Shown here: one piece after another, positions 1 to 64,000 of the stretch
Numbering within the stretch: position 1 is the stretch's first letter
Layout of the letters: each line of letters starts with the position of its first letter
Assembly: GCA_043718025.1 (NCBI GenBank)
Contig: JAYSWN010000001.1
Coordinates: 1 to 64,000 of the forward strand
Length of the DNA: 64,000 nucleotides
Reading direction: 5' to 3'
Origin: Pseudomonadota bacterium
GTDB taxonomy: Bacteria; Bdellovibrionota; FAC87; UBA2466
The notes under the pieces: generated by a model
Told to the model about the DNA's origin: nothing
What the model saw: the letters and a program-made list of their open reading frames with translations, nothing else
Database searches by the model: none
Translations under genes and position numbers: made by a program

Positions 1-26
1 CGACAATGGCTCTGCTCCATACAACA

Positions 27-92
27 AGATCCTTCGGCTTTGCCTCAGGACACGTCCCTGTCGGAAAACGCGAAGCGTTTCCCGACAGGGAC
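27..92. repeat. REP-like palindromic element plus 18-bp hairpin (possible terminator of the MFS gene)
   Basis: 27-50 reads TCCTGAGGCAAAGCCGAAGGATCT on the minus strand. 54-71 and 75-92 form an 18-bp inverted repeat (one mismatch) with a GAA loop, 3 bp past the MFS stop. Confidence 0.6.
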
Positions 93-95
93 TAA

Positions 96-1679
96 TTAAG
101 CTTTTTTGAAGAGCAGGTGGGCAACGCCGGGGCCGATCTCTCCCTGGTGAAAGCTGCGCGCGCGTTGGCGGATAGGGATGTCGGCTTTAGTTACCCGCGC
201 GTGTTGGCGCACGTGTTCGGCCCACGACTCCACCAAAAACACTTCGAAAAAACGGCTGGGTTTGGCCACATCTTGAAACAATTCCCAGCGAATGGCGCCA
301 TCTCGGCGTCGTAATATTTTGATGTCGTGCATTGCCAAACGAAACTCATCGGCACGCGCGGGATCAATGCTGTAATCAACGGTGACCAATACCGGCCCAT
401 CTTCGGGGTCAAGCGGATGCGAGGTTTCGGGCACTCGCCATTCCGATACCATGGTGGTGTCTAGCTCTTTAATCTGGCGCAACGGCCACTTAAGTCCGGT
501 AACGATGCCCGCCAAGAGCCCAACGCCAGAAAGGGCAAGCGCTCCCGAGTCGGTAAGATTTGAAGCCAGGCTTCCCCAAAAAAAACTGCCCACCGCCAAA
601 CCACCCTGAGTCACTAAGACATAAAGGCTTAGGGCGCGGGCTTGCACCCAAAGGGGAACTGCCGACTGAGTGGCGATATTCACGCCGACCATGGTGATCA
701 GCCAGCCGAAGCCGCCAATCACCAGAGAGAAGCAGATGACGTAGAGTGAACTGGAAAAAGCCAATGCCAACGTCGCAACGCTGAAGGCGATTCCCGAAAC
801 CGTAAGACGGGCATCTAAAGAAAATTTTTGACTGAAGCGAGGCAGCACGGCCGCGGCAATCAATGAGCCGGTACCCAAACACCCAACCAGCAGGCCATAA
901 CCCGCAGCCCCTAAACCCAATCGGCCCCTGGCAACGATCGGCAGTAGGGCCCACAGCGCACTGGCGCAAAATAGGAAACTGCCCGAGCGAATCAATACCG
1001 ACTGCAGCAGCGGTGAGTGTTGGGCGTAGCGAATGCCCGATCGAATGGCGCTAAAGATATGTTCTGCCGGAGTGTGCGTTTCGGGCGGATCTCGCTTCCA
1101 CGAGTAGGTTATCCAGATCACCCCCAAAAACGAGAGGCCATTCAAAATAAAAGTGGCACTAATGCCAATGGCAGAAATGGCTAAACCCCCCAGGCTTGGG
1201 CCAATCACGCGCGCAATGTTGTAGCCCGCACCACTTAGGGCAACCGCTTTCGACAACTCATCTCGTCCGGTGATTTCGGGAACTGAAGATTGCCAAGCCG
1301 GGGCATACATCGCATTGCCCATGCCCAGCGCGAAGGTCAGCAAAAGTAGACTGGCGGGAGTGACGGCCCCTTGCCACGTAAGTGCGCCCAGCACCAAGGC
1401 CGCGATAGCCATCCAAAATAGCGTGAAGATCATAAGCCGGCGGCGGTCGACCAAATCAGCCAAGGCTCCGGCCGGTAGTGACACTAAGAAAAAGGGCAGG
1501 CTTGAGGCCGCCTGCATCATCGCGATCAAAAAGGGCGAGTTGGTTAAATCGCCCATCAACCAAACACCGCCCACGTTCTGCATCCAGGTGCCCACATTAG
1601 AAACTACGGCCGCAAGCCAAAGGGCGCGGAAAAGAGGTTGGCGGAGCGGGCTCCAGGGGCTGTCGGCGGGCGGACTCAC
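96..1679 (-). CDS. MFS transporter (MFS_3/DUF894-type) with C-terminal soluble domain
   Basis: About 12 hydrophobic segments; FRALWLAAVVSNVGTWMQ start; motif A-like GALADLVDRRR; C-terminal GPVLVTVDY..RRRDGA..W..H.RQH.R domain typical of this family. Confidence 0.9.
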   Translation of the reverse strand: MSPPADSPWSPLRQPLFRALWLAAVVSNVGTWMQNVGGVWLMGDLTNSPFLIAMMQAASSLPFFLVSLPAGALADLVDRRRLMIFTLFWMAIAALVLGALTWQGAVTPASLLLLTFALGMGNAMYAPAWQSSVPEITGRDELSKAVALSGAGYNIARVIGPSLGGLAISAIGISATFILNGLSFLGVIWITYSWKRDPPETHTPAEHIFSAIRSGIRYAQHSPLLQSVLIRSGSFLFCASALWALLPIVARGRLGLGAAGYGLLVGCLGTGSLIAAAVLPRFSQKFSLDARLTVSGIAFSVATLALAFSSSLYVICFSLVIGGFGWLITMVGVNIATQSAVPLWVQARALSLYVLVTQGGLAVGSFFWGSLASNLTDSGALALSGVGLLAGIVTGLKWPLRQIKELDTTMVSEWRVPETSHPLDPEDGPVLVTVDYSIDPARADEFRLAMHDIKILRRRDGAIRWELFQDVAKPSRFFEVFLVESWAEHVRQHARVTKADIPIRQRARSFHQGEIGPGVAHLLFKKA

Positions 1680-1759
1680 ACTAAGGGTTTAACACGCGGC
1701 ATGAGGTCGTAACAGTCGCCGGACAACAAACTCTGATTTTTTCGGTTAAACTCAACAAA

Positions 1760-2818
1760 ATGGCCATTTTGAATTACTACCGTTTGTTGGGCTTGCCGCG
1801 AGACGCCAGCGCTGCCGACATTCGCAAAGCCTACCGCGCTTTGGTCTTGAAACATCATCCCGACCGAAACCCCGGAAATTTAGACGCTGAAAATATTTTT
1901 AAGGCCGTTGGTGAAGCCTACCGCACGCTTTCCAATGAAAAGCTGCGGGTAAAGTATGATCTCATCACCGCTCACGAAGAGGTGCCGCGGGTCACTTACC
2001 CCAAGCCTTCGCCCTCGGCGACGACAAAACCGGCGCCGCCGCCGCGTCCAGCGCCAGCTCAGTCCGCACCTAAAAGGCACGAAGCGCCGGACGCCCCTTT
2101 AAAAAAAAACCGGTCGGAGGGACGGCTGCGTGAACAAGGGTTGCGCACTTATCTTGCTTACCAAGCCGAAATGAACGAGCTCGATCCATGGGACGGTGTA
2201 TTGGGAATTGTATTCGGTATTTCTGCCGCGTTGTTTGCGCACGCATTTTGGCGCGGCGATGATCGGCAGCCTCAATTTATCGTGCTGTTTCTATGGATGA
2301 TGGTGCCGCTATTTTTGGGCCCTACGGGTTATTTCATCGGTAAGAAGCTGGAGAGTCTAATCGAAGACTGGTTCGATCTGAAAAATTCAAGTAGGTGGTG
2401 GCTGGTATCGTTTACCAAAACACTACCGCTGATTTTCCCCTTAGTAATCTGTTGCTCGGCCTTGGTCAGCTCACAATTCTTTAGAGCGGGCGTTTTTACC
2501 TGGAGAATTTTACCCGCCGCGATTGCCGCAGGCCTCTGTGCCATCGGCGCCAGCGGAGTGGGGCGAGCCTTTGTGCTCCCTTGCGAAACTTCGAGCGGAA
2601 AAATGCTCGGGGCGCTGGTGGGTGCCGCAATTGGTTTTATTGGGGGAGCGGTTGTCGGTCTCATGCTGGGGCTGCTTTCTGCGGGTCGGGGAATGGACGT
2701 TCTGTTTTTCGAAGGTTTTTTTAGCGCTGGCTTTGGTGGCGCAGTGGGGGCGGCAATCGCTAGCTTTGTTGGTTCCCTGCGAAGCTTTCGCCCGGGTGAC
2801 GAAGACGAAGCGTTTTAA
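1760..2818 (+). CDS. Membrane-anchored J-domain (DnaJ class III) protein
   Basis: N-terminal NYYRLLGL..IRKAYR..HPDRN J-domain, Pro-rich linker, multiple Gly-rich TM segments. Confidence 0.85.
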   Translation: MAILNYYRLLGLPRDASAADIRKAYRALVLKHHPDRNPGNLDAENIFKAVGEAYRTLSNEKLRVKYDLITAHEEVPRVTYPKPSPSATTKPAPPPRPAPAQSAPKRHEAPDAPLKKNRSEGRLREQGLRTYLAYQAEMNELDPWDGVLGIVFGISAALFAHAFWRGDDRQPQFIVLFLWMMVPLFLGPTGYFIGKKLESLIEDWFDLKNSSRWWLVSFTKTLPLIFPLVICCSALVSSQFFRAGVFTWRILPAAIAAGLCAIGASGVGRAFVLPCETSSGKMLGALVGAAIGFIGGAVVGLMLGLLSAGRGMDVLFFEGFFSAGFGGAVGAAIASFVGSLRSFRPGDEDEAF

Positions 2819-2822
2819 TCTT

Positions 2823-3827
2823 TCATCCGTGGCCGCCCATTAAAAAAGGCTGACCGTTTTCAATGGGGCGATGACGAACGTTAGTGAAGAACGTAAGGCA
2901 GAGATCTTTTAATTCCTGTACATCGTTAGTTTCAAAAATGCTGGCTCTGAATTGGGCCGCGCCATGAATTCCTGCCGCGTACCACGCCATAAATTTTTTA
3001 AGCGAAAGGAAGGCACGTCGGCTTTCGCGGTATTGCAGCGCCAATTCAAAGTGACGGTTAAGTAGCACGGTAAAGTCGTAATCAACCGCGCCACCCGAAA
3101 CCAGTTCACGAAAAATCCAGGGGTTTTTCAAAGCGCCGCGCCCAATCATCACGGCGTGGCAGTAGCCACCATCGATACGAGCTCGTGCGATATCTGAAGT
3201 GACCACATCGCCATTGCCCAGAATCGGGATTGGGCTTGAATTCGAAATTTTCTTGATCAGCTCCCAATCGGCGGAGCCGGTGTAAGCTTGCGCGCGCGTT
3301 CGTCCGTGAATTGCCACCCACACCACACCGGCTTTAGCGGCAGTGTGAACCACCTGTTCGGCGTTGATTGACTCGTGATCCCACCCGGTGCGAATTTTTA
3401 TGCTGAGGGGAATTCTTAGCGCCGAAGCTACCGTGGCCAGCATGTCTCCCATGCGCTCAGGCTCTTTGAGCCAAGCCGCCCCGGCTCCGTCGCTCACCAC
3501 TTTTTTAACGGGGCAGCCGAAGTTGATGTCGACAAAATCGGCGCCCTGCTCTTGTACGATCTTTGCCGCCTCTTTTAGTTTCTGCGGATCGGAACCAAAA
3601 ATCTGGATGCCTACCGGCCGCTCGGCTTGCGAGAACTCCATGAGTTCCCAGCTTTTCGACCCTTTTCGAATCAAACCTTCTGAGGAGATCAGCTCACTCA
3701 CCACCAGTTGGGCGCCCATTTCACGTATCAGGCTGCGAAAAATAACGTCCGAAATGCCCGCCATGGGGGCCATTACCCAGCGGATGTCTCCGTACCGTTC
3801 TTTAAATGTTTGAAGCGCGGGAAGCAT
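2823..3827 (-). CDS. dusB: tRNA-dihydrouridine synthase
   Basis: APMAGISD, QIFGS, DINFGCP, KIRTGW, IHGRTRAQ, GNGDV and VMIGRG motifs. Confidence 0.92.
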   Translation of the reverse strand: MLPALQTFKERYGDIRWVMAPMAGISDVIFRSLIREMGAQLVVSELISSEGLIRKGSKSWELMEFSQAERPVGIQIFGSDPQKLKEAAKIVQEQGADFVDINFGCPVKKVVSDGAGAAWLKEPERMGDMLATVASALRIPLSIKIRTGWDHESINAEQVVHTAAKAGVVWVAIHGRTRAQAYTGSADWELIKKISNSSPIPILGNGDVVTSDIARARIDGGYCHAVMIGRGALKNPWIFRELVSGGAVDYDFTVLLNRHFELALQYRESRRAFLSLKKFMAWYAAGIHGAAQFRASIFETNDVQELKDLCLTFFTNVRHRPIENGQPFLMGGHG

Positions 3828-3907
3828 TGAGCAGAGGGGTATACCAGCTTATTCAGGACGACGCGAAAGACTAATCTAACTTTGGCCCGCAGCGCAGGCA
3901 GGTGATT

Positions 3908-3980
3908 CGGCTAACCCCGCTAAGAGTTCAACCCGGCACCATTTTCAGGATCGCTTTGTTCCAAAAGCGGCTAACCCCGC
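3908..3980. repeat. 13-bp direct repeat, 60-bp period
   Basis: CGGCTAACCCCGC at 3908-3920 and 3968-3980 in the thyX-dusB spacer. Confidence 0.8.
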
Positions 3981-3992
3981 GAATTGCGGCTT

Positions 3993-5558
3993 TTAAAGGC
4001 TTTTACGCTCGTACTGATTGATGTCGTACTTCCACACCGGCAATCCGCAGAAGCGATCCCCCTCTGGGCAATAGGGTTTGGTTCCCGCCCTTAACCTGAG
4101 GTAGCAAGGCGCTTTTAGGTGTTCCGCAATTTTGGGGAAGTGTTCCCGTAGCTGTTTAATCTCGTCCAAACTCGCCCTAAAAATTTCTTCTTGGGCGTTG
4201 TAACAGGTACGCAGCTTCCATTTGTGCTGCCACGACTGCAGATCACCGCTGCTCACCATGCGAATCGAGACTGCATTGGGCAGAAGATAAAAGGCCAAGT
4301 CGGGCTTCACGCCTTGGGCAATGAGCTGGTTCACCCCATCAAAGCTGCGTTTCATGCACTGATGATAAATATCTTGGGCTTCGGCGTTCTGGGTGATGCC
4401 GAAAGGGGTAATGTAATCGGGCTCACCAGAATAGTGAAAGAAGACGGACGGACGGCTGGTGAACACCATGCGGTGGCGTTGATCTTGCGAATCCGCCGTG
4501 TGGCTCAGTTTCTTTTGGTAGGTGAAGTGAGCGTGGTGCAGCACCTGGCTCATGCGTTCGAAGGTTCCGACGTTAAGGGTATCGGCCAAGTGCTTGTTTT
4601 GCCGAGGATCTAGAATGATCGCCAGAGCGGTATCATCGCTCATTTCGGCTCTGGTTTTACCCAATTGAATTCGTACCGCTTGCGCCATAACCATTTCAGG
4701 ATTCGAAGAATACTGAATCAGCTTCGAAAGGTGGGGGCCCAGGTCGGCATCAAACTCTTGAACAAACTTTTTGCTTACGTCTTGCTGCAGACCAGCCTGA
4801 CGAAATTGAAACTCTGGCGATGCTTCAAGGGGTAAGGGGTCTTGAAGCTCTTTTTCAAACAACGGATCTAACTTCAACACGCAGTCGAGCATTTTCTTTA
4901 CGAGCACCCGCTGCTCTTCGGGGGTATCGAAATGATCCACCAGTTTGGCGTAGCGCATGAGCGTAAGCGCGCTAATCGTGTGGTAGAGGTACGCCGTGGT
5001 GCCTACCCCTAAGGCATAGCGAGCTACCTCGTATGCCCTCTTATCAATATTGCTTTTCCATTTTTCCGGGGTCTTCTTGCGGGCTTTGAAGCGGTCGTAA
5101 AAATCGGCCGCTAGCGGCTCGCGCAGCAGTTCAATGAGTCGCTCGTAAGTGGCGGTCTGGACGGCCGTTACGTCGGCGTAAATTTTTGCCGCCGCCGAGT
5201 CGAGCGGTGGCATGACCACATTGCCCGGCTTCACTCGCACGTAACGCTGGCTAACTTGCTCAGAGTTATAAAAAGGATGGCCGTGCAAAAAATTCCACAG
5301 ACAATGGCGCGAAATTCCAGAAATCACAAAAACAAAATGGGCGTGCTGTCGCGTCGTGAGGTGGCCGGCTTCTAACGTGGAAGCGGCGATACGGTCGCGC
5401 AATTCGATCGCTTTTTCATCAATAGAAACCGCTTCCGGAAAGATTGCGCCTTTACCCGAATAGCAGGTGCGGGCCGAGGCCACCGAAAGCTCGTAGGCCG
5501 ACGGCACGGCGCTGACCAGCTTCACTTCAATCTCATCAAAGCGTCGAAACATTTCCAT
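3993..5558 (-). CDS. thyX: FAD-dependent thymidylate synthase, tandem two-domain ThyX
   Basis: 521 aa; first domain SARTCY, GH, ISGISR, SQRYV; second domain QDQRHR, YLLPNA, LRTC..AQEEI; C-terminal C..CPEG..CG. Confidence 0.85.
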   Translation of the reverse strand: MEMFRRFDEIEVKLVSAVPSAYELSVASARTCYSGKGAIFPEAVSIDEKAIELRDRIAASTLEAGHLTTRQHAHFVFVISGISRHCLWNFLHGHPFYNSEQVSQRYVRVKPGNVVMPPLDSAAAKIYADVTAVQTATYERLIELLREPLAADFYDRFKARKKTPEKWKSNIDKRAYEVARYALGVGTTAYLYHTISALTLMRYAKLVDHFDTPEEQRVLVKKMLDCVLKLDPLFEKELQDPLPLEASPEFQFRQAGLQQDVSKKFVQEFDADLGPHLSKLIQYSSNPEMVMAQAVRIQLGKTRAEMSDDTALAIILDPRQNKHLADTLNVGTFERMSQVLHHAHFTYQKKLSHTADSQDQRHRMVFTSRPSVFFHYSGEPDYITPFGITQNAEAQDIYHQCMKRSFDGVNQLIAQGVKPDLAFYLLPNAVSIRMVSSGDLQSWQHKWKLRTCYNAQEEIFRASLDEIKQLREHFPKIAEHLKAPCYLRLRAGTKPYCPEGDRFCGLPVWKYDINQYERKSL

Positions 5559-5730
5559 CAGAATAGAAATGTATAGGCATCAAAAATCGAAGTCACGACT
5601 GCTGTGGCAAAAATAGCGCTTCGTAATTGCCAGCCCAAGGCGGAGAATTCCCAAGTCATTTTAGGCCTAGCGCTCGGCATCACTTTGCTACTTACCTGGG
5701 GCGCGCAATGAGCGAATTTCTACAACCGTT

Positions 5731-6759
5731 TTAAGGGGTTAATTCCTTGCGTGGGTGGGGTGGGGTAACTTCTTTAGCCGCCGTTTTCTCGCGCGGGTGG
5801 GTTTTATCGTACACGCGCTTGAGACGTTCGGTGTCGACCTGGGTGTACTTTTGCGTGGTGACCAGCGATCGGTGTCCCAACAGCTCCTGAATTTCCCGTA
5901 AGCCGGCGCCACCACTTAGCAAATGAGTGGCGCACGAGTGGCGAAAAGTGTGCGGGGTGACCTCTTTGCCTTTTTCACCGAGCACGTTGATGGCATGGGC
6001 CTGTAAATCTCGCTGTACGGTGCGCACCGAAACTTTGTTGCCGTCGCGGTTTAAAAACAGCGGGGTGGTGCTGCCGTGCTTTACTAAATTTGGCACTGAC
6101 CCTACGTAATTGCGCACCGCCGTTTGGCAGTGAGTGCCCATGGGCACGACTCGCTCTTTGCTCCCTTTTCCTTTAATCAAAAGAGTGTTTTGGGCAAAAT
6201 CAATCTGTTCGTAGGTGAGGCCCACGCATTCCGAAACGCGAATTCCGGTGGAATAGAGCAGTTCTAAAACCGCCTGTAAGCGTTTTTGCCGCAGGTTTTC
6301 CGCCGGGGCTTCGTCTAAGAGTTTAAGCATCTCCTCGGGCGCTAAAACGAAAGGCAGCTTCTTCGGCACTCGGGGCAGTCGCAAAATACGCGCCGCATTT
6401 TTTTCAATGACGCCTTCGCGGTGCAGGAATTTGAGAAACCCTTTGATCGTCGAAAGGCGCCGCGCCAGTGTCGACTTCTCGTATAATTTGGACTGGGCGG
6501 CCAAATACTTTCGCAATAGTTTCAAGTCGCAAAGATCGCTGTTTTTAAATTCGCCTTTCTGCTTTTCGAACAGGTAACGAAACCAATCTTTGAGATCCAA
6601 CTCATAGTTGGCGGTGGTGTGAGGGCTGGCGGAGCGCTCGGTCTGGAGGTAACTCAAAAACCGCGCGCTCCATTCGGGAAGGCGCCCTTTGCCCTCCTCA
6701 AACAAATCATCCGTGGCGGCGGTGCTCTTGTGAGGTTTACTTGGCGAGGTTTTGCTCAT
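5731..6759 (-). CDS. xerC: Tyrosine recombinase XerC/XerD family
   Basis: LELLYSTGIRVSE, GKGSKERVVP, TPHTFRHSCATHLL, IQELLGH, TTQKYT; full catalytic set. The XerC versus XerD assignment is tentative. Confidence 0.85.
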   Translation of the reverse strand: MSKTSPSKPHKSTAATDDLFEEGKGRLPEWSARFLSYLQTERSASPHTTANYELDLKDWFRYLFEKQKGEFKNSDLCDLKLLRKYLAAQSKLYEKSTLARRLSTIKGFLKFLHREGVIEKNAARILRLPRVPKKLPFVLAPEEMLKLLDEAPAENLRQKRLQAVLELLYSTGIRVSECVGLTYEQIDFAQNTLLIKGKGSKERVVPMGTHCQTAVRNYVGSVPNLVKHGSTTPLFLNRDGNKVSVRTVQRDLQAHAINVLGEKGKEVTPHTFRHSCATHLLSGGAGLREIQELLGHRSLVTTQKYTQVDTERLKRVYDKTHPREKTAAKEVTPPHPRKELTP

Positions 6760-6789
6760 GCCCTAAATTTAGAGTGTTAAAATGGATAC

Positions 6790-7518
6790 GTGAAGTCTTT
6801 ACGCCTTAACTTCGTTTTTCTCTTTTGGCTCTTAGCGTCAGCCAATGGGCGTGCGGCTAGCTTGCCGTCGGGTCTAGTCGGCGTCGAGATTGAAAACATA
6901 ATCGAGCGCATTGGCTTTGTTTCGACCACGCGGTTGATGCGCGCCGCCGAAGCGCTGCCGCCTTGGCCGGGCATTCGTCTGGGCGTCGACGTGTCGGTAG
7001 CACCGCAAATGGGCTTTAACGAGCTGGGCGATAGAAACGGCGCGGAACCCCAAGTCTTTGTGCTACCGCGCTTGCATTTTAGTAAGGGGCTTTGGGCCGG
7101 GGCGGAATTGATCTTTAGCACCATGCCCTTTACTGACCAGCCCGGTTACAGCGCCACGGGCGGAATCTTGAAGTGGTGTTTTTACACCGAAAAGAGTGGT
7201 TGGCTCAGCGTCAGCACCTTTGTGGGCTATACCAACGTGAGCGTCTTTCGAAATGATTTTTCGGGCAATAACTTTGAGTTCGGGGTTTATGCGAGCAAAG
7301 ACTATGTCCGGCTCAAGCCCTACTTAGGTGCCTCGGTGCTGCTGGCCCAAGGAAGCATTCGACCGGCCCTGGCGAAAACTGCAGTGGTTTCCAGTATGAA
7401 GGGAACGCTTCATGCCTTTATCGGTCTAGAGCTCGAATACCCGGTTACGATCGTGGCGGAGTTTGGTCTGTTTAATCTAAATCCGACGATGAGCCTATTC
7501 ATTGGGAAGCGCTTTTAG
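6790..7518 (+). CDS. Putative exported outer-membrane beta-barrel protein
   Basis: Signal-peptide-like N-terminus, amphipathic aromatic-rich beta strands, C-terminal Phe. Confidence 0.6.
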   Translation: MKSLRLNFVFLFWLLASANGRAASLPSGLVGVEIENIIERIGFVSTTRLMRAAEALPPWPGIRLGVDVSVAPQMGFNELGDRNGAEPQVFVLPRLHFSKGLWAGAELIFSTMPFTDQPGYSATGGILKWCFYTEKSGWLSVSTFVGYTNVSVFRNDFSGNNFEFGVYASKDYVRLKPYLGASVLLAQGSIRPALAKTAVVSSMKGTLHAFIGLELEYPVTIVAEFGLFNLNPTMSLFIGKRF

Positions 7519-8001
7519 CTTGGCAATCACACTGGTGGTCGAAAAACCCTCTTCGAGCGGTAGCAATTCAATTTTTCCGCCCCAGCTTTCGACCAACCCT
7601 CTTTCGGGCAGTGGTTTGTTGGCGTAGTCGGCGCCCTTTACATGAATGTGCGGGCGCAAAATTTCTAAGAATTCGAGCGGTGTGTCTTGATCGAAGACCA
7701 CGACGTAGTCTACCGCGCTTAAACAGGCCAGTTGATGGGCGCGAACTCGTTCATCGAAAATCGGGCGCGAGTCGCCCTTTAGCTTCCGAACGGAGGCATC
7801 TGAGTTAATTCCTACCACCAGCGCGTCACCAAAACCCTTGGCTTCATTGAGATAGCGCAGATGGCCCCAATGCAAAATATCGAAGCAGCCGTTAGACGAA
7901 ACAATCACCCGCCGCTCCGTGCGTAGTTTATCGGCGATGGTGCCGAGGTGCTTCCAGCCGATAATCTTCTTTTCTAAGATGTGATTGCGTACATTCATCA
8001 A
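7495..8001 (-). CDS. rfaE2: D-glycero-beta-D-manno-heptose 1-phosphate adenylyltransferase (HldC/RfaE domain II)
   Basis: NGCFDILHWGH, VGINSDASVRKLKG..RP, KGADY, STT motifs. Confidence 0.92.
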   Translation of the reverse strand: MMNVRNHILEKKIIGWKHLGTIADKLRTERRVIVSSNGCFDILHWGHLRYLNEAKGFGDALVVGINSDASVRKLKGDSRPIFDERVRAHQLACLSAVDYVVVFDQDTPLEFLEILRPHIHVKGADYANKPLPERGLVESWGGKIELLPLEEGFSTTSVIAKLKALPNE

Positions 8002-8972
8002 TTCGCAAACCGGTATACCTGGGTTTTTGAAATTAGATCAACTAAGTTTCTTCCCTTGGTGCGAATGAGCAGCAGCGGCGCCAGTAACGGGATCGGGTAG
8101 AAAAGAAACGACGTAACCAGGCGGATGCATTTACGAACGGTTAGCCATTCGCCCTCTTTTGCACCGGGGTACGCCAATCTTAGGCCCCACACCCACATCC
8201 CGAAAGTCATGTCCAATACGCCAATCGACATGACTAAGTAGGTGAGCCAGATCACCGAAAATTCGAGCGCCATGATGCGAACAAATTTTGGGTTGGAAAA
8301 GCTGCTAAAAAACCACTGTGAAAGGGCCGCGGGCGAAAGCCCTTCAAGAACCACTCCGGTCAAAATGATCAGGCCCGCAAATAGCGTCCAAACAAAAACC
8401 TGATCGAGTAGCGATGCCATAAATCGACGGCTGATGGTCGGCTTGGGTAACTCCGGCGGCGGCGTGGCTAAATCAGAACTCAAAGATCGCATCACTTCCG
8501 GATTAAGTGAAACCACCGGCTGCTCGGCAGGACGCACGCTATTCATCAGGCGGGCGGCCGCCACTGCTTCGGTCGGGGTGATGATGTCGTTAGTCAGAGT
8601 TTCACGAACTCCTCGTTCTTTAGGAAGGGGGGGCGGCGCGTCCGGCATTTTTTGAAAGGCTTGAACCAACGAGTCTTTGGTCGCGCCATTTTTTTGTGGC
8701 AGGGGGTCAGTAGAAAATAGATCGTCTAAGCGTGACTCCTTTCTTTCGAGGGTCACTTTTTCGAATGGGGTGGGTTGCGGCCGTTTAGTGGGATCGGGAC
8801 TCTCTAGTCCCAAGCCATCGGTCAGCGGGCGAAACGAACGCCCAAAGTCGGGTGAACTGTTTGCGGTGCCCAACTCGTCGGCAATAAATTTTTGCAAGTC
8901 GACGAGCGATGACAATTCAGGTTCGCCTAACAAAGCATCAATGGTCTTGGACGAAGGCTTTTTTGTTTCCAT
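7998..8972 (-). CDS. RDD family membrane protein with disordered N-terminus
   Basis: RRFMASLLD, TFGMWVWGLRL and RNLVDLISKT RDD motifs; Pro-rich N-terminal half. Confidence 0.8.
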   Translation of the reverse strand: METKKPSSKTIDALLGEPELSSLVDLQKFIADELGTANSSPDFGRSFRPLTDGLGLESPDPTKRPQPTPFEKVTLERKESRLDDLFSTDPLPQKNGATKDSLVQAFQKMPDAPPPLPKERGVRETLTNDIITPTEAVAAARLMNSVRPAEQPVVSLNPEVMRSLSSDLATPPPELPKPTISRRFMASLLDQVFVWTLFAGLIILTGVVLEGLSPAALSQWFFSSFSNPKFVRIMALEFSVIWLTYLVMSIGVLDMTFGMWVWGLRLAYPGAKEGEWLTVRKCIRLVTSFLFYPIPLLAPLLLIRTKGRNLVDLISKTQVYRFAN

Positions 8973-9138
8973 TGCAAAATTTTAACTCCTTTAAGCGGTT
9001 ACGTCTAAGTTTCGCCACGTTTGTCTTCTTATCGACGCGTCGCGTCTGAAGATCGCGCACTTTAGTTAACGCGTTGTTTAATTCGTTTTGACTGCAAGCG
9101 TCGGAAAAACGTTTTATGACGTCATAGGGGTGGGGTTT

Positions 9139-10884
9139 ATGGGAATGGGTTGGGTGGCGAAGGGATTACTCCCTTTTATTTTCCTTTTTGCGTCCGCATT
9201 TGCGGCGGATGAGTTTTACGACGAAGTCTACTTTCCAAACGGCACGGTTAGGCCGCAGTACGTCGAAGTGGTCAAACAGCTCGACGGTTATTCGCCCGCC
9301 GTGATCCTAAAGCTCATCAAAATGGCGAAGAAACAATTTTCCGGCGACACTCCGATGACGCCGGTGCCACGCTTGCTATTGCAGAGTGATTTTGATCTTT
9401 TGGCCGCCGGCACCGCTCAGCGGGCCGAAACGATCCGCCGTTTTTTGCAAGATCACGCCGGCGCCCAAACCTACCGCGATCACATCATTCCGGGCGCGGT
9501 GATTGACGCTATTTTGGATCGAACGGGCGAACGCTCGCTGTGGAAGTACATCACGCCGAAGGTAGCTAAGAAGGCGCGTTTTATTTACGGGCCCGACGTT
9601 ATTCGGCGGCTCGATGGAAAATACGTGGTGCTTGAAGACAACACTGGCTTCGTCGGCTCGCCGGGAGAGATCGGACCGGCTCGCGAGATATACGAAATCT
9701 TGATGCCCCGGGTCTACTCGGTATTGACTCCAGTGAATAACCCCAATGACTGGTACAGCGATGTACAAGATCGCATGGTGCAACTAAGTTCACCGCGCCT
9801 TGGCCACCGCGACACGGATGGAGCGTTGGTTATCTTTAGTTTTCCGCCCTACGGTGACAAAGAAGACTTGAGGCTGCAGCAGATCTGGAAAGAGCGCGGC
9901 GCCATTGTGGTCACTCAGTACACCCGCGATCGCCGGATTATTTTTGAAGAAGACGGCGCCTATGTGGAGTTCAAAGGAAATTTCGGAAAAATTTACAAGA
10001 AGCGGATTGGTTTTTTGTGGATGAACGCAGAGCACGCTTGGGCCGATTGGCAACACCCCGGCATCCGCGAAAAAGCTTTAGTCGATGAGGCCAGAGCCCA
10101 TTTGGATGAAGACAAATTGTCGAAAAAAAAACGGGACGCGATCGCGGCGGCTATGGAACGTGATGAGAACGGTGAGATTGACTTAGACGCCTTGGACAAG
10201 GCCATTCGAAAATCAAAGTACGAACACGATGCATCGGCCCGGCGCGACCCTTACTTACCGGGGCTCGTCGACGCTATATTGACCGGTAAGGTGCAAACAA
10301 ACTACACACCCGGAATGGAATTTATCGGCGATAAAATGTTTCACACCTATCTCGACGAGCTGACCCGATTCTATTTAGGCCAAGAGCCGATTCTTCCGGG
10401 CGCGGCGAGCCGCCGCTTCATTAAGCTCGACAAAAAAGGAGCGGTGGAAACGGATCAAAAGAACATTGAGTACGCGCTTTCTCATCAGAGCACTTCGGTG
10501 ATCAAGATCGTGGATGGCCGTGGCGGCGATAGTATTTTCATTGGACCCAAAATGACGCGGGCCGAGTGGAAAGCGTTACGAAAGGTGATCGAGGCCGAGC
10601 CGGCGCGCTATTTGGTTCAAGAGTTTTCGCATCCTTCCGTGGTGCGGATCAAGGGCAGCGATGATCGAATCGTCGACATTCGAATGATCAGCATGATCGA
10701 TGAAACCGGTAAACCGTTGGTTAGCAACACTCCGTGGTCGCGCTCCAACTCTCGCGTCGAAGGCGACGGCAAAGTGAACATGAGTAAGAACGGAACGCTA
10801 ATGAACGTTTTCGTGGTTCCCGATCCACCTCAAACGTGCGGCAAGAAACTGCAAAAACGAGGGCAACGTAGCGGGCTGAATTAG
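9139..10884 (+). CDS. Circularly permuted type 2 ATP-grasp protein with predicted signal peptide
   Basis: YDEVY..G.VRPQY, GPDVIR..DG.YVVLEDN, DKMFHTY, FYLGQEPIL, VIK.VDG.GG...FIGP, VDIR and VN.S.NG motifs. Start moved to ATG 9139 (G-rich RBS); ASAFA/ADE cleavage site. Confidence 0.8.
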   Translation: MGMGWVAKGLLPFIFLFASAFAADEFYDEVYFPNGTVRPQYVEVVKQLDGYSPAVILKLIKMAKKQFSGDTPMTPVPRLLLQSDFDLLAAGTAQRAETIRRFLQDHAGAQTYRDHIIPGAVIDAILDRTGERSLWKYITPKVAKKARFIYGPDVIRRLDGKYVVLEDNTGFVGSPGEIGPAREIYEILMPRVYSVLTPVNNPNDWYSDVQDRMVQLSSPRLGHRDTDGALVIFSFPPYGDKEDLRLQQIWKERGAIVVTQYTRDRRIIFEEDGAYVEFKGNFGKIYKKRIGFLWMNAEHAWADWQHPGIREKALVDEARAHLDEDKLSKKKRDAIAAAMERDENGEIDLDALDKAIRKSKYEHDASARRDPYLPGLVDAILTGKVQTNYTPGMEFIGDKMFHTYLDELTRFYLGQEPILPGAASRRFIKLDKKGAVETDQKNIEYALSHQSTSVIKIVDGRGGDSIFIGPKMTRAEWKALRKVIEAEPARYLVQEFSHPSVVRIKGSDDRIVDIRMISMIDETGKPLVSNTPWSRSNSRVEGDGKVNMSKNGTLMNVFVVPDPPQTCGKKLQKRGQRSGLN

Positions 10885-13800
10885 TCGATATCAAGCGCTT
10901 CGCACAACCGGCGAATCTGCGCGAGCTGACCTTGCCAATCGGTATCGCGTACGGTGAACACAAGCTTTCCGTCGGGGGTAAGGCTGTAACGTTCTTCCTT
11001 ATCCCGTTGGATGAGTTTTACGATTTTTTGTCCAGATACCGGAGTAGAAGGGGCAAACTGCAGTGAAGTTTTTCGTGGGCCGCAATTCATGCGGAGCACG
11101 TGCATCCGTTTGAGATACAGCTTTAAAGTCATTAGCCCCAGCAGATTATGTACCTCGGCGGGAATAGACCCGAAACGGTCACGAATCTCTGTTTCAATCT
11201 CGGAAATCTCTTCTTCTTGGGTTACCGATGAGAGCTTGCGGTAGATCAAAACTCGCTCCGAAATATCGGGCAGGTAATCATTGGGGAACCGTGCCGCGAT
11301 CTTCATCGTAATTTCAGGCTCGATCTCTTCTTCCCGCGGATTGCCCTGCAGCTCGCGTATGGACTCTTCAAGTAGGTCAAAATACATGTCAATACCGACG
11401 GCTGCGATATGACCCGACTGGTCTTTGCCTAGCAGGTCACCGGCTCCCCGGATCTCTAAATCGTGACTGGCAATGTGAAAGCCGCTGCCTAAATCGGTGT
11501 AACGTTGGATCACTTGAAGGCGTTGCTTGCCGTCATCGCCGATTAAATTTTCGCCCGGAATCAGCAAGTAACAGTAAGCCCTCACCGCTGACCGGCCCAC
11601 TCGACCGCGCAGTTGATAGAGTTGCGCGAGCCCAAAATTTTGGGCGTCGTCGATGATGATGGTATTTGCCCTGGGGATGTCTAGGCCTGATTCAATGATC
11701 GTGGTGGACATCAGCATATTGGCTTCGCCGCGATAGAACTCGAGCATCTTTTTTTCGAGTTCGTCGCCGTTCATTTGCCCATGGGCTACGTCGATTTTCA
11801 GTTTGGGCACCAAGGCCCGCAGCTCATCGGCCCGTTTAAAAATAGACTCCACCCGGTTATGGACGAAATAGATCTGTCCATCGCGAATGAGTTCGTTGGT
11901 TACCGCTTCGGCGATGACCTCGTCGGCGCTTCGGCAAACGAAGGTGCGCACGGCCAAGCGGTCGGGGGGCGGGGTGGTGATCAGCGAAATCTCTTTAATG
12001 CCCGACATCGCCATGTTGAGTGTGCGGGGAATAGGCGTGGCGGTCATCGATAGCACATGCACGGTCTCACTCATTTTCTTGAGGCGCTCTTTATGCACCA
12101 CCCCAAAGCGGTGCTCTTCATCGATTACCAGTAGGGCCAGACTTTTAAACTGTACGTCGGAGGATAGCAGCCGGTGAGTGCCAATCAAAATATCCACTTT
12201 ACCGTCGGTGGCCTCCTCAAGCGTCTTTTTGTTTTCGGCGGCGCTCTTTAGGCGCGAAACCATTTCCACTCGGGCGCCGACGCTCTTAAAACGGCTTTTG
12301 AAGGTTTCAAAATGTTGAAATGCTAAAACGGTGGTGGGCACCAGTACCGCCACTTGTTTGCCGTCGAGCACGGCGCGAAAGGCGGCGCGCATGGCGACCT
12401 CCGTTTTGCCGTAGCCGACGTCACCGCAAACCAATCGATCCATTGGGGACGATTTGCTTAAGTCCTGGTTGATCTCTTCTATCACTTTTAACTGGTCGGG
12501 AGTTTCGTCGAAAGGAAACTCCATTTCAAATTCGGTGTAATCTGATCCGGGCGGCGAACAGGCGTAAGCGGTAATCATTTTCCGCTTTGCTTGCAACGTA
12601 AGGAACTCGGCCGCCAGTTCGGCAACGGCGCGCCGCGCTTTCGATTTGGCCTTTACCCAACGGTCACCACCAAGCTTGTCGACCGCGGCGGTTGAATTTT
12701 CGCCACTCACATACTTTTGCAGGATGTTTAGGCGGTAGACGGGGACGTAAAGTTTGTCGCCGTCGCGGTATTCGAGCTGCACGTAGTCGCCCGACACCCC
12801 CAAAAAATCCATTGTCTTTAAGGCTACATATTTTCCGATGCCGTGCTCTTTGTGCACGACGAAATCGCCCGGCTTGAGATCGCGAAACGATTGCAGTAAG
12901 CGATCGCGATCTTTTCCCGACCACGCCGCCGATCGCGAGGTGCGTTTCTTTGAGCCAAATACGGCCTCTTCGCTCAGTAGCACTACTTTTAAATCGGGAA
13001 ATTCCAGGCTCTCGGAAAGAAAACCATTCCAAATGGCGATGCGGCGAAAATCGGTTGCAAACAGGCCTTCAATTGCGGGCTTGTCTTGTTCCACCAGATC
13101 TAGAGAGATGCCGTAGGGGTCAAATAAATCCCTCATCCGCGAGGCGTGGGTTGTGGTGTGGCAAACCAAGTGAATGTGGTAACCCTTGTCGATCCAACTC
13201 TTCATCGCGGTAGCAATTGATTCCAAGGCTAAATGCGGATGCCCTTTTTTTCCGGGAGCCCGTTCGATTAAAAAAGAGACCGCGCGGCTCACCAGTTCGT
13301 CTTCGCCGGCTTCACCCTTAGAGAAGTCTTCGAAAAAACGGTCTTGTTTTGGTTCCCGGGTTTGCGCTAAGTCCTGCAGCGAGAGAAATAGCTGATCTTT
13401 TTTTGCGATGGCGCGCGGCGCTTTTTCGTAGAGTTCATGGTTTTTAAGTAACCGGGGTAAGTCCGTTTCTTTTACCTGCTCATCGAAGCTACTCTTGCCG
13501 TCCCAAAAGATAGTTTTGTCTTTGGGGAAATAGTCGAAGACCGAACTTGAGCCACCGGAGAGCAAGGGAAACAATAGTCCCCATTCGGGCAGTGGTAACC
13601 CATCTACCAGCTTGGTAAAAAGCTCTTCACGTTGGGATTTGGGGATTTCGATTTCATCGAGCCGTTCTTTTAATTTCTCATTCACCGCACTGAGTTCTTC
13701 AGGCCGTGGGAGCAACGTCGAACCCACCGGAATCACTGAAACCTGATCGACTTTTTCGAGTGAGCGTTGGCTTTTCGGGTCAAAGAAGCGGATCTCTTCG

Positions 13801-14402
13801 ATCTCATCGCCGAGCCACTCGGCGCGAATCGGCTTATCGTAAAGCGGCGAGAAAATGTCGACCACGCCGCCGCGTACGGCGAAGCTCCCCGGATCGTAGA
13901 CGGTGGGCTGTCTTTGGTAACCGGCCTCAAGTAAGCCTTTGATTAGGTCATCGCGAGAGATCTCGGCGTTGGGCTTGAGGTGCCGAGTCACGCGCGCAAA
14001 ACCAGCGGTGGGCAAACACTTTTGCAACACTGCAGACGAGGTGGTTAAAAAAATTCTTTTATGGCTGTCGTTCAGGGCGTGGAAGAGGGCTTTGTTTCTC
14101 TCGGATACCGATTCGGGATTGGGCAGAATACCGCGGTAATAGTCAAACTCCACCGGCGGAAAGTAATGAACACGCGATGCCGCCTCTCGCCCTAAAAAGA
14201 AAAGCAAGTCGTCGGCTACGGCCCGCGCTACGGCGGCGTCCTTGAACACAGCGAGAATCGGGTGTGCCGTGTTTTGGTATGACTGGGCAAGAACCCAAGC
14301 TTTACCCAAAGGGGACAAACCAACCAGTGCCATCAGGGGCGCAGGAGTGCCCCCTTTTTTCAGCCACTCGGCAAGTTCGTTTCTGGGTACAGTTTCACTC
14401 AT
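10881..14402 (-). CDS. mfd: Transcription-repair coupling factor
   Basis: RGGVVDIF, VVHKEHGIGKY (RID), GDVGYGKTEVA, DEEHRFGV, TATPIPRTL, QLRGRVGR, DLEIRGAG. Confidence 0.98.
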   Translation of the reverse strand: MSETVPRNELAEWLKKGGTPAPLMALVGLSPLGKAWVLAQSYQNTAHPILAVFKDAAVARAVADDLLFFLGREAASRVHYFPPVEFDYYRGILPNPESVSERNKALFHALNDSHKRIFLTTSSAVLQKCLPTAGFARVTRHLKPNAEISRDDLIKGLLEAGYQRQPTVYDPGSFAVRGGVVDIFSPLYDKPIRAEWLGDEIEEIRFFDPKSQRSLEKVDQVSVIPVGSTLLPRPEELSAVNEKLKERLDEIEIPKSQREELFTKLVDGLPLPEWGLLFPLLSGGSSSVFDYFPKDKTIFWDGKSSFDEQVKETDLPRLLKNHELYEKAPRAIAKKDQLFLSLQDLAQTREPKQDRFFEDFSKGEAGEDELVSRAVSFLIERAPGKKGHPHLALESIATAMKSWIDKGYHIHLVCHTTTHASRMRDLFDPYGISLDLVEQDKPAIEGLFATDFRRIAIWNGFLSESLEFPDLKVVLLSEEAVFGSKKRTSRSAAWSGKDRDRLLQSFRDLKPGDFVVHKEHGIGKYVALKTMDFLGVSGDYVQLEYRDGDKLYVPVYRLNILQKYVSGENSTAAVDKLGGDRWVKAKSKARRAVAELAAEFLTLQAKRKMITAYACSPPGSDYTEFEMEFPFDETPDQLKVIEEINQDLSKSSPMDRLVCGDVGYGKTEVAMRAAFRAVLDGKQVAVLVPTTVLAFQHFETFKSRFKSVGARVEMVSRLKSAAENKKTLEEATDGKVDILIGTHRLLSSDVQFKSLALLVIDEEHRFGVVHKERLKKMSETVHVLSMTATPIPRTLNMAMSGIKEISLITTPPPDRLAVRTFVCRSADEVIAEAVTNELIRDGQIYFVHNRVESIFKRADELRALVPKLKIDVAHGQMNGDELEKKMLEFYRGEANMLMSTTIIESGLDIPRANTIIIDDAQNFGLAQLYQLRGRVGRSAVRAYCYLLIPGENLIGDDGKQRLQVIQRYTDLGSGFHIASHDLEIRGAGDLLGKDQSGHIAAVGIDMYFDLLEESIRELQGNPREEEIEPEITMKIAARFPNDYLPDISERVLIYRKLSSVTQEEEISEIETEIRDRFGSIPAEVHNLLGLMTLKLYLKRMHVLRMNCGPRKTSLQFAPSTPVSGQKIVKLIQRDKEERYSLTPDGKLVFTVRDTDWQGQLAQIRRLCEALDID

Positions 14403-14455
14403 TTTTGGAAACGCCGAATCTTCTCACCACCGCATCTCGCCTTTGGCTAACGCTG

Positions 14456-15466
14456 TTAAATGATGTCCCATTCGGCCTTTAGATCGCGGCTCATCAGGCT
14501 GTTGAGACACTCTAAGGGCGGAGAGTTGTGGTAGAGCACTCGGTAAACCTGCTCGGTGATTGGCATCGGCACGTTTTCTTTTATCGAAAGCTCGTACGCC
14601 GACTTAGCGGTGTAGACCCCTTCGGCCACTTGGCCTAACTCTCGTTGAATGTCGGCCAGCAATTTTCCTTGGCCGAGCATCAACCCCAAACGAAGGTTGC
14701 GGGACAAGGGGCCCGTACACGTCAAAACCAAATCGCCCATTCCGGCCAGCCCCATAAAGGTAAGCGGTTGAGCGCCGCGCTTGATTCCTAAGCGGGTCAT
14801 TTCTACGATGCCGCGGTTAATCAAAGCGGCGCGGGCATTGAAACCGAGATTGAGTCCGGTCACGACCCCCGAAGCAATTGCCACCACGTTTTTCAAGGCT
14901 CCGGCCAAATCCACTCCCACCACATCGGGCGAGGTGTAGACCCTGAAATACGGCGTCGACAAAAACTTTTGAATCTCGACGGCGGCGATGGCGTCGCGCG
15001 AGGCGATGGTCACCGCCGTGGGTAAGCGTTTGGCCACTTCAAGCGCAAAGCTGGGACCAGAAAGCGTGGTGTACAGGGCGCCGGGGCAGAGTTCCGAAAA
15101 CACCTCTTCAACCGTGAGGTTGGTACCGTTTTCGATACCTTTAGAGGTGTTGATGAGAATCTTGGCCGCCATCGTCTTGCCTTGCGCGGTGAAGACCGAT
15201 CGAATTTGCTGCGTAGGCACCGAGCAAACCACGATCTCCCCGTGCGCGAAAGCGCGGGATAAGTCGGTCGTCGCGTGAAGTGAGGGGTTTAGCGCCACTC
15301 CGGGCAGGTATTTTTTATTTTCTTTGTGGGCGTCGAGATGAGCCACCACTTCGGCGTTGCGGCCCCAGACGACCACGGAGTGCCCGGCATCCGCGCAGAT
15401 ATTTGCGACTGCGGTACCCCAGCTTCCCGCACCTATGATAGAAATTCGTTTCGACACAGCGAGCAA
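14456..15466 (-). CDS. gpsA: NAD(P)H-dependent glycerol-3-phosphate dehydrogenase
   Basis: GAGSWGTA, SKGIE, SGPSFA, GALKNV, GLAGMGDL, SRN, EGV.T. Start uncertain by a few codons. Confidence 0.96.
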   Translation of the reverse strand: MLAVSKRISIIGAGSWGTAVANICADAGHSVVVWGRNAEVVAHLDAHKENKKYLPGVALNPSLHATTDLSRAFAHGEIVVCSVPTQQIRSVFTAQGKTMAAKILINTSKGIENGTNLTVEEVFSELCPGALYTTLSGPSFALEVAKRLPTAVTIASRDAIAAVEIQKFLSTPYFRVYTSPDVVGVDLAGALKNVVAIASGVVTGLNLGFNARAALINRGIVEMTRLGIKRGAQPLTFMGLAGMGDLVLTCTGPLSRNLRLGLMLGQGKLLADIQRELGQVAEGVYTAKSAYELSIKENVPMPITEQVYRVLYHNSPPLECLNSLMSRDLKAEWDII

Positions 15467-15520
15467 GGTAATACCTTGGTTTTCATACGCTGACTAGAGC
15501 CCTAGAGGGGGAACTCATTC

Positions 15521-16138
15521 ATGGAATCGATTAAACTTTATTACGCCCCAAAAACCCGTTCGAGCCGTCCCCGCTGGCTGCTCGAGGAAATGGGTGTGCC
15601 CTACGACTTGATTCGCATCAATTTGGGCGAGAAGCAGCATAAGTCGGCCCATTACCTGAAAGTGCATCCGCTGGGCTTGGTTCCCGCCATCGAAGTGGCG
15701 GGGGCAACCCTTTTCGAGTCCACCGCGATCGTGGGTTATTTAGCGGACAAATTTTTGGACAAAAAGTTGGCCCCGGCCCTAGCGTCTAAGGATCGGGCCT
15801 TGTATTGGCAGTGGATGATGTACGGCGCGGTCACGCTTGAGGTCCCGGTGATGACTTACTTCATGCACACCGTGAAACTACCCGAGGCCGCGCGTAACGC
15901 CGGGCTTGCCGAAGAGGCCATTAAAACCTTCAAAGCTAATGCCGCGGTGGTTAACGATGCCTTAACCGGGAAACCCTTTTTGGTTGGAGATAGTTTTACT
16001 GCCGCCGACGTCGTGGTGGGGTCGACTCTAATCTTTGCACGAGCCTTAAAGATGCCGATGAGCGACTACCCTTCGCTGCCAACCTACGTGGGACGATTAA
16101 TGGAGCGTCCACCCTACCAACGTTCCATTGCCGACTAA
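15521..16138 (+). CDS. Glutathione S-transferase family protein
   Basis: LYYAPKTRS, HPLGLVP, LFESTAI..YLA, FLVGDSFTAADV. Confidence 0.93.
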   Translation: MESIKLYYAPKTRSSRPRWLLEEMGVPYDLIRINLGEKQHKSAHYLKVHPLGLVPAIEVAGATLFESTAIVGYLADKFLDKKLAPALASKDRALYWQWMMYGAVTLEVPVMTYFMHTVKLPEAARNAGLAEEAIKTFKANAAVVNDALTGKPFLVGDSFTAADVVVGSTLIFARALKMPMSDYPSLPTYVGRLMERPPYQRSIAD

Positions 16139-16221
16139 AAGTTTTTTGTTTTCGGCGCAGAATTGATTTTTATCGTCGCTAAAATGCCCTTAACACATCG
16201 CGGGGTTACCGCCGCACCGCC

Positions 16222-16250
16222 TTGACAATCTTTACCCCCACTCTTAGGGT
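16222..16250 (+). promoter_or_regulatory. Sigma70-type promoter of the nuo membrane-arm operon
   Basis: Perfect TTGACA (16222-16227), 17-bp spacer, TAGGGT (TAnnnT, 16245-16250). Confidence 0.6.
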
Positions 16251-16373
16251 TTAGCGGTTTTGTAAATTCAGCTACTTAGGCTTGTCTTCCCCAGGCAGAC
16301 GAAAAAACTAAGTCTCTTTAAAGATGGCAAAGACAGCTTCCTCTTTAGAGAGTGATGGAAGGGAAACGCTTCG

Positions 16374-16817
16374 TTGGAAACGGGCTTCATCACAGTATTT
16401 TGGTACTTTGTAATCGCGGCCGCGATTGTGCCTCTCATGCTAGGCGCGGGTTGGCTATTGCGTCCCAAATCCCGGTACATTGGCAAAGCGGGAGCCGCTT
16501 ATGAGTGTGGTGAAGACCCCGTTGGCAGTCCGTGGGTAAAATTCAACATTCGTTTTTACGTCATTGCGATAGTTTTTATTATTTTCGACGTTGAGATGGT
16601 GGCCATCTTCCCGGTCGCGACGCTCTTTAAAGACGCGGCGCTCAAAGGCACAGCCGGTCTTATTTTTGCCGAAATTTTTCTGTTCGTCGGCCTTTTGGTT
16701 GCCGGCCTTATTTTCTGCTGGGTGCGTGGCGACCTAGATTGGGTGAAGGGCGTCTCCGGCCCCCGCCTGCGAAGCCCAAATAAAAATCGAAAGAGCGAAG
16801 TTAAGGGGAACGCATGA
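16374..16817 (+). CDS. nuoA: NADH-quinone oxidoreductase subunit A (set 1)
   Basis: YECG, RFYVIAIVFIIFDVE, GDLDW; TTG start after GGAAGGG. Confidence 0.95.
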   Translation: METGFITVFWYFVIAAAIVPLMLGAGWLLRPKSRYIGKAGAAYECGEDPVGSPWVKFNIRFYVIAIVFIIFDVEMVAIFPVATLFKDAALKGTAGLIFAEIFLFVGLLVAGLIFCWVRGDLDWVKGVSGPRLRSPNKNRKSEVKGNA

Positions 16818-17956
16818 TCGAGTCAGCTGCCTTTGCCCACACGCTGCAGGGCTGGGTTGGAATGGGTCCGCTCTGGATTTATGCCGCCCTTTCCGCCTTT
16901 CTTATTCTGTTTTTGCTCGCCCTTCCTTTTGGTGGCTTGGCCACTTACGTTGAGCGAAAGATCGCCGCCGATATTCAAGATCGCGTTGGCCCTAACCGCG
17001 TTGGCCCATTGGGCATTCTTCAGTTTGCGGCCGATGCCGTTAAAATGCTCGCGAAGGAAGACTTTACCCCGACCGGCGCTGACCGTTTCCTATTTAATAT
17101 TGCTCCGGTTTTTGTGGTGGTGGGCGCCTGCGCCGCCTTTGCTGCCTTGCCGTTTGGAAAACATCTGTTGGGCGCCGATTTAAATATCGGCGTTTTGTAT
17201 GTTCTGGCGGTCACCACTTTAGTGGCGCCAGGTTTGTTGCTGGGATCGTGGGCTTCACAAAACAAGTGGTCTTTGCTCGGCGGCCTTCGTGCGGCAGCCC
17301 AAATCGTTAGCTACGAAATTCCGGTTTCGCTTTCCATTCTTCCCGCGGTCATTATTTCGGGAACCCTGCAGATGGGCTCAATTGTTGAGCAGCAGGGTTG
17401 GAATACCGCGGTGGAACACGCGGCGGTGAATTATCATTTTTGGAACATAGTGCACAATCCGTTTACCTTTTGTGCCTTCTTCCTGCTCTTCGTTGGTGGC
17501 TTGGCGGAGACCAACCGCATTCCATTCGACTTACCTGAAGCCGAATCTGAACTGGTTTCGGGTTTCAACACCGAGTTTTCGGGAATGCGCTTTGGACTTT
17601 ACGCACTGGGCGAGTTTGTTGATGTGTTCGTGATGTCGGCGATGGTTACCGCCTTGTACTTAGGTGGCTGGCAGCTTCCCTTTTTTAATATCGATCAATG
17701 GGTGGTGCCCTTGCCCGTAGGGGTACTGGCGCTCGTTCACTTTACGGTGTTCATGGCCAAGACCCTGGTGATGGTCTTCGTTGTCATGTGGCTGCGCTGG
17801 ACGTTGCCGCGTTTGCGCGTGGATCAGCTGATGAGTCTTTGCTGGAAGGGCATGGTTCCGTTGGCGCTGATTAATGTTACCGGCACTGCTTTGTGGATGT
17901 GGGTCTTTAAAGGGCAGTCGATGGTGCAGTTAATCATGAAAGCTTTTGGCGGATAA
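16814..17956 (+). CDS. nuoH: NADH-quinone oxidoreductase subunit H (set 1)
   Basis: ERK..QDRVGPNRVGP, AQIVSYE, AETNRIPFDLPEAESELVSG, RWTLPRLRVDQL. Confidence 0.97.
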   Translation: MIESAAFAHTLQGWVGMGPLWIYAALSAFLILFLLALPFGGLATYVERKIAADIQDRVGPNRVGPLGILQFAADAVKMLAKEDFTPTGADRFLFNIAPVFVVVGACAAFAALPFGKHLLGADLNIGVLYVLAVTTLVAPGLLLGSWASQNKWSLLGGLRAAAQIVSYEIPVSLSILPAVIISGTLQMGSIVEQQGWNTAVEHAAVNYHFWNIVHNPFTFCAFFLLFVGGLAETNRIPFDLPEAESELVSGFNTEFSGMRFGLYALGEFVDVFVMSAMVTALYLGGWQLPFFNIDQWVVPLPVGVLALVHFTVFMAKTLVMVFVVMWLRWTLPRLRVDQLMSLCWKGMVPLALINVTGTALWMWVFKGQSMVQLIMKAFGG

Positions 17957-17961
17957 CACAG

Positions 17962-18477
17962 ATGACTACCGGAATGAAATTGGTGCTGTTTGCGGCTGAG
18001 ATTTTTACGCTAGCCGCGGCCCTTGTCGCCACCTTCCACCCCAATGTGCTTTACGGCGCCATAGCGCTTTTGGGCACTTTTCTTGGCGTGGCCGCAATGT
18101 ATCTCTTTGCCGGCGCCGATTTTTTGGCCGGTGCACAAGTGATTGTTTACGTCGGTGGCGTCACCATTTTAATTCTCTTCGCGATCATGCTCACGCAATG
18201 GCTATACCAAATGAAACTGCGTGATATTGGCACTAAGTTACTTGTCCCCGTTCTCATTGGGGCGGCCCTTTTCGCTTATTTGGTTAAGGCACTTTTAGAT
18301 ATCAACCCGCAGTTCGCCGCAGAAAATATTGAGAAATCACAAAAATTTTTGCACGCCCCCAAGACTCCGCTCATTGGTGAGGCTTTACTCAATGCCTATC
18401 TGCTCCCTTTTGAAGCCATCACCATTTTGCTTTTGGGTGCTTTGGTTGGTGCGGTTTGGATAGCGAGGCCAAGGTAA
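17962..18477 (+). CDS. nuoJ: NADH-quinone oxidoreductase subunit J (set 1)
   Basis: ADFLAGAQVIVYVGG, YLLPFE..LL..LVGA. Confidence 0.93.
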   Translation: MTTGMKLVLFAAEIFTLAAALVATFHPNVLYGAIALLGTFLGVAAMYLFAGADFLAGAQVIVYVGGVTILILFAIMLTQWLYQMKLRDIGTKLLVPVLIGAALFAYLVKALLDINPQFAAENIEKSQKFLHAPKTPLIGEALLNAYLLPFEAITILLLGALVGAVWIARPR

Positions 18478-18482
18478 CCATC

Positions 18483-18824
18483 ATGAATTTGCAAGTACTC
18501 CACTCTTTTTTAGATAAGGCCTGCGGAGTGCAGGGCTTTTTGGTCGTGAGCGCGGCGCTCTTTTGTTTGGGCATCGTGGGCGTGCTTTCGCGCAAGAACA
18601 CCATCGGAATTCTGCTCGGCATCGAGCTTATTCTCAATGCCGCGGGGCTTAATTTTGTAGCTTTTAGTCGCTATCGCACGGCGAACATCGATGGCCAGGT
18701 GGCCAATCTATTTATCATTATCATTGCCGCGGCGGAAGCTGCGGTGGCGCTGGCGATCATTCTTAGATTTTATCGCTTGAAACAGACTATTGATGCCGAT
18801 GAGGCCAACCTTCTGAGGAATTAG
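18483..18824 (+). CDS. nuoK: NADH-quinone oxidoreductase subunit K (set 1)
   Basis: RKN..IELILNAA, GQV, AAAEAAVALA; start moved to ATG 18483. Confidence 0.95.
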   Translation: MNLQVLHSFLDKACGVQGFLVVSAALFCLGIVGVLSRKNTIGILLGIELILNAAGLNFVAFSRYRTANIDGQVANLFIIIIAAAEAAVALAIILRFYRLKQTIDADEANLLRN

Positions 18825-18827
18825 CGA

Positions 18828-20888
18828 ATGGCGCAGAGTTGTCTTTGGATAGTGGCGTTCCCTTTCTCGGCCTTTTTAATTCAGGCTTGGATTGGTAAAA
18901 AGCTGCCCCGTCACGGGGATTTTATCTCGGTAATCGCTATTGCCGGCTCGTTGGCGTTGGCAACGCCGATCTTTATTCAGATGCTGAGCACGGGAAATTT
19001 GTACGACACCCTTCAGCTTAAATGGATCGCGCTTCCCGGGGTGCCCTCCGCCGGGCTAAAAGGGGCTCAAGGGTATGAACTCGTGATTGGCGTGCTGGTG
19101 AACAACCTAACCGCCATCATGTTGTTCATGGTTACGCTGTGTTCGACCCTGATTCACCTCTTCTCCGTGGGCTACATGCACGGTGAAGATCGGTATCATC
19201 TCTTTTTCGCTTACATCTCTTTGTTCTCGGCTGCGATGTTGGGCTTGGTTATTTCCGATAACTTGCTCACCTTCTTTATCTGTTGGGAGCTGATGGGCCT
19301 ATGCTCGTACCTGTTAATTGGTTTCTATTACAAAAAGCCGTCGGCCATTAACGCCAGCATAAAAGCCTTTATGACCACCCGTGTGGGTGACACCTGTTTT
19401 TTTATGGGCATTTGCGGGGTTTATTACCTGTTCGGAACCACCAATTTCATGGAGATTTACGGGGCGGTAAAAAATAACGTGGGCCACGATGTCCTGATTT
19501 TGGGGCTGCCGGCATACACGTTTATTGGTTTGATGATCATGATGGGCACGATTGGAAAGTCGGCCCAGTTTCCTCTGCACATCTGGTTGCCCGATGCGAT
19601 GGAAGGCCCCACTCCGGTGAGCGCCCTTATTCATGCGGCTACCATGGTGGCGGCCGGCGTTTTTCTTTTGATTCGCACCTATCCGTTGCTCGAAGCCTCG
19701 CACGGGGTGTTGACGATTATCGCCTACGTTGGCGTGATTACGGCCTTTCTGGCGTCGCTTATTGCCATCGTGCAGACCGACATCAAGAAGGTGCTCGCTT
19801 ACTCAACCATCAGTCAGCTTGGTTTCATGGTGCTGGGCGTGGGGGTCGGGGCGTTCGGCGCTGCCTTTATGCATTTGGTGACTCACGCTTGTTTCAAGGC
19901 CTGTTTATTCTTGTGTTCGGGCAGCGTGATTCACGCCGTACACACTCAGGACATGCGCGAAATGGGCGGGTTGCGTACTAAGATGCCTTGGACATTTGCG
20001 TGCATGCTCATTGCCACCTTGGCGATTAGTGGCCTTCCGTTCTTCTCAGGTTTTGTGAGTAAGGATCGAGTCTTGGCCGGGGCGCTGGCTTTTGGCATGG
20101 AACACGCTCATCACATGCTGATCCCTATTCTTGGTTTTGTAACCGCCGGCATCACCGCGTTTTACATGTTTCGCCTGATCTACATGACCTTCTTCGGCGC
20201 AGCGCGCGATGAGCATAAGCATCACCATGCGCACGAACAGCCGTTGATCATGGTTTTTCCCTTGGTGGTTTTGGCCGCTTGTTCTTTGTCTCTCTGGTTT
20301 TCGGGCCCCACTGGTTTGGATTTAGTGGACAGTGTGCTGCCGGTGAAATGGTTTGAACACAGTGTGGAGGCTTCGCAGGTGGCGATGGGCATTGGCGCTC
20401 ACCATGGAAATGAAGAGATTCATCACACCGCCCACAACTTGGCGCTGATTTTATCGTTGTTATTGGCCGGTGGCGGCATTCTGCTTTCTTCGCTGGTTTA
20501 CCTACGGCGGATTATCAGCCCCGATACGTTAAAGCGGCTGTTCGGGCCGATGCACCATATTTTGTGGCATAAATATTTTTTTGATGAGCTGTACGTCGGT
20601 TTCTTCATCAAGAAGGTGCTGTTGTCATGGAATCGCATGCTGGCGGCGTTTGATAACCGTGTGGTGGATGCCATCTTCGTGGATGGCTGGAGCAAAGTGG
20701 TGATGGTGCTGCGCACCGTTGTCGGTAAGTTCGACGAGATTTTTGTTGATCGGCTATTTGTTGATGGCGCCGGAGATATGGTCACCGTGAGTGGCTGGGT
20801 AGTGCGTCGTTTTCAAACTGGCCGGGTACAGCAGTATTTGATTTTTTCGTTGTTGGCGCTCGGAGTTGTGTTCTGGGCGTTGAAATAG
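18828..20888 (+). CDS. nuoL: NADH-quinone oxidoreductase subunit L (set 1), extended amphipathic helix
   Basis: WELMGLCSY, GKSAQFPLHIWLPDAMEGPTPVSALIHAATMV, DIKKVLAYST, THACFKA, GFVSKD, QTG. Confidence 0.97.
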   Translation: MAQSCLWIVAFPFSAFLIQAWIGKKLPRHGDFISVIAIAGSLALATPIFIQMLSTGNLYDTLQLKWIALPGVPSAGLKGAQGYELVIGVLVNNLTAIMLFMVTLCSTLIHLFSVGYMHGEDRYHLFFAYISLFSAAMLGLVISDNLLTFFICWELMGLCSYLLIGFYYKKPSAINASIKAFMTTRVGDTCFFMGICGVYYLFGTTNFMEIYGAVKNNVGHDVLILGLPAYTFIGLMIMMGTIGKSAQFPLHIWLPDAMEGPTPVSALIHAATMVAAGVFLLIRTYPLLEASHGVLTIIAYVGVITAFLASLIAIVQTDIKKVLAYSTISQLGFMVLGVGVGAFGAAFMHLVTHACFKACLFLCSGSVIHAVHTQDMREMGGLRTKMPWTFACMLIATLAISGLPFFSGFVSKDRVLAGALAFGMEHAHHMLIPILGFVTAGITAFYMFRLIYMTFFGAARDEHKHHHAHEQPLIMVFPLVVLAACSLSLWFSGPTGLDLVDSVLPVKWFEHSVEASQVAMGIGAHHGNEEIHHTAHNLALILSLLLAGGGILLSSLVYLRRIISPDTLKRLFGPMHHILWHKYFFDELYVGFFIKKVLLSWNRMLAAFDNRVVDAIFVDGWSKVVMVLRTVVGKFDEIFVDRLFVDGAGDMVTVSGWVVRRFQTGRVQQYLIFSLLALGVVFWALK

Positions 20889-20906
20889 AGAGGCGTTGAA
20901 GGATCT

Positions 20907-22412
20907 ATGCTTAGTCTAATGACGTTTGTCCCGCTGATCGGGATGGTAGTGGTCTTATGTCTCCCCAAAGATAAGCCGCAGTGGATTCGGCTGGCCAGTG
21001 TGGTCACCACGTTTATCCCCTTAGCGCTCGCCGCCAAGCTGTTTATGGAATTCGACCGGACCAATCCGGGCATTCAATTCACCGAACGCATGATGTGGAT
21101 TCCGATGTTCAACATCGAATACTACATGGGGGTCGACGGATTGAGCGTCGGCATGGTGATTTTAACCGCGCTGCTGTCTTTTCTTTGTATTTTTGCTTCG
21201 TGGACCATCGACTATGGCGTCAAAGGCTACTTTGCGATGTTTCTATTTTTAGAAGCGGGAATGATGGGCGTGTTCTGCGCTTTAGATTTTTTCCTGTTCT
21301 TCATGTTCTGGGAAGTGATGCTGCTTCCCATGTACTTTCTCATCGGTATTTGGGGCGGCAAAAACAAAGTTTACGCCGCGATCAAATTCTTTCTCTACAC
21401 CCTATTTGGTTCGGTGCTGATGCTGCTCGTTATGGTGGGCATGTATTACTACTCTGACGCTCACACCTTCGACCTTATTAAATTGGCGGCTACGCATCCT
21501 TTCGCGGGTAAAACTATCTCGTTGTTCGGTAGCCAATTTGCGATGGACAAGATTTTCTGGGTGGGCCTTTTTATTGGTTTTGCCATCAAGGTTCCGGTGT
21601 GGCCGTTTCACACCTGGCTGCCTTGGGCGCACGTGGAAGCACCAACTGCCGTATCGGTGATTTTGGCCGGCGTACTTCTGAAAATGGGTACCTACGGAAT
21701 TCTCCGCATGAACTTTCCCATTCTTCCCGAAGCCACCATGTGGGCAGCAAACGCCATGGCATTGCTCGGCGTAATCAATATTCTTTACGGGGCGTTCTGC
21801 GCGATGGCGCAAACCGATCTCAAAAAGCTGGTGGCTTACTCTTCGGTTTCTCACATGGGTTACGTGATGCTGGGCATGTCCACCTTTACGGTGGCGGGCG
21901 TGAACGGTGCCGTTCTCCAAATGGTGAACCATGGCCTTTCGACCGCCATGATGTTCCTTTTGGTCGGCATCATTTATGAACGCGCGCATCACCGTTGGAT
22001 TGTGAAGCCGGACGGCAGCCGTGGTTTTGGCGGCATTGCCGGCGTAGTGCCGGTGTTTACCGGAGTTTCCGCCATTGCCTTGTTTGCTTCGTTGGGCCTT
22101 CCCGGCCTCAATGGTTTTATCAGTGAAGCCATGGTTTTCATGGGAGCGTTTTCGGTGCCGCGTTTACAAACATTAACGGTGATTGGCTCTCTAGGAATCG
22201 TGCTGGGCGCCGCTTACTTGTTGTGGATGTTTATGCGGGTTTATTTGGGGCCGTTGAACGAAGAGTACAAAGACTTGCCTGACATGAATTGGCGCGAGCG
22301 GCTCACGTTGGCGCCATTGATCGTGTTGGTAATTCTTTTGGGCGTTTATCCCATGCCGGTGCTCGACCTGATGTCGGCAACGGTGGCTAAACTTCTGACG
22401 ATTTTCACCTAA
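20907..22412 (+). CDS. nuoM: NADH-quinone oxidoreductase subunit M (set 1)
   Basis: GVDGLS, FWEVML.PM, IKVP..PFHTWLP.AHVEAP, LLKMGTYG, AYSSVSHMG, GFISE. Confidence 0.97.
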   Translation: MLSLMTFVPLIGMVVVLCLPKDKPQWIRLASVVTTFIPLALAAKLFMEFDRTNPGIQFTERMMWIPMFNIEYYMGVDGLSVGMVILTALLSFLCIFASWTIDYGVKGYFAMFLFLEAGMMGVFCALDFFLFFMFWEVMLLPMYFLIGIWGGKNKVYAAIKFFLYTLFGSVLMLLVMVGMYYYSDAHTFDLIKLAATHPFAGKTISLFGSQFAMDKIFWVGLFIGFAIKVPVWPFHTWLPWAHVEAPTAVSVILAGVLLKMGTYGILRMNFPILPEATMWAANAMALLGVINILYGAFCAMAQTDLKKLVAYSSVSHMGYVMLGMSTFTVAGVNGAVLQMVNHGLSTAMMFLLVGIIYERAHHRWIVKPDGSRGFGGIAGVVPVFTGVSAIALFASLGLPGLNGFISEAMVFMGAFSVPRLQTLTVIGSLGIVLGAAYLLWMFMRVYLGPLNEEYKDLPDMNWRERLTLAPLIVLVILLGVYPMPVLDLMSATVAKLLTIFT

Positions 22413-22421
22413 AGGTTGGCC

Positions 22422-23927
22422 GTGATTCAAAATGCCGTTGAAAGTTTAAAGTGGTTTGCTCCAGAAGCTGTTTTAGTCACGTTTTTGGTGCTCATCTTTA
22501 TAACTGATGCGTTTTTGCCCAAGGCGCGATCGACTTCGCTCTCCTTTATGTTGGGTTGTTTGGGTTTGGTGGCTTCGATTGCCGCAACCCTCAAATTAAT
22601 GCCCTTGGCCCCGTCGATGTACTTCTCGGGAGTGGTGGCGCACGATGGCCTTTCTAGCTTTTTCCGCATCCTCGCGTTTTCCGCCGGAATTTTAGGTCTC
22701 TACGCCGCCTACGGCTCGAAAGAGCTCGAAGTAAAATATCGTAACGAGTACGCCATTCTAATTTTGTGTACGGTGTTTGGAATGAGTTTGATGGCGATTT
22801 CCACCAACCTCATCATGCTCTACATCGGTATTGAAACGGTGAGCATTATTTCGTTTGCGTTGGCCGGCCTAAATCGCGAAAGCCTGCGATCGAATGAGGC
22901 GTCGTTAAAGTATTTGATCTACGGCGCGTTATCGTCTGGCCTGATGATCTACGGCTTTTCGTTGTTATACGGCATCACCGGCTCGTTGCAATACGACGAG
23001 ATTCGCTCAAGCCTAATGGCAATGAATATGGCGGAGCCGCCGGCGGTTCTTCAGATTGCGATCTTACTGGTGTTTGGCGGTTTGGCTTTCAAGATTTCGG
23101 CATTTCCCATGCATTTCTGGACTCCAGACGTATACGAAGGGGCGCCCACTCCCGTGGTCACCTTCTTTTCGGTTGGCCCTAAAGCTGCCGGCATGGCGGC
23201 ATTGATTCGTATTTTTTATGGGGTGTTCGCCATCAAGGGCGCCGACATGACGTGGACCGTGATGCCCGGCAGTAACCTGCTTTTGGGCCTCTCAATCGTT
23301 TCTGCCCTTACCATGTTCGTAGGAAATGTTTCGGCACTGGCGCAGGTTAGCGTGAAGCGAATGCTGGCCTATTCAAGTATCGCGCACGTGGGGTACCTAT
23401 TGATGGGCCTGGTGGCGATGAATGAAAAAGGGCTCGTTGCCGTGCTTTTTTATCTCGTAGTTTATTATCTGATGAACGTGGGCGCCTTCATCGTGACTGG
23501 TCTGGTCATTGAAGCGCGCGGTTCAGACGACGTAGAATCCTTTCGTGGTATCGGTTGGACCAATCCCTACCTTGGGGTTTGTATGGCGGTGTTTCTGTTT
23601 TCTTTAACCGGCATTCCGGTGTTCGGTGGTTTCGTCGGCAAATTTTTACTTTTCGGCTCGGTGATTGATGCCCCCAATTTCTTGTGGTTGGCAATTTGGG
23701 GCGTGCTCAACAGCGTGGTGTCTTTGTACTATTACGCCCGCATCGTGAAGGCGATGTGGCTGGATAAGCCGGTGACGGCATCGGCTCAGACGCTGCCCCG
23801 CATCCATTTAAGTTCATTTCATTTTGTGGGCCTCTTTTTGTTGGCCGTGCCCACAGTTCTGCTTGGGCTGTTCTTCAGCCCGGTGGTGCGGATGGCGAAG
23901 GCTTCAGTGGCGGCGTTACTCTCATAA
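22422..23927 (+). CDS. nuoN: NADH-quinone oxidoreductase subunit N (set 1)
   Basis: EASLKY, FKIS.FPMHFWTPDVYEGAP, KRMLAYSSIAH, GFVGK, YYY.R. GTG 22422 preferred (AAGGT RBS) over TTG 22416. Confidence 0.96.
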   Translation: MIQNAVESLKWFAPEAVLVTFLVLIFITDAFLPKARSTSLSFMLGCLGLVASIAATLKLMPLAPSMYFSGVVAHDGLSSFFRILAFSAGILGLYAAYGSKELEVKYRNEYAILILCTVFGMSLMAISTNLIMLYIGIETVSIISFALAGLNRESLRSNEASLKYLIYGALSSGLMIYGFSLLYGITGSLQYDEIRSSLMAMNMAEPPAVLQIAILLVFGGLAFKISAFPMHFWTPDVYEGAPTPVVTFFSVGPKAAGMAALIRIFYGVFAIKGADMTWTVMPGSNLLLGLSIVSALTMFVGNVSALAQVSVKRMLAYSSIAHVGYLLMGLVAMNEKGLVAVLFYLVVYYLMNVGAFIVTGLVIEARGSDDVESFRGIGWTNPYLGVCMAVFLFSLTGIPVFGGFVGKFLLFGSVIDAPNFLWLAIWGVLNSVVSLYYYARIVKAMWLDKPVTASAQTLPRIHLSSFHFVGLFLLAVPTVLLGLFFSPVVRMAKASVAALLS

Positions 23928-23945
23928 TTATGATTAGGGAGTCTC

Positions 23946-24311
23946 TTGGTAACCTATCTTCCGATAGCAATTTTATTTCTCTTCGGCGCGGGCATGGGAG
24001 TGGTCATTATTGCGCTGTCGAGTTTTCTCGGGCCGCGTAACTACAACTCGACCAATCTCAGTACCTACGAATGCGGAGTGACCCCTGAAGGCAGCGCCCG
24101 CATTCCTTTTAAGAGCCGTTTTTACCTTATCGCCGTTTTATTTTTGTTGTTTGACGTAGAAGCGGTCTTCTTTTTTCCGTGGGCGTTGGTTTATCGTGAA
24201 TCGGTTCGTCAAGACGCCGGGCTGCTTATTGCGATGTTGGTTTACATGGCGTTTTTAATCTTGGGGTTGGTCTATGTGTTTCGTAAGAACGTGTTGGAGA
24301 CTGACCAGTGA
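23946..24311 (+). CDS. nuoA: NADH-quinone oxidoreductase subunit A (set 2)
   Basis: YECG, RFYLIAVLFLLFDVE..FFFPWA; TTG start after GGGAG. Confidence 0.95.
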   Translation: MVTYLPIAILFLFGAGMGVVIIALSSFLGPRNYNSTNLSTYECGVTPEGSARIPFKSRFYLIAVLFLLFDVEAVFFFPWALVYRESVRQDAGLLIAMLVYMAFLILGLVYVFRKNVLETDQ

Positions 24312-25378
24312 CGGCAATCATGGAGCTGTCGCTCAATTCATTTAAGATTTTTCTTCTCTTTTTCTCCATCGTTAACGTGGTGCCCGTGATGCTTTGGGTT
24401 GAACGGCGAATGGCGGGTCTGATGCAAGATCGCCCCGGCCCAAACCGCGTCGGACCTTTTGGCCTGTTTCAAGCCGTGGCCGACGTCGTAAAGTTTTTCT
24501 GGAAGATGGACCCGATTCCGCAGAATGCAAATCGCGTCTTATACGTGCTTGCCCCGTTGCTCGCGCTTATTCCGGCCACCCTGGTGATTGCTACGCTGCC
24601 GTTTGCCGACTTCGTTGTTTTGTGGGATCGCGAATTCCATCTCCAGATAACTGACCTTAACGTTGGCATACTTTACATGATGGCGATTGGGTCGTTAGGC
24701 GCCTACGGCATATTGTTTGGCGGATGGGCTTCGAATAATAAGTTTTCGCTATTGGGTGCACTGCGGGCGGCCTCGCAATTAATTAGCTACGAAATTCCGT
24801 TGGGACTGGCCGCCACCGGCGCCGTTCTATTTTATGGCACGTACTCCTTGCGCAGTATGGTGTTAATTCAAGACGGCACCATTTTTGGGGTGCTGCCGAA
24901 GTGGGGCATCTTTTTTCAGCCGCTCGGATTTATGATTTTTTTTATCGCCTCGTTAGCGGAAACTAACCGCATTCCATTCGACCTGCCTGAATCCGAAGGG
25001 GAGTTGGTGGCGGGTTTTCACACTGAGTACGGAAGCATGAAGTTCGCCATGTTCATGATGGCGGAATATATGAATCTGGCCACCATGTCGGCTCTCATGA
25101 CCACGATGTATTTCGGCGGTTGGCACTTGCCTTGGATTACTGACGCGAGCCTGCTCAGCTGGTTGGGCGGTAGTCGAAATTTAATGGCCGTGGTGCAGCT
25201 CGGGGTTTTCTTCGCTAAGGTTTATTCCTTTCTGCTTGTGTACGTTTGGATTCGCTGGACGTTGCCACGCTTTAGATTTGACCAACTGATGCGCATGGCC
25301 TGGCGAAATCTCACGCCGTTTGCCCTGTTGAACTTGGTAGTTACCGCCGTGCTTCTTTATTTCTGGGAGCAGCGATGA
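24308..25378 (+). CDS. nuoH: NADH-quinone oxidoreductase subunit H (set 2)
   Basis: ERR..QDRPGPNRVGP, SQLISYE, AETNRIPFDLPESEGELVAG, RWTLPRFRFDQL. Confidence 0.97.
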   Translation: MTAIMELSLNSFKIFLLFFSIVNVVPVMLWVERRMAGLMQDRPGPNRVGPFGLFQAVADVVKFFWKMDPIPQNANRVLYVLAPLLALIPATLVIATLPFADFVVLWDREFHLQITDLNVGILYMMAIGSLGAYGILFGGWASNNKFSLLGALRAASQLISYEIPLGLAATGAVLFYGTYSLRSMVLIQDGTIFGVLPKWGIFFQPLGFMIFFIASLAETNRIPFDLPESEGELVAGFHTEYGSMKFAMFMMAEYMNLATMSALMTTMYFGGWHLPWITDASLLSWLGGSRNLMAVVQLGVFFAKVYSFLLVYVWIRWTLPRFRFDQLMRMAWRNLTPFALLNLVVTAVLLYFWEQR

Positions 25379-25905
25379 AAGAAATTCTATTCACCGCGTT
25401 TGGATTGTTGTCGCTGGCGAGCGCTCTGATGGTTGTTTTGGCATCGAGTCCCATCTTCAGCGCCTTAGGCCTACTGTTTAGTCTCTTTGGTCTGTCGGCC
25501 CTGTATCTGATCTGGGGATCGGCATTTTTATCGGTGATTCAAATTTTGATTTACGCCGGCGCGATCGTGGTGCTGTTTGTTTTCGTCGTGATGTTGCTCG
25601 ACCTCTCCAACACCATTGATACGGGCAAAGGGGCGGGATGGTTTGCCACGTTACTGGCCACTTCTACCGGCTGGCTATTTTCTCTGTTTTTGCTACGGGC
25701 ATTGAATCGCGGAGTGTTTGCCTCGGCTCCCGACGGTAAGATGATGGGAAGCCTACGGGTGGTCTCTCAAGTGCTGTTCAGAGAGTATCTGTGGCCGTTT
25801 GAAATTCTTTCGGTGTTTCTTTTGGCCGTGATTATCGCCGCCTACTGTTTGGCCCGGCCAGAGACGCTCGATGACGACAATGGCGCCGGTGGAGGGACGC
25901 GATGA
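25375..25905 (+). CDS. nuoJ: NADH-quinone oxidoreductase subunit J (set 2)
   Basis: QILIYAGAIVVLFVFVVMLL, YLWPFE. Confidence 0.94.
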   Translation: MKEILFTAFGLLSLASALMVVLASSPIFSALGLLFSLFGLSALYLIWGSAFLSVIQILIYAGAIVVLFVFVVMLLDLSNTIDTGKGAGWFATLLATSTGWLFSLFLLRALNRGVFASAPDGKMMGSLRVVSQVLFREYLWPFEILSVFLLAVIIAAYCLARPETLDDDNGAGGGTR

Positions 25906-26222
25906 TTGCTACTTACTCAGCCTCTATGTTGTCGTGGAGCCACTACGTGGCCATTGCACTCTTTGGCATTGGATTAACTGGGTTTTTGTTGCGTCGTAAC
26001 GCGATCGTAGTTTTGATGTGCGTTGAACTAATGCTGAACGCCGTGAATCTCATTTTTTTGGAAGTGTCGATGCGCACGCAATCGCACGAGGGCCTTCTCT
26101 TCGTGGTGTTTGTGGTGACGGTCGCGGCGGCAGAAGCGGCCATTGGCCTTGCCATTCTGTTGAACCTGTACCGCAAACAGGGAACTTTAGAGCTCAACCT
26201 TTTCCGGATGTTGCAGGGGTAA
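25902..26222 (+). CDS. nuoK: NADH-quinone oxidoreductase subunit K (set 2)
   Basis: RRN..MCVELMLNAVNL, VAAAEAAIGLA. Confidence 0.95.
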   Translation: MIATYSASMLSWSHYVAIALFGIGLTGFLLRRNAIVVLMCVELMLNAVNLIFLEVSMRTQSHEGLLFVVFVVTVAAAEAAIGLAILLNLYRKQGTLELNLFRMLQG

Positions 26223-26226
26223 TGCG

Positions 26227-28128
26227 ATGAAAACGGCATTTTACATCTTGTTACTCGCCCCCTGGATCGGTTGCGTGATCAACGGCTTCTTATGGAAAGT
26301 CTTGAAGCAGACGGCTTCAGTACGTCGCTCGGGGGTGATTGCCACGTTTGCGGCGGGCACTTCTTTTGTCGCGGCGCTGGTTTTGTTTTTGTCCTTAGCC
26401 CAAGGGCAAGAGGCAGTTGAGTTTGCTTGGCCGTGGATAAACATTGGTGACCTCGCTCTTGACTTAGGGTTTAAGTTCGACCGCCTCACGGCCGTGATGG
26501 CGCTGTTTGTGACCGGTATTGGCACGCTCATACACCTTTATTCGATTGGCTACATGGACCACGACAAATCGCCGTCGCGGTACTTTGCGTATCTCAATTT
26601 GTTTCTAGCTAACATGCTGGTGCTCATTACCGCTACTTCGCTTCCCGTGCTTTTTATCGGTTGGGAAGGGGTGGGCTTATGCTCTTACCTGCTGATCGGT
26701 TTTTGGTTCGAAGATCCAGAAAAGGCCAAGGCCGGAATGAAGGCCTTCATCGTTAATCGCATTGGCGACGCCGGCTTCTTACTGGGTACTTTTCTACTGC
26801 TTTCAGTTTTCCACACGGTGAATTTTGCGCAGATGGCAAAGGTCATGTCCCAGCCCGACATCCTTACTCTAGTCGACATTCCTACTTTGACGGTGGCAGC
26901 AATTCTTTTGTTTATTGGGGCCATGGGTAAGTCGGCCCAACTGCCGTTATTCGTGTGGTTGCCGGATGCCATGGCTGGCCCCACGCCGGTAAGCGCGCTC
27001 ATTCATGCCGCCACCATGGTGACGGCAGGCATTTACCTTGTTTTACGTATGAATTTTTTGTTCCAGGTCACGCCACAGGCTAGCGCTTTTATTGCGGTAG
27101 TGGGCATGGCCACGGCTCTCTTCTCGGCTTTGGTGGCGACTTCGCAAAACGACATCAAAAAGGTATTGGCCTACTCGACGGTGAGTCAGCTCGGTCTGAT
27201 CTTTGTGGCGCTCGGTGCGGGGGCCTACGATGCGGGCCTATTTCACGTTATCACCCACGCCTTTTTTAAAGCCCTTCTTTTCTTGGGCGCGGGCAGTGTG
27301 ATTCACGCTCTGTCGGGCGAACAAGACATTACTCGCATGGGTGGTCTACGCAAAAAGTTGCCCACTACGTTTTGGACTTTTACCGTGGGCTGGGCCGCCA
27401 TTTGTGGGTTGCCTCCCTTCTCGGGTTTTTTCAGTAAAGACCTGATTCTGTTTAGTCTGGTTTCGGAGGGGCCTCGAGGCTGGTTTCTCTGGGGCTGCGC
27501 TTCGCTAACTTCATTGCTCACCGCTTTTTATATGACCCGCCTTTATCTTTTAGTGTTCTTCAGTGAAGAGCGGGATCATCACCATGCCCACGAAAGTCCC
27601 CTCGTGATGAAAATACCGCTGATCGTTTTGGCCGTCGGCGCGATGGTGGCTGGGTTCATTGAGCTGCCCCATCTTTTTCATATCACCTCCCGGCTGTCGC
27701 TTTTTCTTGAGGGGGTCGTACCTGTTCCCCATTTTGTTGAGGGCCCTTTGTCGGAGGGCGGCGCGATGGCCGTTGCCACCGTCGGCGCCGTCTTAGCGAT
27801 AGGATTGGCCTGGCTGATGTACGGCAAACGCCCCTTTTCACCAAGCCGAAGCCCCGTCGTTATGGTGCTGAGAGAAAAGTTTTGGGTCGATGAGTTTTAC
27901 CATCTGGTTTTTGTTACCCCTTTTGACATGGTTTCTGGGTTTCTTGCGCGCGTCGTGGACCCCCGTTTGGTAGATGGTTTTTTCGTGGGCTCGGCAAAAC
28001 TGGCTCGCTTTGGAGGAACTGTTTTGGGTTTTCTTCAGTGGGGAGCCGTGCAGTTTTACTTGTGGGTGATGGCAGCGGGTGCCGTTGTTCTGTTTTGGGT
28101 ATTTCTTAGAGGTTCGATCTTCCAATGA
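26227..28128 (+). CDS. nuoL: NADH-quinone oxidoreductase subunit L (set 2), standard-length helix
   Basis: GWEGVGLCSY, NRIGD, GKSAQLPL..WLPDAMAGPTPVSALIHAATMV, THAFFKA, GFFSKD. Confidence 0.97.
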   Translation: MKTAFYILLLAPWIGCVINGFLWKVLKQTASVRRSGVIATFAAGTSFVAALVLFLSLAQGQEAVEFAWPWINIGDLALDLGFKFDRLTAVMALFVTGIGTLIHLYSIGYMDHDKSPSRYFAYLNLFLANMLVLITATSLPVLFIGWEGVGLCSYLLIGFWFEDPEKAKAGMKAFIVNRIGDAGFLLGTFLLLSVFHTVNFAQMAKVMSQPDILTLVDIPTLTVAAILLFIGAMGKSAQLPLFVWLPDAMAGPTPVSALIHAATMVTAGIYLVLRMNFLFQVTPQASAFIAVVGMATALFSALVATSQNDIKKVLAYSTVSQLGLIFVALGAGAYDAGLFHVITHAFFKALLFLGAGSVIHALSGEQDITRMGGLRKKLPTTFWTFTVGWAAICGLPPFSGFFSKDLILFSLVSEGPRGWFLWGCASLTSLLTAFYMTRLYLLVFFSEERDHHHAHESPLVMKIPLIVLAVGAMVAGFIELPHLFHITSRLSLFLEGVVPVPHFVEGPLSEGGAMAVATVGAVLAIGLAWLMYGKRPFSPSRSPVVMVLREKFWVDEFYHLVFVTPFDMVSGFLARVVDPRLVDGFFVGSAKLARFGGTVLGFLQWGAVQFYLWVMAAGAVVLFWVFLRGSIFQ

Positions 28129-29690
28129 TTTCTAACCTTCTAGTTTGGCACATCCTGTTACCGGTAGTTGGGGTGGCGGTGATGTTTCCGCTAACCGAGA
28201 GGCTAGCTCGCCCCTTGGCGTTCGCGTTTTCATTGGGCGGAGTCGTGCTTTCAATTCTGCTCTGGGCGCAGTTTTCGGCGGTTGATTCGTTTCAGATGCA
28301 GCACCTGTTTTCATTGCCCTGGCTCTCTTCGTTTCCGGCGAAGTTTTCACTCGGCGTAGACGGCATCAGCTTGCCGCTAGTGGTGCTTACGAAATTCATG
28401 ATGCCAATTGCTTTGCTGGCCAGTTGGAAAGAAGATCGGCATCCGCGTGCCTTAATGAGCGCCTACCTTTTATTAGATTCGGCGATGACCGGAGCGTTCT
28501 TGGCCACCGACGTCTTTTTGTTCTATGTGTTCTGGGAAGCCATGCTGGTCCCTATGCTGTTGCTCATTGGGGTGTGGGGAAGCAAAGATCGTATTTATGC
28601 GGCGCTTAAATTTTTTCTATTTACCTTTGCCGGCAGCATTTTTCTGCTCGCCGCGTTTCTTTATTTGATGGTGGCCCACCGCCAGCAGGTCGGTTTTTTT
28701 ACCACCGATCTGGTTGCGTTGACTAAGGTTACGCTTTCTACGGCGCCCGTTTGGCTGGGCCTTTCCGTTCAAGATCTGATCTTTTGGGGCTTGACCCTAG
28801 CCTTCCTTATAAAAATCCCACTTTTTCCTTTTCACACGTGGCTTCCGGATGCGCACGTTCAGGCACCTACCGGTGGCAGCATTCTTCTAGCGGCCGTACT
28901 TTTAAAACTTGGTGCCTATGGCCTTTTACGTTTCTCTATTCCGATCGCGACGATGAGCTTTTACAAGTTCGCCCCGCTTCTGAGCGTGCTCTCGCTAGTT
29001 GGTATCGTGTACGGGGCGTGGGTTGCCTTTCAGCAAAACGACATGAAAAAGTTAGTGGCCTATTCATCGGTGAGCCACCTTGCGTTCGTTGTCTTGGGAA
29101 TTGCTTCGCTAAATTTAGAGGGCCTTACCGGTGGTATGCTGCAGATGGTGAACCACGGGGTAAGCACCGGTGCGCTCTTTTTCTTGGTGGGTGCGTTGTA
29201 TGAACGGCGCCACACTCGCGATTTTGCGGAGTACGGTGGACTTGCGGCCGTCGTGCCGTGGTTTTCGTTCTTTCTCGTTTTTACGGTGTGTTCGAGCATG
29301 GGGGTTCCGGGGCTGAATGGTTTCGTGGGCGAGTTTTTGGTCCTGCTCGGCACCTATCAGCAGAATCCGTTTTTTGCGGGTGTCGCGGTGACGGGAATTG
29401 TTTTTGGTGCCATCTACTTGCTAGTTTTCGTGCGCAAGATTTTATTTGGGCCGGTGGACAACGCCGAGAATAAAGTACTTTTAGATTTGCGGCCGCGTGA
29501 GTGGGCGGGGATTTTGCCCTTGGCGGTTTTTATGCTGTTGTTGGGTTTAGCGCCTAACCTAATGTTGAATAAGATTCGGCCATCGCTGGAAAAGTACTGG
29601 GGCTCGCTAGGCCGGCCCCCTAACGCGCAATCCATTCCTACAATGTCGCTAACCCAATGGGCGCCCGAAGCAAGAGGGCCCAAGCGATGA
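28125..29690 (+). CDS. nuoM: NADH-quinone oxidoreductase subunit M (set 2)
   Basis: GVDGIS, FWEAML.PM, IKIP.FPFHTWLPDAHVQAPT, LLKLGAYG, GFVGE. Confidence 0.97.
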   Translation: MISNLLVWHILLPVVGVAVMFPLTERLARPLAFAFSLGGVVLSILLWAQFSAVDSFQMQHLFSLPWLSSFPAKFSLGVDGISLPLVVLTKFMMPIALLASWKEDRHPRALMSAYLLLDSAMTGAFLATDVFLFYVFWEAMLVPMLLLIGVWGSKDRIYAALKFFLFTFAGSIFLLAAFLYLMVAHRQQVGFFTTDLVALTKVTLSTAPVWLGLSVQDLIFWGLTLAFLIKIPLFPFHTWLPDAHVQAPTGGSILLAAVLLKLGAYGLLRFSIPIATMSFYKFAPLLSVLSLVGIVYGAWVAFQQNDMKKLVAYSSVSHLAFVVLGIASLNLEGLTGGMLQMVNHGVSTGALFFLVGALYERRHTRDFAEYGGLAAVVPWFSFFLVFTVCSSMGVPGLNGFVGEFLVLLGTYQQNPFFAGVAVTGIVFGAIYLLVFVRKILFGPVDNAENKVLLDLRPREWAGILPLAVFMLLLGLAPNLMLNKIRPSLEKYWGSLGRPPNAQSIPTMSLTQWAPEARGPKR

Positions 29691-31168
29691 GTGTCGTTAG
29701 TCAGTTTCTATTTCCATTGGGGCCGATTTTGGCTTTGGTAGGCGGCGGTTGCACTCTCATCGGCGCTGAATGCGTAGGCCCCAATTTTTTAAGCACCCGT
29801 GCCAAGGGAATGGTGGCCTGGTTAGCGGTAGCTATAGCCGCAGGGTTGTGCTTTTTTCAGCTTGGTCACATACCGACCGAAGAAGGTTTTCACTTGGCGG
29901 GCGGTCCCGCCTGGCTTGTTCAGTTCACTTATTTTTATCAATTCAGCCGCACGGTAGTTCTCCTTCAGATGATGATCGCAGTTTTTGCCATGTTTGTACT
30001 GCACGCGGTGGTGGCTGAGTTTCGCCGCAATGATATCGTGGGAGAGGTACTAGCGCTCCTATTGTGGTCGGGCGCCGGAATGATGCTACTCGTATCGGCC
30101 GATCACTTTCTGGTCGTGTTTTTAGCCCTGGAACTTCTTTCGTTGCCGCTCTACGCCATGGTGGGATTGAAGCGTTGGGACGCCAAGAGTCTGGAAGCCG
30201 CGCTCAAATACTTCCTGTTTGGTTCCGTGGCCACGGCCTTTTTATTACTGGGAATAGCTTTTATTTTTGCGGAAACGGGAACACTTTCTTTACCCCTCAT
30301 TCGTGACTTTGTGGCGGCCCTGGCTCAAGGCGGCAATCTGGCCGATCATGTTTTGCTGTTGTCGGGCATGTTGTTGCTGATCGTGGCCCTGGGTTTTAAG
30401 GCGGGCATGTTTCCGTTCCACATGTGGCTCCCCGACGTTTATGAGGGGGCACCTGCCGGCGTAACGGCTTGGATGGGAAGCGGAGTGAAGCTCGCCGCCA
30501 TTGGCCTTACCTATCGCCTTTTCGCCGAAACGTTTGCCACTCTACCGCAGGGGTGGGTGGAGCCATTTCGCTATCTGGTGGCCGCCACAATTCTGGTGGG
30601 AAATGCGGCCGCTCTGGTGCAAGACGATTTGAAACGAACTTTTGCTTACTCTTCGATTGGTCACGCGGGCTTCTTAATGTTGGGCGTGATGGTGAGTCCG
30701 AGCGATTTAGGAGCATCCCCAAATTTTCTGCTCTATTACTTGCTAACTTACGGCCTGATGTTTATTGGCATTTTTAGTTTTTTAACGCACCTAGAGCGGC
30801 AGGGTCTTAGCACCGAGTTCCACGAATTGTCGGGACTTGGTTTCACGTCGCCGGGTTTAGGGCTGTGCCTCTCAATTTTTGCCCTTTCAGCGGCGGGGCT
30901 TCCTCCCTTTGCCGGCTTCTTTGCCAAATATCAGATCTTTCTTTTCGCCTTTCAAAAGGGCGAAGGGGCATTGGCGGTAATCGCCTTGATCGGTAGCTTG
31001 ATTGGGCTTGCCTACTACCTTCGGGTTTTGGTGTTCCTCTATATGAAAGAGCCAAAGAGCACGGTACGTCTCTCGGCTAAAAGCGATCCCACCGGATTCG
31101 GAATTCTCGTAGCGTTGGCCTTGGCTACGGTCGCGTTGAGCTTTTTACCCGGAATATTCGGCAAATAA
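29687..31168 (+). CDS. nuoN: NADH-quinone oxidoreductase subunit N (set 2)
   Basis: LELLSL, EAALKYF, FK...FPFHMWLPDVYEGAP, AYSSIGH, GFFAK, YYLR. Start at the ATGA overlap with nuoM. Confidence 0.96.
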   Translation: MSVVSQFLFPLGPILALVGGGCTLIGAECVGPNFLSTRAKGMVAWLAVAIAAGLCFFQLGHIPTEEGFHLAGGPAWLVQFTYFYQFSRTVVLLQMMIAVFAMFVLHAVVAEFRRNDIVGEVLALLLWSGAGMMLLVSADHFLVVFLALELLSLPLYAMVGLKRWDAKSLEAALKYFLFGSVATAFLLLGIAFIFAETGTLSLPLIRDFVAALAQGGNLADHVLLLSGMLLLIVALGFKAGMFPFHMWLPDVYEGAPAGVTAWMGSGVKLAAIGLTYRLFAETFATLPQGWVEPFRYLVAATILVGNAAALVQDDLKRTFAYSSIGHAGFLMLGVMVSPSDLGASPNFLLYYLLTYGLMFIGIFSFLTHLERQGLSTEFHELSGLGFTSPGLGLCLSIFALSAAGLPPFAGFFAKYQIFLFAFQKGEGALAVIALIGSLIGLAYYLRVLVFLYMKEPKSTVRLSAKSDPTGFGILVALALATVALSFLPGIFGK

Positions 31169-31275
31169 ACGCGCTCAACAATGCGAAGCGTCGAAACTTT
31201 TGTGACCATTTAACCGCCCGATGAGTGGACCTCTTTTCTATCACGGCTAGAGTGAAAGAAATTTAAGGGGGACTC

Positions 31276-32499
31276 ATGAGATTATTGGGAATATTTTTGG
31301 TATCGGTTTTCTTCGCTTCAGCCGCTCAGGCGGACCGGCCGCAGGTTCCGCATTTGGAAATGGAATTAGATTCGTCGACTTACCAGTCTCTTCTTGCCTC
31401 GCGCAATGGCGGCGCTCGTAGTGACAAGGTGCAGGCCTCGTTGGACATGGGAAAACGATTTCTAGCCTGGCTAGCGTTCATCAACGACAAACGCCCCCAG
31501 GGTAAAAAAATCTCACTCACTTCACCGGCGACGACCGTGGCCTATCCAATCGATAAACCGAACAAGAGCAATCCAGATTTAATCAACGCCAGGTACGAAG
31601 AGCTTAAGAGTGCGGTCCCCGCGTGGATGCAGGAGATCGCTTTTGGAAACGGAGAGTTCATTTCTGATCTTCCTGAATCCGATGAAGTCTTTATCAAGTA
31701 CGGTTTTAGTTTGGACCGCAACTATCAATCCGCGGCCCGTTGGACTTTACAAGAGCCCATGCTTTGGGCCTATTCCGGTCGCAAGAGTGGCGACGTACGT
31801 GGGTACTACCAACTGAATAAGATTTCTGACCTCGAGGCTAAATTTCAAGGCTGGTCGAGTTTGAGTGTTGGCGAAAAGAGCGCAATCTTGACGGCGATGA
31901 ACCAGCTCTGCTGGATTTCGCAAACCGAGTCTCGCTGTAAGTCTACGCTTCTCGCCGCTAAAGAAGACGGCGAAAAACTATCGACCTTACATGCCGAGTG
32001 GATGCCGGCGGGCAAGAAGAAATGGGATTCATACTTTGAAATGAGTGGCCTTCGCAGTGACGTGAAGTGGTCGGCTGCCAATTTGATGCAGCTGCCATTT
32101 AAGACTCCGCAATCGGCGGCGATTAAGAGTTTTTTGGTCGATAATATCGAAGACGAATGGAAGTGGGCGGGCTGGAGCTTGAAGCTAGATTTTGACTCCA
32201 GTGCGGCGGCCTACGTTCGCTTTGAACCGGGAGCCACCCCAAACGTAAATGGCCTGGGCGGAAACCGCATCACCATGGACGCCAATGCTCCGCTCACCGA
32301 ATACGGTGTGCAGTGGACAATTCGGCACGAATTTGGCCACGTGCTTGGTTTTCCTGATTGCTACGTCGAGTTCTACGATAGTGATGAAAAGGCGATGATC
32401 AACTATCAGCTAGATACCACTAACTTGATGTGTAGCCGCCGCGGAAAGCTGCAGGAAAAACATTTGGTTGCTTTAAAGGCTGCGTACTTCGAGAACTGA
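31276..32499 (+). CDS. Secreted metzincin-type zinc metallopeptidase
   Basis: Signal peptide (AQA/D), HEFGHVLGFPD zinc motif, Met-turn-like NLMC. Confidence 0.75.
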   Translation: MRLLGIFLVSVFFASAAQADRPQVPHLEMELDSSTYQSLLASRNGGARSDKVQASLDMGKRFLAWLAFINDKRPQGKKISLTSPATTVAYPIDKPNKSNPDLINARYEELKSAVPAWMQEIAFGNGEFISDLPESDEVFIKYGFSLDRNYQSAARWTLQEPMLWAYSGRKSGDVRGYYQLNKISDLEAKFQGWSSLSVGEKSAILTAMNQLCWISQTESRCKSTLLAAKEDGEKLSTLHAEWMPAGKKKWDSYFEMSGLRSDVKWSAANLMQLPFKTPQSAAIKSFLVDNIEDEWKWAGWSLKLDFDSSAAAYVRFEPGATPNVNGLGGNRITMDANAPLTEYGVQWTIRHEFGHVLGFPDCYVEFYDSDEKAMINYQLDTTNLMCSRRGKLQEKHLVALKAAYFEN

Positions 32500-32530
32500 A
32501 AACAGTTCGTCGTTAGTGTATTCGCATTAT

Positions 32531-32574
32531 GTGGGGGTAACTTTCTCTGTCCTTGTGAAGAGAGTTACCTCCAC
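32531..32574. terminator. Hairpin between convergent genes, probable bidirectional terminator
   Basis: GTGGGGGTAACTTTCT (32531-32546) pairs with AGAGAGTTACCTCCAC (32559-32574), two G-U pairs. Confidence 0.7.
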
Positions 32575-32594
32575 TTCATTTCACATTGATTTTT

Positions 32595-33329
32595 TTATTT
32601 TGTCTGCAAACGAGAAATAAACCCGAGCTTCTCGCTTTGGCTTAGTCGGTAGAACGTTCGTAGGTATTCAAGGCACTCTTGCGGCGATTTTGTATTGATC
32701 ACCCGTTCGCCAAAATTTTTGATGAACTGTTTGGCTTGAGCATTCGCCTCGGCGTACCGCTGTTTTTGCTCGGCGTTGAGCTGAGTAGACCACGAGAAGC
32801 GATAAAAGATCTGTTCGAAAAGGGAGTCAAATACGTGTCGCCCTTCTGAGGCCGCTTTATTTGAAACCGAAAAGAAAAGCAGAAGAAATTTATCGATTTC
32901 ACCTTGCAACTCTAGCTCGAGTTGCGACACCGTATGGTCGAGATCAAATCGATACACCAGGTAGTGAAAGTGGCTAATCTCTTCGGCTGCTACGCTTAGG
33001 GCGTGCGCTTGTTCCCCCATCCATTTTTCAGGGCTTAGCTTATCAATTTTGGAGAGGGCGTTCTTGACGGGTTCGCCAAGAAAGATTCCTAAGTCAACAT
33101 TGCCCGCATCAAAACTGTCGTACTGGACGATAACGGCCCCATTCTTCTCTTTCGCCAAAGCGGGAACTTCTTTAGCTTTGGGAGAATTGGGCTCGATCAA
33201 AAAGTTTTCGGCACGGTGAGGTGACTCTAGATTGTAGAGTTTTTTGATCGCCCGATCAATTTGGCGGACCACATTTCGCACGGGGTAGCCTTTCCGTTGT
33301 TTAGGGTCAGTGCCGGGTTTTGGTTTCAA
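32595..33329 (-). CDS. Conserved hypothetical protein (EExxH...ELE.Q.E.DK motif)
   Basis: 244-aa ORF overlapping the upstream gene by 23 bp; AAEEISHFHYL..VSQLELELQGEIDKF. Confidence 0.7.
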   Translation of the reverse strand: MKPKPGTDPKQRKGYPVRNVVRQIDRAIKKLYNLESPHRAENFLIEPNSPKAKEVPALAKEKNGAVIVQYDSFDAGNVDLGIFLGEPVKNALSKIDKLSPEKWMGEQAHALSVAAEEISHFHYLVYRFDLDHTVSQLELELQGEIDKFLLLFFSVSNKAASEGRHVFDSLFEQIFYRFSWSTQLNAEQKQRYAEANAQAKQFIKNFGERVINTKSPQECLEYLRTFYRLSQSEKLGFISRLQTK

Positions 33330-33912
33330 TTTTTACCGGTGAAGCAATTCCCGCCTTGGCCAGCCGTGCCTTGAGGTTTTCGTTTCCGGTGTGCAGCCAA
33401 CGTTCATAGAGACGAAGCAGGTCGGTGTTGGTCTGCATTCCATTTTTTTCTGAGAGTTCGCTAATCACGTTGGCGAAAGGAACAAACTTGGTAGAGAGTT
33501 CGGTGAAGAGGTTTTGCGCCGGTTCGGTAACTTGGCTCAAAGCCAAAGTGCCGTAGGCCGATCCACCCATTCCAAAGTAGTAGTCGAGATCAACCATTTT
33601 GGTCTTTAAACTGTCGGGAAAAAGGCCGGTCACCAATAGGCAGATGTCGCCCAAACGCTTCAGAGCTCCCTGTTTTTGATCTCGGCTGCCTTGAAGGTAG
33701 GAAAAATAAAGATCAGCGAGGCAGTTGTTGGAAAGGGTTCCCCCTTCTCCGACCACAAAAAACTTGTCGGAGCGTAGGTAGCCCACCAAAAGTTCGGTTA
33801 GGTAGGCCACTGAGTTTTTGTCAGCGTCCACCTGATTGCGTTTTAAGGAATCAACGAGCTCCGAGCCAAAAAACTCTCGAACCCCTTCCATCGAAGTGTG
33901 TATGGCTCCCAT
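33307..33912 (-). CDS. Conserved hypothetical helical protein
   Basis: 201 aa, GGAGG RBS; LKRLGDICL..TGLFPDSL..DYY..MG.SAY..L and LYERW..TG motifs. Confidence 0.75.
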   Translation of the reverse strand: MGAIHTSMEGVREFFGSELVDSLKRNQVDADKNSVAYLTELLVGYLRSDKFFVVGEGGTLSNNCLADLYFSYLQGSRDQKQGALKRLGDICLLVTGLFPDSLKTKMVDLDYYFGMGGSAYGTLALSQVTEPAQNLFTELSTKFVPFANVISELSEKNGMQTNTDLLRLYERWLHTGNENLKARLAKAGIASPVKIETKTRH

Positions 33913-34097
33913 AGGGACCTCCGTAAGAACGCGTTCTCTTTAAGGAGTTCTCAAGTGTTGCCGTACGATGAAGTGTGCTAATGGTTCAGCCGGTTAACTG
34001 CGGCTACGCGTACCTAGCTTGATCTTAGCAATCCGGGAGAGAGGCAGATATAACCCTTTTAAGGGAGGGGGCAGTCCTTCATAACTAAAGTAATCAA

Positions 34098-34946
34098 ATG
34101 AGTTCAACCACTTACCAAAAGCTTGCGATTCTCTCCTTACTCTCGTTAGTTGGCATTTTTGGCCCGAGTTTTGGCGACGGACTTAGCGCCCAGAGCCGGG
34201 TTGCCTCATTGAGTCCGCAAGTGAGCGACCTTATTATCGAGTCGGGTTTGGCATCGTTATTGGTGGCTTCGGTAAAACGCTATTCGGGTCAGGCCCACCC
34301 CACGATTGAATTGGGCACTTTTCTTCAGCCCAATGCCGAGCGGCTTTTTTTACTGAACCCCGATTGGATTGTTACCGACGACGGAGTTCCCCCCACCGCA
34401 GCGAAAGCGCGTTGGGAGGCCGCGGGAATTAAGACGCTTACTCTGCGGTTGAGAGAAGTTGAGGATCTCGCTGAGAGTGCCATTACGTTACACCGCGAAA
34501 TTCTTGGCCAACGGGCTAAACCAGAAATTGCGGTGCGAGCGGTGCGCTGTCTCCAGGAGATAAAGGGGCAAAATCCGATTAAAGAAGTGGGGCTCCTTTT
34601 TGTTTCGCTCTCCCCACCGCTGCTAGCCGCGAAGGGTTCGTTTCTCTCCAGCCTATTCGAGTACGCCGGGTACCAGAATTTAGCCGATCCGAGCTGGGGA
34701 ATTGCCTATCCGATGGTGACTGAGGAGTGGCTTATCGCCCGCACGCCCAAAATAGTTTTCTATCTGGACCACGGTTTTGGTGAGGCAGCGACAGCTGCGG
34801 CAAAAATTAAAAAATGGTGGCCAGTATCTACGCCCCAAGTTTTTGCTCTGCCATCGGAGCCATTTGCTAGGGCCAGCTTTGCCACTCTAAAAAAATGGGA
34901 GGCCTTTAAACGGACCACTCCAAAGGAGTGCCATGAGGTTTTCTAA
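34098..34946 (+). CDS. ABC transporter helical-backbone substrate-binding protein (BtuF-like)
   Basis: RVASLSP, PNAERL..LNPD, GSFLS.L...AG..N, YP.VT.E; first gene of a three-gene ABC unit. Confidence 0.75.
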   Translation: MSSTTYQKLAILSLLSLVGIFGPSFGDGLSAQSRVASLSPQVSDLIIESGLASLLVASVKRYSGQAHPTIELGTFLQPNAERLFLLNPDWIVTDDGVPPTAAKARWEAAGIKTLTLRLREVEDLAESAITLHREILGQRAKPEIAVRAVRCLQEIKGQNPIKEVGLLFVSLSPPLLAAKGSFLSSLFEYAGYQNLADPSWGIAYPMVTEEWLIARTPKIVFYLDHGFGEAATAAAKIKKWWPVSTPQVFALPSEPFARASFATLKKWEAFKRTTPKECHEVF

Positions 34947-35904
34947 TCCCGCCATTAAGTTCTTGGCCATAGCCGGAGCCAGTGCTTTGGTGCTGCTAGC
35001 CGCGCTGGTTTTCGGCGCGGAACCCTTGCCGCTCCGAGATCTATTTTTATCCCACACTTTGGCCCAACGAATTGTGTTTGAGTTTCGACTGCCTCGCGCC
35101 GTGATCTGCTTTGGGGTCGGGGCAGCCCTGTCCCTGATTGGGGTGGTCTACCAAATTTTGTTCCGTAACTCACTGGCCGAGCCCTACGTGTTGGGCACCG
35201 CAAGTGTGGTGACTTTGGGTGCCGCGGTTGGCGAGGTCTTCTTTTTAAACACGCTTGCCCCGCCGCTAATCGGTTTACTCGGTGGTTTGGTGCTGGTGTT
35301 CTTGTTGATTTGGATTTCAATGCGAAGCACTTCTCCAGAACGGGTTCTGCTTTTTGGCATGGGAGTTAATTTTGTTTTTTCCGCCCTGCTCTTTTTAATG
35401 CTCTCGCTCAAACAGCAGAGCCTCGGTGGCGGTAGCCTGCGCTGGCTATTTGGACAGGTGGCTTGGCCAACGCTGATTGAATCGTCGCAGTTAATGCTGG
35501 CCGTGACGGTAGCGGCGATATTGCTTCTCCGTTTTTCTCCCCACCTTGATGCGTTGAGTTTCGGTGATCTGGTGGCCCGGTCGCTCGGCGTGAATCCGTT
35601 AAAAACCAGGATAACCCTACTGACGCTTTCGTCGGTGCTGCTAGCTTGGCTGGTGTCGAAGATGGGCACGATTGGTTTCGTGGGGTTAGTGGTTCCTAAT
35701 TTTGTTCGTTTGTTATTTCGCCCTTCCGGTTCCCGGTACCTACTAATCATTTCATTTCTAGTCGGCGGTAATTTTCTGGTGTTTGCCGATATGGTGTCGC
35801 GCACCTTACACCCCCCGCTGGAGTTTCCGATTGGCATCATTACTACAATTTTAGGTGGCCCGATCTTTCTCTATTTACTGTGGCAGAGGCAAGCCCGTGG
35901 CTGA
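34933..35904 (+). CDS. FecCD/BtuC-family ABC permease
   Basis: RLPR, Q.LFRN.LAEPY.LG, ARSLGV, GTIGFVGLVVP, PIGI.T..LGGP.F. Confidence 0.92.
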   Translation: MRFSNPAIKFLAIAGASALVLLAALVFGAEPLPLRDLFLSHTLAQRIVFEFRLPRAVICFGVGAALSLIGVVYQILFRNSLAEPYVLGTASVVTLGAAVGEVFFLNTLAPPLIGLLGGLVLVFLLIWISMRSTSPERVLLFGMGVNFVFSALLFLMLSLKQQSLGGGSLRWLFGQVAWPTLIESSQLMLAVTVAAILLLRFSPHLDALSFGDLVARSLGVNPLKTRITLLTLSSVLLAWLVSKMGTIGFVGLVVPNFVRLLFRPSGSRYLLIISFLVGGNFLVFADMVSRTLHPPLEFPIGIITTILGGPIFLYLLWQRQARG

Positions 35905-36637
35905 TCGTGAACTGAAAGTATCGGCACTCACTTTCTCGGCGGGCCATCGAAAGTGGGGTCCGTGGAATTTTACCCTTAGTGGTCGCGCCATTGTCGGGTT
36001 CATTGGGCCCAATGGCGCCGGTAAAAGCACTTTTTTAAAAACCATTTTGGGCGAGATAAAGGCGGATTCGGGTAGGGTTCAACTCGGGGGAGTCGAGCTC
36101 GCTTCGTTACCGTACTCCCAACGGCGCGGAATGTTGGCCATGATTCCGCAAGAGTCCCCTTATCCGGCTGACTGGACGGTGACGGCGGCCGTCTCGCTGG
36201 CTTTTCTTACTTTTGGCATGGGCTACGGAAAAATTACCCCGGCGCAAACAGAGTGCCGCGATAGTGCGCTTGATCAGTTTGGTTTAAAGCACCTCGGGCA
36301 AAATCGTTTGGGTGATCTGAGCAGTGGGCAGCGGCAGCGAGTTTTTTTATGCCGGGCTTCATTGCAACGGGCCCGCTTACTGCTGCTCGACGAACCCACC
36401 AACCATTTAGATCCGCCTACGCGTGAGTTTTTTTGGAATTCATTGATCGAGTTGAGGGGCCAGGAGAACGGTCCGCTGGTCTTATTGGCCACCCACGACT
36501 TGGTGTTTTTGCGATCGCACGCCGATTTTATCGTGGCCGTTTCAGCGCAAGGGATGGTGGAATACCACGGTCCCTCGTCCGGCTTTTGGAAGCCCGAACA
36601 GATAAAAAAAATATTTGGGCGCGATTTAGTTATTTAG
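35897..36637 (+). CDS. ABC ATPase (BtuD/FecE-like)
   Basis: GPNGAGKST, LSSGQRQRV, LLLDEPTNHLD, THD. GTG 35897 chosen for coupling with the permease. Confidence 0.92.
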   Translation: MADRELKVSALTFSAGHRKWGPWNFTLSGRAIVGFIGPNGAGKSTFLKTILGEIKADSGRVQLGGVELASLPYSQRRGMLAMIPQESPYPADWTVTAAVSLAFLTFGMGYGKITPAQTECRDSALDQFGLKHLGQNRLGDLSSGQRQRVFLCRASLQRARLLLLDEPTNHLDPPTREFFWNSLIELRGQENGPLVLLATHDLVFLRSHADFIVAVSAQGMVEYHGPSSGFWKPEQIKKIFGRDLVI

Positions 36638-37076
36638 GGGGAAGAATGGTGACTTCGGTTTCGCAAAGATCGCATTTGGTAGTGAGCGCCTGATTGGTGG
36701 CGTCGGTCACCCGAATGCGCAACTTCGTCTTCACCGAGGTGGTAATGCTGAGCACGCTCATATTAATGAGCTTGTCGTCGCCATCGATTACGTGGAAGAC
36801 GTACGGAGGCGTGCCCCCCGAGGCCATGAGTTCCAGGCTACGGCCGCTGAGCGTCCAGCACTGTCCCCAAGATTTACAGCCGATTGCCAATCTGTCGGTT
36901 GGGGCGGTACCACCGCTGCCACCGGTACTGGTCTGCAGGTCTTTGTTCTTATCTAGTGCCTTCTGATAGGCCCCGCAGCTACCAATGCCAGCAATACAAA
37001 CATCTTGCCCGCATGAGCTTAAGGTCAGCACGCCAACTGAAACAGCCAAGACTAAGAGAATACGGGAGAAATTCAT
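36630..37076 (-). CDS. Hypothetical Cys-rich lipoprotein
   Basis: Lipobox LSSC; ASGGTPPYVF Ig-like repeat motif; several Cys pairs. Confidence 0.7.
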   Translation of the reverse strand: MNFSRILLVLAVSVGVLTLSSCGQDVCIAGIGSCGAYQKALDKNKDLQTSTGGSGGTAPTDRLAIGCKSWGQCWTLSGRSLELMASGGTPPYVFHVIDGDDKLINMSVLSITTSVKTKLRIRVTDATNQALTTKCDLCETEVTILPPK

Positions 37077-37096
37077 AAAACCTCAGGGTGTTGGGT

Positions 37097-37113
37097 TGCA
37101 AACAGAGAGCCAA
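37097..37113 (-). promoter_or_regulatory. Putative sigma54 (-24/-12) promoter
   Basis: Minus strand TTGGCTCTCTGTTTGCA: GG-N10-GC with TTGCA, about 20 bp before the lipoprotein start. Confidence 0.45.
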
Positions 37114-37360
37114 GCACGGTGTTGGGCGGCAATTTAGGTGTTTTGCGATGAATGATCAAGAGACGCCACCACTTTTGGGCTGTGACGCTAATCGCTGCAA
37201 TCTCAGCCACGGTTTTTTGGAGAACGACGAAACTGTTCCCACTCCCTTAATAGTAAGACTAGGTTCCCCGTTTCTCCTACATCAAAACTGGGTTGACTCT
37301 CATCGCTGTGCATTAGGGTTTAGCGGAGGGCGTAATTTTTTTTTGGGGGGAAGCAATGAG

Positions 37361-38791
37361 TTACGGACTACGCGTGATGGTAAGTTGATGCGGGCGGTCT
37401 TCTAAGTTTTGGGCCGGATTGTTTTTTGCGGTGCGGCTTTTCACCGGTAGATCTGTGTTTCGTAATTCGCCGTACATTTCATCGGTCATGCCGTTTAAGT
37501 CTACGGCGTTAACGGTGCCCGGTTTCAATTTGTAGCTGCGGATGCGATCGCCACTGTCGGCCACGACCCCCCCGCTGCGGGCGGCCACTTCGGTCATGCC
37601 CACTGCCGCAGATTCCAACGAGCGGTTATAGGACGACAGCTGTTGCGCGTTGGTGCGTCGCACTTTCCTTTTGTTGCGTCCGCCCGACTCAAACTCCACC
37701 AGCTCGTTCGATTTTTGGTCTTCAGATAAATTGAACCAGCTCGGGCGTTCTAAAGAGTTGATGTCGACGCCGGCCTGATCAATCGAATCGATGGAAAGGC
37801 GCGCGGCCACTTTGTCGTACGTTTCGGAATCAATATTTCCCGCCACTACGTTGCCGCCTTGAAGTTGCGCATTCACCATTTTTACTGAGGCAGAACGTAA
37901 GCGCATGCAGGCCTGTAGCCGTTCGTCTAAAAGGGCGCCCTTGGTTTCGGGCTCAAGCAGCGCCTGACGTTCGCGCCGCTCTTCGATACGGGTTTGATCC
38001 ACGTCGCGACCGCTGCGCACCGCGCGCACGTAAGATTGGCAGTCGGGCATGTCTTCACCTAACGCAAACTCTACCCCGCGCGACATGGCCCGTAGCTCGC
38101 CAATGTTGGAGACCATGCGGTTGCGGTACATTTTGGTCCAACGCTGCGCCATCATGCGCAGCGATTCCATATTGGGAAGGGTTTCGCCTTTTGGCGCATT
38201 GTCATCGTAAGTGAGAGCAATGTTATTCACGGCGGTGCGTTCGCCATCGGCTTGCACTTTCTTTTTCACGTCATCCAAAAGCTCCCAGCGCGACAGCACT
38301 TCGGTGTTTAGCTTGCCATCTACATCGATAACCGAGCCGCCTTCTTTCGTATCAACTTGCCAAATGGTGTATTGGTTTTTGCCCGTGCCCTGTCCCGCGT
38401 CGGAGCGTCCGCCGTTGGCGTATTTAGACCACTCTTTAAAAATCGTGGCTTCCAGAGGGGATTGGTCAGCGCCGCCGCCATGTTCGGAAACATAGGGGTC
38501 TAACCATTTGTCGCAGTAACGTCCGCCGACCCAACGTAAGCAGGTACTCCACACGTTGCTGTGGTAGGTGGTGGTGGACATAAACGAGTTACCGTCGTTA
38601 GCGTTAAAACTTTTTCCGCCGCCGGCGCTTTCCGGAAACGACGTTTCTTGCATGTCGTAACGTCGGCTTAATTGCAGCAATCGTTCGGTGAGTTTTTTGC
38701 GGGCAACGTCATCGCTGTTGGCGGCAAGGGCAAGCGAAGGCAACAGCACCATTGCACTGATCGCCCCCCGTAAAAATCTCCCTAGCGGCAT
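37361..38791 (-). CDS. Hypothetical secreted protein
   Basis: Start ATG 38791 after AAGGGG; signal peptide ALA/ANS; no family recognised. Confidence 0.7.
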   Translation of the reverse strand: MPLGRFLRGAISAMVLLPSLALAANSDDVARKKLTERLLQLSRRYDMQETSFPESAGGGKSFNANDGNSFMSTTTYHSNVWSTCLRWVGGRYCDKWLDPYVSEHGGGADQSPLEATIFKEWSKYANGGRSDAGQGTGKNQYTIWQVDTKEGGSVIDVDGKLNTEVLSRWELLDDVKKKVQADGERTAVNNIALTYDDNAPKGETLPNMESLRMMAQRWTKMYRNRMVSNIGELRAMSRGVEFALGEDMPDCQSYVRAVRSGRDVDQTRIEERRERQALLEPETKGALLDERLQACMRLRSASVKMVNAQLQGGNVVAGNIDSETYDKVAARLSIDSIDQAGVDINSLERPSWFNLSEDQKSNELVEFESGGRNKRKVRRTNAQQLSSYNRSLESAAVGMTEVAARSGGVVADSGDRIRSYKLKPGTVNAVDLNGMTDEMYGELRNTDLPVKSRTAKNNPAQNLEDRPHQLTITRSP

Positions 38792-39101
38792 TGAATTTGT
38801 TCCCCTTAAGCTGATTACAAAGCAACTCAAATACCAAGTTAAAACCACGATTTTATGGAGGAAAGTAGTGTGTGCCGGGACCGAGCTTTGGGGGCATTCT
38901 GGCGGTCTACACCGGCGCTTCTATTGATTCAAGGGGTTAGACTGTCTAGCGGACTGACAGGGCGTCCAAATTCGTCACACCCCACTTAACTGTTTAAATC
39001 TCAAGGCGTTGTTCTCTTGCTTGTCTAAGCTGTGCGCGGTTGGTAGCGGTAGTAGTTTGGTTCAACCCTGCGCCGAGACGGTTCAGGGACTTAGGGGATT
39101 C

Positions 39102-41579
39102 ATGCAGCCGACGTCGCTTACGCCAATGCTCAGCCAGTACCTGGAAATTAAGCAGGGATACCCTGACTGCATTCTCTTTTATCAAATGGGCGATTTCTTT
39201 GAGATGTTTTTCGATGACGCTTTAGAGGCGGCGCCCCTTTTGGAAGTGCAACTGACTTCTCGTGATCGCAACGCGGCCGATCGCATTCCGATGTGCGGCA
39301 TTCCGGTGCATGCGTTGGCCACCTATCTGCCGCGTTTACTCGCTCACGGAAAACGCGTGGCGGTTTGCCAGCAGGTGGAAGATTCGGCCGCCACCGTCGG
39401 AACTAAAGCGCTGGTTAAGCGAGAGGTGACTCGCGTTTTTACGCCGTCGTTAGTGGCCGACCCCGAACTGGTTTCCCCGGATACGCGCAACATTTTGTTT
39501 TCTTTCACGAGCGACAAAGAGAGTGCGGCGATCTGTTTGGTGGATCTGTTGGCGTCGGAAGCGCGTGCCGGGAGAGTTCATTCTAAAGAGGCTTGGCTCG
39601 ATCTGTTTTACGAGTGGCAGCCAAAGGAAATTTTGCTGTCGTCGTCGGCGTTGGAGCACGAGTTTTTTAAAACTACGCTTAAACTTTTTCCGGCCATTAC
39701 CGTCACCGTAAGGGAGAAAACTTTTGCGGGAAAAAACGCATTAGATCAAGTCTGGGCGGCGGCCAAAAATTACCTTACCGAAACCCAAGGGCCGGCGGGG
39801 GCGGCGCTCACCACACCGTTGCCGTTGCAAGGTATCGAAACGCTGCGCATGGACGCCAGCACCCTTAACGCCCTTTCGGTGATTCGCACCCCTTGGAAAG
39901 AAGAGCTTTGTCTCTCCGATGTTTTAGATGGCACATTGACGTCGATGGGGCGTCGTCGATTAAAAGAATGGCTGCTGCATCCTTTAGGTTCGCTCAAAGC
40001 AATCAAAGAGCGGCACGATAGTGTTGAAAATTTTTTGCAAGCCGAACCACTTGCTGAATATGTGCGGGAGCATTTGAAATCGCTGCGCGATCTCGAGCGG
40101 CTGGCGACCAAAGCGCATTTGGGTTTAGCCCTTCCCAAAGATCTGGTGGCAATCCGCGACGTGCTGGCCAAAATCCCCGGTTTGCAATTGATGTTACTTC
40201 AAGCCAAAGCAAAGAGACTTCGCGACATTGGGGCTACGCTCGATCCGCTGCTCGATCTGCAGGGGGTTCTCGTTCGCGCGCTCTTAGATGAGCCTAGCAA
40301 CGCCATTCGCGAGGGAGGAATTTTGCAGGAGGGTTATCACCCCGAAATCGCCGAGCTTCGCTTGCTTTGCCACGATGCTAAGAGTTGGATCGCGGCCTTA
40401 GAAATTCGCGAAAAGGAACGTACCGGAATTGCTTCGTTGAAGGTGAAGTATAGCCGCGTGTTCGGCTACACGATTGAAGTCACGCGGTCGTACTTAGAGC
40501 GCGTGCCCAAGGAGTATAAGCGGAAGCAGACGATCGCCAATGGGGAGCGTTACGTCACCGAGGAGCTTAAGACTTTCGAAGACAAGGCGTTGACGGCTGA
40601 GTCGCGGCTTTGTGCCGTGGAAGAGTCACTGTTTTTGGAGCTAAGAAAAAAAGTGGCCGCCCATGCCCCACGCCTTCTGCTCAATGCCCGTTTGCTATCG
40701 GAATTAGACGTACTGCAAGGCTTTGCTAAACAGGCGAAAGAGCGTGGTTACCGCCGTCCGCAAATGACGCCTAAGAATCGGGAGCAGGAAGATTCTTTTC
40801 TTATCGAAGAAGGGCGTCACCCCGTTTTAGAAACCGTGTTGCCGCCGGGGGAGTTTGTACCTAACTCGATTGAAATGTCGGAAGAGACCGGTCGTACTTG
40901 GCTGATTACCGGACCTAACATGGCCGGTAAATCGACAATCATGCGTCAAACGGCGCTAATCGCCATCATGGCGCAAGCTGGTTCGTTTGTTTCGGCGACC
41001 CGCGCCTGCCTGCCTCTTTTTGACGCGATTTTCACCCGCATTGGCAGCTCTGACGATCTGACTCGCGGCCGCTCCACCTTTATGGTCGAGATGGCCGAAG
41101 TGTCGCGCATTATTGAAAAGAGCTCAGAAAAAAGCCTGATCCTTATCGATGAGATCGGCCGGGGCACCAGCACCTACGATGGTCTGGCGCTAGCTTGGTC
41201 AATTCTGGAATATTTGCACACTGAGACCAAAGCCAAAACCCTGTTCGCCACCCACTTTCATGAACTCACCTCGTTAGAGAAGAGCCTGAGCGGCCTCGTA
41301 AATAAGACAGTTTTAGTGGAACGAACTGGCAATGAGGTGGTTTTTTTGCACCGGCTGGGTAATGGCGCGTGTAGTCGTAGTTACGGGATCGACGTCGCGC
41401 GGTTAGCGGGCCTTCCTTCGAAAGTCTTAGCTAGAGCGGGTCAGGTGTTACGCCACCTGGAGAGTCAGTCAGAGCGGGTCGGTCGGGGAAGAAGCAGGGC
41501 GTTGCAGTTCACCGATAAACAATTGCTCTTTTTTGACGACGCTAAAGCTTCGGAAACCGTTGCTCCGCTTGATTCTTAA
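39102..41579 (+). CDS. mutS: DNA mismatch repair protein MutS
   Basis: TPMLSQY, GDFFEMF, GRHPV, TGPNMAGKST, DEIGRGTST, FATHFHEL, C-terminal clamp motif QLLFF. Start ATG 39102. Confidence 0.98.
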   Translation: MQPTSLTPMLSQYLEIKQGYPDCILFYQMGDFFEMFFDDALEAAPLLEVQLTSRDRNAADRIPMCGIPVHALATYLPRLLAHGKRVAVCQQVEDSAATVGTKALVKREVTRVFTPSLVADPELVSPDTRNILFSFTSDKESAAICLVDLLASEARAGRVHSKEAWLDLFYEWQPKEILLSSSALEHEFFKTTLKLFPAITVTVREKTFAGKNALDQVWAAAKNYLTETQGPAGAALTTPLPLQGIETLRMDASTLNALSVIRTPWKEELCLSDVLDGTLTSMGRRRLKEWLLHPLGSLKAIKERHDSVENFLQAEPLAEYVREHLKSLRDLERLATKAHLGLALPKDLVAIRDVLAKIPGLQLMLLQAKAKRLRDIGATLDPLLDLQGVLVRALLDEPSNAIREGGILQEGYHPEIAELRLLCHDAKSWIAALEIREKERTGIASLKVKYSRVFGYTIEVTRSYLERVPKEYKRKQTIANGERYVTEELKTFEDKALTAESRLCAVEESLFLELRKKVAAHAPRLLLNARLLSELDVLQGFAKQAKERGYRRPQMTPKNREQEDSFLIEEGRHPVLETVLPPGEFVPNSIEMSEETGRTWLITGPNMAGKSTIMRQTALIAIMAQAGSFVSATRACLPLFDAIFTRIGSSDDLTRGRSTFMVEMAEVSRIIEKSSEKSLILIDEIGRGTSTYDGLALAWSILEYLHTETKAKTLFATHFHELTSLEKSLSGLVNKTVLVERTGNEVVFLHRLGNGACSRSYGIDVARLAGLPSKVLARAGQVLRHLESQSERVGRGRSRALQFTDKQLLFFDDAKASETVAPLDS

Positions 41580-41708
41580 CAAAAACAAAAAAACTCGATT
41601 GACAGCGGAAACCCATAAAAATATCACTTACCAATTCCAGCATTTAACTGCTGGAACCTCATCTATTTCCGGTAAAGCAGTTACTACCCGAAATTCTAAC
41701 CTCTATTT

Positions 41709-41742
41709 CTATCCACAGGCTGTGGATAACTCCTGTGGATTC
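41709..41742. promoter_or_regulatory. Cluster of three DnaA boxes
   Basis: CTATCCACA (41709-17, +, 8/9), TGTGGATAA (41721-29, -, 9/9), TGTGGATTC (41734-42, -, 7/9) versus TTATCCACA. Confidence 0.75.
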
Positions 41743-41743
41743 A

Positions 41744-41772
41744 TTGACTCTGCGCGCCAAATCTTTTATGGT
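41744..41772 (+). promoter_or_regulatory. Sigma70-type promoter for trmJ-grpE-dnaJ
   Basis: TTGACT, 17 bp, TATGGT. Confidence 0.5.
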
Positions 41773-41837
41773 GGCGCCGTTTCAATTCCACTTAATAATT
41801 TAACATCATTGAGTTTTCTAATGACCCGTGTCATCTC

Positions 41838-42719
41838 ATGTCAGAAAAAACGGACTTAAAGAAAGGCTACAAAGTTTTCCACAGCCCCTGTGAACAGACC
41901 GGGATTTGTCTGTCGGTGGTGCTGGTTCGCCCAGAGAACGGCGCGAACATTGGTTCGATCGCTCGAGCTATGGCTAATTTTGGCGTTAAGTCCTCGCTAA
42001 AGATCGTTGGCCGAAACGCTGAAATTATTGATGCGCAGAGTTACCGTCTTGCGGTTCACGCGGAAGACATCTTACGCGGCGCTGAATTTTTTGAGTCGCT
42101 ACCGGCACTTTTCGGCGCAAAACCAAGGTCGATTCGTTTAGCCGCTACCGCCCGCATCGCTTCCGCCCATCGGGCCCACCCGACGCGGGTAGATCAGGCA
42201 ATTCCGCAGATTGTAGAAATGGCGCAAGCTGAACAAATCGATGAAGTTTTCTTTGTGTTCGGCTGCGAAAGTGATGGCCTTACCAATGACGAAGTGGCGG
42301 CTTGTGATCGCGTGGTCACCATTGCGTCGGCTAGCGATTACCGATCGCTCAACTTGGCGCAGGCCGTCGTGGTGTTTTTGTATGAATGGAACCGGGCCTG
42401 GCTGCGAGAGGCGGAAAAGCCCGATGGCGCGTTGGCAACCTCGCGCGGCCAAAAACAAAAGCTCATCAGCCACTTTATAAAGCTGGCCGAGGAGGTTGGT
42501 TTTATCTTACCGGACGACCCTTTTAAGATGCGTCCCCGCCTCGAAATGATTTTGGCGGCACTTCCCCCCCACGTACCTGAAGTGCGGACTCTGCATGGGC
42601 TGCTCGACCAAATATCGCGAAGCCTAAAAAAAGGGGTACCGGATATAAAGGGAAGGTACCGAAGCCATTGGAAAAAGGACGAGCCTGGGTTGATTTCCCC
42701 GGAAGACCGCCTAGATTAA
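41838..42719 (+). CDS. trmJ: SPOUT RNA methyltransferase (TrmJ/TrmH family)
   Basis: VVLVRP....NIGSIARAMANFG, FVFGCESDGLTNDE, SLNLAQAV. Confidence 0.85.
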   Translation: MSEKTDLKKGYKVFHSPCEQTGICLSVVLVRPENGANIGSIARAMANFGVKSSLKIVGRNAEIIDAQSYRLAVHAEDILRGAEFFESLPALFGAKPRSIRLAATARIASAHRAHPTRVDQAIPQIVEMAQAEQIDEVFFVFGCESDGLTNDEVAACDRVVTIASASDYRSLNLAQAVVVFLYEWNRAWLREAEKPDGALATSRGQKQKLISHFIKLAEEVGFILPDDPFKMRPRLEMILAALPPHVPEVRTLHGLLDQISRSLKKGVPDIKGRYRSHWKKDEPGLISPEDRLD

Positions 42720-42738
42720 CGCTTTTGGAGTTTGAGCT

Positions 42739-43311
42739 ATGATTGGTGAAGAGAAAAACGAAGAAAATGTGCCTAACGAACTTGAGAATGGCGAGGAAAA
42801 CGCTAACGGTTCAGCCGACGCTTCGCCCGAAACGCTGTTTGCGGAAAAGGAAGCCCGGCTTACGCAAGAGCTGCTGTATCAGCGTGCAGAGTTCGATAAC
42901 TACAAGAAGCGGATACTTCGCGAGCAAGACAGCGCGATCAAGTTTGCCAACGAGCGCTTTGTGCGTGAGCTACTTCCCATCGTCGATCTCTTTGATCGTG
43001 CCACCCATACCTCCGAACCGCTTAAGGCAAAGCTTGAGGGCAATCCACTCAAGAATGAGTTGAGCTCTTTCGTAATTGGCGTCGAGATGACCCAAAAAGA
43101 GCTTATCCAAACATTAGGCCGAATCGGGGTAGAATTCATTGGAGTCAAAAGCGAAGCGTTTGACCCGCAGCGCCATGAAGCCATCTCTGAAACCGAAACT
43201 ACAGATCCAGACCAAGTGGGAAAAGTGATGCTGGTGGCGCAACGTGGCTGCGTTTTTAATGGCCGGCTGTTAAAGCCAGCCCAAGTCGTAGTTGGCCGAG
43301 CCAAAGAATAA
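42739..43311 (+). CDS. grpE: Nucleotide exchange factor GrpE
   Basis: AEFDNYKKR, LLPIVD, FDPQRHEA, GRLLKPAQVVV. Confidence 0.96.
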   Translation: MIGEEKNEENVPNELENGEENANGSADASPETLFAEKEARLTQELLYQRAEFDNYKKRILREQDSAIKFANERFVRELLPIVDLFDRATHTSEPLKAKLEGNPLKNELSSFVIGVEMTQKELIQTLGRIGVEFIGVKSEAFDPQRHEAISETETTDPDQVGKVMLVAQRGCVFNGRLLKPAQVVVGRAKE

Positions 43312-43316
43312 ATTTC

Positions 43317-44417
43317 ATGAGCAAACGAGATTATTACGAAGTGCTTGGAGTCGTTAAGAGCGTAAGCGACGACGAGCTTAAAAAAGCTTTTCGCAAAATG
43401 GCGATTCAGCATCATCCTGATCGCAATCCGGGCGACAAGTCAGCTGAAGAGAAATTTAAAGAACTCAACGAAGCCTATCAGGTGCTGAGTGATCCCCAGC
43501 GCAAAGCGGCTTACGACCAGTTCGGCCACGCCGGTCTTGGCGGTATGGGCGGCGGTTCTGGTCAGGGTTTCGGCGGCTTCACCGATATTTTCGACAACCT
43601 TTTTAACGACATCTTTGGTGGCGGCTCGGGTGGCGGCCAACGCGGTGGCGTTGATCTTCGTTATCAGCTGCAAATTGCCTTTGAAGAGGCCGTTTTCGGA
43701 GTTGAGAAGAAAATTCATTTCGAGAAAGAGTCGGTCTGCGACACCTGCCGAGGCTCCGGAGCTAAAGAAGGCACCAAATCTAAGGCGTGCAAACAATGTA
43801 AAGGGTCGGGCCAGGTCCGCTTCAATCAGGGTTTTTTTGTTTTGACCCGCACCTGCACCGCCTGTTCGGGACGCGGCGAGACGATCGAGGACAAGTGCGG
43901 GACGTGCCGTGGCGCCGGTCGTACGAAAAAGAAGACCGAAGTGGTCGTAAAAATTCCCGCCGGCATTGATTCTGGCCAGCGGCTCCGTTTAAAGGGCGAA
44001 GGCGAAGCCGGGGCTCCCGGCGGTTCAGCCGGAGATCTGTACGTTGAGGTTTTGGTTCAAGATCACGCCCTCTTTCGGCGTGAAGGTGAGCACATCATTT
44101 TAGAAATGCCGATTAGCCTGGTTCAAGCCGCCTTGGGAAGCGATATGGAGGTGCCCACCATCGGTGGCACGACGCAGCTCAAAGTTCCAGCCGGCACCCA
44201 AAGTGGCGAGCTGTTTCGACTTAAGGGCAAGGGAATTCGTCGCCTGAACGGTTCTGGATTCGGTGACCAGGTGGTTCGGGTTCACGTGGAAGTGCCGCAA
44301 AAGCTGACGCGGCGGCAAAGGGAACTCTTGGAGGAGTTCGAGAGAGAGGGTAGCATCGACTCTCAACCAGGGGTTTCGAGCTTTGCAAAAAAATTTCGCG
44401 AGATTTTTCGGTCGTAA
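43317..44417 (+). CDS. dnaJ: Chaperone DnaJ (class I)
   Basis: J-domain HPD, G/F region, four CxxCxGxG repeats. Confidence 0.98.
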   Translation: MSKRDYYEVLGVVKSVSDDELKKAFRKMAIQHHPDRNPGDKSAEEKFKELNEAYQVLSDPQRKAAYDQFGHAGLGGMGGGSGQGFGGFTDIFDNLFNDIFGGGSGGGQRGGVDLRYQLQIAFEEAVFGVEKKIHFEKESVCDTCRGSGAKEGTKSKACKQCKGSGQVRFNQGFFVLTRTCTACSGRGETIEDKCGTCRGAGRTKKKTEVVVKIPAGIDSGQRLRLKGEGEAGAPGGSAGDLYVEVLVQDHALFRREGEHIILEMPISLVQAALGSDMEVPTIGGTTQLKVPAGTQSGELFRLKGKGIRRLNGSGFGDQVVRVHVEVPQKLTRRQRELLEEFEREGSIDSQPGVSSFAKKFREIFRS

Positions 44418-44418
44418 T

Positions 44419-46368
44419 ATGAAGTTATTTCTTTTTTGCGTCGCCGTGCTTTTGCTAAGCGGTTGTGCCTCCCAAAAAATTCAGGGCGGCGGCATCGAAC
44501 CGGGTGATTTCCGTTCGCAAAAGGTCGAGCCCGAAGCCCGTTCCACTTTTCAAGCGGCCGAGCGAGCCTTGGCGGCCCGCAACTATGAAGAGGCCCGGCG
44601 TCTTTACCTGCAATTGCGTACGCGCCACCCCAAAGGCAAAGCCGCGATGGTGGCCACTTACCGGCTTGGTTCGGTTCACTACTATCAAGAGGAGTATGCG
44701 CAAGCGTCACGCGAGTTCGAAGTCTTTTTAGCGCGTTACCCCAAGAGCGAGCTCGTCCTCGACGCCAACTACAATTTGGCGGCGTGCGAGTTTCAGCAGG
44801 GCAAATACGAACGGGCCCGTCAAATTCTGCAAAAAATGAAGCCCGATGAAATTAAGGCGCAGGGGCCCCGCCGCTCTGAAGTGATCTATGCGCTTATCGC
44901 GCAGTCGAGCATTGCCATGGGCAAGCACGGCGACGCCGTGCGCGCCATCTCGGCGCAAATGCAATTGCCGATCGAGGCCGGCAAGCGTGCTGCCCTGTTA
45001 GACAAGGCTGAACTTGAAATCGCAAAAATGGGTGACCAGCAAGAGCTGGACGGGCTACAGAATGAAGTGACTGAGCCGCAGGTGCGATCGCGCATCGCTT
45101 CGCGCCTTACGCAGTTTCGTGGCACGGGTCCGGGTGAACTACCGCTTCCCCCGGCGGGTTCCATTCCCAAGGCCAGCGCGCCCGACGAAGTGATTTCACC
45201 GTCGCTTAGCGGCGGTGGCGGCGCGGCAGAAAAAACCCACATCGGCGTAGTGCTACCGTTGTCGGGAAAATTTTCTGCTTACGGTAAGCGTGCGTTGGAC
45301 GGCATCTTGCTGGCGTCGGGCACTTTCGCAAGAGATGGCGGCTCGTCCATTCGCGTATTCGTTGAAGACTCAGGCGGTAATCCCATTACGGCTCAGCAGG
45401 CCGTTGAAAAATTGGTACGTGAACACAAGGTGATCGCCATCTTGGGTCCGCTGAGTTGGAAAGAGTCGCTGGCGGTTGCCGAAAAGGCCCAGCAATTGGG
45501 TGTCTTGAATTTATCCCTCACTGGAAAAGAGGGCATTTCTGAAAAAGGCCCCTATCTTTTTCAGAACGCGCTGACGCCTAAGGTGCAGCTTGAAAATCTG
45601 GTGCAGCATTGCGTGCAGACCAAAGGTTACAAACGTTTTGCGATCATGGCTCCGAACAATCCCTACGGAAAAGACATGGCATCGCAGTTTTGGGACTTGG
45701 TTGAAGCCAATGGCGGAAAAGTGGTGGGCTACCGTAACTACGCGGCTGACGAAAAAGACTTTCAAGCTACGATTCGTGAGCTGGTCGGGCTGGCCAATCC
45801 GCGACTTCGTCGGGCAGAGTGGGCAAAGCTGCAGGAGTTCATTAAAGAACAAAAAGCAAAAACGGGAAAAGAGCCCAAGGTTAAATTGCCTCCCCTCATT
45901 ACGTTTGATGCTCTGTTCATTCCCGATGGGCCCAAGGCGGCCGCCACGATTGCCGCCAGCCTGAATTATTTAGATGTCTTTTCCATGCCCCTAATTGGCA
46001 CCGCAGAGTGGAACAGTGACCAGCTCTATCGACGCGGCGGCCGTTCGGTAGAAGGGGCCTTATTTCCCGGCAGCCTCAGTATGAATACCAAGAATGTCTC
46101 GCAACGCGAATTCATCAAGTTTTTTACGGAGAACGTTGGCAACACCCCTGACTTATTAGCGACGCAAGCGTACGAAGCGATGGCCATGATTGTTTCCGCG
46201 CTTCGCGGATCGGGCTCGGGGCGTAACGACATTGTGAATAAGTTGAGTGCCGTGCGAGACTTTCAGGGACCGCTGGGTTCGGTGGTCTTCGATGCAACTC
46301 GGATCGCCCGACGAAAGATGCCAATTTACCAGTTAGAAGCTGGTGGCAACATCATCGAACAAAACTGA
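44419..46368 (+). CDS. TPR (BamD-like) plus LppC/LpoA-like periplasmic-binding-fold lipoprotein, putative PBP activator
   Basis: Lipobox LSGC (start ATG 44419), TPR-like helices, IGVVLPLSG, ILGPL, FDALFIPD. Confidence 0.8.
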   Translation: MKLFLFCVAVLLLSGCASQKIQGGGIEPGDFRSQKVEPEARSTFQAAERALAARNYEEARRLYLQLRTRHPKGKAAMVATYRLGSVHYYQEEYAQASREFEVFLARYPKSELVLDANYNLAACEFQQGKYERARQILQKMKPDEIKAQGPRRSEVIYALIAQSSIAMGKHGDAVRAISAQMQLPIEAGKRAALLDKAELEIAKMGDQQELDGLQNEVTEPQVRSRIASRLTQFRGTGPGELPLPPAGSIPKASAPDEVISPSLSGGGGAAEKTHIGVVLPLSGKFSAYGKRALDGILLASGTFARDGGSSIRVFVEDSGGNPITAQQAVEKLVREHKVIAILGPLSWKESLAVAEKAQQLGVLNLSLTGKEGISEKGPYLFQNALTPKVQLENLVQHCVQTKGYKRFAIMAPNNPYGKDMASQFWDLVEANGGKVVGYRNYAADEKDFQATIRELVGLANPRLRRAEWAKLQEFIKEQKAKTGKEPKVKLPPLITFDALFIPDGPKAAATIAASLNYLDVFSMPLIGTAEWNSDQLYRRGGRSVEGALFPGSLSMNTKNVSQREFIKFFTENVGNTPDLLATQAYEAMAMIVSALRGSGSGRNDIVNKLSAVRDFQGPLGSVVFDATRIARRKMPIYQLEAGGNIIEQN

Positions 46369-46428
46369 TTCTCGTGGTTCGCGTTTTACGAGGGCACGGC
46401 ACCCCATTTCTAACTGCAAATCCTTCTA

Positions 46429-46457
46429 TTGCTGCGTTCCCGAGTCTTTGTTAAGAT
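46429..46457 (+). promoter_or_regulatory. Putative sigma70 promoter of dksA
   Basis: TTGCTG, 17 bp, TAAGAT with TG extended -10. Confidence 0.4.
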
Positions 46458-46605
46458 TTAGCTTAGATTAATTGAATGACTTCAGCCGCTCTGCGGCATG
46501 CTTCGAAGTCTACTGATGTCCCTCGCTCAGGGACAACCATCGCCAAACAAAACCGAATCCTAAGTAAACCTTAGACACAGCGATATCACCCCTGGAGAAC
46601 TGCCC

Positions 46606-46992
46606 ATGAAAAAGAAGGACTTGACCCTCTTCACTGACCGTTTGCTCGAAGAAAAATCGCGAATTTTGAATGGTCCGGCCCGCATTCGAAAGGAAGAGCT
46701 GGCGCTCAGTACCGACGATCTTGCTGACGAGGCTGATTTGGCCTCAAGTGGTTTAACGCAGAGCATGAACATTCGTCTGCGCGACCGCGAAACCTTGCTG
46801 CTCAAAAAGATTGAAGAGGCGCTAAGCAAGATTCAGCGCGGTGAGTTTGGCGTCTGCGAAGGCTGCGAAGAGCCCATTGAAATGAAACGGCTCCAAGCCC
46901 GCCCGATGGCCGACATGTGCATTCGCTGCAAAGAGGCCGAAGAGCTGGTTGAGCGCACCATGCAGTCTGGCCCTCCCGCCACGGCGGCCTGA
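46606..46992 (+). CDS. dksA: DksA/TraR C4 zinc-finger transcription factor
   Basis: DEADLA coiled-coil tip, G.CEGC.E.I...RL.A.P....CIRCK. Confidence 0.9.
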   Translation: MKKKDLTLFTDRLLEEKSRILNGPARIRKEELALSTDDLADEADLASSGLTQSMNIRLRDRETLLLKKIEEALSKIQRGEFGVCEGCEEPIEMKRLQARPMADMCIRCKEAEELVERTMQSGPPATAA

Positions 46993-47150
46993 GCTCGGAC
47001 GATCCACTAGCCGAAATTAAAAATCGCCAGATCCCGAGGAGGAGGCGAAGAGGAGTGCGATTGCGATCCCTCCTTTTTGTTCTCCTCCCCCCCAAACTTT
47101 GCCGCAAAAACCTACCGAACGCCCAACCTGCCTCCGCCCAAATACAATCC

Positions 47151-47178
47151 TAAAGAACCTCTCCGCAGTTTCCGATAA
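47151..47178 (+). promoter_or_regulatory. Putative sigma28 (FliA/SigD) promoter of lon
   Basis: TAAA-N16-TCCGATAA versus consensus TAAA-N15/16-GCCGATAA, 45 bp before the lon start. Confidence 0.5.
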
Positions 47179-47223
47179 ATCAATTGAGAGTCACTTCACT
47201 TAACCCTTAATGGGGGTCCCAAA

Positions 47224-49677
47224 ATGGGCAACGAGTTCTCAGAAAACGAAGAGTTAGTCATTCCGGATGAGTTACCACTTCTTCCCATCCGCGATGTAGT
47301 TGTCTACCCGTACATGATTATCCCCCTCTTCGTTGGAAGAGAGCCCTCCATCCGGGCCGTTAATGAGGCGCTAGCCAAAGATCGGTTGATCTTTTTGGCC
47401 GCCCAAAAAGAGATAACCGACGAAAATCCGAGCGCAGAAAGTATCTTCCCCATCGGAACCATTTCGATGATTATGCGGATGAGAAAACTGCCCGATGGCC
47501 GAGTGAAAATTCTCGTGCAAGGCTTGATGAAGGGAACGATCACCAACTTCCAACAGGAAAAACCTTTCTTTATCGCTCAAGTAAAACAAATTAAAGAAAA
47601 ACCCGCACTTCGTGAGCAAGTAGAAGTTGAAGCGTTGATGCGCACCGTTCGCGAGAACCTTGAAAAAGTTATTTCGATGGGCCGCATGCTGTCGCCCGAT
47701 ATTCTCATGGTAGTCGACGATATTAACGACGGGGGACGCTTAGCCGATTTGATTGCTTCAAACCTTGGCCTCAAGGTGGAAGACGCGCAAGGTATTTTGG
47801 AACAGTTTGACCCCTTCGATCGTCTGAAAAAAGTGAACGAAATTTTGGTGAAAGAGTTAGAGATATTGGGCATGCAAGCCCGAATCCGCTCGCAAGCCCG
47901 CGACGAGATGACTAAGAGTCAACGCGAGTACTTTTTGCGCGAGCAGATTCGCGCCATTAAAAACGAACTTGGTGACACCGAATCTAAGTCGGAAGAGATC
48001 AATGAATTGCGCAGTAAGATCGAAGCCTGCAAAATGCCTCCCGAAGTGCACGAAGAGGCCATTAAGCAGGTGGGTCGCCTAGAGCGCATGCACCAAGATG
48101 CCAGCGAGGCGACGATAGTCCGCACCTACTTGGATTGGCTGGTCGATGTGCCATGGAGCAAAGCCAGCGAAGACAATTTGGATTTGGTAGAAGCGCAAAG
48201 AATTTTGGATGAAGATCATTTCGATCTCAAAAAGATCAAGGAACGTATCCTTGAATTCTTAGCGGTTCGAAAACTGAAGTCGAAGATGAAGGGTCCAATC
48301 CTTTGCTTCGTTGGCCCCCCGGGCGTCGGTAAAACGAGCCTTGGAAAATCGATTGCCCGAGCGATGGGACGTAAGTTCGTACGTATCTCCCTAGGCGGCA
48401 TTCGTGATGAGGCCGACATTCGCGGTCACCGCCGTACCTACGTGGGCGCGATGCCCGGGCGTATCGTGCAGGGTTTGAAACAAGCGGGCACTTCGAATCC
48501 CATCTTCATGTTGGATGAGATCGATAAGTTGGGTCAGGATTTTCGCGGTGACCCGGCATCGGCTCTTCTCGAAGTTTTAGATCCGGAGCAAAACTTTAGC
48601 TTCCGCGATCATTACCTGAATCTCCCTTACGATCTCTCGAATGTAATGTTCGTAGCGACCGCCAACTTGATGGACACCGTGCCTTCAGCGTTGCGCGACC
48701 GTATGGAAGTGATCCAGCTCGCGGGCTACAGTCAGGAAGAAAAGCTTCAGATCGCCAAACGCTTCATCATGGATAAACAGCGCGAAGAAAACGGGCTGAA
48801 ACCAGACGAAGTTAGCGTCAGCGACAAGGCCATTGCCCGGATCGTTACGCAGTACACTCAAGAGGCCGGTCTTCGTAATCTCGAGCGCAATGTTGCGGCG
48901 ATTTACCGCAAGGTGGCCCGCAAGATAGCGACCTCTGAAACCAAGCTTGAAAAAGTGGTGGTAAAAGAGGCTTCGATTCCAAAGTACTTGGGACCGCCGC
49001 GATTGCTAAAGGAAGAAGAGCGCGAGTACGACGAAGTGGGCGTGGCCACCGGTTTGGCCTGGACCCAATTTGGCGGCGAAATCTTAAGCATCGAAGTCAC
49101 GATGATGAAGAAAAACGGTGGTGGTTTAACCCTCACCGGTTCTCTCGGCGACGTGATGAAAGAGTCGGCCACGGCGGCGCTAAGTTACGTGCGCAGCAAG
49201 GCGGCCTCTTACGGAATCGATGAAAAGGTTTTTTCGAAATACGAAATTCACGTTCACGTTCCTCAAGGGGCGACGCCCAAAGATGGTCCTTCGGCGGGTA
49301 TTACGCTGGTAACGGCAATGGTTTCTCTACTTACCGGTAATCCGATTCGCAGAGATGTGGCGATGACCGGCGAAGTGACTTTACGCGGGCATGTGCTTCC
49401 CATCGGCGGCTTGAAAGAGAAGACGTTGGCGGCATTGAGGCACGGCGTGAAGACCATAATCATTCCGTTTCGAAATCATAAGGACCTCGATGAAGTTCCA
49501 AAACGTCTTAAGAAGAAATGTACCTTCTTGATGGCGCGCGAAGTTCACGAAGTTCTTAACCACGCGTTGGTAAACAACCCGTTCGAATGGGCAAAGCAAG
49601 TTCCGCCGATGTCGGATGAGGGCGACAGCCAATCCACGATTCCGCTTACGGCCAAGGCTCACGATCGCGCGGCGTAA
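47224..49677 (+). CDS. lon: ATP-dependent protease La
   Basis: [46 protein letters not shown]. Confidence 0.98.
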
Positions 49678-49723
49678 GTTTAAAAAAGCCGCTGCGAAAA
49701 ACGCAGTGACAATATAATCTTCG

Positions 49724-49754
49724 AAAGGCCGGCGCCAAAAACGCCGGCCTTTTT
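49724..49754 (+). terminator. Rho-independent terminator after lon
   Basis: AAAGGCCGGCG-7 nt-CGCCGGCCTTT followed by TT. Confidence 0.85.
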
Positions 49755-49958
49755 CATTCTTTAAAAAATAACGCGCGTCGCAAGTGAAAGATCCAGATAA
49801 ATCCCTGTCTTACGTCGACAGAACGGATAAGTAGTTGAAATTGCTGCCGAGCGTTCACCGCACTGCAAGTTAATTTTTGTTATCTGTTCGTTAACACCCC
49901 CCGTACCTTTCATTGTGTTCGTCGCCATTTTGTAAGAATCGAAGTAGCAGGGGGATTC

Positions 49959-51524
49959 ATGAACAATCGATCTATTTTTACCGCTGTAGCGCTATTGCTG
50001 TTCACTTGGCAGGCTTTTTCAGCTGTTTTCGTGGACCCGCGCTTAATGCAAAAACTTGGCTCTAATTCGTCTTCGAACGAACTGATTCAATCTGTGATTC
50101 ATTTCGAAGACAAACGTGACCTGGACGCAATCGTAGCCCGAGCGCCAAAGGGTAAGCCGGTGGGCGCCTTTCTGGCCGCCGAGCTGGAAAAGCTCACGGT
50201 TAAAGAAACACTGGCCACGCGTAACTTTCTAAAGGCACGCCAAGGTAAAGGGGTGAGTGAGATTACGGTGCTTTGGGGCACTCACTCAGTTCGCGTTCAG
50301 GCAAAAGCAAACGTTCTATCCCAGTTTTTGGCGATGAATGCCCGCGGCGTAGAAAGCATTATTCTCGATGAACCGTTAGCGATCGGCGAAATGCTCGACG
50401 ATGCCAACGCCTCTTTCTCCCCTCGTGCGGTCGGTGTGACCGACGCTGAACCAGAAATCTCTTGGGGGGTTGAGAAGTCAGCCGCACTCGCGCTTTGGGA
50501 AACCGGCAACAAAGGGCAAAAAACAACCGTGGCCGTGATCGATAGCGGCGCGGCGATTGAACACCCTGACCTTAAGCCCAATATTTGGCAAAATCCTGGC
50601 GAGACGGGGTTAGATCAGAACGGCAAAGATAAAGCTACCAATGGCATCGACGATGACGGTAACGGCTACGTCGATGATATCCACGGCTATAACTTTGAAG
50701 ATAAGAATGCCGATCTCAGTGACAGCAATGGTCATGGTTCTCAAACCGCCGGCATCGTTGGCGGCGCCGGCACGGGGGGAACGCAAACGGGCGTTGCGCC
50801 CAAAGCCAAGCTGATGATTTTGAAAAGCTGCTGCAATTCAGGCACGAAGGCTTTCGAAACCAATACCTGGGAAGCAATCCAGTACGCCATCAAAAATGGC
50901 GCGCAGGTAATCAGTATGTCGATGAGTGCCAAGCCTCCGTCGAAACCTTCTTACTCCAAATGGCGTAAGCTTGGTGAAGTGGAATTAGCCGCCGGCATCA
51001 TCCACGTGAATTCAGCGGGAAATCTTGGTTCCGGAAAAGCTCCAAATAATATGGGCGCCCCTTCTAGTAATCCTCCGGCCTGGTTTCATGGAGATTCGGT
51101 TAAAGGAAAAGGAACGTCGATGATCACCATCGGCGCAACTGACCAAGACGATGTGCTTCGGTCGTACTCAAGCACTGGACCGGTTACGTGGCAGGCGATC
51201 GAAGAGTTCAAAGACTTTCCGTACACTAAAGACGAAAAGCCTGGACTCGTGAAACCCGAAGTCTGCGGACCTAGCGAAGTGCCCAGCACATCAAAAGACG
51301 GCAAGAGCTACACTAAGAGCTTCGGCGGAACCTCATCGGCTACGCCCAATGTTGCGGGCGTGGTTGCCCTCATGGTAACGGCGAAAACCGATCTCACTCC
51401 GGCTCAGGCTACGGAAGCGTTAGTGATGTCGGCCACACCGGTAGGAGAGGGTTACAACAATCAATGTGGCGGTGGCCGAGTGGATGCGTTTAAGGCCGTT
51501 GAATACGTACTGAAAAACTTCTAA
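49959..51524 (+). CDS. Secreted S8 subtilisin-like serine protease with propeptide
   Basis: Signal peptide; triad VIDSG / GHGS / GTSSATP; oxyanion SAGN; NGIDDDGNGYVDD loop. Confidence 0.93.
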   Translation: MNNRSIFTAVALLLFTWQAFSAVFVDPRLMQKLGSNSSSNELIQSVIHFEDKRDLDAIVARAPKGKPVGAFLAAELEKLTVKETLATRNFLKARQGKGVSEITVLWGTHSVRVQAKANVLSQFLAMNARGVESIILDEPLAIGEMLDDANASFSPRAVGVTDAEPEISWGVEKSAALALWETGNKGQKTTVAVIDSGAAIEHPDLKPNIWQNPGETGLDQNGKDKATNGIDDDGNGYVDDIHGYNFEDKNADLSDSNGHGSQTAGIVGGAGTGGTQTGVAPKAKLMILKSCCNSGTKAFETNTWEAIQYAIKNGAQVISMSMSAKPPSKPSYSKWRKLGEVELAAGIIHVNSAGNLGSGKAPNNMGAPSSNPPAWFHGDSVKGKGTSMITIGATDQDDVLRSYSSTGPVTWQAIEEFKDFPYTKDEKPGLVKPEVCGPSEVPSTSKDGKSYTKSFGGTSSATPNVAGVVALMVTAKTDLTPAQATEALVMSATPVGEGYNNQCGGGRVDAFKAVEYVLKNF

Positions 51525-51573
51525 GCACCGCGTTATTGTGAAGCCTTAAGACCGATACAATAACTTGAGCGGC

Positions 51574-52320
51574 TTAAAAATTGTTTCGTAAAGGGGTGCG
51601 GAAGGCGGTTGCCGTCCGCACCTCTTTTATTTTACCGCTCGGCATAGCCTCGGCACAGGCTAGGAACGTGGCGCCGGTGGTGAAAACGTCGTCCACCAAA
51701 ATCACTTTTTCAAAGGGCGCCGGATTCCAGTAGAAGCTGTGCTTCAAATTTTTTTGCCGCGCTTCTCGCCCAAGCTGCGATTGTTTGGCGCTCTCTTTGT
51801 GTTTTACTAAACCTGAATACATCGGAATACCCCATGCCGCACTCAGCACGCCCGCTATTTTTTCACTTAGGTTGAAGCCGCGCCGCCAAAAGCGACTCGA
51901 GTGCAGCGGTACCGGCACCACCGCAAAGCCCTCTAGATCATCCCACGGCTGCCACGCTTGCAACGTCGGCACCAGCAGGTCGAGCAGGCCGGAATAAGAG
52001 TCGTACTTTATGCGGTGAAGTAGCCCCCGGGCGTCTTCGTTCAAACGGAATAGGCTGCGGCTACAGAGCGGGTAATTTCTGCCGCCGAGGCAGCGGCCAC
52101 ATTGTTGCGAACTTTGAATTAAAATTTCTCCGCACCACCCGCAGGTGGTGTCGGGCACTCCGAGTAGTCGATGGCCGTCTTGGCAAAAGCGCCCGTCAAG
52201 CGCTTCACCGTCGCAAAGCAGGCAGTTCGTCTGAAATAACCCGGCCAGTGCTTGATCTAACGCCAGCCAGTGATTTCGGGGGGAGCCAAGCGGAACAACC
52301 AGGCCTCCTGCAGATGACAT
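51574..52320 (-). CDS. comF: ComF family protein (zinc ribbon plus phosphoribosyltransferase)
   Basis: CLLC, CGWC, CGRC, VPVPLH..R..RRGFN, LVDDVFTTGAT. Start uncertain. Confidence 0.88.
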   Translation of the reverse strand: MSSAGGLVVPLGSPRNHWLALDQALAGLFQTNCLLCDGEALDGRFCQDGHRLLGVPDTTCGWCGEILIQSSQQCGRCLGGRNYPLCSRSLFRLNEDARGLLHRIKYDSYSGLLDLLVPTLQAWQPWDDLEGFAVVPVPLHSSRFWRRGFNLSEKIAGVLSAAWGIPMYSGLVKHKESAKQSQLGREARQKNLKHSFYWNPAPFEKVILVDDVFTTGATFLACAEAMPSGKIKEVRTATAFRTPLRNNF

Positions 52321-53774
52321 GTGTCGATCCTTTCGGCGCCATCCAAATCCGCAATAGTGCGCGCCACTCTCAATAGTTTGTCGAGCATGCGGTGGTTAGT
52401 GGCTTCGTTCTCGGCCTGATGCTTCCACCAGCTCTGTGCCTTGGGGTTTAGGGTAAAAGCTTCGCCGTAGTGGTGAACATCGGCATTTGAGTTTCGTATT
52501 GTGGTGACGCCGTAACGCTGCCGTTGTGTTTCAATGGTTTGGGCAATGCGAGTTTGCATGGCTTCGTGCCACCAACGCGGTGATTCAGGCTCATCGTCGT
52601 TAAAATTAAAATGTAAAGTCACGTAGAGATCCAGCCGCTCGAGAATGGGACCGGAGATTCGTTGCTGGTACTTATTTTTGGCGTCTCGCGAGCAGCGGCA
52701 CATCTTTTGGCTAGAAAGTGCGTACCCGCAGGGGCACGGATTCATCGCGACGATAAGCGAAAACAAGGCGGGAAGCGGTGCTCCGGCACCAATGCGCTGC
52801 ACTCGAATATGGCCGTTTTGCAGGGGCTCCCGCAAGCCTTCGATACTGTCGCGCCGGAACTCGGGAAATTCGTCGAGAAAAAGAACTCCTAAATGGGCGA
52901 GGGTCACTTCGCCGGGTAGAACATCGCCCTTTCCCCCGCCCAAAAGCCCTTGCGGAGAAATGGAATGGTGAGGCGCCCGAAACGGGCGCTCGCTTGGCCC
53001 CCGTTTTTCGTGAGGATAGAGGCAGTAATTTTTTAGAACAATTGGCACCTCCTCTGAGTTGAGCGGAGGCAGCAGTGATACCGCCGATCGCGCGAGCATG
53101 GTTTTTCCCACCCCGGGTGCGCCAATCAACAGCAGGTGATGGCGACCGGCGAGGGCAATTTCAATGGCGCGTTTGCCCTGCGGGTTGCCGCGAATCTGGT
53201 CCATGAGCTTAGGCGCTTGAACTGGTAGTGACGAAAGGGCCATGGGTGCCGCCAAAGGGGTTTTTCCATTGAGGAAATCGAGCACTTCGCCCAGGTGCCG
53301 CGCGGTTTTTGTTTTGGGAGAGTTCAGTAGCGACGCTTCCCAGGCGTTGCTAAGGGGAAGCACCACGGTCTCGATGTGCGGACAGGCCACCAGCACTTGC
53401 AGCAGCCCCACCACTCCGGTGACGGGCAAGAGCTCTCCGGCAATGGTCATCTCGCCGAGAAATGCGGTTTTTTCGAATTGAGCGAGGTCGACCAACCCTT
53501 CGGCCCCCAAAACCGCCATGGCGATGGCCAGGTCGAATTGGTTCCCCGATTTCTTTGAATTGGCCGGCCACAGATGAATCAGTATGTGCTTTGATGGCAC
53601 ATCAAAGCCAAACTGCGCCAAACACGACCGAACGCGCTCGCGGCTTTCTCGAATTGCCTCGCTCGGTAATCCAGTTATTTGAATTTTAGGAAGGTTCAGT
53701 TGGCAAGAAGACTCAATTCCCACCACCTCGCCGTCGATCCCTTTAAGCGTAGCACTCCACGTTTTTGCAACCAT
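52257..53774 (-). CDS. comM: YifB/ComM Mg-chelatase-like AAA+ ATPase
   Basis: GLP..AIRESRERV, FDLAIA, GAPGVGKTMLA, FRAPHH, LFLDEFPEF, AMNPCPCG, VARTIADL. Start ATG 53774. Confidence 0.93.
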   Translation of the reverse strand: MVAKTWSATLKGIDGEVVGIESSCQLNLPKIQITGLPSEAIRESRERVRSCLAQFGFDVPSKHILIHLWPANSKKSGNQFDLAIAMAVLGAEGLVDLAQFEKTAFLGEMTIAGELLPVTGVVGLLQVLVACPHIETVVLPLSNAWEASLLNSPKTKTARHLGEVLDFLNGKTPLAAPMALSSLPVQAPKLMDQIRGNPQGKRAIEIALAGRHHLLLIGAPGVGKTMLARSAVSLLPPLNSEEVPIVLKNYCLYPHEKRGPSERPFRAPHHSISPQGLLGGGKGDVLPGEVTLAHLGVLFLDEFPEFRRDSIEGLREPLQNGHIRVQRIGAGAPLPALFSLIVAMNPCPCGYALSSQKMCRCSRDAKNKYQQRISGPILERLDLYVTLHFNFNDDEPESPRWWHEAMQTRIAQTIETQRQRYGVTTIRNSNADVHHYGEAFTLNPKAQSWWKHQAENEATNHRMLDKLLRVARTIADLDGAERIDTCHLQEAWLFRLAPPEITGWR

Positions 53775-54025
53775 AAGGTTGGATTTTGCAAAAGCTACAC
53801 CCAATCTTGCGCTTGAATTGCGGGCAGTGGGGTTTTGATTTCGGTTGTCGTGGTCTGATTTTGGTTTTCCGCCGACCCCAACGCCGTATTCTGACGTATT
53901 CCAGGCCGCTCGCTCATTCGTTGTCCAATTTAACCTGACGGTGCACACCCGCTCCGTGCAGACCGGGCGGTGGAACGAGTCTTGCTGAGTTCTCAGCCGA
54001 CGGCAAGGAGCTGACGATTCGTACG

Positions 54026-55018
54026 ATGGAGTGGCAGGCATTCGGCAAGAACCCCGTCAAGGCCATCACCCTCAATTCGGTCACCGGAGAAGAAAAGGGG
54101 GGCGAACAAAACACGAAAACGCCGTTCCAAGTGGCCGATACGCCCAGCGCCCACGGCGATTCCAATAACGATAAGTACCTCGCCGTCATCACTTGGTCCC
54201 GCCGGAACCAAGGCGAGGACCTCGACAGCGATTACCGGATTTACGACAACGTCACGGGTAAGCTGCTCAAGCAAGGGGTAGTCCCGGGCTGGCCCGTATC
54301 CGCCACGGTCAGCGACGATGGCAAGACGATGGTCGTGGGAGACCACTACGCTGTCGGCAAAGGCGCAGTCCGTTCCGTCGAAGTGGAAAGCGGCAAGGTG
54401 ATCGCGAAGTTTGACGCCCCCATCGTAGCGAATCGGATCAAGTATCTTTCCGACGGAAAGGTTTTTCTGGGTACCGACATCTCGTCGTCGAAGACGGGAA
54501 GTCTTAGCACCGACGATTCTTACTACCAGATGATGATCTGGGATCCCGCCTCCGGTAAATCGGGCCCCACGATCAATCTGGGAAAGAGACCCCATGACTT
54601 CGTCCCGTCCGCGGCCTCGAACGGAAACGTCCTGGTGCCGCGACCGGATAATCTTCTTCAGTACTCCGGAGACTCGGGGGCGCTGCTCAAAACCATCACG
54701 ATTCCCAACATGACGCTGCACAAAGAAGCGTCTGCGTTTAAGCACGACATGACCCCGGATGCCCGTTTCGCGGCGGTAACTGTCGGCTCGGAGTACTCCC
54801 CCCATCAGGTTCAGATTTGGGACCTCGAAGCGGGAAAAAAGGTTTCTTTCGCGGGCTCACCCAACGGTGAATTCCAGTTCGTGAAGTTCTCGCCAAAGTC
54901 GGACCTTCTCGTCCTCGGCCGGCGGGACGAAGTGTGCGTCTACAACACGGGCTTGAAAGCGAGGACCGAAGGCGGAGTCTCGAGCGCTTCTCCCAAGGGT
55001 TCGGGCACACATAAGTAG
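54026..55018 (+). CDS. WD40-like beta-propeller protein, probably 5'-disrupted
   Basis: Repeats IYDNVTGK, SDDGK, IWDPASGK, TPDAR, IWDLEAGK, FSPKSD. The frame stays open upstream of the ATG with another blade motif (FSADGK). Confidence 0.65.
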   Translation: MEWQAFGKNPVKAITLNSVTGEEKGGEQNTKTPFQVADTPSAHGDSNNDKYLAVITWSRRNQGEDLDSDYRIYDNVTGKLLKQGVVPGWPVSATVSDDGKTMVVGDHYAVGKGAVRSVEVESGKVIAKFDAPIVANRIKYLSDGKVFLGTDISSSKTGSLSTDDSYYQMMIWDPASGKSGPTINLGKRPHDFVPSAASNGNVLVPRPDNLLQYSGDSGALLKTITIPNMTLHKEASAFKHDMTPDARFAAVTVGSEYSPHQVQIWDLEAGKKVSFAGSPNGEFQFVKFSPKSDLLVLGRRDEVCVYNTGLKARTEGGVSSASPKGSGTHK

Positions 55019-55072
55019 GAGTTCCTTGACCAGTTGAGCTGCAGGAGTAGACGAGGACGTTACTCGGTGTTT

Positions 55073-55849
55073 TCAAAGAAAGATGGTTTTGCGTTCTTTA
55101 AGGTGCTGGTGAAGTTGCTTCTGCAGTTGGTGGCGGATTTCGCGGCTGAGCTTGGTGACGTACTCGATGTCTTCTGCCTTCTCCGGATCTTTTGGCAGGT
55201 AAATAGGATCTAAAAACTCAATGTGCCAACGTGCCGGAAGTGGAATTACGTTGAGCGGCACCGGTACGATAATTCCGATGACATGTTTGGCCCAGCGAAT
55301 TTGCGAAAGGTTGATGTTGCTCTCTTCGGCGCCAATCACGAACGAAGGGATGATGGGAGCGCCAGTGCGCAGCGCGAGTCGTACGAACCCGCGTCGGAAA
55401 CGGCGTAGTTTATAGGCTTGCGAGCTGGGTTTGAAATTGCCCTCTTCGCCTTCGGGAAATAGCAAAAGGCATTGGCCCCGTTCTAAAATCTTGAAGCCAT
55501 TGTCCATCGTTGCCGGCACCAATCCCATTTTGCGGGCCGGAACCGAAATTTCGGGTCGAATAAACCACATCTTGTGGGCGATGATCCGCGGCAGCCGTTT
55601 CAATTTTCCGTGAATCTGGTGCACGATCATCAGCGCATCAAAACCCATAAAGCCGCTGTGATTGGCGATTACGATGACCGGCCCTTTTTTGGGAATTTTT
55701 TCAAGCCCCACGCAGGTGACCCGCAGGTACTTGGTGATGAGCTCAAGCAGAAAACTGGGCAGTACGCGATAGGCGAGCTCATCGGGAGCCAGCCCTTTGG
55801 CCTTGAGCTTCATGGTGCGAAGTAAGGCGTGGGCGATGGGGTTGCGCAT
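55073..55849 (-). CDS. Lysophospholipid acyltransferase family protein
   Basis: ANHSG...FD, LFPEG, GFVRLA..TGAPIIP. Confidence 0.88.
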   Translation of the reverse strand: MRNPIAHALLRTMKLKAKGLAPDELAYRVLPSFLLELITKYLRVTCVGLEKIPKKGPVIVIANHSGFMGFDALMIVHQIHGKLKRLPRIIAHKMWFIRPEISVPARKMGLVPATMDNGFKILERGQCLLLFPEGEEGNFKPSSQAYKLRRFRRGFVRLALRTGAPIIPSFVIGAEESNINLSQIRWAKHVIGIIVPVPLNVIPLPARWHIEFLDPIYLPKDPEKAEDIEYVTKLSREIRHQLQKQLHQHLKERKTIFL

Positions 55850-55904
55850 AGCGTTGGTTTAATGAAGAAGGGGGAGAAAGTCTAACTTTGCGAATTTGCC
55901 GAAT

Positions 55905-57005
55905 CTACGCAGTTACGACGCGAATGACTTTAGCCTTTCGCAGGGCGATCATCGATTCATAAATGGTGACATCGGGAAGCGGATTAAAATCAACGACCTT
56001 TCCTACGTCGCCAAACTCTACCACGCTGCTAAGGGTGAGAAATTCTTCGCGGGTTAATTCTAACTGCGGATGCAAGGCGCTGGGCTCAAGCTCGACTTGA
56101 ATCTCCTTGGCGGGAATCTCTCTACGAATTTGGTTGTACCTAATTTTAAAATCTTCGCCCTCGCGTGAAAGGTGTTTTAAATTTACGTTGAGATCCCCCT
56201 CGAGCCACATTGAGGCGGCATCGACGCGTTCGAACGAGTAATGCGGATCATCCCATAAAAACATGCGGTACAACGCTTTGAGTCCGCGCACGGAGCCGGT
56301 TAGCGCCGAAACCAAACGGCCGTGCAAAAATTCAACTTTGCCGGTCTGATCTTCGAAACTGCCCTTGATCTGCAACGAGCCCGTGCGCTCTAACTCGTGA
56401 ATGGTGTAAAGCGCGTCGCGCAGCTCGCTGCTGGGTTTGAAAGTGACCCGATCATTTTCGTTTCCGGTTTTGGGACGGTTGTCGCGCAGAAACTCATTGG
56501 ATATTTGGACGCACCGTTCAAGTTTCTCCGAACTCTCTTTAATGTCTTCGAACAGCGGCTTGGCATCGCCGTAGTTTTCACCTTCGATGGAAAGCGTTTT
56601 TATGGCCTGCAAATAATGGGTGGACTGTTGCATGGTTTCGGCCGCCCGCGCCATTTTCTTTAGCGGTTCCACAATTTTTTTGTCATCGTGTCGTGGATTT
56701 TCGAGCGTGAGGTAGATGCGGTTTTCCATGGCAAAGTGCAGGTCTTCTTTCGTAAATGCTTTGCCAAACCAAACCAATAAAACCGGACGTTGAGCGGCGC
56801 GAATTCTTCCGATCTCGCGTTTCATATCCGGCGCATTTTCAACAAAAACAATTTCCACTGTCGAGGAACTCAGGTCGCAAAATTTTTGGGTAGAGACTTC
56901 AAATGAAACTTCGGCCAGGCTTTCGCTCTGCAGTCCTTTTAAGAACTGGCGGGCCCAGTTGCTTAAGTCACCAACGCTTGAGATGCGGCATAGAGGTGAT
57001 TTCAT
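55905..57005 (-). CDS. DUF4388-domain protein with degenerate receiver-like N-terminus
   Basis: RTG.L.I....G.V.F..GRLVSA..G...G..ALYRMF.W....F pattern; C-terminal winged-helix-like tail. Confidence 0.7.
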   Translation of the reverse strand: MKSPLCRISSVGDLSNWARQFLKGLQSESLAEVSFEVSTQKFCDLSSSTVEIVFVENAPDMKREIGRIRAAQRPVLLVWFGKAFTKEDLHFAMENRIYLTLENPRHDDKKIVEPLKKMARAAETMQQSTHYLQAIKTLSIEGENYGDAKPLFEDIKESSEKLERCVQISNEFLRDNRPKTGNENDRVTFKPSSELRDALYTIHELERTGSLQIKGSFEDQTGKVEFLHGRLVSALTGSVRGLKALYRMFLWDDPHYSFERVDAASMWLEGDLNVNLKHLSREGEDFKIRYNQIRREIPAKEIQVELEPSALHPQLELTREEFLTLSSVVEFGDVGKVVDFNPLPDVTIYESMIALRKAKVIRVVTA

Positions 57006-57010
57006 GAATC

Positions 57011-57042
57011 GTCATTGCGAGCCACTAAGTGGCGCGGCAACC
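57011..57042. repeat. REP-like palindromic element
   Basis: GTCATTGCGAGCCACTAAGTGGCGCGGCAACC: GTCA head with TTGC/GCAA and GCCAC/GTGGC stems. Confidence 0.55.
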
Positions 57043-57081
57043 TTCGGCATTATTTGGGGTAAAACTAATCCGTATTACGGA

Positions 57082-58203
57082 TTAAGACGAGTAACGTTTC
57101 AAAAAAAGAGCCTTCAGCTTCGGGTACTTTTTCAGAAGCGCTAAGGCGTAAGCGCTGTGGCCGGGGTAGTAGCCATTGCCAATGATAAACCTAGCCGAGC
57201 TGGCGACCCCTTCCGCTCCCAGCGCCACCTTGGAAAATGAAGTGGCCATTCCAAAAAAAATTGCGGTGCCTTTGGTGTTGGTGCTTAGCACGGCACTCAT
57301 TTCCGTGTCGGGCACCGACGCCACGTTCACTACAACGTCTCCCATTTTATCACGGGTAAGCTTGCCGACACTAGACGCCACCGCAATGGAATCGGTGGCG
57401 TCAATTTCTAAAACTTCGTCGCAGATTCCCAGCGCCCGAAGTTCGGCGGCAGCCGGCGCAAAAGGTTCGATGCCAATGATCTTGCCAGACTTACCTATTT
57501 TTTGGCGCGCCGCGAAACAGCTGAGAATTCCCGCTTTACCGCCGGCCCCGATGACGACCACTTTTTTTCCTGGTTTACAATGCGCGGCCACTAACGCCGG
57601 TGCTCCGGCCACATCGAACAAGCTTAGTGCGGCCCGCTCGGGGAGATCGAGTGGAATTTTGTCGGCAATTCCGCTTTCAAACAAAATGGCGTACCCGTTT
57701 ACCAGCAGTTGATGCGTTTTGGTGTCTACGGTTTCTACGCGCTCAAGGTTGAGCGGGGTAAGCGTTAGCGAAACCAAGGTGACGATGGTATCGCCCACTT
57801 TCGCTTTTACCGGACCGCGGTAATGCGAGCCAATCTGCTTAATTTTACCGAGCAGCATGCCGCCTGAACCGGTGACGCGGTTATGTTGTTTACCCTGCTT
57901 TTGGCAATTGGCCATTACGGTCAAAGCGATGTCGGCCACGCTGCCGCGCGTCTCTCTCTCCATCTGTACGAAACTGGCGGCGTCAATATTAAGGCGTTCG
58001 ACCTCAATTAAAATTTCATTTGAATAAATCGGTAGTGAGTTGTCTAAACGCTCTGCGGCTTGGGGAAGGCGAGGTTTTTCGTCGATGACGCGATGCAGCC
58101 CAAGTGGGTGGCCAAGTTCGGACCGTTCCTGCAAACGGGGCGTTGGTTTTATAGATACCCGTGGGCTTTTTTTGGACTTAAGAGTTTTTGACCGCATCGC
58201 CAT
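57082..58203 (-). CDS. kdd: L-erythro-3,5-diaminohexanoate dehydrogenase
   Basis: G.HRVI....LPQAA.RLDN, LNIDAASF.Q, GKQHN.VTGSGGML.G, TLVSLTLTPL, DVAGAPA, ALGAEGV, IGNGY. Confidence 0.9.
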   Translation of the reverse strand: MAMRSKTLKSKKSPRVSIKPTPRLQERSELGHPLGLHRVIDEKPRLPQAAERLDNSLPIYSNEILIEVERLNIDAASFVQMERETRGSVADIALTVMANCQKQGKQHNRVTGSGGMLLGKIKQIGSHYRGPVKAKVGDTIVTLVSLTLTPLNLERVETVDTKTHQLLVNGYAILFESGIADKIPLDLPERAALSLFDVAGAPALVAAHCKPGKKVVVIGAGGKAGILSCFAARQKIGKSGKIIGIEPFAPAAAELRALGICDEVLEIDATDSIAVASSVGKLTRDKMGDVVVNVASVPDTEMSAVLSTNTKGTAIFFGMATSFSKVALGAEGVASSARFIIGNGYYPGHSAYALALLKKYPKLKALFLKRYSS

Positions 58204-59233
58204 AAATTCGTTCTTCGGCGAGCCTGTCTGCCACTAAGAATGGAGGCAGCTTTTCTGCTTTCGAGCGCCGGTAGATCTCCTTAACCGTATCGTAGATCGC
58301 ATCGGCTTTTTTCAGGGCTTTTTCTTGGTTGTAGCCTTCGTATTCAATAAAAATATTGATGATCCCGCCGGAATTTACCGCGTAGTCAGGAGCGTAGAGA
58401 ATGCCCAGTTGGGCCAGTTTGTGGCCGTCTTCGAGGGTCGCCAACTGGTTGTTGGCGCAGCCCACTACCGCTTTGCAGCGCAAACGGGGGATGTTGAGGT
58501 GGTTTAAAATCGCCCCGCGCGCCGAGGGCGAAAAAATATCGCAGTCCACATCATAAATCTCTTCGAGGCCCACCACTTCCGCGCCCAACTCTATTTTGGC
58601 CCGGTCAAGTGCTTCGCCGCTGACGTCACAAACCCAAATTTTACCTCCGGCCTTCACTACGGACTCGGCAACGCCGTAACCTACGTGGCCAATGCCTTGC
58701 AAGGCCACCCGTGCGCCATTCAAGCTCTTGCCACCCGATAGCTCTTCCATGGTGGCCTCCAGGGCGCGGAACACCCCGCGGGCGGTGATCGGAGAGGGGT
58801 CACCACTGCTGCCCGGGGCGCCATCAATGCCTAAAACGAAACGCGTGCCACGCTTTACGTCGAAAAGATCGCGGCCAGTAATGTTCATGTCCTTAGCGGC
58901 CAAATAGTGGCCCCCAAACGAATCTACAAATTGCCCGAACGCGGTAAAAAGCTCGGTGGTTTTTTTTGTCGGATCGCCGATGAGCACGCTTTTGCCGCCT
59001 CCAAACCCAATGCCGGCCAGTGCCGACTTATACGACATGCCTTTAGAAAGGCGGAGAACGTCTTCCAGAGCCTCTTCCCTTTTGGCGTAGGGCAGCATGC
59101 GAATTCCACCGCACGCCGGGCCCAAGCTGGTGTTGTGAATTGCGATGATGCTTTTCATTCCACTCTTGGGTTCTTCGGCGTAAACCACTTTTTCGTATCC
59201 GGGGACGGTAATAATTTCAGTGTGCAATGACAT
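58178..59233 (-). CDS. Glu/Leu/Phe/Val dehydrogenase (leucine dehydrogenase-like)
   Basis: IIAIHNTSLGPA.GG.R, LSKGMSYK, GGGKSV, GDPSP.TA.GV, ANNQL, YAPDY.VNSGG. Start ATG 59233. Confidence 0.92.
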   Translation of the reverse strand: MSLHTEIITVPGYEKVVYAEEPKSGMKSIIAIHNTSLGPACGGIRMLPYAKREEALEDVLRLSKGMSYKSALAGIGFGGGKSVLIGDPTKKTTELFTAFGQFVDSFGGHYLAAKDMNITGRDLFDVKRGTRFVLGIDGAPGSSGDPSPITARGVFRALEATMEELSGGKSLNGARVALQGIGHVGYGVAESVVKAGGKIWVCDVSGEALDRAKIELGAEVVGLEEIYDVDCDIFSPSARGAILNHLNIPRLRCKAVVGCANNQLATLEDGHKLAQLGILYAPDYAVNSGGIINIFIEYEGYNQEKALKKADAIYDTVKEIYRRSKAEKLPPFLVADRLAEERIYGDAVKNS

Positions 59234-59348
59234 GGGTGCCTCGAAAGTAAACGTGGTACCGGCTAGTTCCTTGACGGGCAAGCGAATTTAGAAGTACCTC
59301 TCAAGGTATCACCTAACAAAAAAATAACTATCGTCGCAAAAACAACTT

Positions 59349-59993
59349 ATGACGTTTCCAAAAAGATTCATTGCGGTCGCAGGTAATATCGGCTCGGGCA
59401 AAACTACGCTTACCAATTTGCTGTCGCAGCATTATAGCTGGGAACCTCATTTTGAAGTGGTTACCGAGAATCCTTATTTGGCCGATTTCTATAACGACAT
59501 GAAGCGTTGGTCACTTCCGCTTCAAGTTTTTTTTCTCTCAAAAAGGTTTCAGGCGCACCAGGCCATTTTGACCCAAGGCCGCTCGGCCATTCAAGACCGA
59601 TCGATTTACGAAGATGCCCACATTTTTGCCCGTGCGTTATTTGAGGCCGGTAAGATGGAGAAGCGCGACTACGACAATTATTTTGAGCTTTATCAAACGA
59701 TGGCGCAGTTTTTGATGCCACCCGATCTGGTGGTGTACGTGAAGCGCTCTATACCGATGCTTAAAGAACGCATTCGTGAGCGCGGTCGCGATTACGAAAC
59801 CGACATTCCCACGGCGTATCTGGAGCATTTAAACGTATGCTACGACGAATGGATTGATGGCTACCGCCTCGGCAAGGTGCTCACCATCGAAGCCGATCAG
59901 ATGGACCTTAAAAACGATCCTACTCACTTTCAGTACGTGTGCGCGAAGATCGAAAACTCACTCGAACAGCCTGAGCTATTCACCGTCTGCTAA
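59349..59993 (+). CDS. Deoxynucleoside kinase (Dck/Dgk family)
   Basis: AGNIGSGKTT, NPYL.DFY, QDRSIYED, RGRDYE. Confidence 0.92.
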   Translation: MTFPKRFIAVAGNIGSGKTTLTNLLSQHYSWEPHFEVVTENPYLADFYNDMKRWSLPLQVFFLSKRFQAHQAILTQGRSAIQDRSIYEDAHIFARALFEAGKMEKRDYDNYFELYQTMAQFLMPPDLVVYVKRSIPMLKERIRERGRDYETDIPTAYLEHLNVCYDEWIDGYRLGKVLTIEADQMDLKNDPTHFQYVCAKIENSLEQPELFTVC

Positions 59994-60034
59994 TCGTAAT
60001 AGAATGAGCCCCTATTCACTCTGGGGGGAGTCGC

Positions 60035-61117
60035 ATGAAACGATTGCTGGCGGTTGCATTGGGCCTTTTACTACTTTGGGGCTGTGGTCAGAATAGCGGT
60101 AGCACGAGTGGCAGCGCCAACCTGGTCTTTTTAAGCTCAACCCTGGGCCGAGCGCCGGTGGCGCGGGCCGGTGCAGCCTGTAGCGTTAGCCCGGTAGGCC
60201 CTGCGGTGAGCGGGCTTTGCTACACCCCCACCAAAATTTCTGGCGTCTTTAGCCAAATTAGCATCAGCAAAACTTCGGGGGGCGCTCCGGCGCGTTCACT
60301 GGGGGGCGGTACCGAGGTTGGCTTTGCTAATATTTTTAAGAACGCGCCGTTTAATTTAAAAACCTCGCCCACCATCGCCTCTTCCGACGACAACCTTCAA
60401 GATGGCACTGGCCCCTACAATATTTTGTCAGTGACCATGCAGGCGCTCGAGATTGAGTTTACCGCCGAGAATCCGGCTAGGGTTTACCGCGTGCGCATCC
60501 CCTTTGCGTCAACCCCGCCGAGCAGTACGGCCGCCTACGCTACGTGCCTCACGGCGGGAGAAAAAGACGAAGCCGACAAGTACGGCAAACTTTTTGGCTC
60601 TTCCGTGGTGCAGGCCGGCGATATTTTGGTTTGTATCAAAAACACGGTGACCGAAACGTGCGCCGATGCCGATTACCAATGGGTGAATGGCACCGCTTTA
60701 GTTCCCATTCGTCCGGGCAGTCCAAAACAGATCGCGGGCACTTACCTGCTGAAGGCAGATGCTTGTGTAGCGGGGGCGAGCCGGCCCTCTATTACCTGGG
60801 GCAGCGCTACCATGGATCTCAATCTGAGTGCGGCGGTGGATCTAACCGCGGCGATTAGCGCGGGCAAAAAAACTTATACCTCGGGCAAGACTTCCGGCAG
60901 CACGTTGACCGCGACGATAGATATTACGTCGACAAATTCGCTGTTTGTACCCACCACCACGCTGGCCGGAGATTTAAATGCGGCGACCCAAACACAAATT
61001 TTGGGCGCCATCGATAACATCCTGCTTAAGCCCATCTACCTGAAGAAAGCGAAAACTTCGGCGGCCACGGTTACCGATGAAGGCATGAGCGCCACGGTCA
61101 CCGTAAAAATAGAATAA
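60035..61117 (+). CDS. Hypothetical Thr/Gly/Ser-rich lipoprotein
   Basis: GGAG RBS, lipobox LWGC, beta-rich composition, six further Cys. Confidence 0.75.
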   Translation: MKRLLAVALGLLLLWGCGQNSGSTSGSANLVFLSSTLGRAPVARAGAACSVSPVGPAVSGLCYTPTKISGVFSQISISKTSGGAPARSLGGGTEVGFANIFKNAPFNLKTSPTIASSDDNLQDGTGPYNILSVTMQALEIEFTAENPARVYRVRIPFASTPPSSTAAYATCLTAGEKDEADKYGKLFGSSVVQAGDILVCIKNTVTETCADADYQWVNGTALVPIRPGSPKQIAGTYLLKADACVAGASRPSITWGSATMDLNLSAAVDLTAAISAGKKTYTSGKTSGSTLTATIDITSTNSLFVPTTTLAGDLNAATQTQILGAIDNILLKPIYLKKAKTSAATVTDEGMSATVTVKIE

Positions 61118-61120
61118 CGA

Positions 61121-62257
61121 TTAGGTAAGGTCTTCGCCGCCGGCGAGATTTTTGGGAATCTCTTTGCGGCTGATGCAGTCGGCAAGCGTTTGGTGTTCAG
61201 GCAGACCGATGCTCTTGCCCACGGTGGTTACGTCCACCGGCTTGGTAACGTCGCAATAAACTTTTTTAGAGCTCTGAATGCGGTTGTAGGCGTCTTCAAT
61301 GGTTTTTAGGGGAATGCGCTTAGACTCTACCGCTTTGATCACGGCTTCCATCGCGTGCAGATGAATGTCCATGTCGCCGCGATAAATTAAAACGTCGCAG
61401 CCGGCAACTACCGAAAGAATGGCGGCTTCGTCGGAGCCATAGTTATCGGCGATGGCTTTCATTTCCATGTCGTCGCTGAAAATGAGGCGTGAAAAGCGCA
61501 GCTTCGCGCGCAAAATTTCTGTCAGAGTTTTATACGACATCGTGGCCGGGTAGGCGGAATCTAACGTGGGATTGATAATGTGGGCGGTCATGATGCCCTC
61601 CACGCGACTACGGATGGCACGACGAAAGGGAATAAATTCAAGCCCCTCAAGTTCATCGAGCGATTTGGTCACCTTGGGTAGCGACAAATGGGAGTCTTCG
61701 GCGGTGTCGCCGTGTCCAGGAAAGTGTTTGACCACCGAGATCACTCCCGATTTTTGAATGCCGCGGCTCACCGCCGAGCCAAGTCGGGCGCAAATTTCGG
61801 GGTCGGAAGAAAAGGCCCGGGTATTGATGATGGGTGATTTTGGGTTCGAATTTACATCCACTACCGGCGCGAAGTTAACGTTGATCCCCACCGCCTTAAG
61901 TTCTTTGCCGAGGATGGCGCCAAAGGCAAAGCCCACTTTCGGCGAGGCCATGTCGCCCAAAAAATCGTTGCTCGGAAATTTGGTGAAGGGCTTGTCCACC
62001 CGAGTCACCACGCCGCCTTCGTGATCAATCGAAATAAACAGCCCCGGCGTGTCTTTACCGCGGCAACCAAACTGAATCTCGTTCGAAAGTTCGGCCATCT
62101 GCGCGGGGCTTTCGACGTTGCGCTTGAAATAGATCGTTCCGCCCAAGTGGTGCTCTTGAATTAGCTTTTTAAATTCGTCAGGAACCGAATAGCCGTCAAA
62201 GCCCACGAGAAAAAGTTGCCCTACCATGTGCTTCAGGTTTTTGCCTTGCGTAGCCAT
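61121..62257 (-). CDS. nagZ: Beta-N-acetylhexosaminidase (GH3)
   Basis: IDHEGG.V.R, NFAPVVD, KHFPGHG....DSH, SDDMEM. Start ATG 62257. Confidence 0.93.
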   Translation of the reverse strand: MATQGKNLKHMVGQLFLVGFDGYSVPDEFKKLIQEHHLGGTIYFKRNVESPAQMAELSNEIQFGCRGKDTPGLFISIDHEGGVVTRVDKPFTKFPSNDFLGDMASPKVGFAFGAILGKELKAVGINVNFAPVVDVNSNPKSPIINTRAFSSDPEICARLGSAVSRGIQKSGVISVVKHFPGHGDTAEDSHLSLPKVTKSLDELEGLEFIPFRRAIRSRVEGIMTAHIINPTLDSAYPATMSYKTLTEILRAKLRFSRLIFSDDMEMKAIADNYGSDEAAILSVVAGCDVLIYRGDMDIHLHAMEAVIKAVESKRIPLKTIEDAYNRIQSSKKVYCDVTKPVDVTTVGKSIGLPEHQTLADCISRKEIPKNLAGGEDLT

Positions 62258-62315
62258 TGGCTGCCACTCTTTCGTTAGGAGGAGGGGTGAGTTACTGCGT
62301 CGATCAACGATACCC

Positions 62316-62344
62316 AGTATAAAATTGTCGGAGGGGCGAAGCAA
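62316..62344 (-). promoter_or_regulatory. Putative sigma70 promoter of nagZ
   Basis: Minus strand TTGCTT, 17 bp, TATACT. Confidence 0.5.
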
Positions 62345-62477
62345 GAAACACCCGCTCAATGGCCTAACTTTGCTGAGTTTAGAGATGCGTGGCGTTAACC
62401 GGATCGCCGTTTCTTCAGGTTACAATGTTCGCTTCACTTTCAATAAACTGCCCCCTCCCCCAAAAAAAGGATTGTTA

Positions 62478-63401
62478 ATGAAAAGCTCAGTCATCGCCCT
62501 AATTGCCCTGTTCACTCTTCTTCTGCTCGTGGCCTGCAGCAAGACCACCACCTCTGAAGCGGATGACACTTCTAATACGGACCTGGCCACCAGCGTGACC
62601 GAGGTAGGCGATATGGCAGGCTCCGGCGCAACCGGGGCGGGAAGGCTACTTGAAGAGATGGATGAAGCCTTAGAGGCTTTACCCCGGGCGAGCTGCAGCA
62701 CCATCGCCTTCGGCAGTTGTGTGTCGGGGGTTTTAGAGCGCAATTTTTCAAGCCCCACTGAGGGGTATTGTACCCGTGGCCCGGCAAACGGAATTCGTAC
62801 CTTTGGCAAAGCGATTCTAACTTTTGCCAATGTTACGGCCTGCGGTTTTGAAGCGGTGGGCGCGGCCGATACCAACACGCCAAGTATCACCCGAACTCTC
62901 GACAACCACTATTTGCAACGCGGGGCTTCCGGCCGAAAGCTATTGATCTACACGGGGGCCGGAACGGTTGGCGGACAGACGATTGGGGCCGACGACTTAA
63001 AAGACTTTGAAGGCACCACCCGTTCGGGCGGCGCTACCGTCAAAAAATTGACGACCGGCAAGAAGCTCACCATCAACGGCATTCACCGGCGCGGCCTCAC
63101 TGCCGGCGGCAAGTACACAATGTGGCACACTCTCTATACTGACGCCGATGGCATTACCGTGACCAATGCTGGTCTGGACCGGGTGATGGACGGAACGATG
63201 TACGTGATGCACAACCGCGCCAGCCGAAAAATTACGAAAACACTCACCGCGGTCACTTTTACGGCGGCCTGCCGTTTCCCGATTTCGGGCACCACGGCCT
63301 TTAGTTGGACCGGCGGATCGTTCACCGTAACTTGGGGAGCTTGCGGCTCGGCGACAGTGGATGGTGCGGCCACCACACTAGACACCGAGAGTGCAGGATA
63401 A
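62478..63401 (+). CDS. Hypothetical Thr/Gly-rich lipoprotein
   Basis: Start ATG 62478 after AAAGGA, lipobox LVAC, Cys pairs, beta-rich. Confidence 0.75.
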   Translation: MKSSVIALIALFTLLLLVACSKTTTSEADDTSNTDLATSVTEVGDMAGSGATGAGRLLEEMDEALEALPRASCSTIAFGSCVSGVLERNFSSPTEGYCTRGPANGIRTFGKAILTFANVTACGFEAVGAADTNTPSITRTLDNHYLQRGASGRKLLIYTGAGTVGGQTIGADDLKDFEGTTRSGGATVKKLTTGKKLTINGIHRRGLTAGGKYTMWHTLYTDADGITVTNAGLDRVMDGTMYVMHNRASRKITKTLTAVTFTAACRFPISGTTAFSWTGGSFTVTWGACGSATVDGAATTLDTESAG

Positions 63402-63428
63402 AGGTAGTTACGAAAAATGGGCCGCGGC

Positions 63429-64000
63429 TTAACCGCCGGCCAATTCGCCTTTTTCTTCTTTGGGCTTTCGAATAATCGATCGCTTGCCGCTGTCGAGGAT
63501 GCGCTTGCGTAAACGCAAGAAATGAGGGGTGACCTCAAGCACTTCGTCATCGGCCAGCCACGCCACGGCCCACTCGATGGTCATCGGGGGTACCGGCGTC
63601 AGAATAATGTTTTCGTCGGAACCGGCGGCGCGAATGTTGGTTAACTTCTTACCGCGGGTAGGATCGACGTTGATGTCGTTGGCCTTGTTGTGCTCGCCGC
63701 ACACCATGCCTTCGTAAACTTCGGTACCTTCAGGCACGAACATTTTTCCGCGCGGCTCGAGATTAAACAGGGCGTAACCAGTTGTTTCGCCCTTACGATC
63801 GCAAACGATGGCTCCGTTATTGCGATCCATTACGTGTCCCTTCCACGGAATGTAGCCTTTTAGGTAAGAGCTCATCAGACCAAGCCCGCGAGTGACGTTC
63901 ATGAACTCCGACCGGTAGCCAATCAAGCCACGCGAAGGGATATCAAACTCAAGACGAACTCGGTCGCTGCCACGCTTTTCTAAATTGGTCATCTCACCCT
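63429..64000 (-). CDS. typA: Translational GTPase TypA/BipA, C-terminal part (runs off the window)
   Basis: PSRGLIG.R, VYEGMV.GEH, KKLTN.RAAG.D, EVTP...RLRK. Confidence 0.95.
   Translation of the reverse strand, partial: GEMTNLEKRGSDRVRLEFDIPSRGLIGYRSEFMNVTRGLGLMSSYLKGYIPWKGHVMDRNNGAIVCDRKGETTGYALFNLEPRGKMFVPEGTEVYEGMVCGEHNKANDINVDPTRGKKLTNIRAAGSDENIILTPVPPMTIEWAVAWLADDEVLEVTPHFLRLRKRILDSGKRSIIRKPKEEKGELAGG

Follow-up and report, generated by a model that had tools for sequence, protein, structure and literature searches.

Two membrane arms in one gene row

The window, which is the whole 64,000-nucleotide (nt) stretch of DNA analysed here and comes from a Bdellovibrio-related bacterium, contains a row of 14 intact open reading frames (ORFs) in the order nuoAHJKLMN-AHJKLMN, all on the forward strand. 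The first set (arm 1) comprises nuoA1 (16374–16817), with an FDVE motif at residue 71, nuoH1 (16814–17956), nuoJ1 (17962–18477), nuoK1 (18456–18824), nuoL1 (18828–20888), nuoM1 (20907–22412), which is the sole nuoM of this arm, and nuoN1 (22416–23927). The second set (arm 2) comprises nuoA2 (23946–24311), nuoH2 (24308–25378), nuoJ2 (25375–25905), nuoK2 (25902–26222), nuoL2 (26227–28128), nuoM2 (28125–29690) and nuoN2 (29657–31168). The coordinates of nuoK1 and nuoN2 are those of the longest ORF, in which a later ATG may be the true start. Neighbouring genes are separated by gaps of 3–18 nt or overlap by 4–34 nt, and 18 nt lie between the end of nuoN1 and the start of nuoA2. An mfd-like gene (10881–14402, reverse strand), named by eye from its sequence, precedes the row and marks this site across the phylum.

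The best NCBIfam match of each of the 14 ORFs is its own Nuo family, and the Nuo families outscore Mrp and Hyf, on which ground we rejected an identity as an Mrp antiporter or a group 4 hydrogenase. The arm 1 and arm 2 paralogues share 29–44% identity (44% for NuoH and 32% for NuoA). A pattern check found the charged pump residues of NuoL, NuoM, NuoN, NuoK, NuoA and NuoH in both sets, the TM7 lysine of NuoM2 being established by direct inspection of the sequence; residues also support the assignment of nuoK1, nuoA2 and nuoK2. The residue and motif patterns used here, and those used below for NuoB and NuoD, are ones that we take to be general for these families. Both sets are intact complex I membrane arms, and the gene order, spacing, 18-nt junction, paralogue divergence and conserved pumping residues described in the initial annotation are all borne out.

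A relaxed scan predicts a σ70-like promoter (TTGACA-17 nt-TAGGGT; 16222–16250, forward strand) ahead of nuoA1. In the same scan, this motif precedes nuoA1 in 18 of 20 relatives of the same taxonomic order and in 20 of 36 over the phylum, and precedes nuoA2 in only 1 of 21. Because the motif is common before nuoA1 and rare before nuoA2, a shared promoter giving one transcript for both arms is likely. The promoter had been called a clear one, and in this respect the description was too strong, as a stock promoter scan found none at the start of the row, where the conserved motif falls below its threshold. The stock scan returned 6 promoter-like sites (12.0 expected) and 44 terminator-like sites (33.8 expected), none above chance.

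The source genome (G000) is 92% complete and consists of 234 contigs with 4.69% contamination, and arm 2 evolves faster than arm 1, as might be seen if the row were a chimera of the assembly, or the product of a recent tandem duplication in which one copy is decaying. However, one contig of another run (X2) spans positions 19769–32000, including the 23927–23946 junction, with 5 letters differing, although this run belongs to the same study as the best-matching source and is thus not independent. Moreover, a junction identical in kind recurs in relatives, GC and GC3 are similar in the two sets, both retain every key residue, and in an AU test of 19 rows a single clade holding the two arms is rejected (p = 8e-51). 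The probability of such an artefact or recent duplication is negligible.

We surveyed the AHJKLMN-AHJKLMN order among relatives. Of 28 genomes of the same order, 23 were examined and 17 carry the tandem, with nuoN1 followed by arm 2 across gaps of 0–73 nt; the copy in G028 is full of frameshifts. Among the other six, one contig ends early, two genomes have arm 1 and a separate operon with nuoE, nuoF and nuoG, and three have only a 14-gene operon. This order usually has the tandem. It also occurs in family f10, with gaps of 20–22 nt (G068, G139 and the closed, single-contig genome G117), in family f4, where arm 2 has the form A-C-E-F-H (G030 and G039), and in family f6, where a few genes intervene between the sets.

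Soluble modules and their pairing with the arms

The initial annotation had noted the absence of peripheral-arm genes from the window and placed the soluble modules elsewhere in the genome. A profile search of the contigs agrees on both points, as contigs C40 and C230, and not the window, hold the matches to nuoB, nuoD and nuoF. Contig C40 carries nuoB-C-D-E-F-G-I, and contig C230 carries nuoB-C-D-I followed by an ORF with a rhodanese domain. With its single nuoF, the genome counts one NADH module alongside two quinone modules and two arms. The third match to the nuoB family lies on contig C2, within what we judged by eye to be a NiFe-hydrogenase cluster.

Between them, arm 2 and the C40 module provide a full nuoA–N set, including the FMN/NADH domain of NuoF, the Fe–S domains of NuoE and NuoG, the cysteine pair of NuoB and the quinone-site His and Tyr motifs of NuoD. 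Arm 1 and the C230 module amount to AHJKLMN plus BCDI, without E, F or G of their own. The C230 NuoD ends in GEVDR and lacks the C-terminal NiFe cysteine pair, which is a further argument against a group 4 hydrogenase. The two types also differ in the NuoI loop between the two Fe–S motifs, which has 39–43 residues in 15 of 15 proteins of the C230/arm-1 type and 27–29 residues in 10 of 10 proteins of the other type; as a guess, the longer loop could be a docking site for an electron carrier.

Trees that are midpoint-rooted, with outgroups selected, as for the AU test, for their resemblance to the NuoL1 helix, split the arms and the NuoD types in parallel. In the tree of NuoH, NuoL, NuoM and NuoN, arm 1 is a single clade lying within a set of unsplit 11-gene operons (ABCDHIJKLMN) from Planctomycetota, Acidobacteriota, Elusimicrobiota and others, and arm 2 groups with 14-gene operons and with genomes that have arm 2 only. 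In the NuoD tree, the C230 type falls with the same 11-gene operons and the C40 type with 14-gene operons. For long-helix loci outside the phylum (see below), the best match is the C230 copy for 31 of 31 NuoD and 28 of 28 NuoB proteins. By these trees and the AU test, the arms are not a recent duplicate and are probably anciently different enzymes. Their membership of different enzyme types had escaped the initial annotation.

Gene presence was scored in 40 near-complete genomes, chosen from a 301-genome survey among the 150 of 466 matches that were listed. With cut-offs set after the score gap was visible, arm-1 NuoH and NuoD of the C230 type were both scored as present in 19 of 19 genomes of family f10 and in none of the 21 others. 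In these 40 genomes, nuoF is present in 0 of 15 arm-1-only genomes, 4 of 4 two-arm genomes and 21 of 21 others; it is also absent from the closed arm-1-only genome G036. Conversely, nqrB of the Na+-NQR was found in 11 of 11 arm-1-only genomes tested and 0 of 29 others. The arm-1-only genomes were picked by contig number and nuoH count and represent one family and possibly one loss event. In a separate count by eye over 40 relatives, leaving aside three with other, hydrogenase-like clusters, C230-type nuoD is present in 23 of 29 arm-1 genomes versus 0 of 8 with only an arm-2-type set; the six arm-1 genomes without it are all fragmented or incomplete, and two of them lack any nuoD.

It had been proposed that the two arms might be interchangeable, each able to attach to either of the soluble modules. 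The probable shared promoter would suit such an exchange, as would the degenerate B-CD-I remnant that persists without an arm of its own in some arm-1-only genomes and could dock on arm 1. Yet each module tracks one arm, in the trees as in gene presence, the paralogues are far apart in sequence, and nuoF is lost along with arm 2. With two dedicated modules each following one arm, interchangeability is not supported, and we regard it as quite improbable. Instead, arm 2 likely pairs with BCDEFGI and arm 1 with BCDI. In G030, G039, G033 and L095, nuoE and nuoF still lie between nuoA and nuoH of arm 2. Three genomes (G006, G016 and G166) retain arm 1 and have a separate full operon with nuoE, nuoF and nuoG. 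NADH oxidation seems to have passed either to NQR or to such a separate operon, and arm 1 was kept in both cases, which suggests that it does another job. Overall, we consider it probable that the row encodes two anciently different complex I membrane arms, each with its own soluble module made elsewhere in the genome.

The lateral helix of NuoL1

NuoL1 (686 residues) has a lengthened lateral helix HL, which had previously been overlooked, and NuoL2 (633 residues) has one of standard length. Helix HL of NuoL1 is 28 residues longer than that of NuoL2 (27–28 overall), an extension arising from a 27-residue repeat, and comparison of repeats and lengths delimits two 27-residue modules at residues 608–661 (20649–20810, forward strand). 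The helix spans 79–82 residues in 25 of 25 arm-1 NuoL proteins measured and 52 residues in 24 of 30 other NuoL proteins, with 6 unscored. AlphaFold predicts a single helix at residues 583–662 of NuoL1; because the pLDDT is below 50 for residues 639–666, we did not use its geometry. A search for close NuoL1 relatives on plasmids found none at E 1e-120.

A comparable insertion characterizes the '2M' complex I, reportedly treated by Chadwick et al. in 2018. Of the marks of a 2M complex, arm 1 has the insertion in helix HL of NuoL (28 residues here, about 26 expected) and lacks the second nuoM in the cassette, with one nuoM per arm-1 set. Outside the phylum, 42 of 55 long-helix loci show the genes from L through N. 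A single nuoM is present in 30 of these and a pair in 12, among which 11 are Chloroflexota loci with a membrane-only AHJKLMMN set. A long helix with a single nuoM is thus common outside the phylum.

These features raise the question of whether arm 1 might be a cryptic four-pump arm of the 2M kind, in which the NuoL1 helix spans NuoL1, two copies of NuoM1 and NuoN1. The long helix is present in every arm-1 protein measured, its gain would amount to ~42 Å if helical, about the width of one subunit, and relatives with an equally long helix do have two nuoM genes. NuoM1 is also unusually conserved, with a relative rate of 0.59–0.60 versus 0.77–0.92 in short-helix sets. By contrast, NuoM is not slower in other long-helix, one-nuoM groups (0.73–0.76), the one-nuoM arrangement is the commoner case outside the phylum and is already in print for Manganitrophaceae in a passage of PMC9040806, and the closed genome G036 contains no more than three antiporter-like genes. 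A complex prediction with two NuoM1 copies scored 0.00 and is uninformative for or against. We hold the four-pump arm to be unlikely, and it would supplement rather than displace the explanation by two arms with their own modules.

The fourth pump could also be NuoM2, with the tandem existing for arm 1 to borrow it. Both nuoM genes of the source genome lie in the row and are probably on one transcript; the sole further antiporter-like gene of this genome is a DabB gene next to DabA on contig C162. However, arm-1-only genomes retain the long helix in the absence of NuoM2, and as the closed arm-1-only G036 has just its three antiporter genes, NuoM2 is not required. Such borrowing is highly improbable. 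If NuoM1 itself were used twice, the result would be a five-proton, non-NADH complex I in bacteria of a predatory lineage, the same would hold for a large group of operons across many phyla that combine a long helix with one nuoM, and the closed arm-1-only genomes, in which this is the sole complex I, would offer a clean test system.

Electron input, history and known systems

In the scheme that we favour, two arms transcribed from one promoter would each serve their own module. Arm 2 with the C40 BCDEFGI module would form an ordinary 14-subunit NADH:quinone oxidoreductase, pumping protons through NuoL2, NuoM2, NuoN2 and the H/A/J/K channel. Arm 1 with the C230 BCDI module would form an 11-subunit, proton-pumping quinone reductase, with NuoI accepting electrons from a putative soluble low-potential carrier of the ferredoxin or flavodoxin type. 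The NQR swap favours a non-NADH input, and the arm 1 enzyme may take its electrons from a carrier other than NADH.

Among the candidates scanned, no donor gene strictly tracks arm 1. We rejected 2-oxoacid:ferredoxin oxidoreductase as the donor, as it occurs in 18 of 40 genomes overall without following arm 1, is limited within f10 to 2 of 14 genomes and is absent from G007. An EtfD-like Fe–S/CCG protein is present in 20 of 20 arm-1 genomes versus 3 of 14 others, and its gene lies directly 3′ of BCDI in G032 and G040; we regard it as a lead only. In other phyla, the 18 of 26 listed downstream ORFs that were scanned reveal no common redox gene after 11-gene or 2M operons. One such locus has nqrA-nqrB. 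Quinone type was likewise rejected as the cause of the two arms, with futalosine genes in 0 of 35 genomes; menB exceeds the cut-off in three of five (one arm-1-only, one tandem and one arm-2-only genome), and not in G000 or G007.

The mfd gene stands head to head with the tandem, with arm-1-only operons (6 genomes) and with arm-2-only operons (9 genomes), sometimes separated from them by gpsA or a small number of other genes; in the stretches from G200, G037 and G031, adjacency to the arm-2-only operon was not found. Because all three operon states adjoin mfd, an old tandem followed by reciprocal loss of one arm is likely, with the caveat that the trees are midpoint-rooted. Early in Bdellovibrionota, an 11-gene and a 14-gene operon would have become neighbours beside mfd; both would have shed their soluble-subunit genes, and lineages would later have dropped one arm or the other. 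The nuoAHJKLMN clusters of different predators are thus likely hidden paralogues.

These findings would correct the bioenergetic map of bacterial predators. What looks like one and the same nuoAHJKLMN cluster is likely linked to NADH in one family; in another it likely belongs to an 11-subunit, non-NADH enzyme, and there Na+-NQR has likely taken over NADH oxidation. Annotation of arm-1 and arm-2 clusters as orthologues would be wrong. Tandem genomes are a natural system for asking how each of two co-expressed arms meets its proper soluble module; arm-1-only genomes are one for asking what feeds an 11-subunit enzyme and what a long NuoL helix clamps with one nuoM.

All parts of the locus are of known kinds, and the tandem is real and conserved. 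The layout had been presented as undescribed. We found no published description of AHJKLMN twice in a row, in a search that took in few subscription journals, and Fig. S2 of PMC4758237 may show related clusters; membrane-only nuoAHJKLMN clusters, however, are in print (in passages of PMC4758237 and PMC13147790), and the tandem is usual in its order. The comparisons that follow draw on passages of the papers cited. A split complex I operon with sub-clusters is described for Bdellovibrio (Degli Esposti 2015, PMC4758237). Our family f8, likely Bdellovibrionaceae by its fit with PMC4758237 and PMC13147790, resembles it in having an arm-2-type AHJKLMN beside mfd; unlike the present locus, Bdellovibrio as covered there has one arm, no long-helix NuoL and no second BCDI. 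Tan et al. (2026, PMC13147790) report nuoAHJKLMN at one chromosomal site in all Bdellovibrionota studied, and in Peredibacter a second, complete 14-gene operon with 37.5–41.5% identity, a pattern resembling that of G166, G006 and G016; by the same fit, f10 would be Bacteriovoracaceae. That study treats the cluster as one homologous set, whereas our trees give two unrelated types at the site, and its available passages mention no tandem, 11-subunit enzyme or NQR swap.

Enzymes of 11 subunits, which combine AHJKLMN with BCDI, lack E, F and G and come with no set donor gene, are known (Moparthi and Hagerhall 2011, PMC3144371; Desulfitobacterium, PMC11238625), and feeding by a soluble carrier has been proposed for them there. 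Relative to these, the arm 1 enzyme has its genes in two loci, is joined to a second arm and has the long NuoL helix. The 2M complex I has an insertion of about one module in helix HL (as cited in PMC9040806), and in Chloroflexi nuoBCDI lies apart from the 2M membrane operon (PMC7117926). Arm 1 and the Chloroflexota AHJKLMMN loci belong to one long-helix family; unlike the 2M complexes in these passages, the arm-1 cassette has no second nuoM. Closer in this respect are Complex_I_1 and Complex_I_2 of Ca. Manganitrophaceae, which have the NuoL helix insertion and are termed 'already able to accommodate' or 'in transition toward or away from' extra pumps (PMC9040806); they belong to another phylum, and the membrane-only tandem is absent from that passage. 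Finally, two complex I enzymes of different clades in one genome have been read as having different roles (PMC4453560; see also PMC4859585). Those pairs, as described there, are two 14-subunit enzymes, mostly in operons of their own, unlike the two arms in one row described here.

Neighbours of the nuoBCDI module and other loci of the source genome

The nuoBCDI module that probably pairs with arm 1 lies on a separate contig of the source genome (C230), where a 207-residue protein with a rhodanese domain at its C-terminal part (L009:10911–11534) is encoded directly against nuoI; its gene is also found near the BCDI module in most relatives of the same family. In family f6, nuoBCDI is followed by a gene for an EtfD-like Fe–S/CCG protein (L058:7524–9431 in G032; L063:7023–9017 in G040). 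The source genome also has a copy (L172:3766–5898), and the EtfD-like protein is present in 20 of 20 arm-1 genomes. ETF-QO is present in two of five genomes tested, both of which lack the EtfD-like protein.

The source genome, that of a presumed heterotroph, also encodes a DabB–DabA pair, an inorganic carbon transporter (L011:6428–10552, contig C162), and a NiFe-hydrogenase cluster with maturation genes (C2:30062–39894), judged by eye to belong with the soluble, NAD(P)-linked hydrogenases.

Variant second arms and an armless peripheral set

In four loci (L025, L026, L045 and L095), nuoC, nuoE and nuoF remain between nuoA and nuoH of arm 2, and nuoD and nuoG lie elsewhere, representing either a different split or an intermediate one. 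In the f10 genus containing G117, G068 and G139 (L152–L154), the arm 2 branch is very long (1.19), and the motif that normally ends the lateral helix HL is absent from the arm-2 NuoL; this arm may be drifting.

Some arm-1-only genomes retain a divergent nuoB, a fused nuoCD and a short nuoI (G036:C1, L053:8904–11411, minus strand), without their own membrane arm or nuoE, nuoF and nuoG. Further cases, seen as second NuoD-like matches, are G095, G101, G131, G120, G080 and G190. This set is either a remnant of the lost enzyme or a second module serving arm 1.

Genes following the membrane-arm operons

The tandem operon is followed in the window by a gene (31276–32499) for a 407-residue protein that is predicted to be secreted, carries an HEFGH motif and has no match in Pfam or NCBIfam. 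Behind arm 1 of G006 (L028, contig C53), additional K-, M- and N-like genes (27–31% identity) possibly constitute an Mrp-type cluster. In another lineage, nqrA and nqrB (L102:13405–15926) directly follow an 11-gene long-helix operon, paralleling the NQR link seen in family f10.

Follow-up and report, generated by a model that had tools for sequence, protein, structure and literature searches.

How many pumping subunits does a complex I membrane arm assemble when its NuoL carries a lengthened transverse helix and its operon a single nuoM? The question is raised by the 64,000-nucleotide window that we analyzed (positions 1–64,000 of contig JAYSWN010000001.1, assembly GCA_043718025.1), which encodes two complete membrane-arm gene sets in tandem on the + strand, set 1 at 16374–23927 and set 2 at 23946–31168. 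Set 1 comprises nuoA1, nuoH1, nuoJ1, and nuoK1 (16374–18824, +), nuoL1 with its long strap (18828–20888, +; 686 aa; TIGR01974 601 bits, cut-off 407.5), nuoM1 (20907–22412, +; TIGR01972 589 bits), and nuoN1 (ORF at 22416–23927, +, the probable start being a GTG six bases in). Set 2 (nuoA2, H2, J2, K2, L2, M2, and N2, all on the + strand) has a standard strap, encoded in nuoL2 (26227–28128). Proteins of the two sets share 31–44% identity, with 40% between NuoM1 and NuoM2. The genome, which is 92.4% complete, holds seven antiporter-type genes, namely the six of the window and one on contig C162, and a search of it for an orphan nuoM found none. The gene on C162 is NuoL-like and encodes 540 aa, with an 823-aa gene after it (G000 contig C162:10427–14551); judging by eye, we take the former to be DabB-like and the pair to be a DabB/DabA inorganic-carbon transporter.

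The strap helix of NuoL1 extends from D586 to G665 (20583–20822, +) and is followed, after the QTG motif, by the terminal transmembrane helix TM16 (residues 667–685; 20826–20882, +). Counted inclusively from DExY to QTG, it has 78 residues (D586–Q663), whereas the one-module standard strap of NuoL2 (27889–28038, +), which served as an internal control, has 50 (D555–Q604). Two 27-residue modules lie in tandem within the NuoL1 strap with an 81-nt period: module A (residues 608–634; 20649–20729, +), with D609-x4-D614, and module B (residues 635–661; 20730–20810, +), a second copy of the docking module with D636-x4-D641. These counts, the positions of the repeat, and the presence of one nuoM between nuoL1 and nuoN1 all agreed with an earlier, sequence-only reading of the window. 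Its value of 27 residues for the extra length was correct for the module, whereas the total excess over NuoL2 is 28, made up of the 27-residue module and a one-residue insertion in the original module; both NuoL1 modules are thereby one residue above the usual 26.

Identity between modules A and B amounts to 12 residues out of 27 and 41 bases out of 81. Only 8 of their 27 third codon positions match, which means that the duplication must be old. The best self-match within the NuoL1 helix scored 41, against a mean of 12.2 (sd 5.0) in shuffled sequences; none of 500 shuffles reached 41, which rules out a chance repeat. A recent duplication or an assembly artefact was likewise ruled out by the third positions together with matches to the NuoL1 tail, which were found in 110 of 301 genomes of the window's phylum (109 of the 300 others). 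An AlphaFold monomer of NuoL1, built on 70 of 88 homologues, gave a single unbroken helix at residues 582–661 with pLDDT 68–83, a result that reports helix propensity and not helix location. In 70 NuoL1 homologues, D586, D609, D614, D636, and G665 are invariant and D641 almost so. Strap spacing is standard at both ends of the NuoL1 strap, and the tail beyond the last module carries a G..lr..QTG motif that is alike in long and short straps. These features support the interpretation that the extra length of NuoL1 represents a duplicated NuoM-docking module, as large as the extension in operons that truly have two nuoM genes.

We also considered whether arm 1 might be broken, and this was ruled out because its key residues are intact. 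The charged residues E154, K244, H269, and K412 are present in NuoL1, as are E136, K228, K259, and E407 in NuoM1, the latter four being invariant in 47 long-strap NuoM sequences; NuoN1 has equivalents of the pumping charged residues. We read these antiporter residues as the TM5 Glu, TM7 Lys, TM8 Lys/His, and TM12 Lys/Glu, a helix assignment that is partly assumed.

Strap length was measured, from the first Asp to the Gly of QTG, in 184 L-M operons that included the window's two. Excluded before measuring were one set with a frameshift, four loci of Mrp- or hydrogenase-like type, and any duplicates whose tails were identical; two further loci yielded no L-M pair. Of the straps, 89 measured 47–54, 92 measured 76–81, and 3 measured 141; no length of 55–75 was seen in this sample, part of which had been fished with the long NuoL tail. 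All eight two-nuoM operons had a long strap, and 87 of the 95 long-strap operons had a single nuoM (3 of the 87 end before nuoN). In the sample that was not fished by tail, consisting of 40 regions hand-picked from 109 Chloroflexota NuoM matches and 40 from 80 matches in the Bacteroidota phylum, 76 operons comprised 49 short ones, 17 long ones with a single nuoM, 3 at 141, and 7 with two nuoM. Two FastTree phylogenies, one built on NuoM and one on the NuoL core (strap excluded), each show at least seven switches between long and short straps. The long strap is also present in cultured organisms (two Solitalea isolates), and among named organisms the NuoL1 tail comes closest to that of Bdellovibrionota-type MAGs (78% identity).

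These results indicate that a long strap with a single nuoM is a common bacterial layout and is not special to this genome. The idea that a long strap is a signature of two-nuoM ('2M') enzymes had to be given up: 87 of 95 long straps contradict it, and so does the literature, as Yu et al. 2022 describe a NuoL insertion outside their two-nuoM cluster (PMC9040806). Set 1, with its NuoL1, is an ordinary member of a widespread long-strap, single-nuoM class, a trait already in print.

Some operons of this sample deserve separate mention. Four Chloroflexota single-nuoM operons with straps of 81 (L094, L101, L112, and L113) were lengthened separately, their nearest tree relatives being short. Four short straps of 50 (L158, L162, L163, and L168) are nested among long-strap operons of the Bacteroidota phylum; they are clean one-module differences and useful as natural controls. 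The three operons with a 141-residue strap (L143, L144, and L146, from G400, G412, and G404, respectively) carry a 65-residue insert between two intact modules and are followed by one nuoM. The insert has two hydrophobic stretches and is likely a transmembrane hairpin.

Which protein each module would face can be approached through the docking residues. In Paracoccus, D648 of Nqo12 coordinates H239 and Y315 of Nqo13/NuoM, a role described as structural (PMC9802314), and D609 of NuoL1 aligns with this NuoM-docking Asp. With module anchors chosen by a score favoring Asp, the D-x4-D pattern was found in module A of 79 and module B of all 87 single-nuoM long straps; the corresponding counts in the eight two-nuoM operons, whose NuoMs are unrelated paralogues and not sisters in the tree, were 8 and 0. 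The docking motif was retained by both modules across six phyla. In NuoM1, the TM7 motif WLPDAH has W240 (21624–21626, +) where Asp is usual; this position lies five residues past the strap-binding His (H235). NuoM2 and NuoN1 retain the Asp that NuoM1 lost. Where NuoM has lost this Asp (to Trp, Leu, or His), both modules carry Asp in place of the usual Asn (50 of 50 long operons); where NuoM retains its own, both modules have Asp at that place in 0 of 36 (1 untyped). NuoN retains its Asp in all 47 readable cases among the 50 operons with an Asp-less NuoM. Module B therefore tracks NuoM and not NuoN, because NuoN retains its Asp while module B changes with NuoM. The simplest reading of this residue pattern is that both modules would face the same protein, NuoM1.

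The covariation represents two to three independent events, of which two pairs lie on well-supported branches (sign test, median p 1, not significant), and it could also have arisen if one module was duplicated anew. In eight short-strap cases NuoM lacks the Asp (two have Glu), and no matching module change was seen. Among the two-nuoM operons, the Asp is present in module B in all 4 with an Asp-less second NuoM, yet also in 2 of the 4 in which that NuoM retains it. NuoN also bears the docking-site His and Tyr. The covariation between modules and NuoM points weakly to a NuoM homodimer.

On balance, we lean slightly towards an L-M-M-N arm in which NuoM1 is used twice. The NuoL1 strap would then act as a ruler and admit NuoM1 twice: the first strap anchor would hold NuoL, module A would hold the NuoM1 next to NuoL, module B would hold a second NuoM1 next to NuoN, and the unchanged tail and TM16 would hold NuoN as usual. 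At 1.5 Å per residue, 27 residues span about 40 Å, roughly one subunit. Antiporter subunits chain via TM12–TM5 contacts, and the unit is extendable to four, according to a published account (PMC7419157). The stepwise strap lengths, the long strap in 8 of 8 two-nuoM operons, and the one continuous predicted helix all support this arrangement. The double use of NuoM1, one of two options offered by the sequence-only reading, remains the best account of the arm and is unproven. No complex I is known to us in which a single antiporter subunit is built in two times, and a search of mostly open-access literature, without Chadwick 2018, found neither a proposal of a NuoM homodimer nor a structure of a long-strap enzyme. 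In the available part of a complexome study, no Nuo subunit was detected (PMC6005880). As to the wider claim, that a large multi-phylum class of complex I consists of hidden four-pump enzymes which use the same NuoM twice through a 26–27-residue strap duplication, we regard the chances as even.

A possible but distinctly less probable explanation is a normal L-M-N arm pumping 4 H+, with one module on NuoM and the other bulging along the membrane surface. The bulging module might, just as tentatively, be mere slack, offer another register, or bind a lipid or some further partner. The occurrence of one nuoM with 87 of 95 long straps fits this explanation, as does a strap that is structural rather than mechanistic, the role given in PMC9802314. 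The 65-residue insert between modules in three operons (L143, L144, and L146), with its two hydrophobic stretches, implies that the chain can leave the strap path there. It is also in keeping with a bulge that we saw no interface or translation signal of a second NuoM. The NuoM faces show no clear convergence on those of NuoL or NuoN: in five pairs of long and short sister groups, TM5 identity between NuoM and NuoL was 24/24, 44/32, 36/48, 42/40, and 27/34% (long/short). Group means for long versus short were 37 versus 30% for NuoM–NuoL TM5 and 29 versus 27% for NuoM–NuoN TM12; these means lean towards convergence, but the five sister comparisons disagree. The ribosome site of nuoM was stronger than that of nuoN in 26 of 35 long Bdellovibrionota sets and in 10 of 15 short ones, as scored by a start picker that favors strong sites and with six operons skipped, the window's set 2 among them; long and short operons are not told apart by this measure. 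The nuoL1–nuoM1 spacer is 18 nt, and junctions of ≤3 nt occurred in 4 of 35 for set 1 and 13 of 15 for set 2. What weighs against a bulge is that a slack segment ought to degenerate and to come in various lengths, whereas both modules keep their motif across the six phyla, straps of 55–75 were not observed, and the AlphaFold monomer helix runs without a break.

We consider it unlikely that the register is shifted in a three-pump arm, such that NuoN receives module B while TM16 and the tail extend further, to NuoK/J/A/H. NuoN does have the homologous His and Tyr, and in E. coli the effects of mutating NuoN K158/H224 resemble those of the corresponding NuoM mutations (PMC3046159). Such a shift is opposed by the same G..lr..QTG tail in long and short straps, by the anchoring of module B at the standard distance from that tail motif, and by the change of module B with the NuoM Asp while NuoN retains its own.

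The other option raised earlier, that arm 1 borrows NuoM2 of the adjacent set (as L1-M2-M1-N1 or L1-M1-M2-N1), is very improbable: the sets are indeed adjacent on one strand in the window and in 21 of 40 relative loci, but they lie apart in G016, G006, and G032, NuoM2 is just 40% identical to NuoM1, and NuoM2 retains the TM7 Asp whereas both modules are of the type paired with the Asp-less NuoM1. In family f10, moreover, 8 of the 17 genomes examined (2–9 contigs, 93–100% complete) carry the same strap (78–79) with exactly three antiporter-type genes. As these eight near-closed genomes have L, M, and N only, any fourth pump there must be a repeat. Five long-strap genomes from outside Bdellovibrionota have 8–10 antiporter-type genes each and hence provide no test of borrowing.

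We then asked which soluble module would serve which arm. The soluble genes lie elsewhere in the genome, with BCDEFGI on contig C40 and only B, C, D, and I (no E, F, or G) on C230. In Planctomycetota and Elusimicrobiota, relatives of set 1 form ABCDHIJKLMN operons whose B, D, and I mostly have the C230 copies as best matches. In family f10, NuoF was found in none of the 10 genomes that lack an adjacent second set and in both of those that have it. Because of the C230 best matches and this NuoF pattern, set 1 likely pairs with the headless NuoBCDI of C230 as an 11-subunit enzyme, and set 2 with the NADH head NuoBCDEFGI of C40 as an NADH dehydrogenase. It is very likely that the two sets encode two different enzymes. 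By analogy with other 11-subunit enzymes, the donor of set 1 may be a low-potential carrier, e.g., ferredoxin or flavodoxin. Among 5 genomes searched, the PFOR-type domain PF01855 turned up in 2, this one included, and in neither of the two with the long arm only; the MqnA domain of the futalosine pathway was not found in any of the 5 genomes in which it was sought.

With NuoM1 used twice, the set-1 complex I, likely lacking an NADH-input module, would pump 5 H+ per 2 electrons against 4 for the neighboring arm, and it would take electrons from a donor more reducing than NADH beside a standard 4 H+ NADH enzyme. A respiratory 'gear shift', as suggested from the sequence at the outset, is plausible as two enzymes with different electron inputs, and only in that form; nothing observed here pointed to reverse electron transport.

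The set-1 arm can be compared with several known systems. Chadwick, Hemp, Fischer, and Orphan (2018, ISME J 12:2668) reportedly described 2M complex I as having two nuoM genes and a NuoL strap longer by one module. Its arm would hold four antiporter subunits, and pumping of more than 4 H+ per 2 electrons or reverse electron transport to ferredoxin has been proposed for it. The strap of 79 here resembles the 76–80 of the eight Chloroflexota two-nuoM operons and exceeds that of NuoL2 by 28. These operons have two nuoM of separate origin and a diverged second module, whereas set 1 has one gene and two alike modules. By definition, set 1 with its one nuoM is not a 2M complex, but it may work like one.

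In 'Ca. Manganitrophaceae', Complex_I_1 and Complex_I_2 are single-nuoM clusters with an insertion in the NuoL helix, as in NuoL1, theirs being of ~26 residues (Yu et al. 2022; PMC9040806). Yu et al. view such forms as already able to take extra pumping subunits or as in transition, towards or away, and the available part of their text contains no proposal of one NuoM used twice. In contrast to those clusters, the locus described here has a 27-residue module, a Bdellovibrionota-like host, soluble genes located elsewhere, and a standard arm directly behind. An 11-subunit ('headless') complex I-like enzyme is described for Desulfitobacterium in PMC11238625. NuoBCDI without EFG on C230 resembles it, as do long-strap relatives in ABCDHIJKLMN operons or NuoF-less genomes, whereas the genes here are split over two loci. 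Compared with standard complex I (E. coli 3RKO, Thermus 4HE8, Paracoccus 8QBY, and cyanobacterial NDH-1 6HUM), NuoL1 has the same NuoL fold (Foldseek TM-score 0.65–0.78), with the central charged residues intact. NdhF of 6HUM, the best solved relative, aligns to NuoL1 as two segments separated by a gap roughly one module long. A weak search (2 matches at E ≤ 10) found no solved chain with two modules.

Should the arm indeed hold two copies of NuoM, a ruler helix, and not the number of genes, would determine how many pumps complex I has, and the H+/e− ratio could change through gain or loss of one helical module, without a new gene. Gene counts would then miss most five-proton enzymes, and long single-nuoM operons (17 of 76 in the Chloroflexota and Bacteroidota sample, plus 3 at 141, versus 7 with two nuoM) would be the commonest high-gear enzymes. 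The window would encode a headless four-pump enzyme in one run with a standard three-pump arm. Long-strap enzymes would also provide a natural experiment on whether one proton is gained per antiporter subunit, and the near-closed relatives contain no other arm to confuse subunit counts. If the module only loops out, it is a structural quirk already noted in print. To the known trait, the window adds an internal short-strap control, relatives that argue against borrowing, and a covariation hinting weakly at a NuoM homodimer.

Several further observations were made in the window and in related genomes. A glutathione S-transferase gene (15521–16138, +) lies upstream of nuoA1 on the same strand, and a 407-aa ORF (31276–32499, +) lies directly 3′ of nuoN2; the ORF has no match in NCBIfam or Pfam and, by eye, an HExxH motif near its C-terminus. 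In a scan, promoter-like sites numbered 7 where 12.3 were expected, and terminator-like sites 46 where the expectation was 33.6; neither count offered a lead. A MAG titled Planctomycetota (L015) carries a Bdellovibrionota-type set, with AHJKLM order, 27-residue modules, and the NuoM Trp, which reflects either transfer or a binning error. Loci L061/L008 and L066 have frameshift-like breaks in nuoH, nuoN, nuoL2, and nuoM2, and in the nuoL1 of L066; these are likely assembly errors. In G036, L194 (9907–12411) holds a second, divergent cluster of NuoB, a fused CD, and an I-like gene. As this genome has a single membrane arm and lacks NuoF, two soluble modules stand against one arm there. Finally, a rhodanese-domain gene follows the headless nuoBCDI on contig C230 (12910–13533; L002 in G000), and the same arrangement was seen in G007 and G006.
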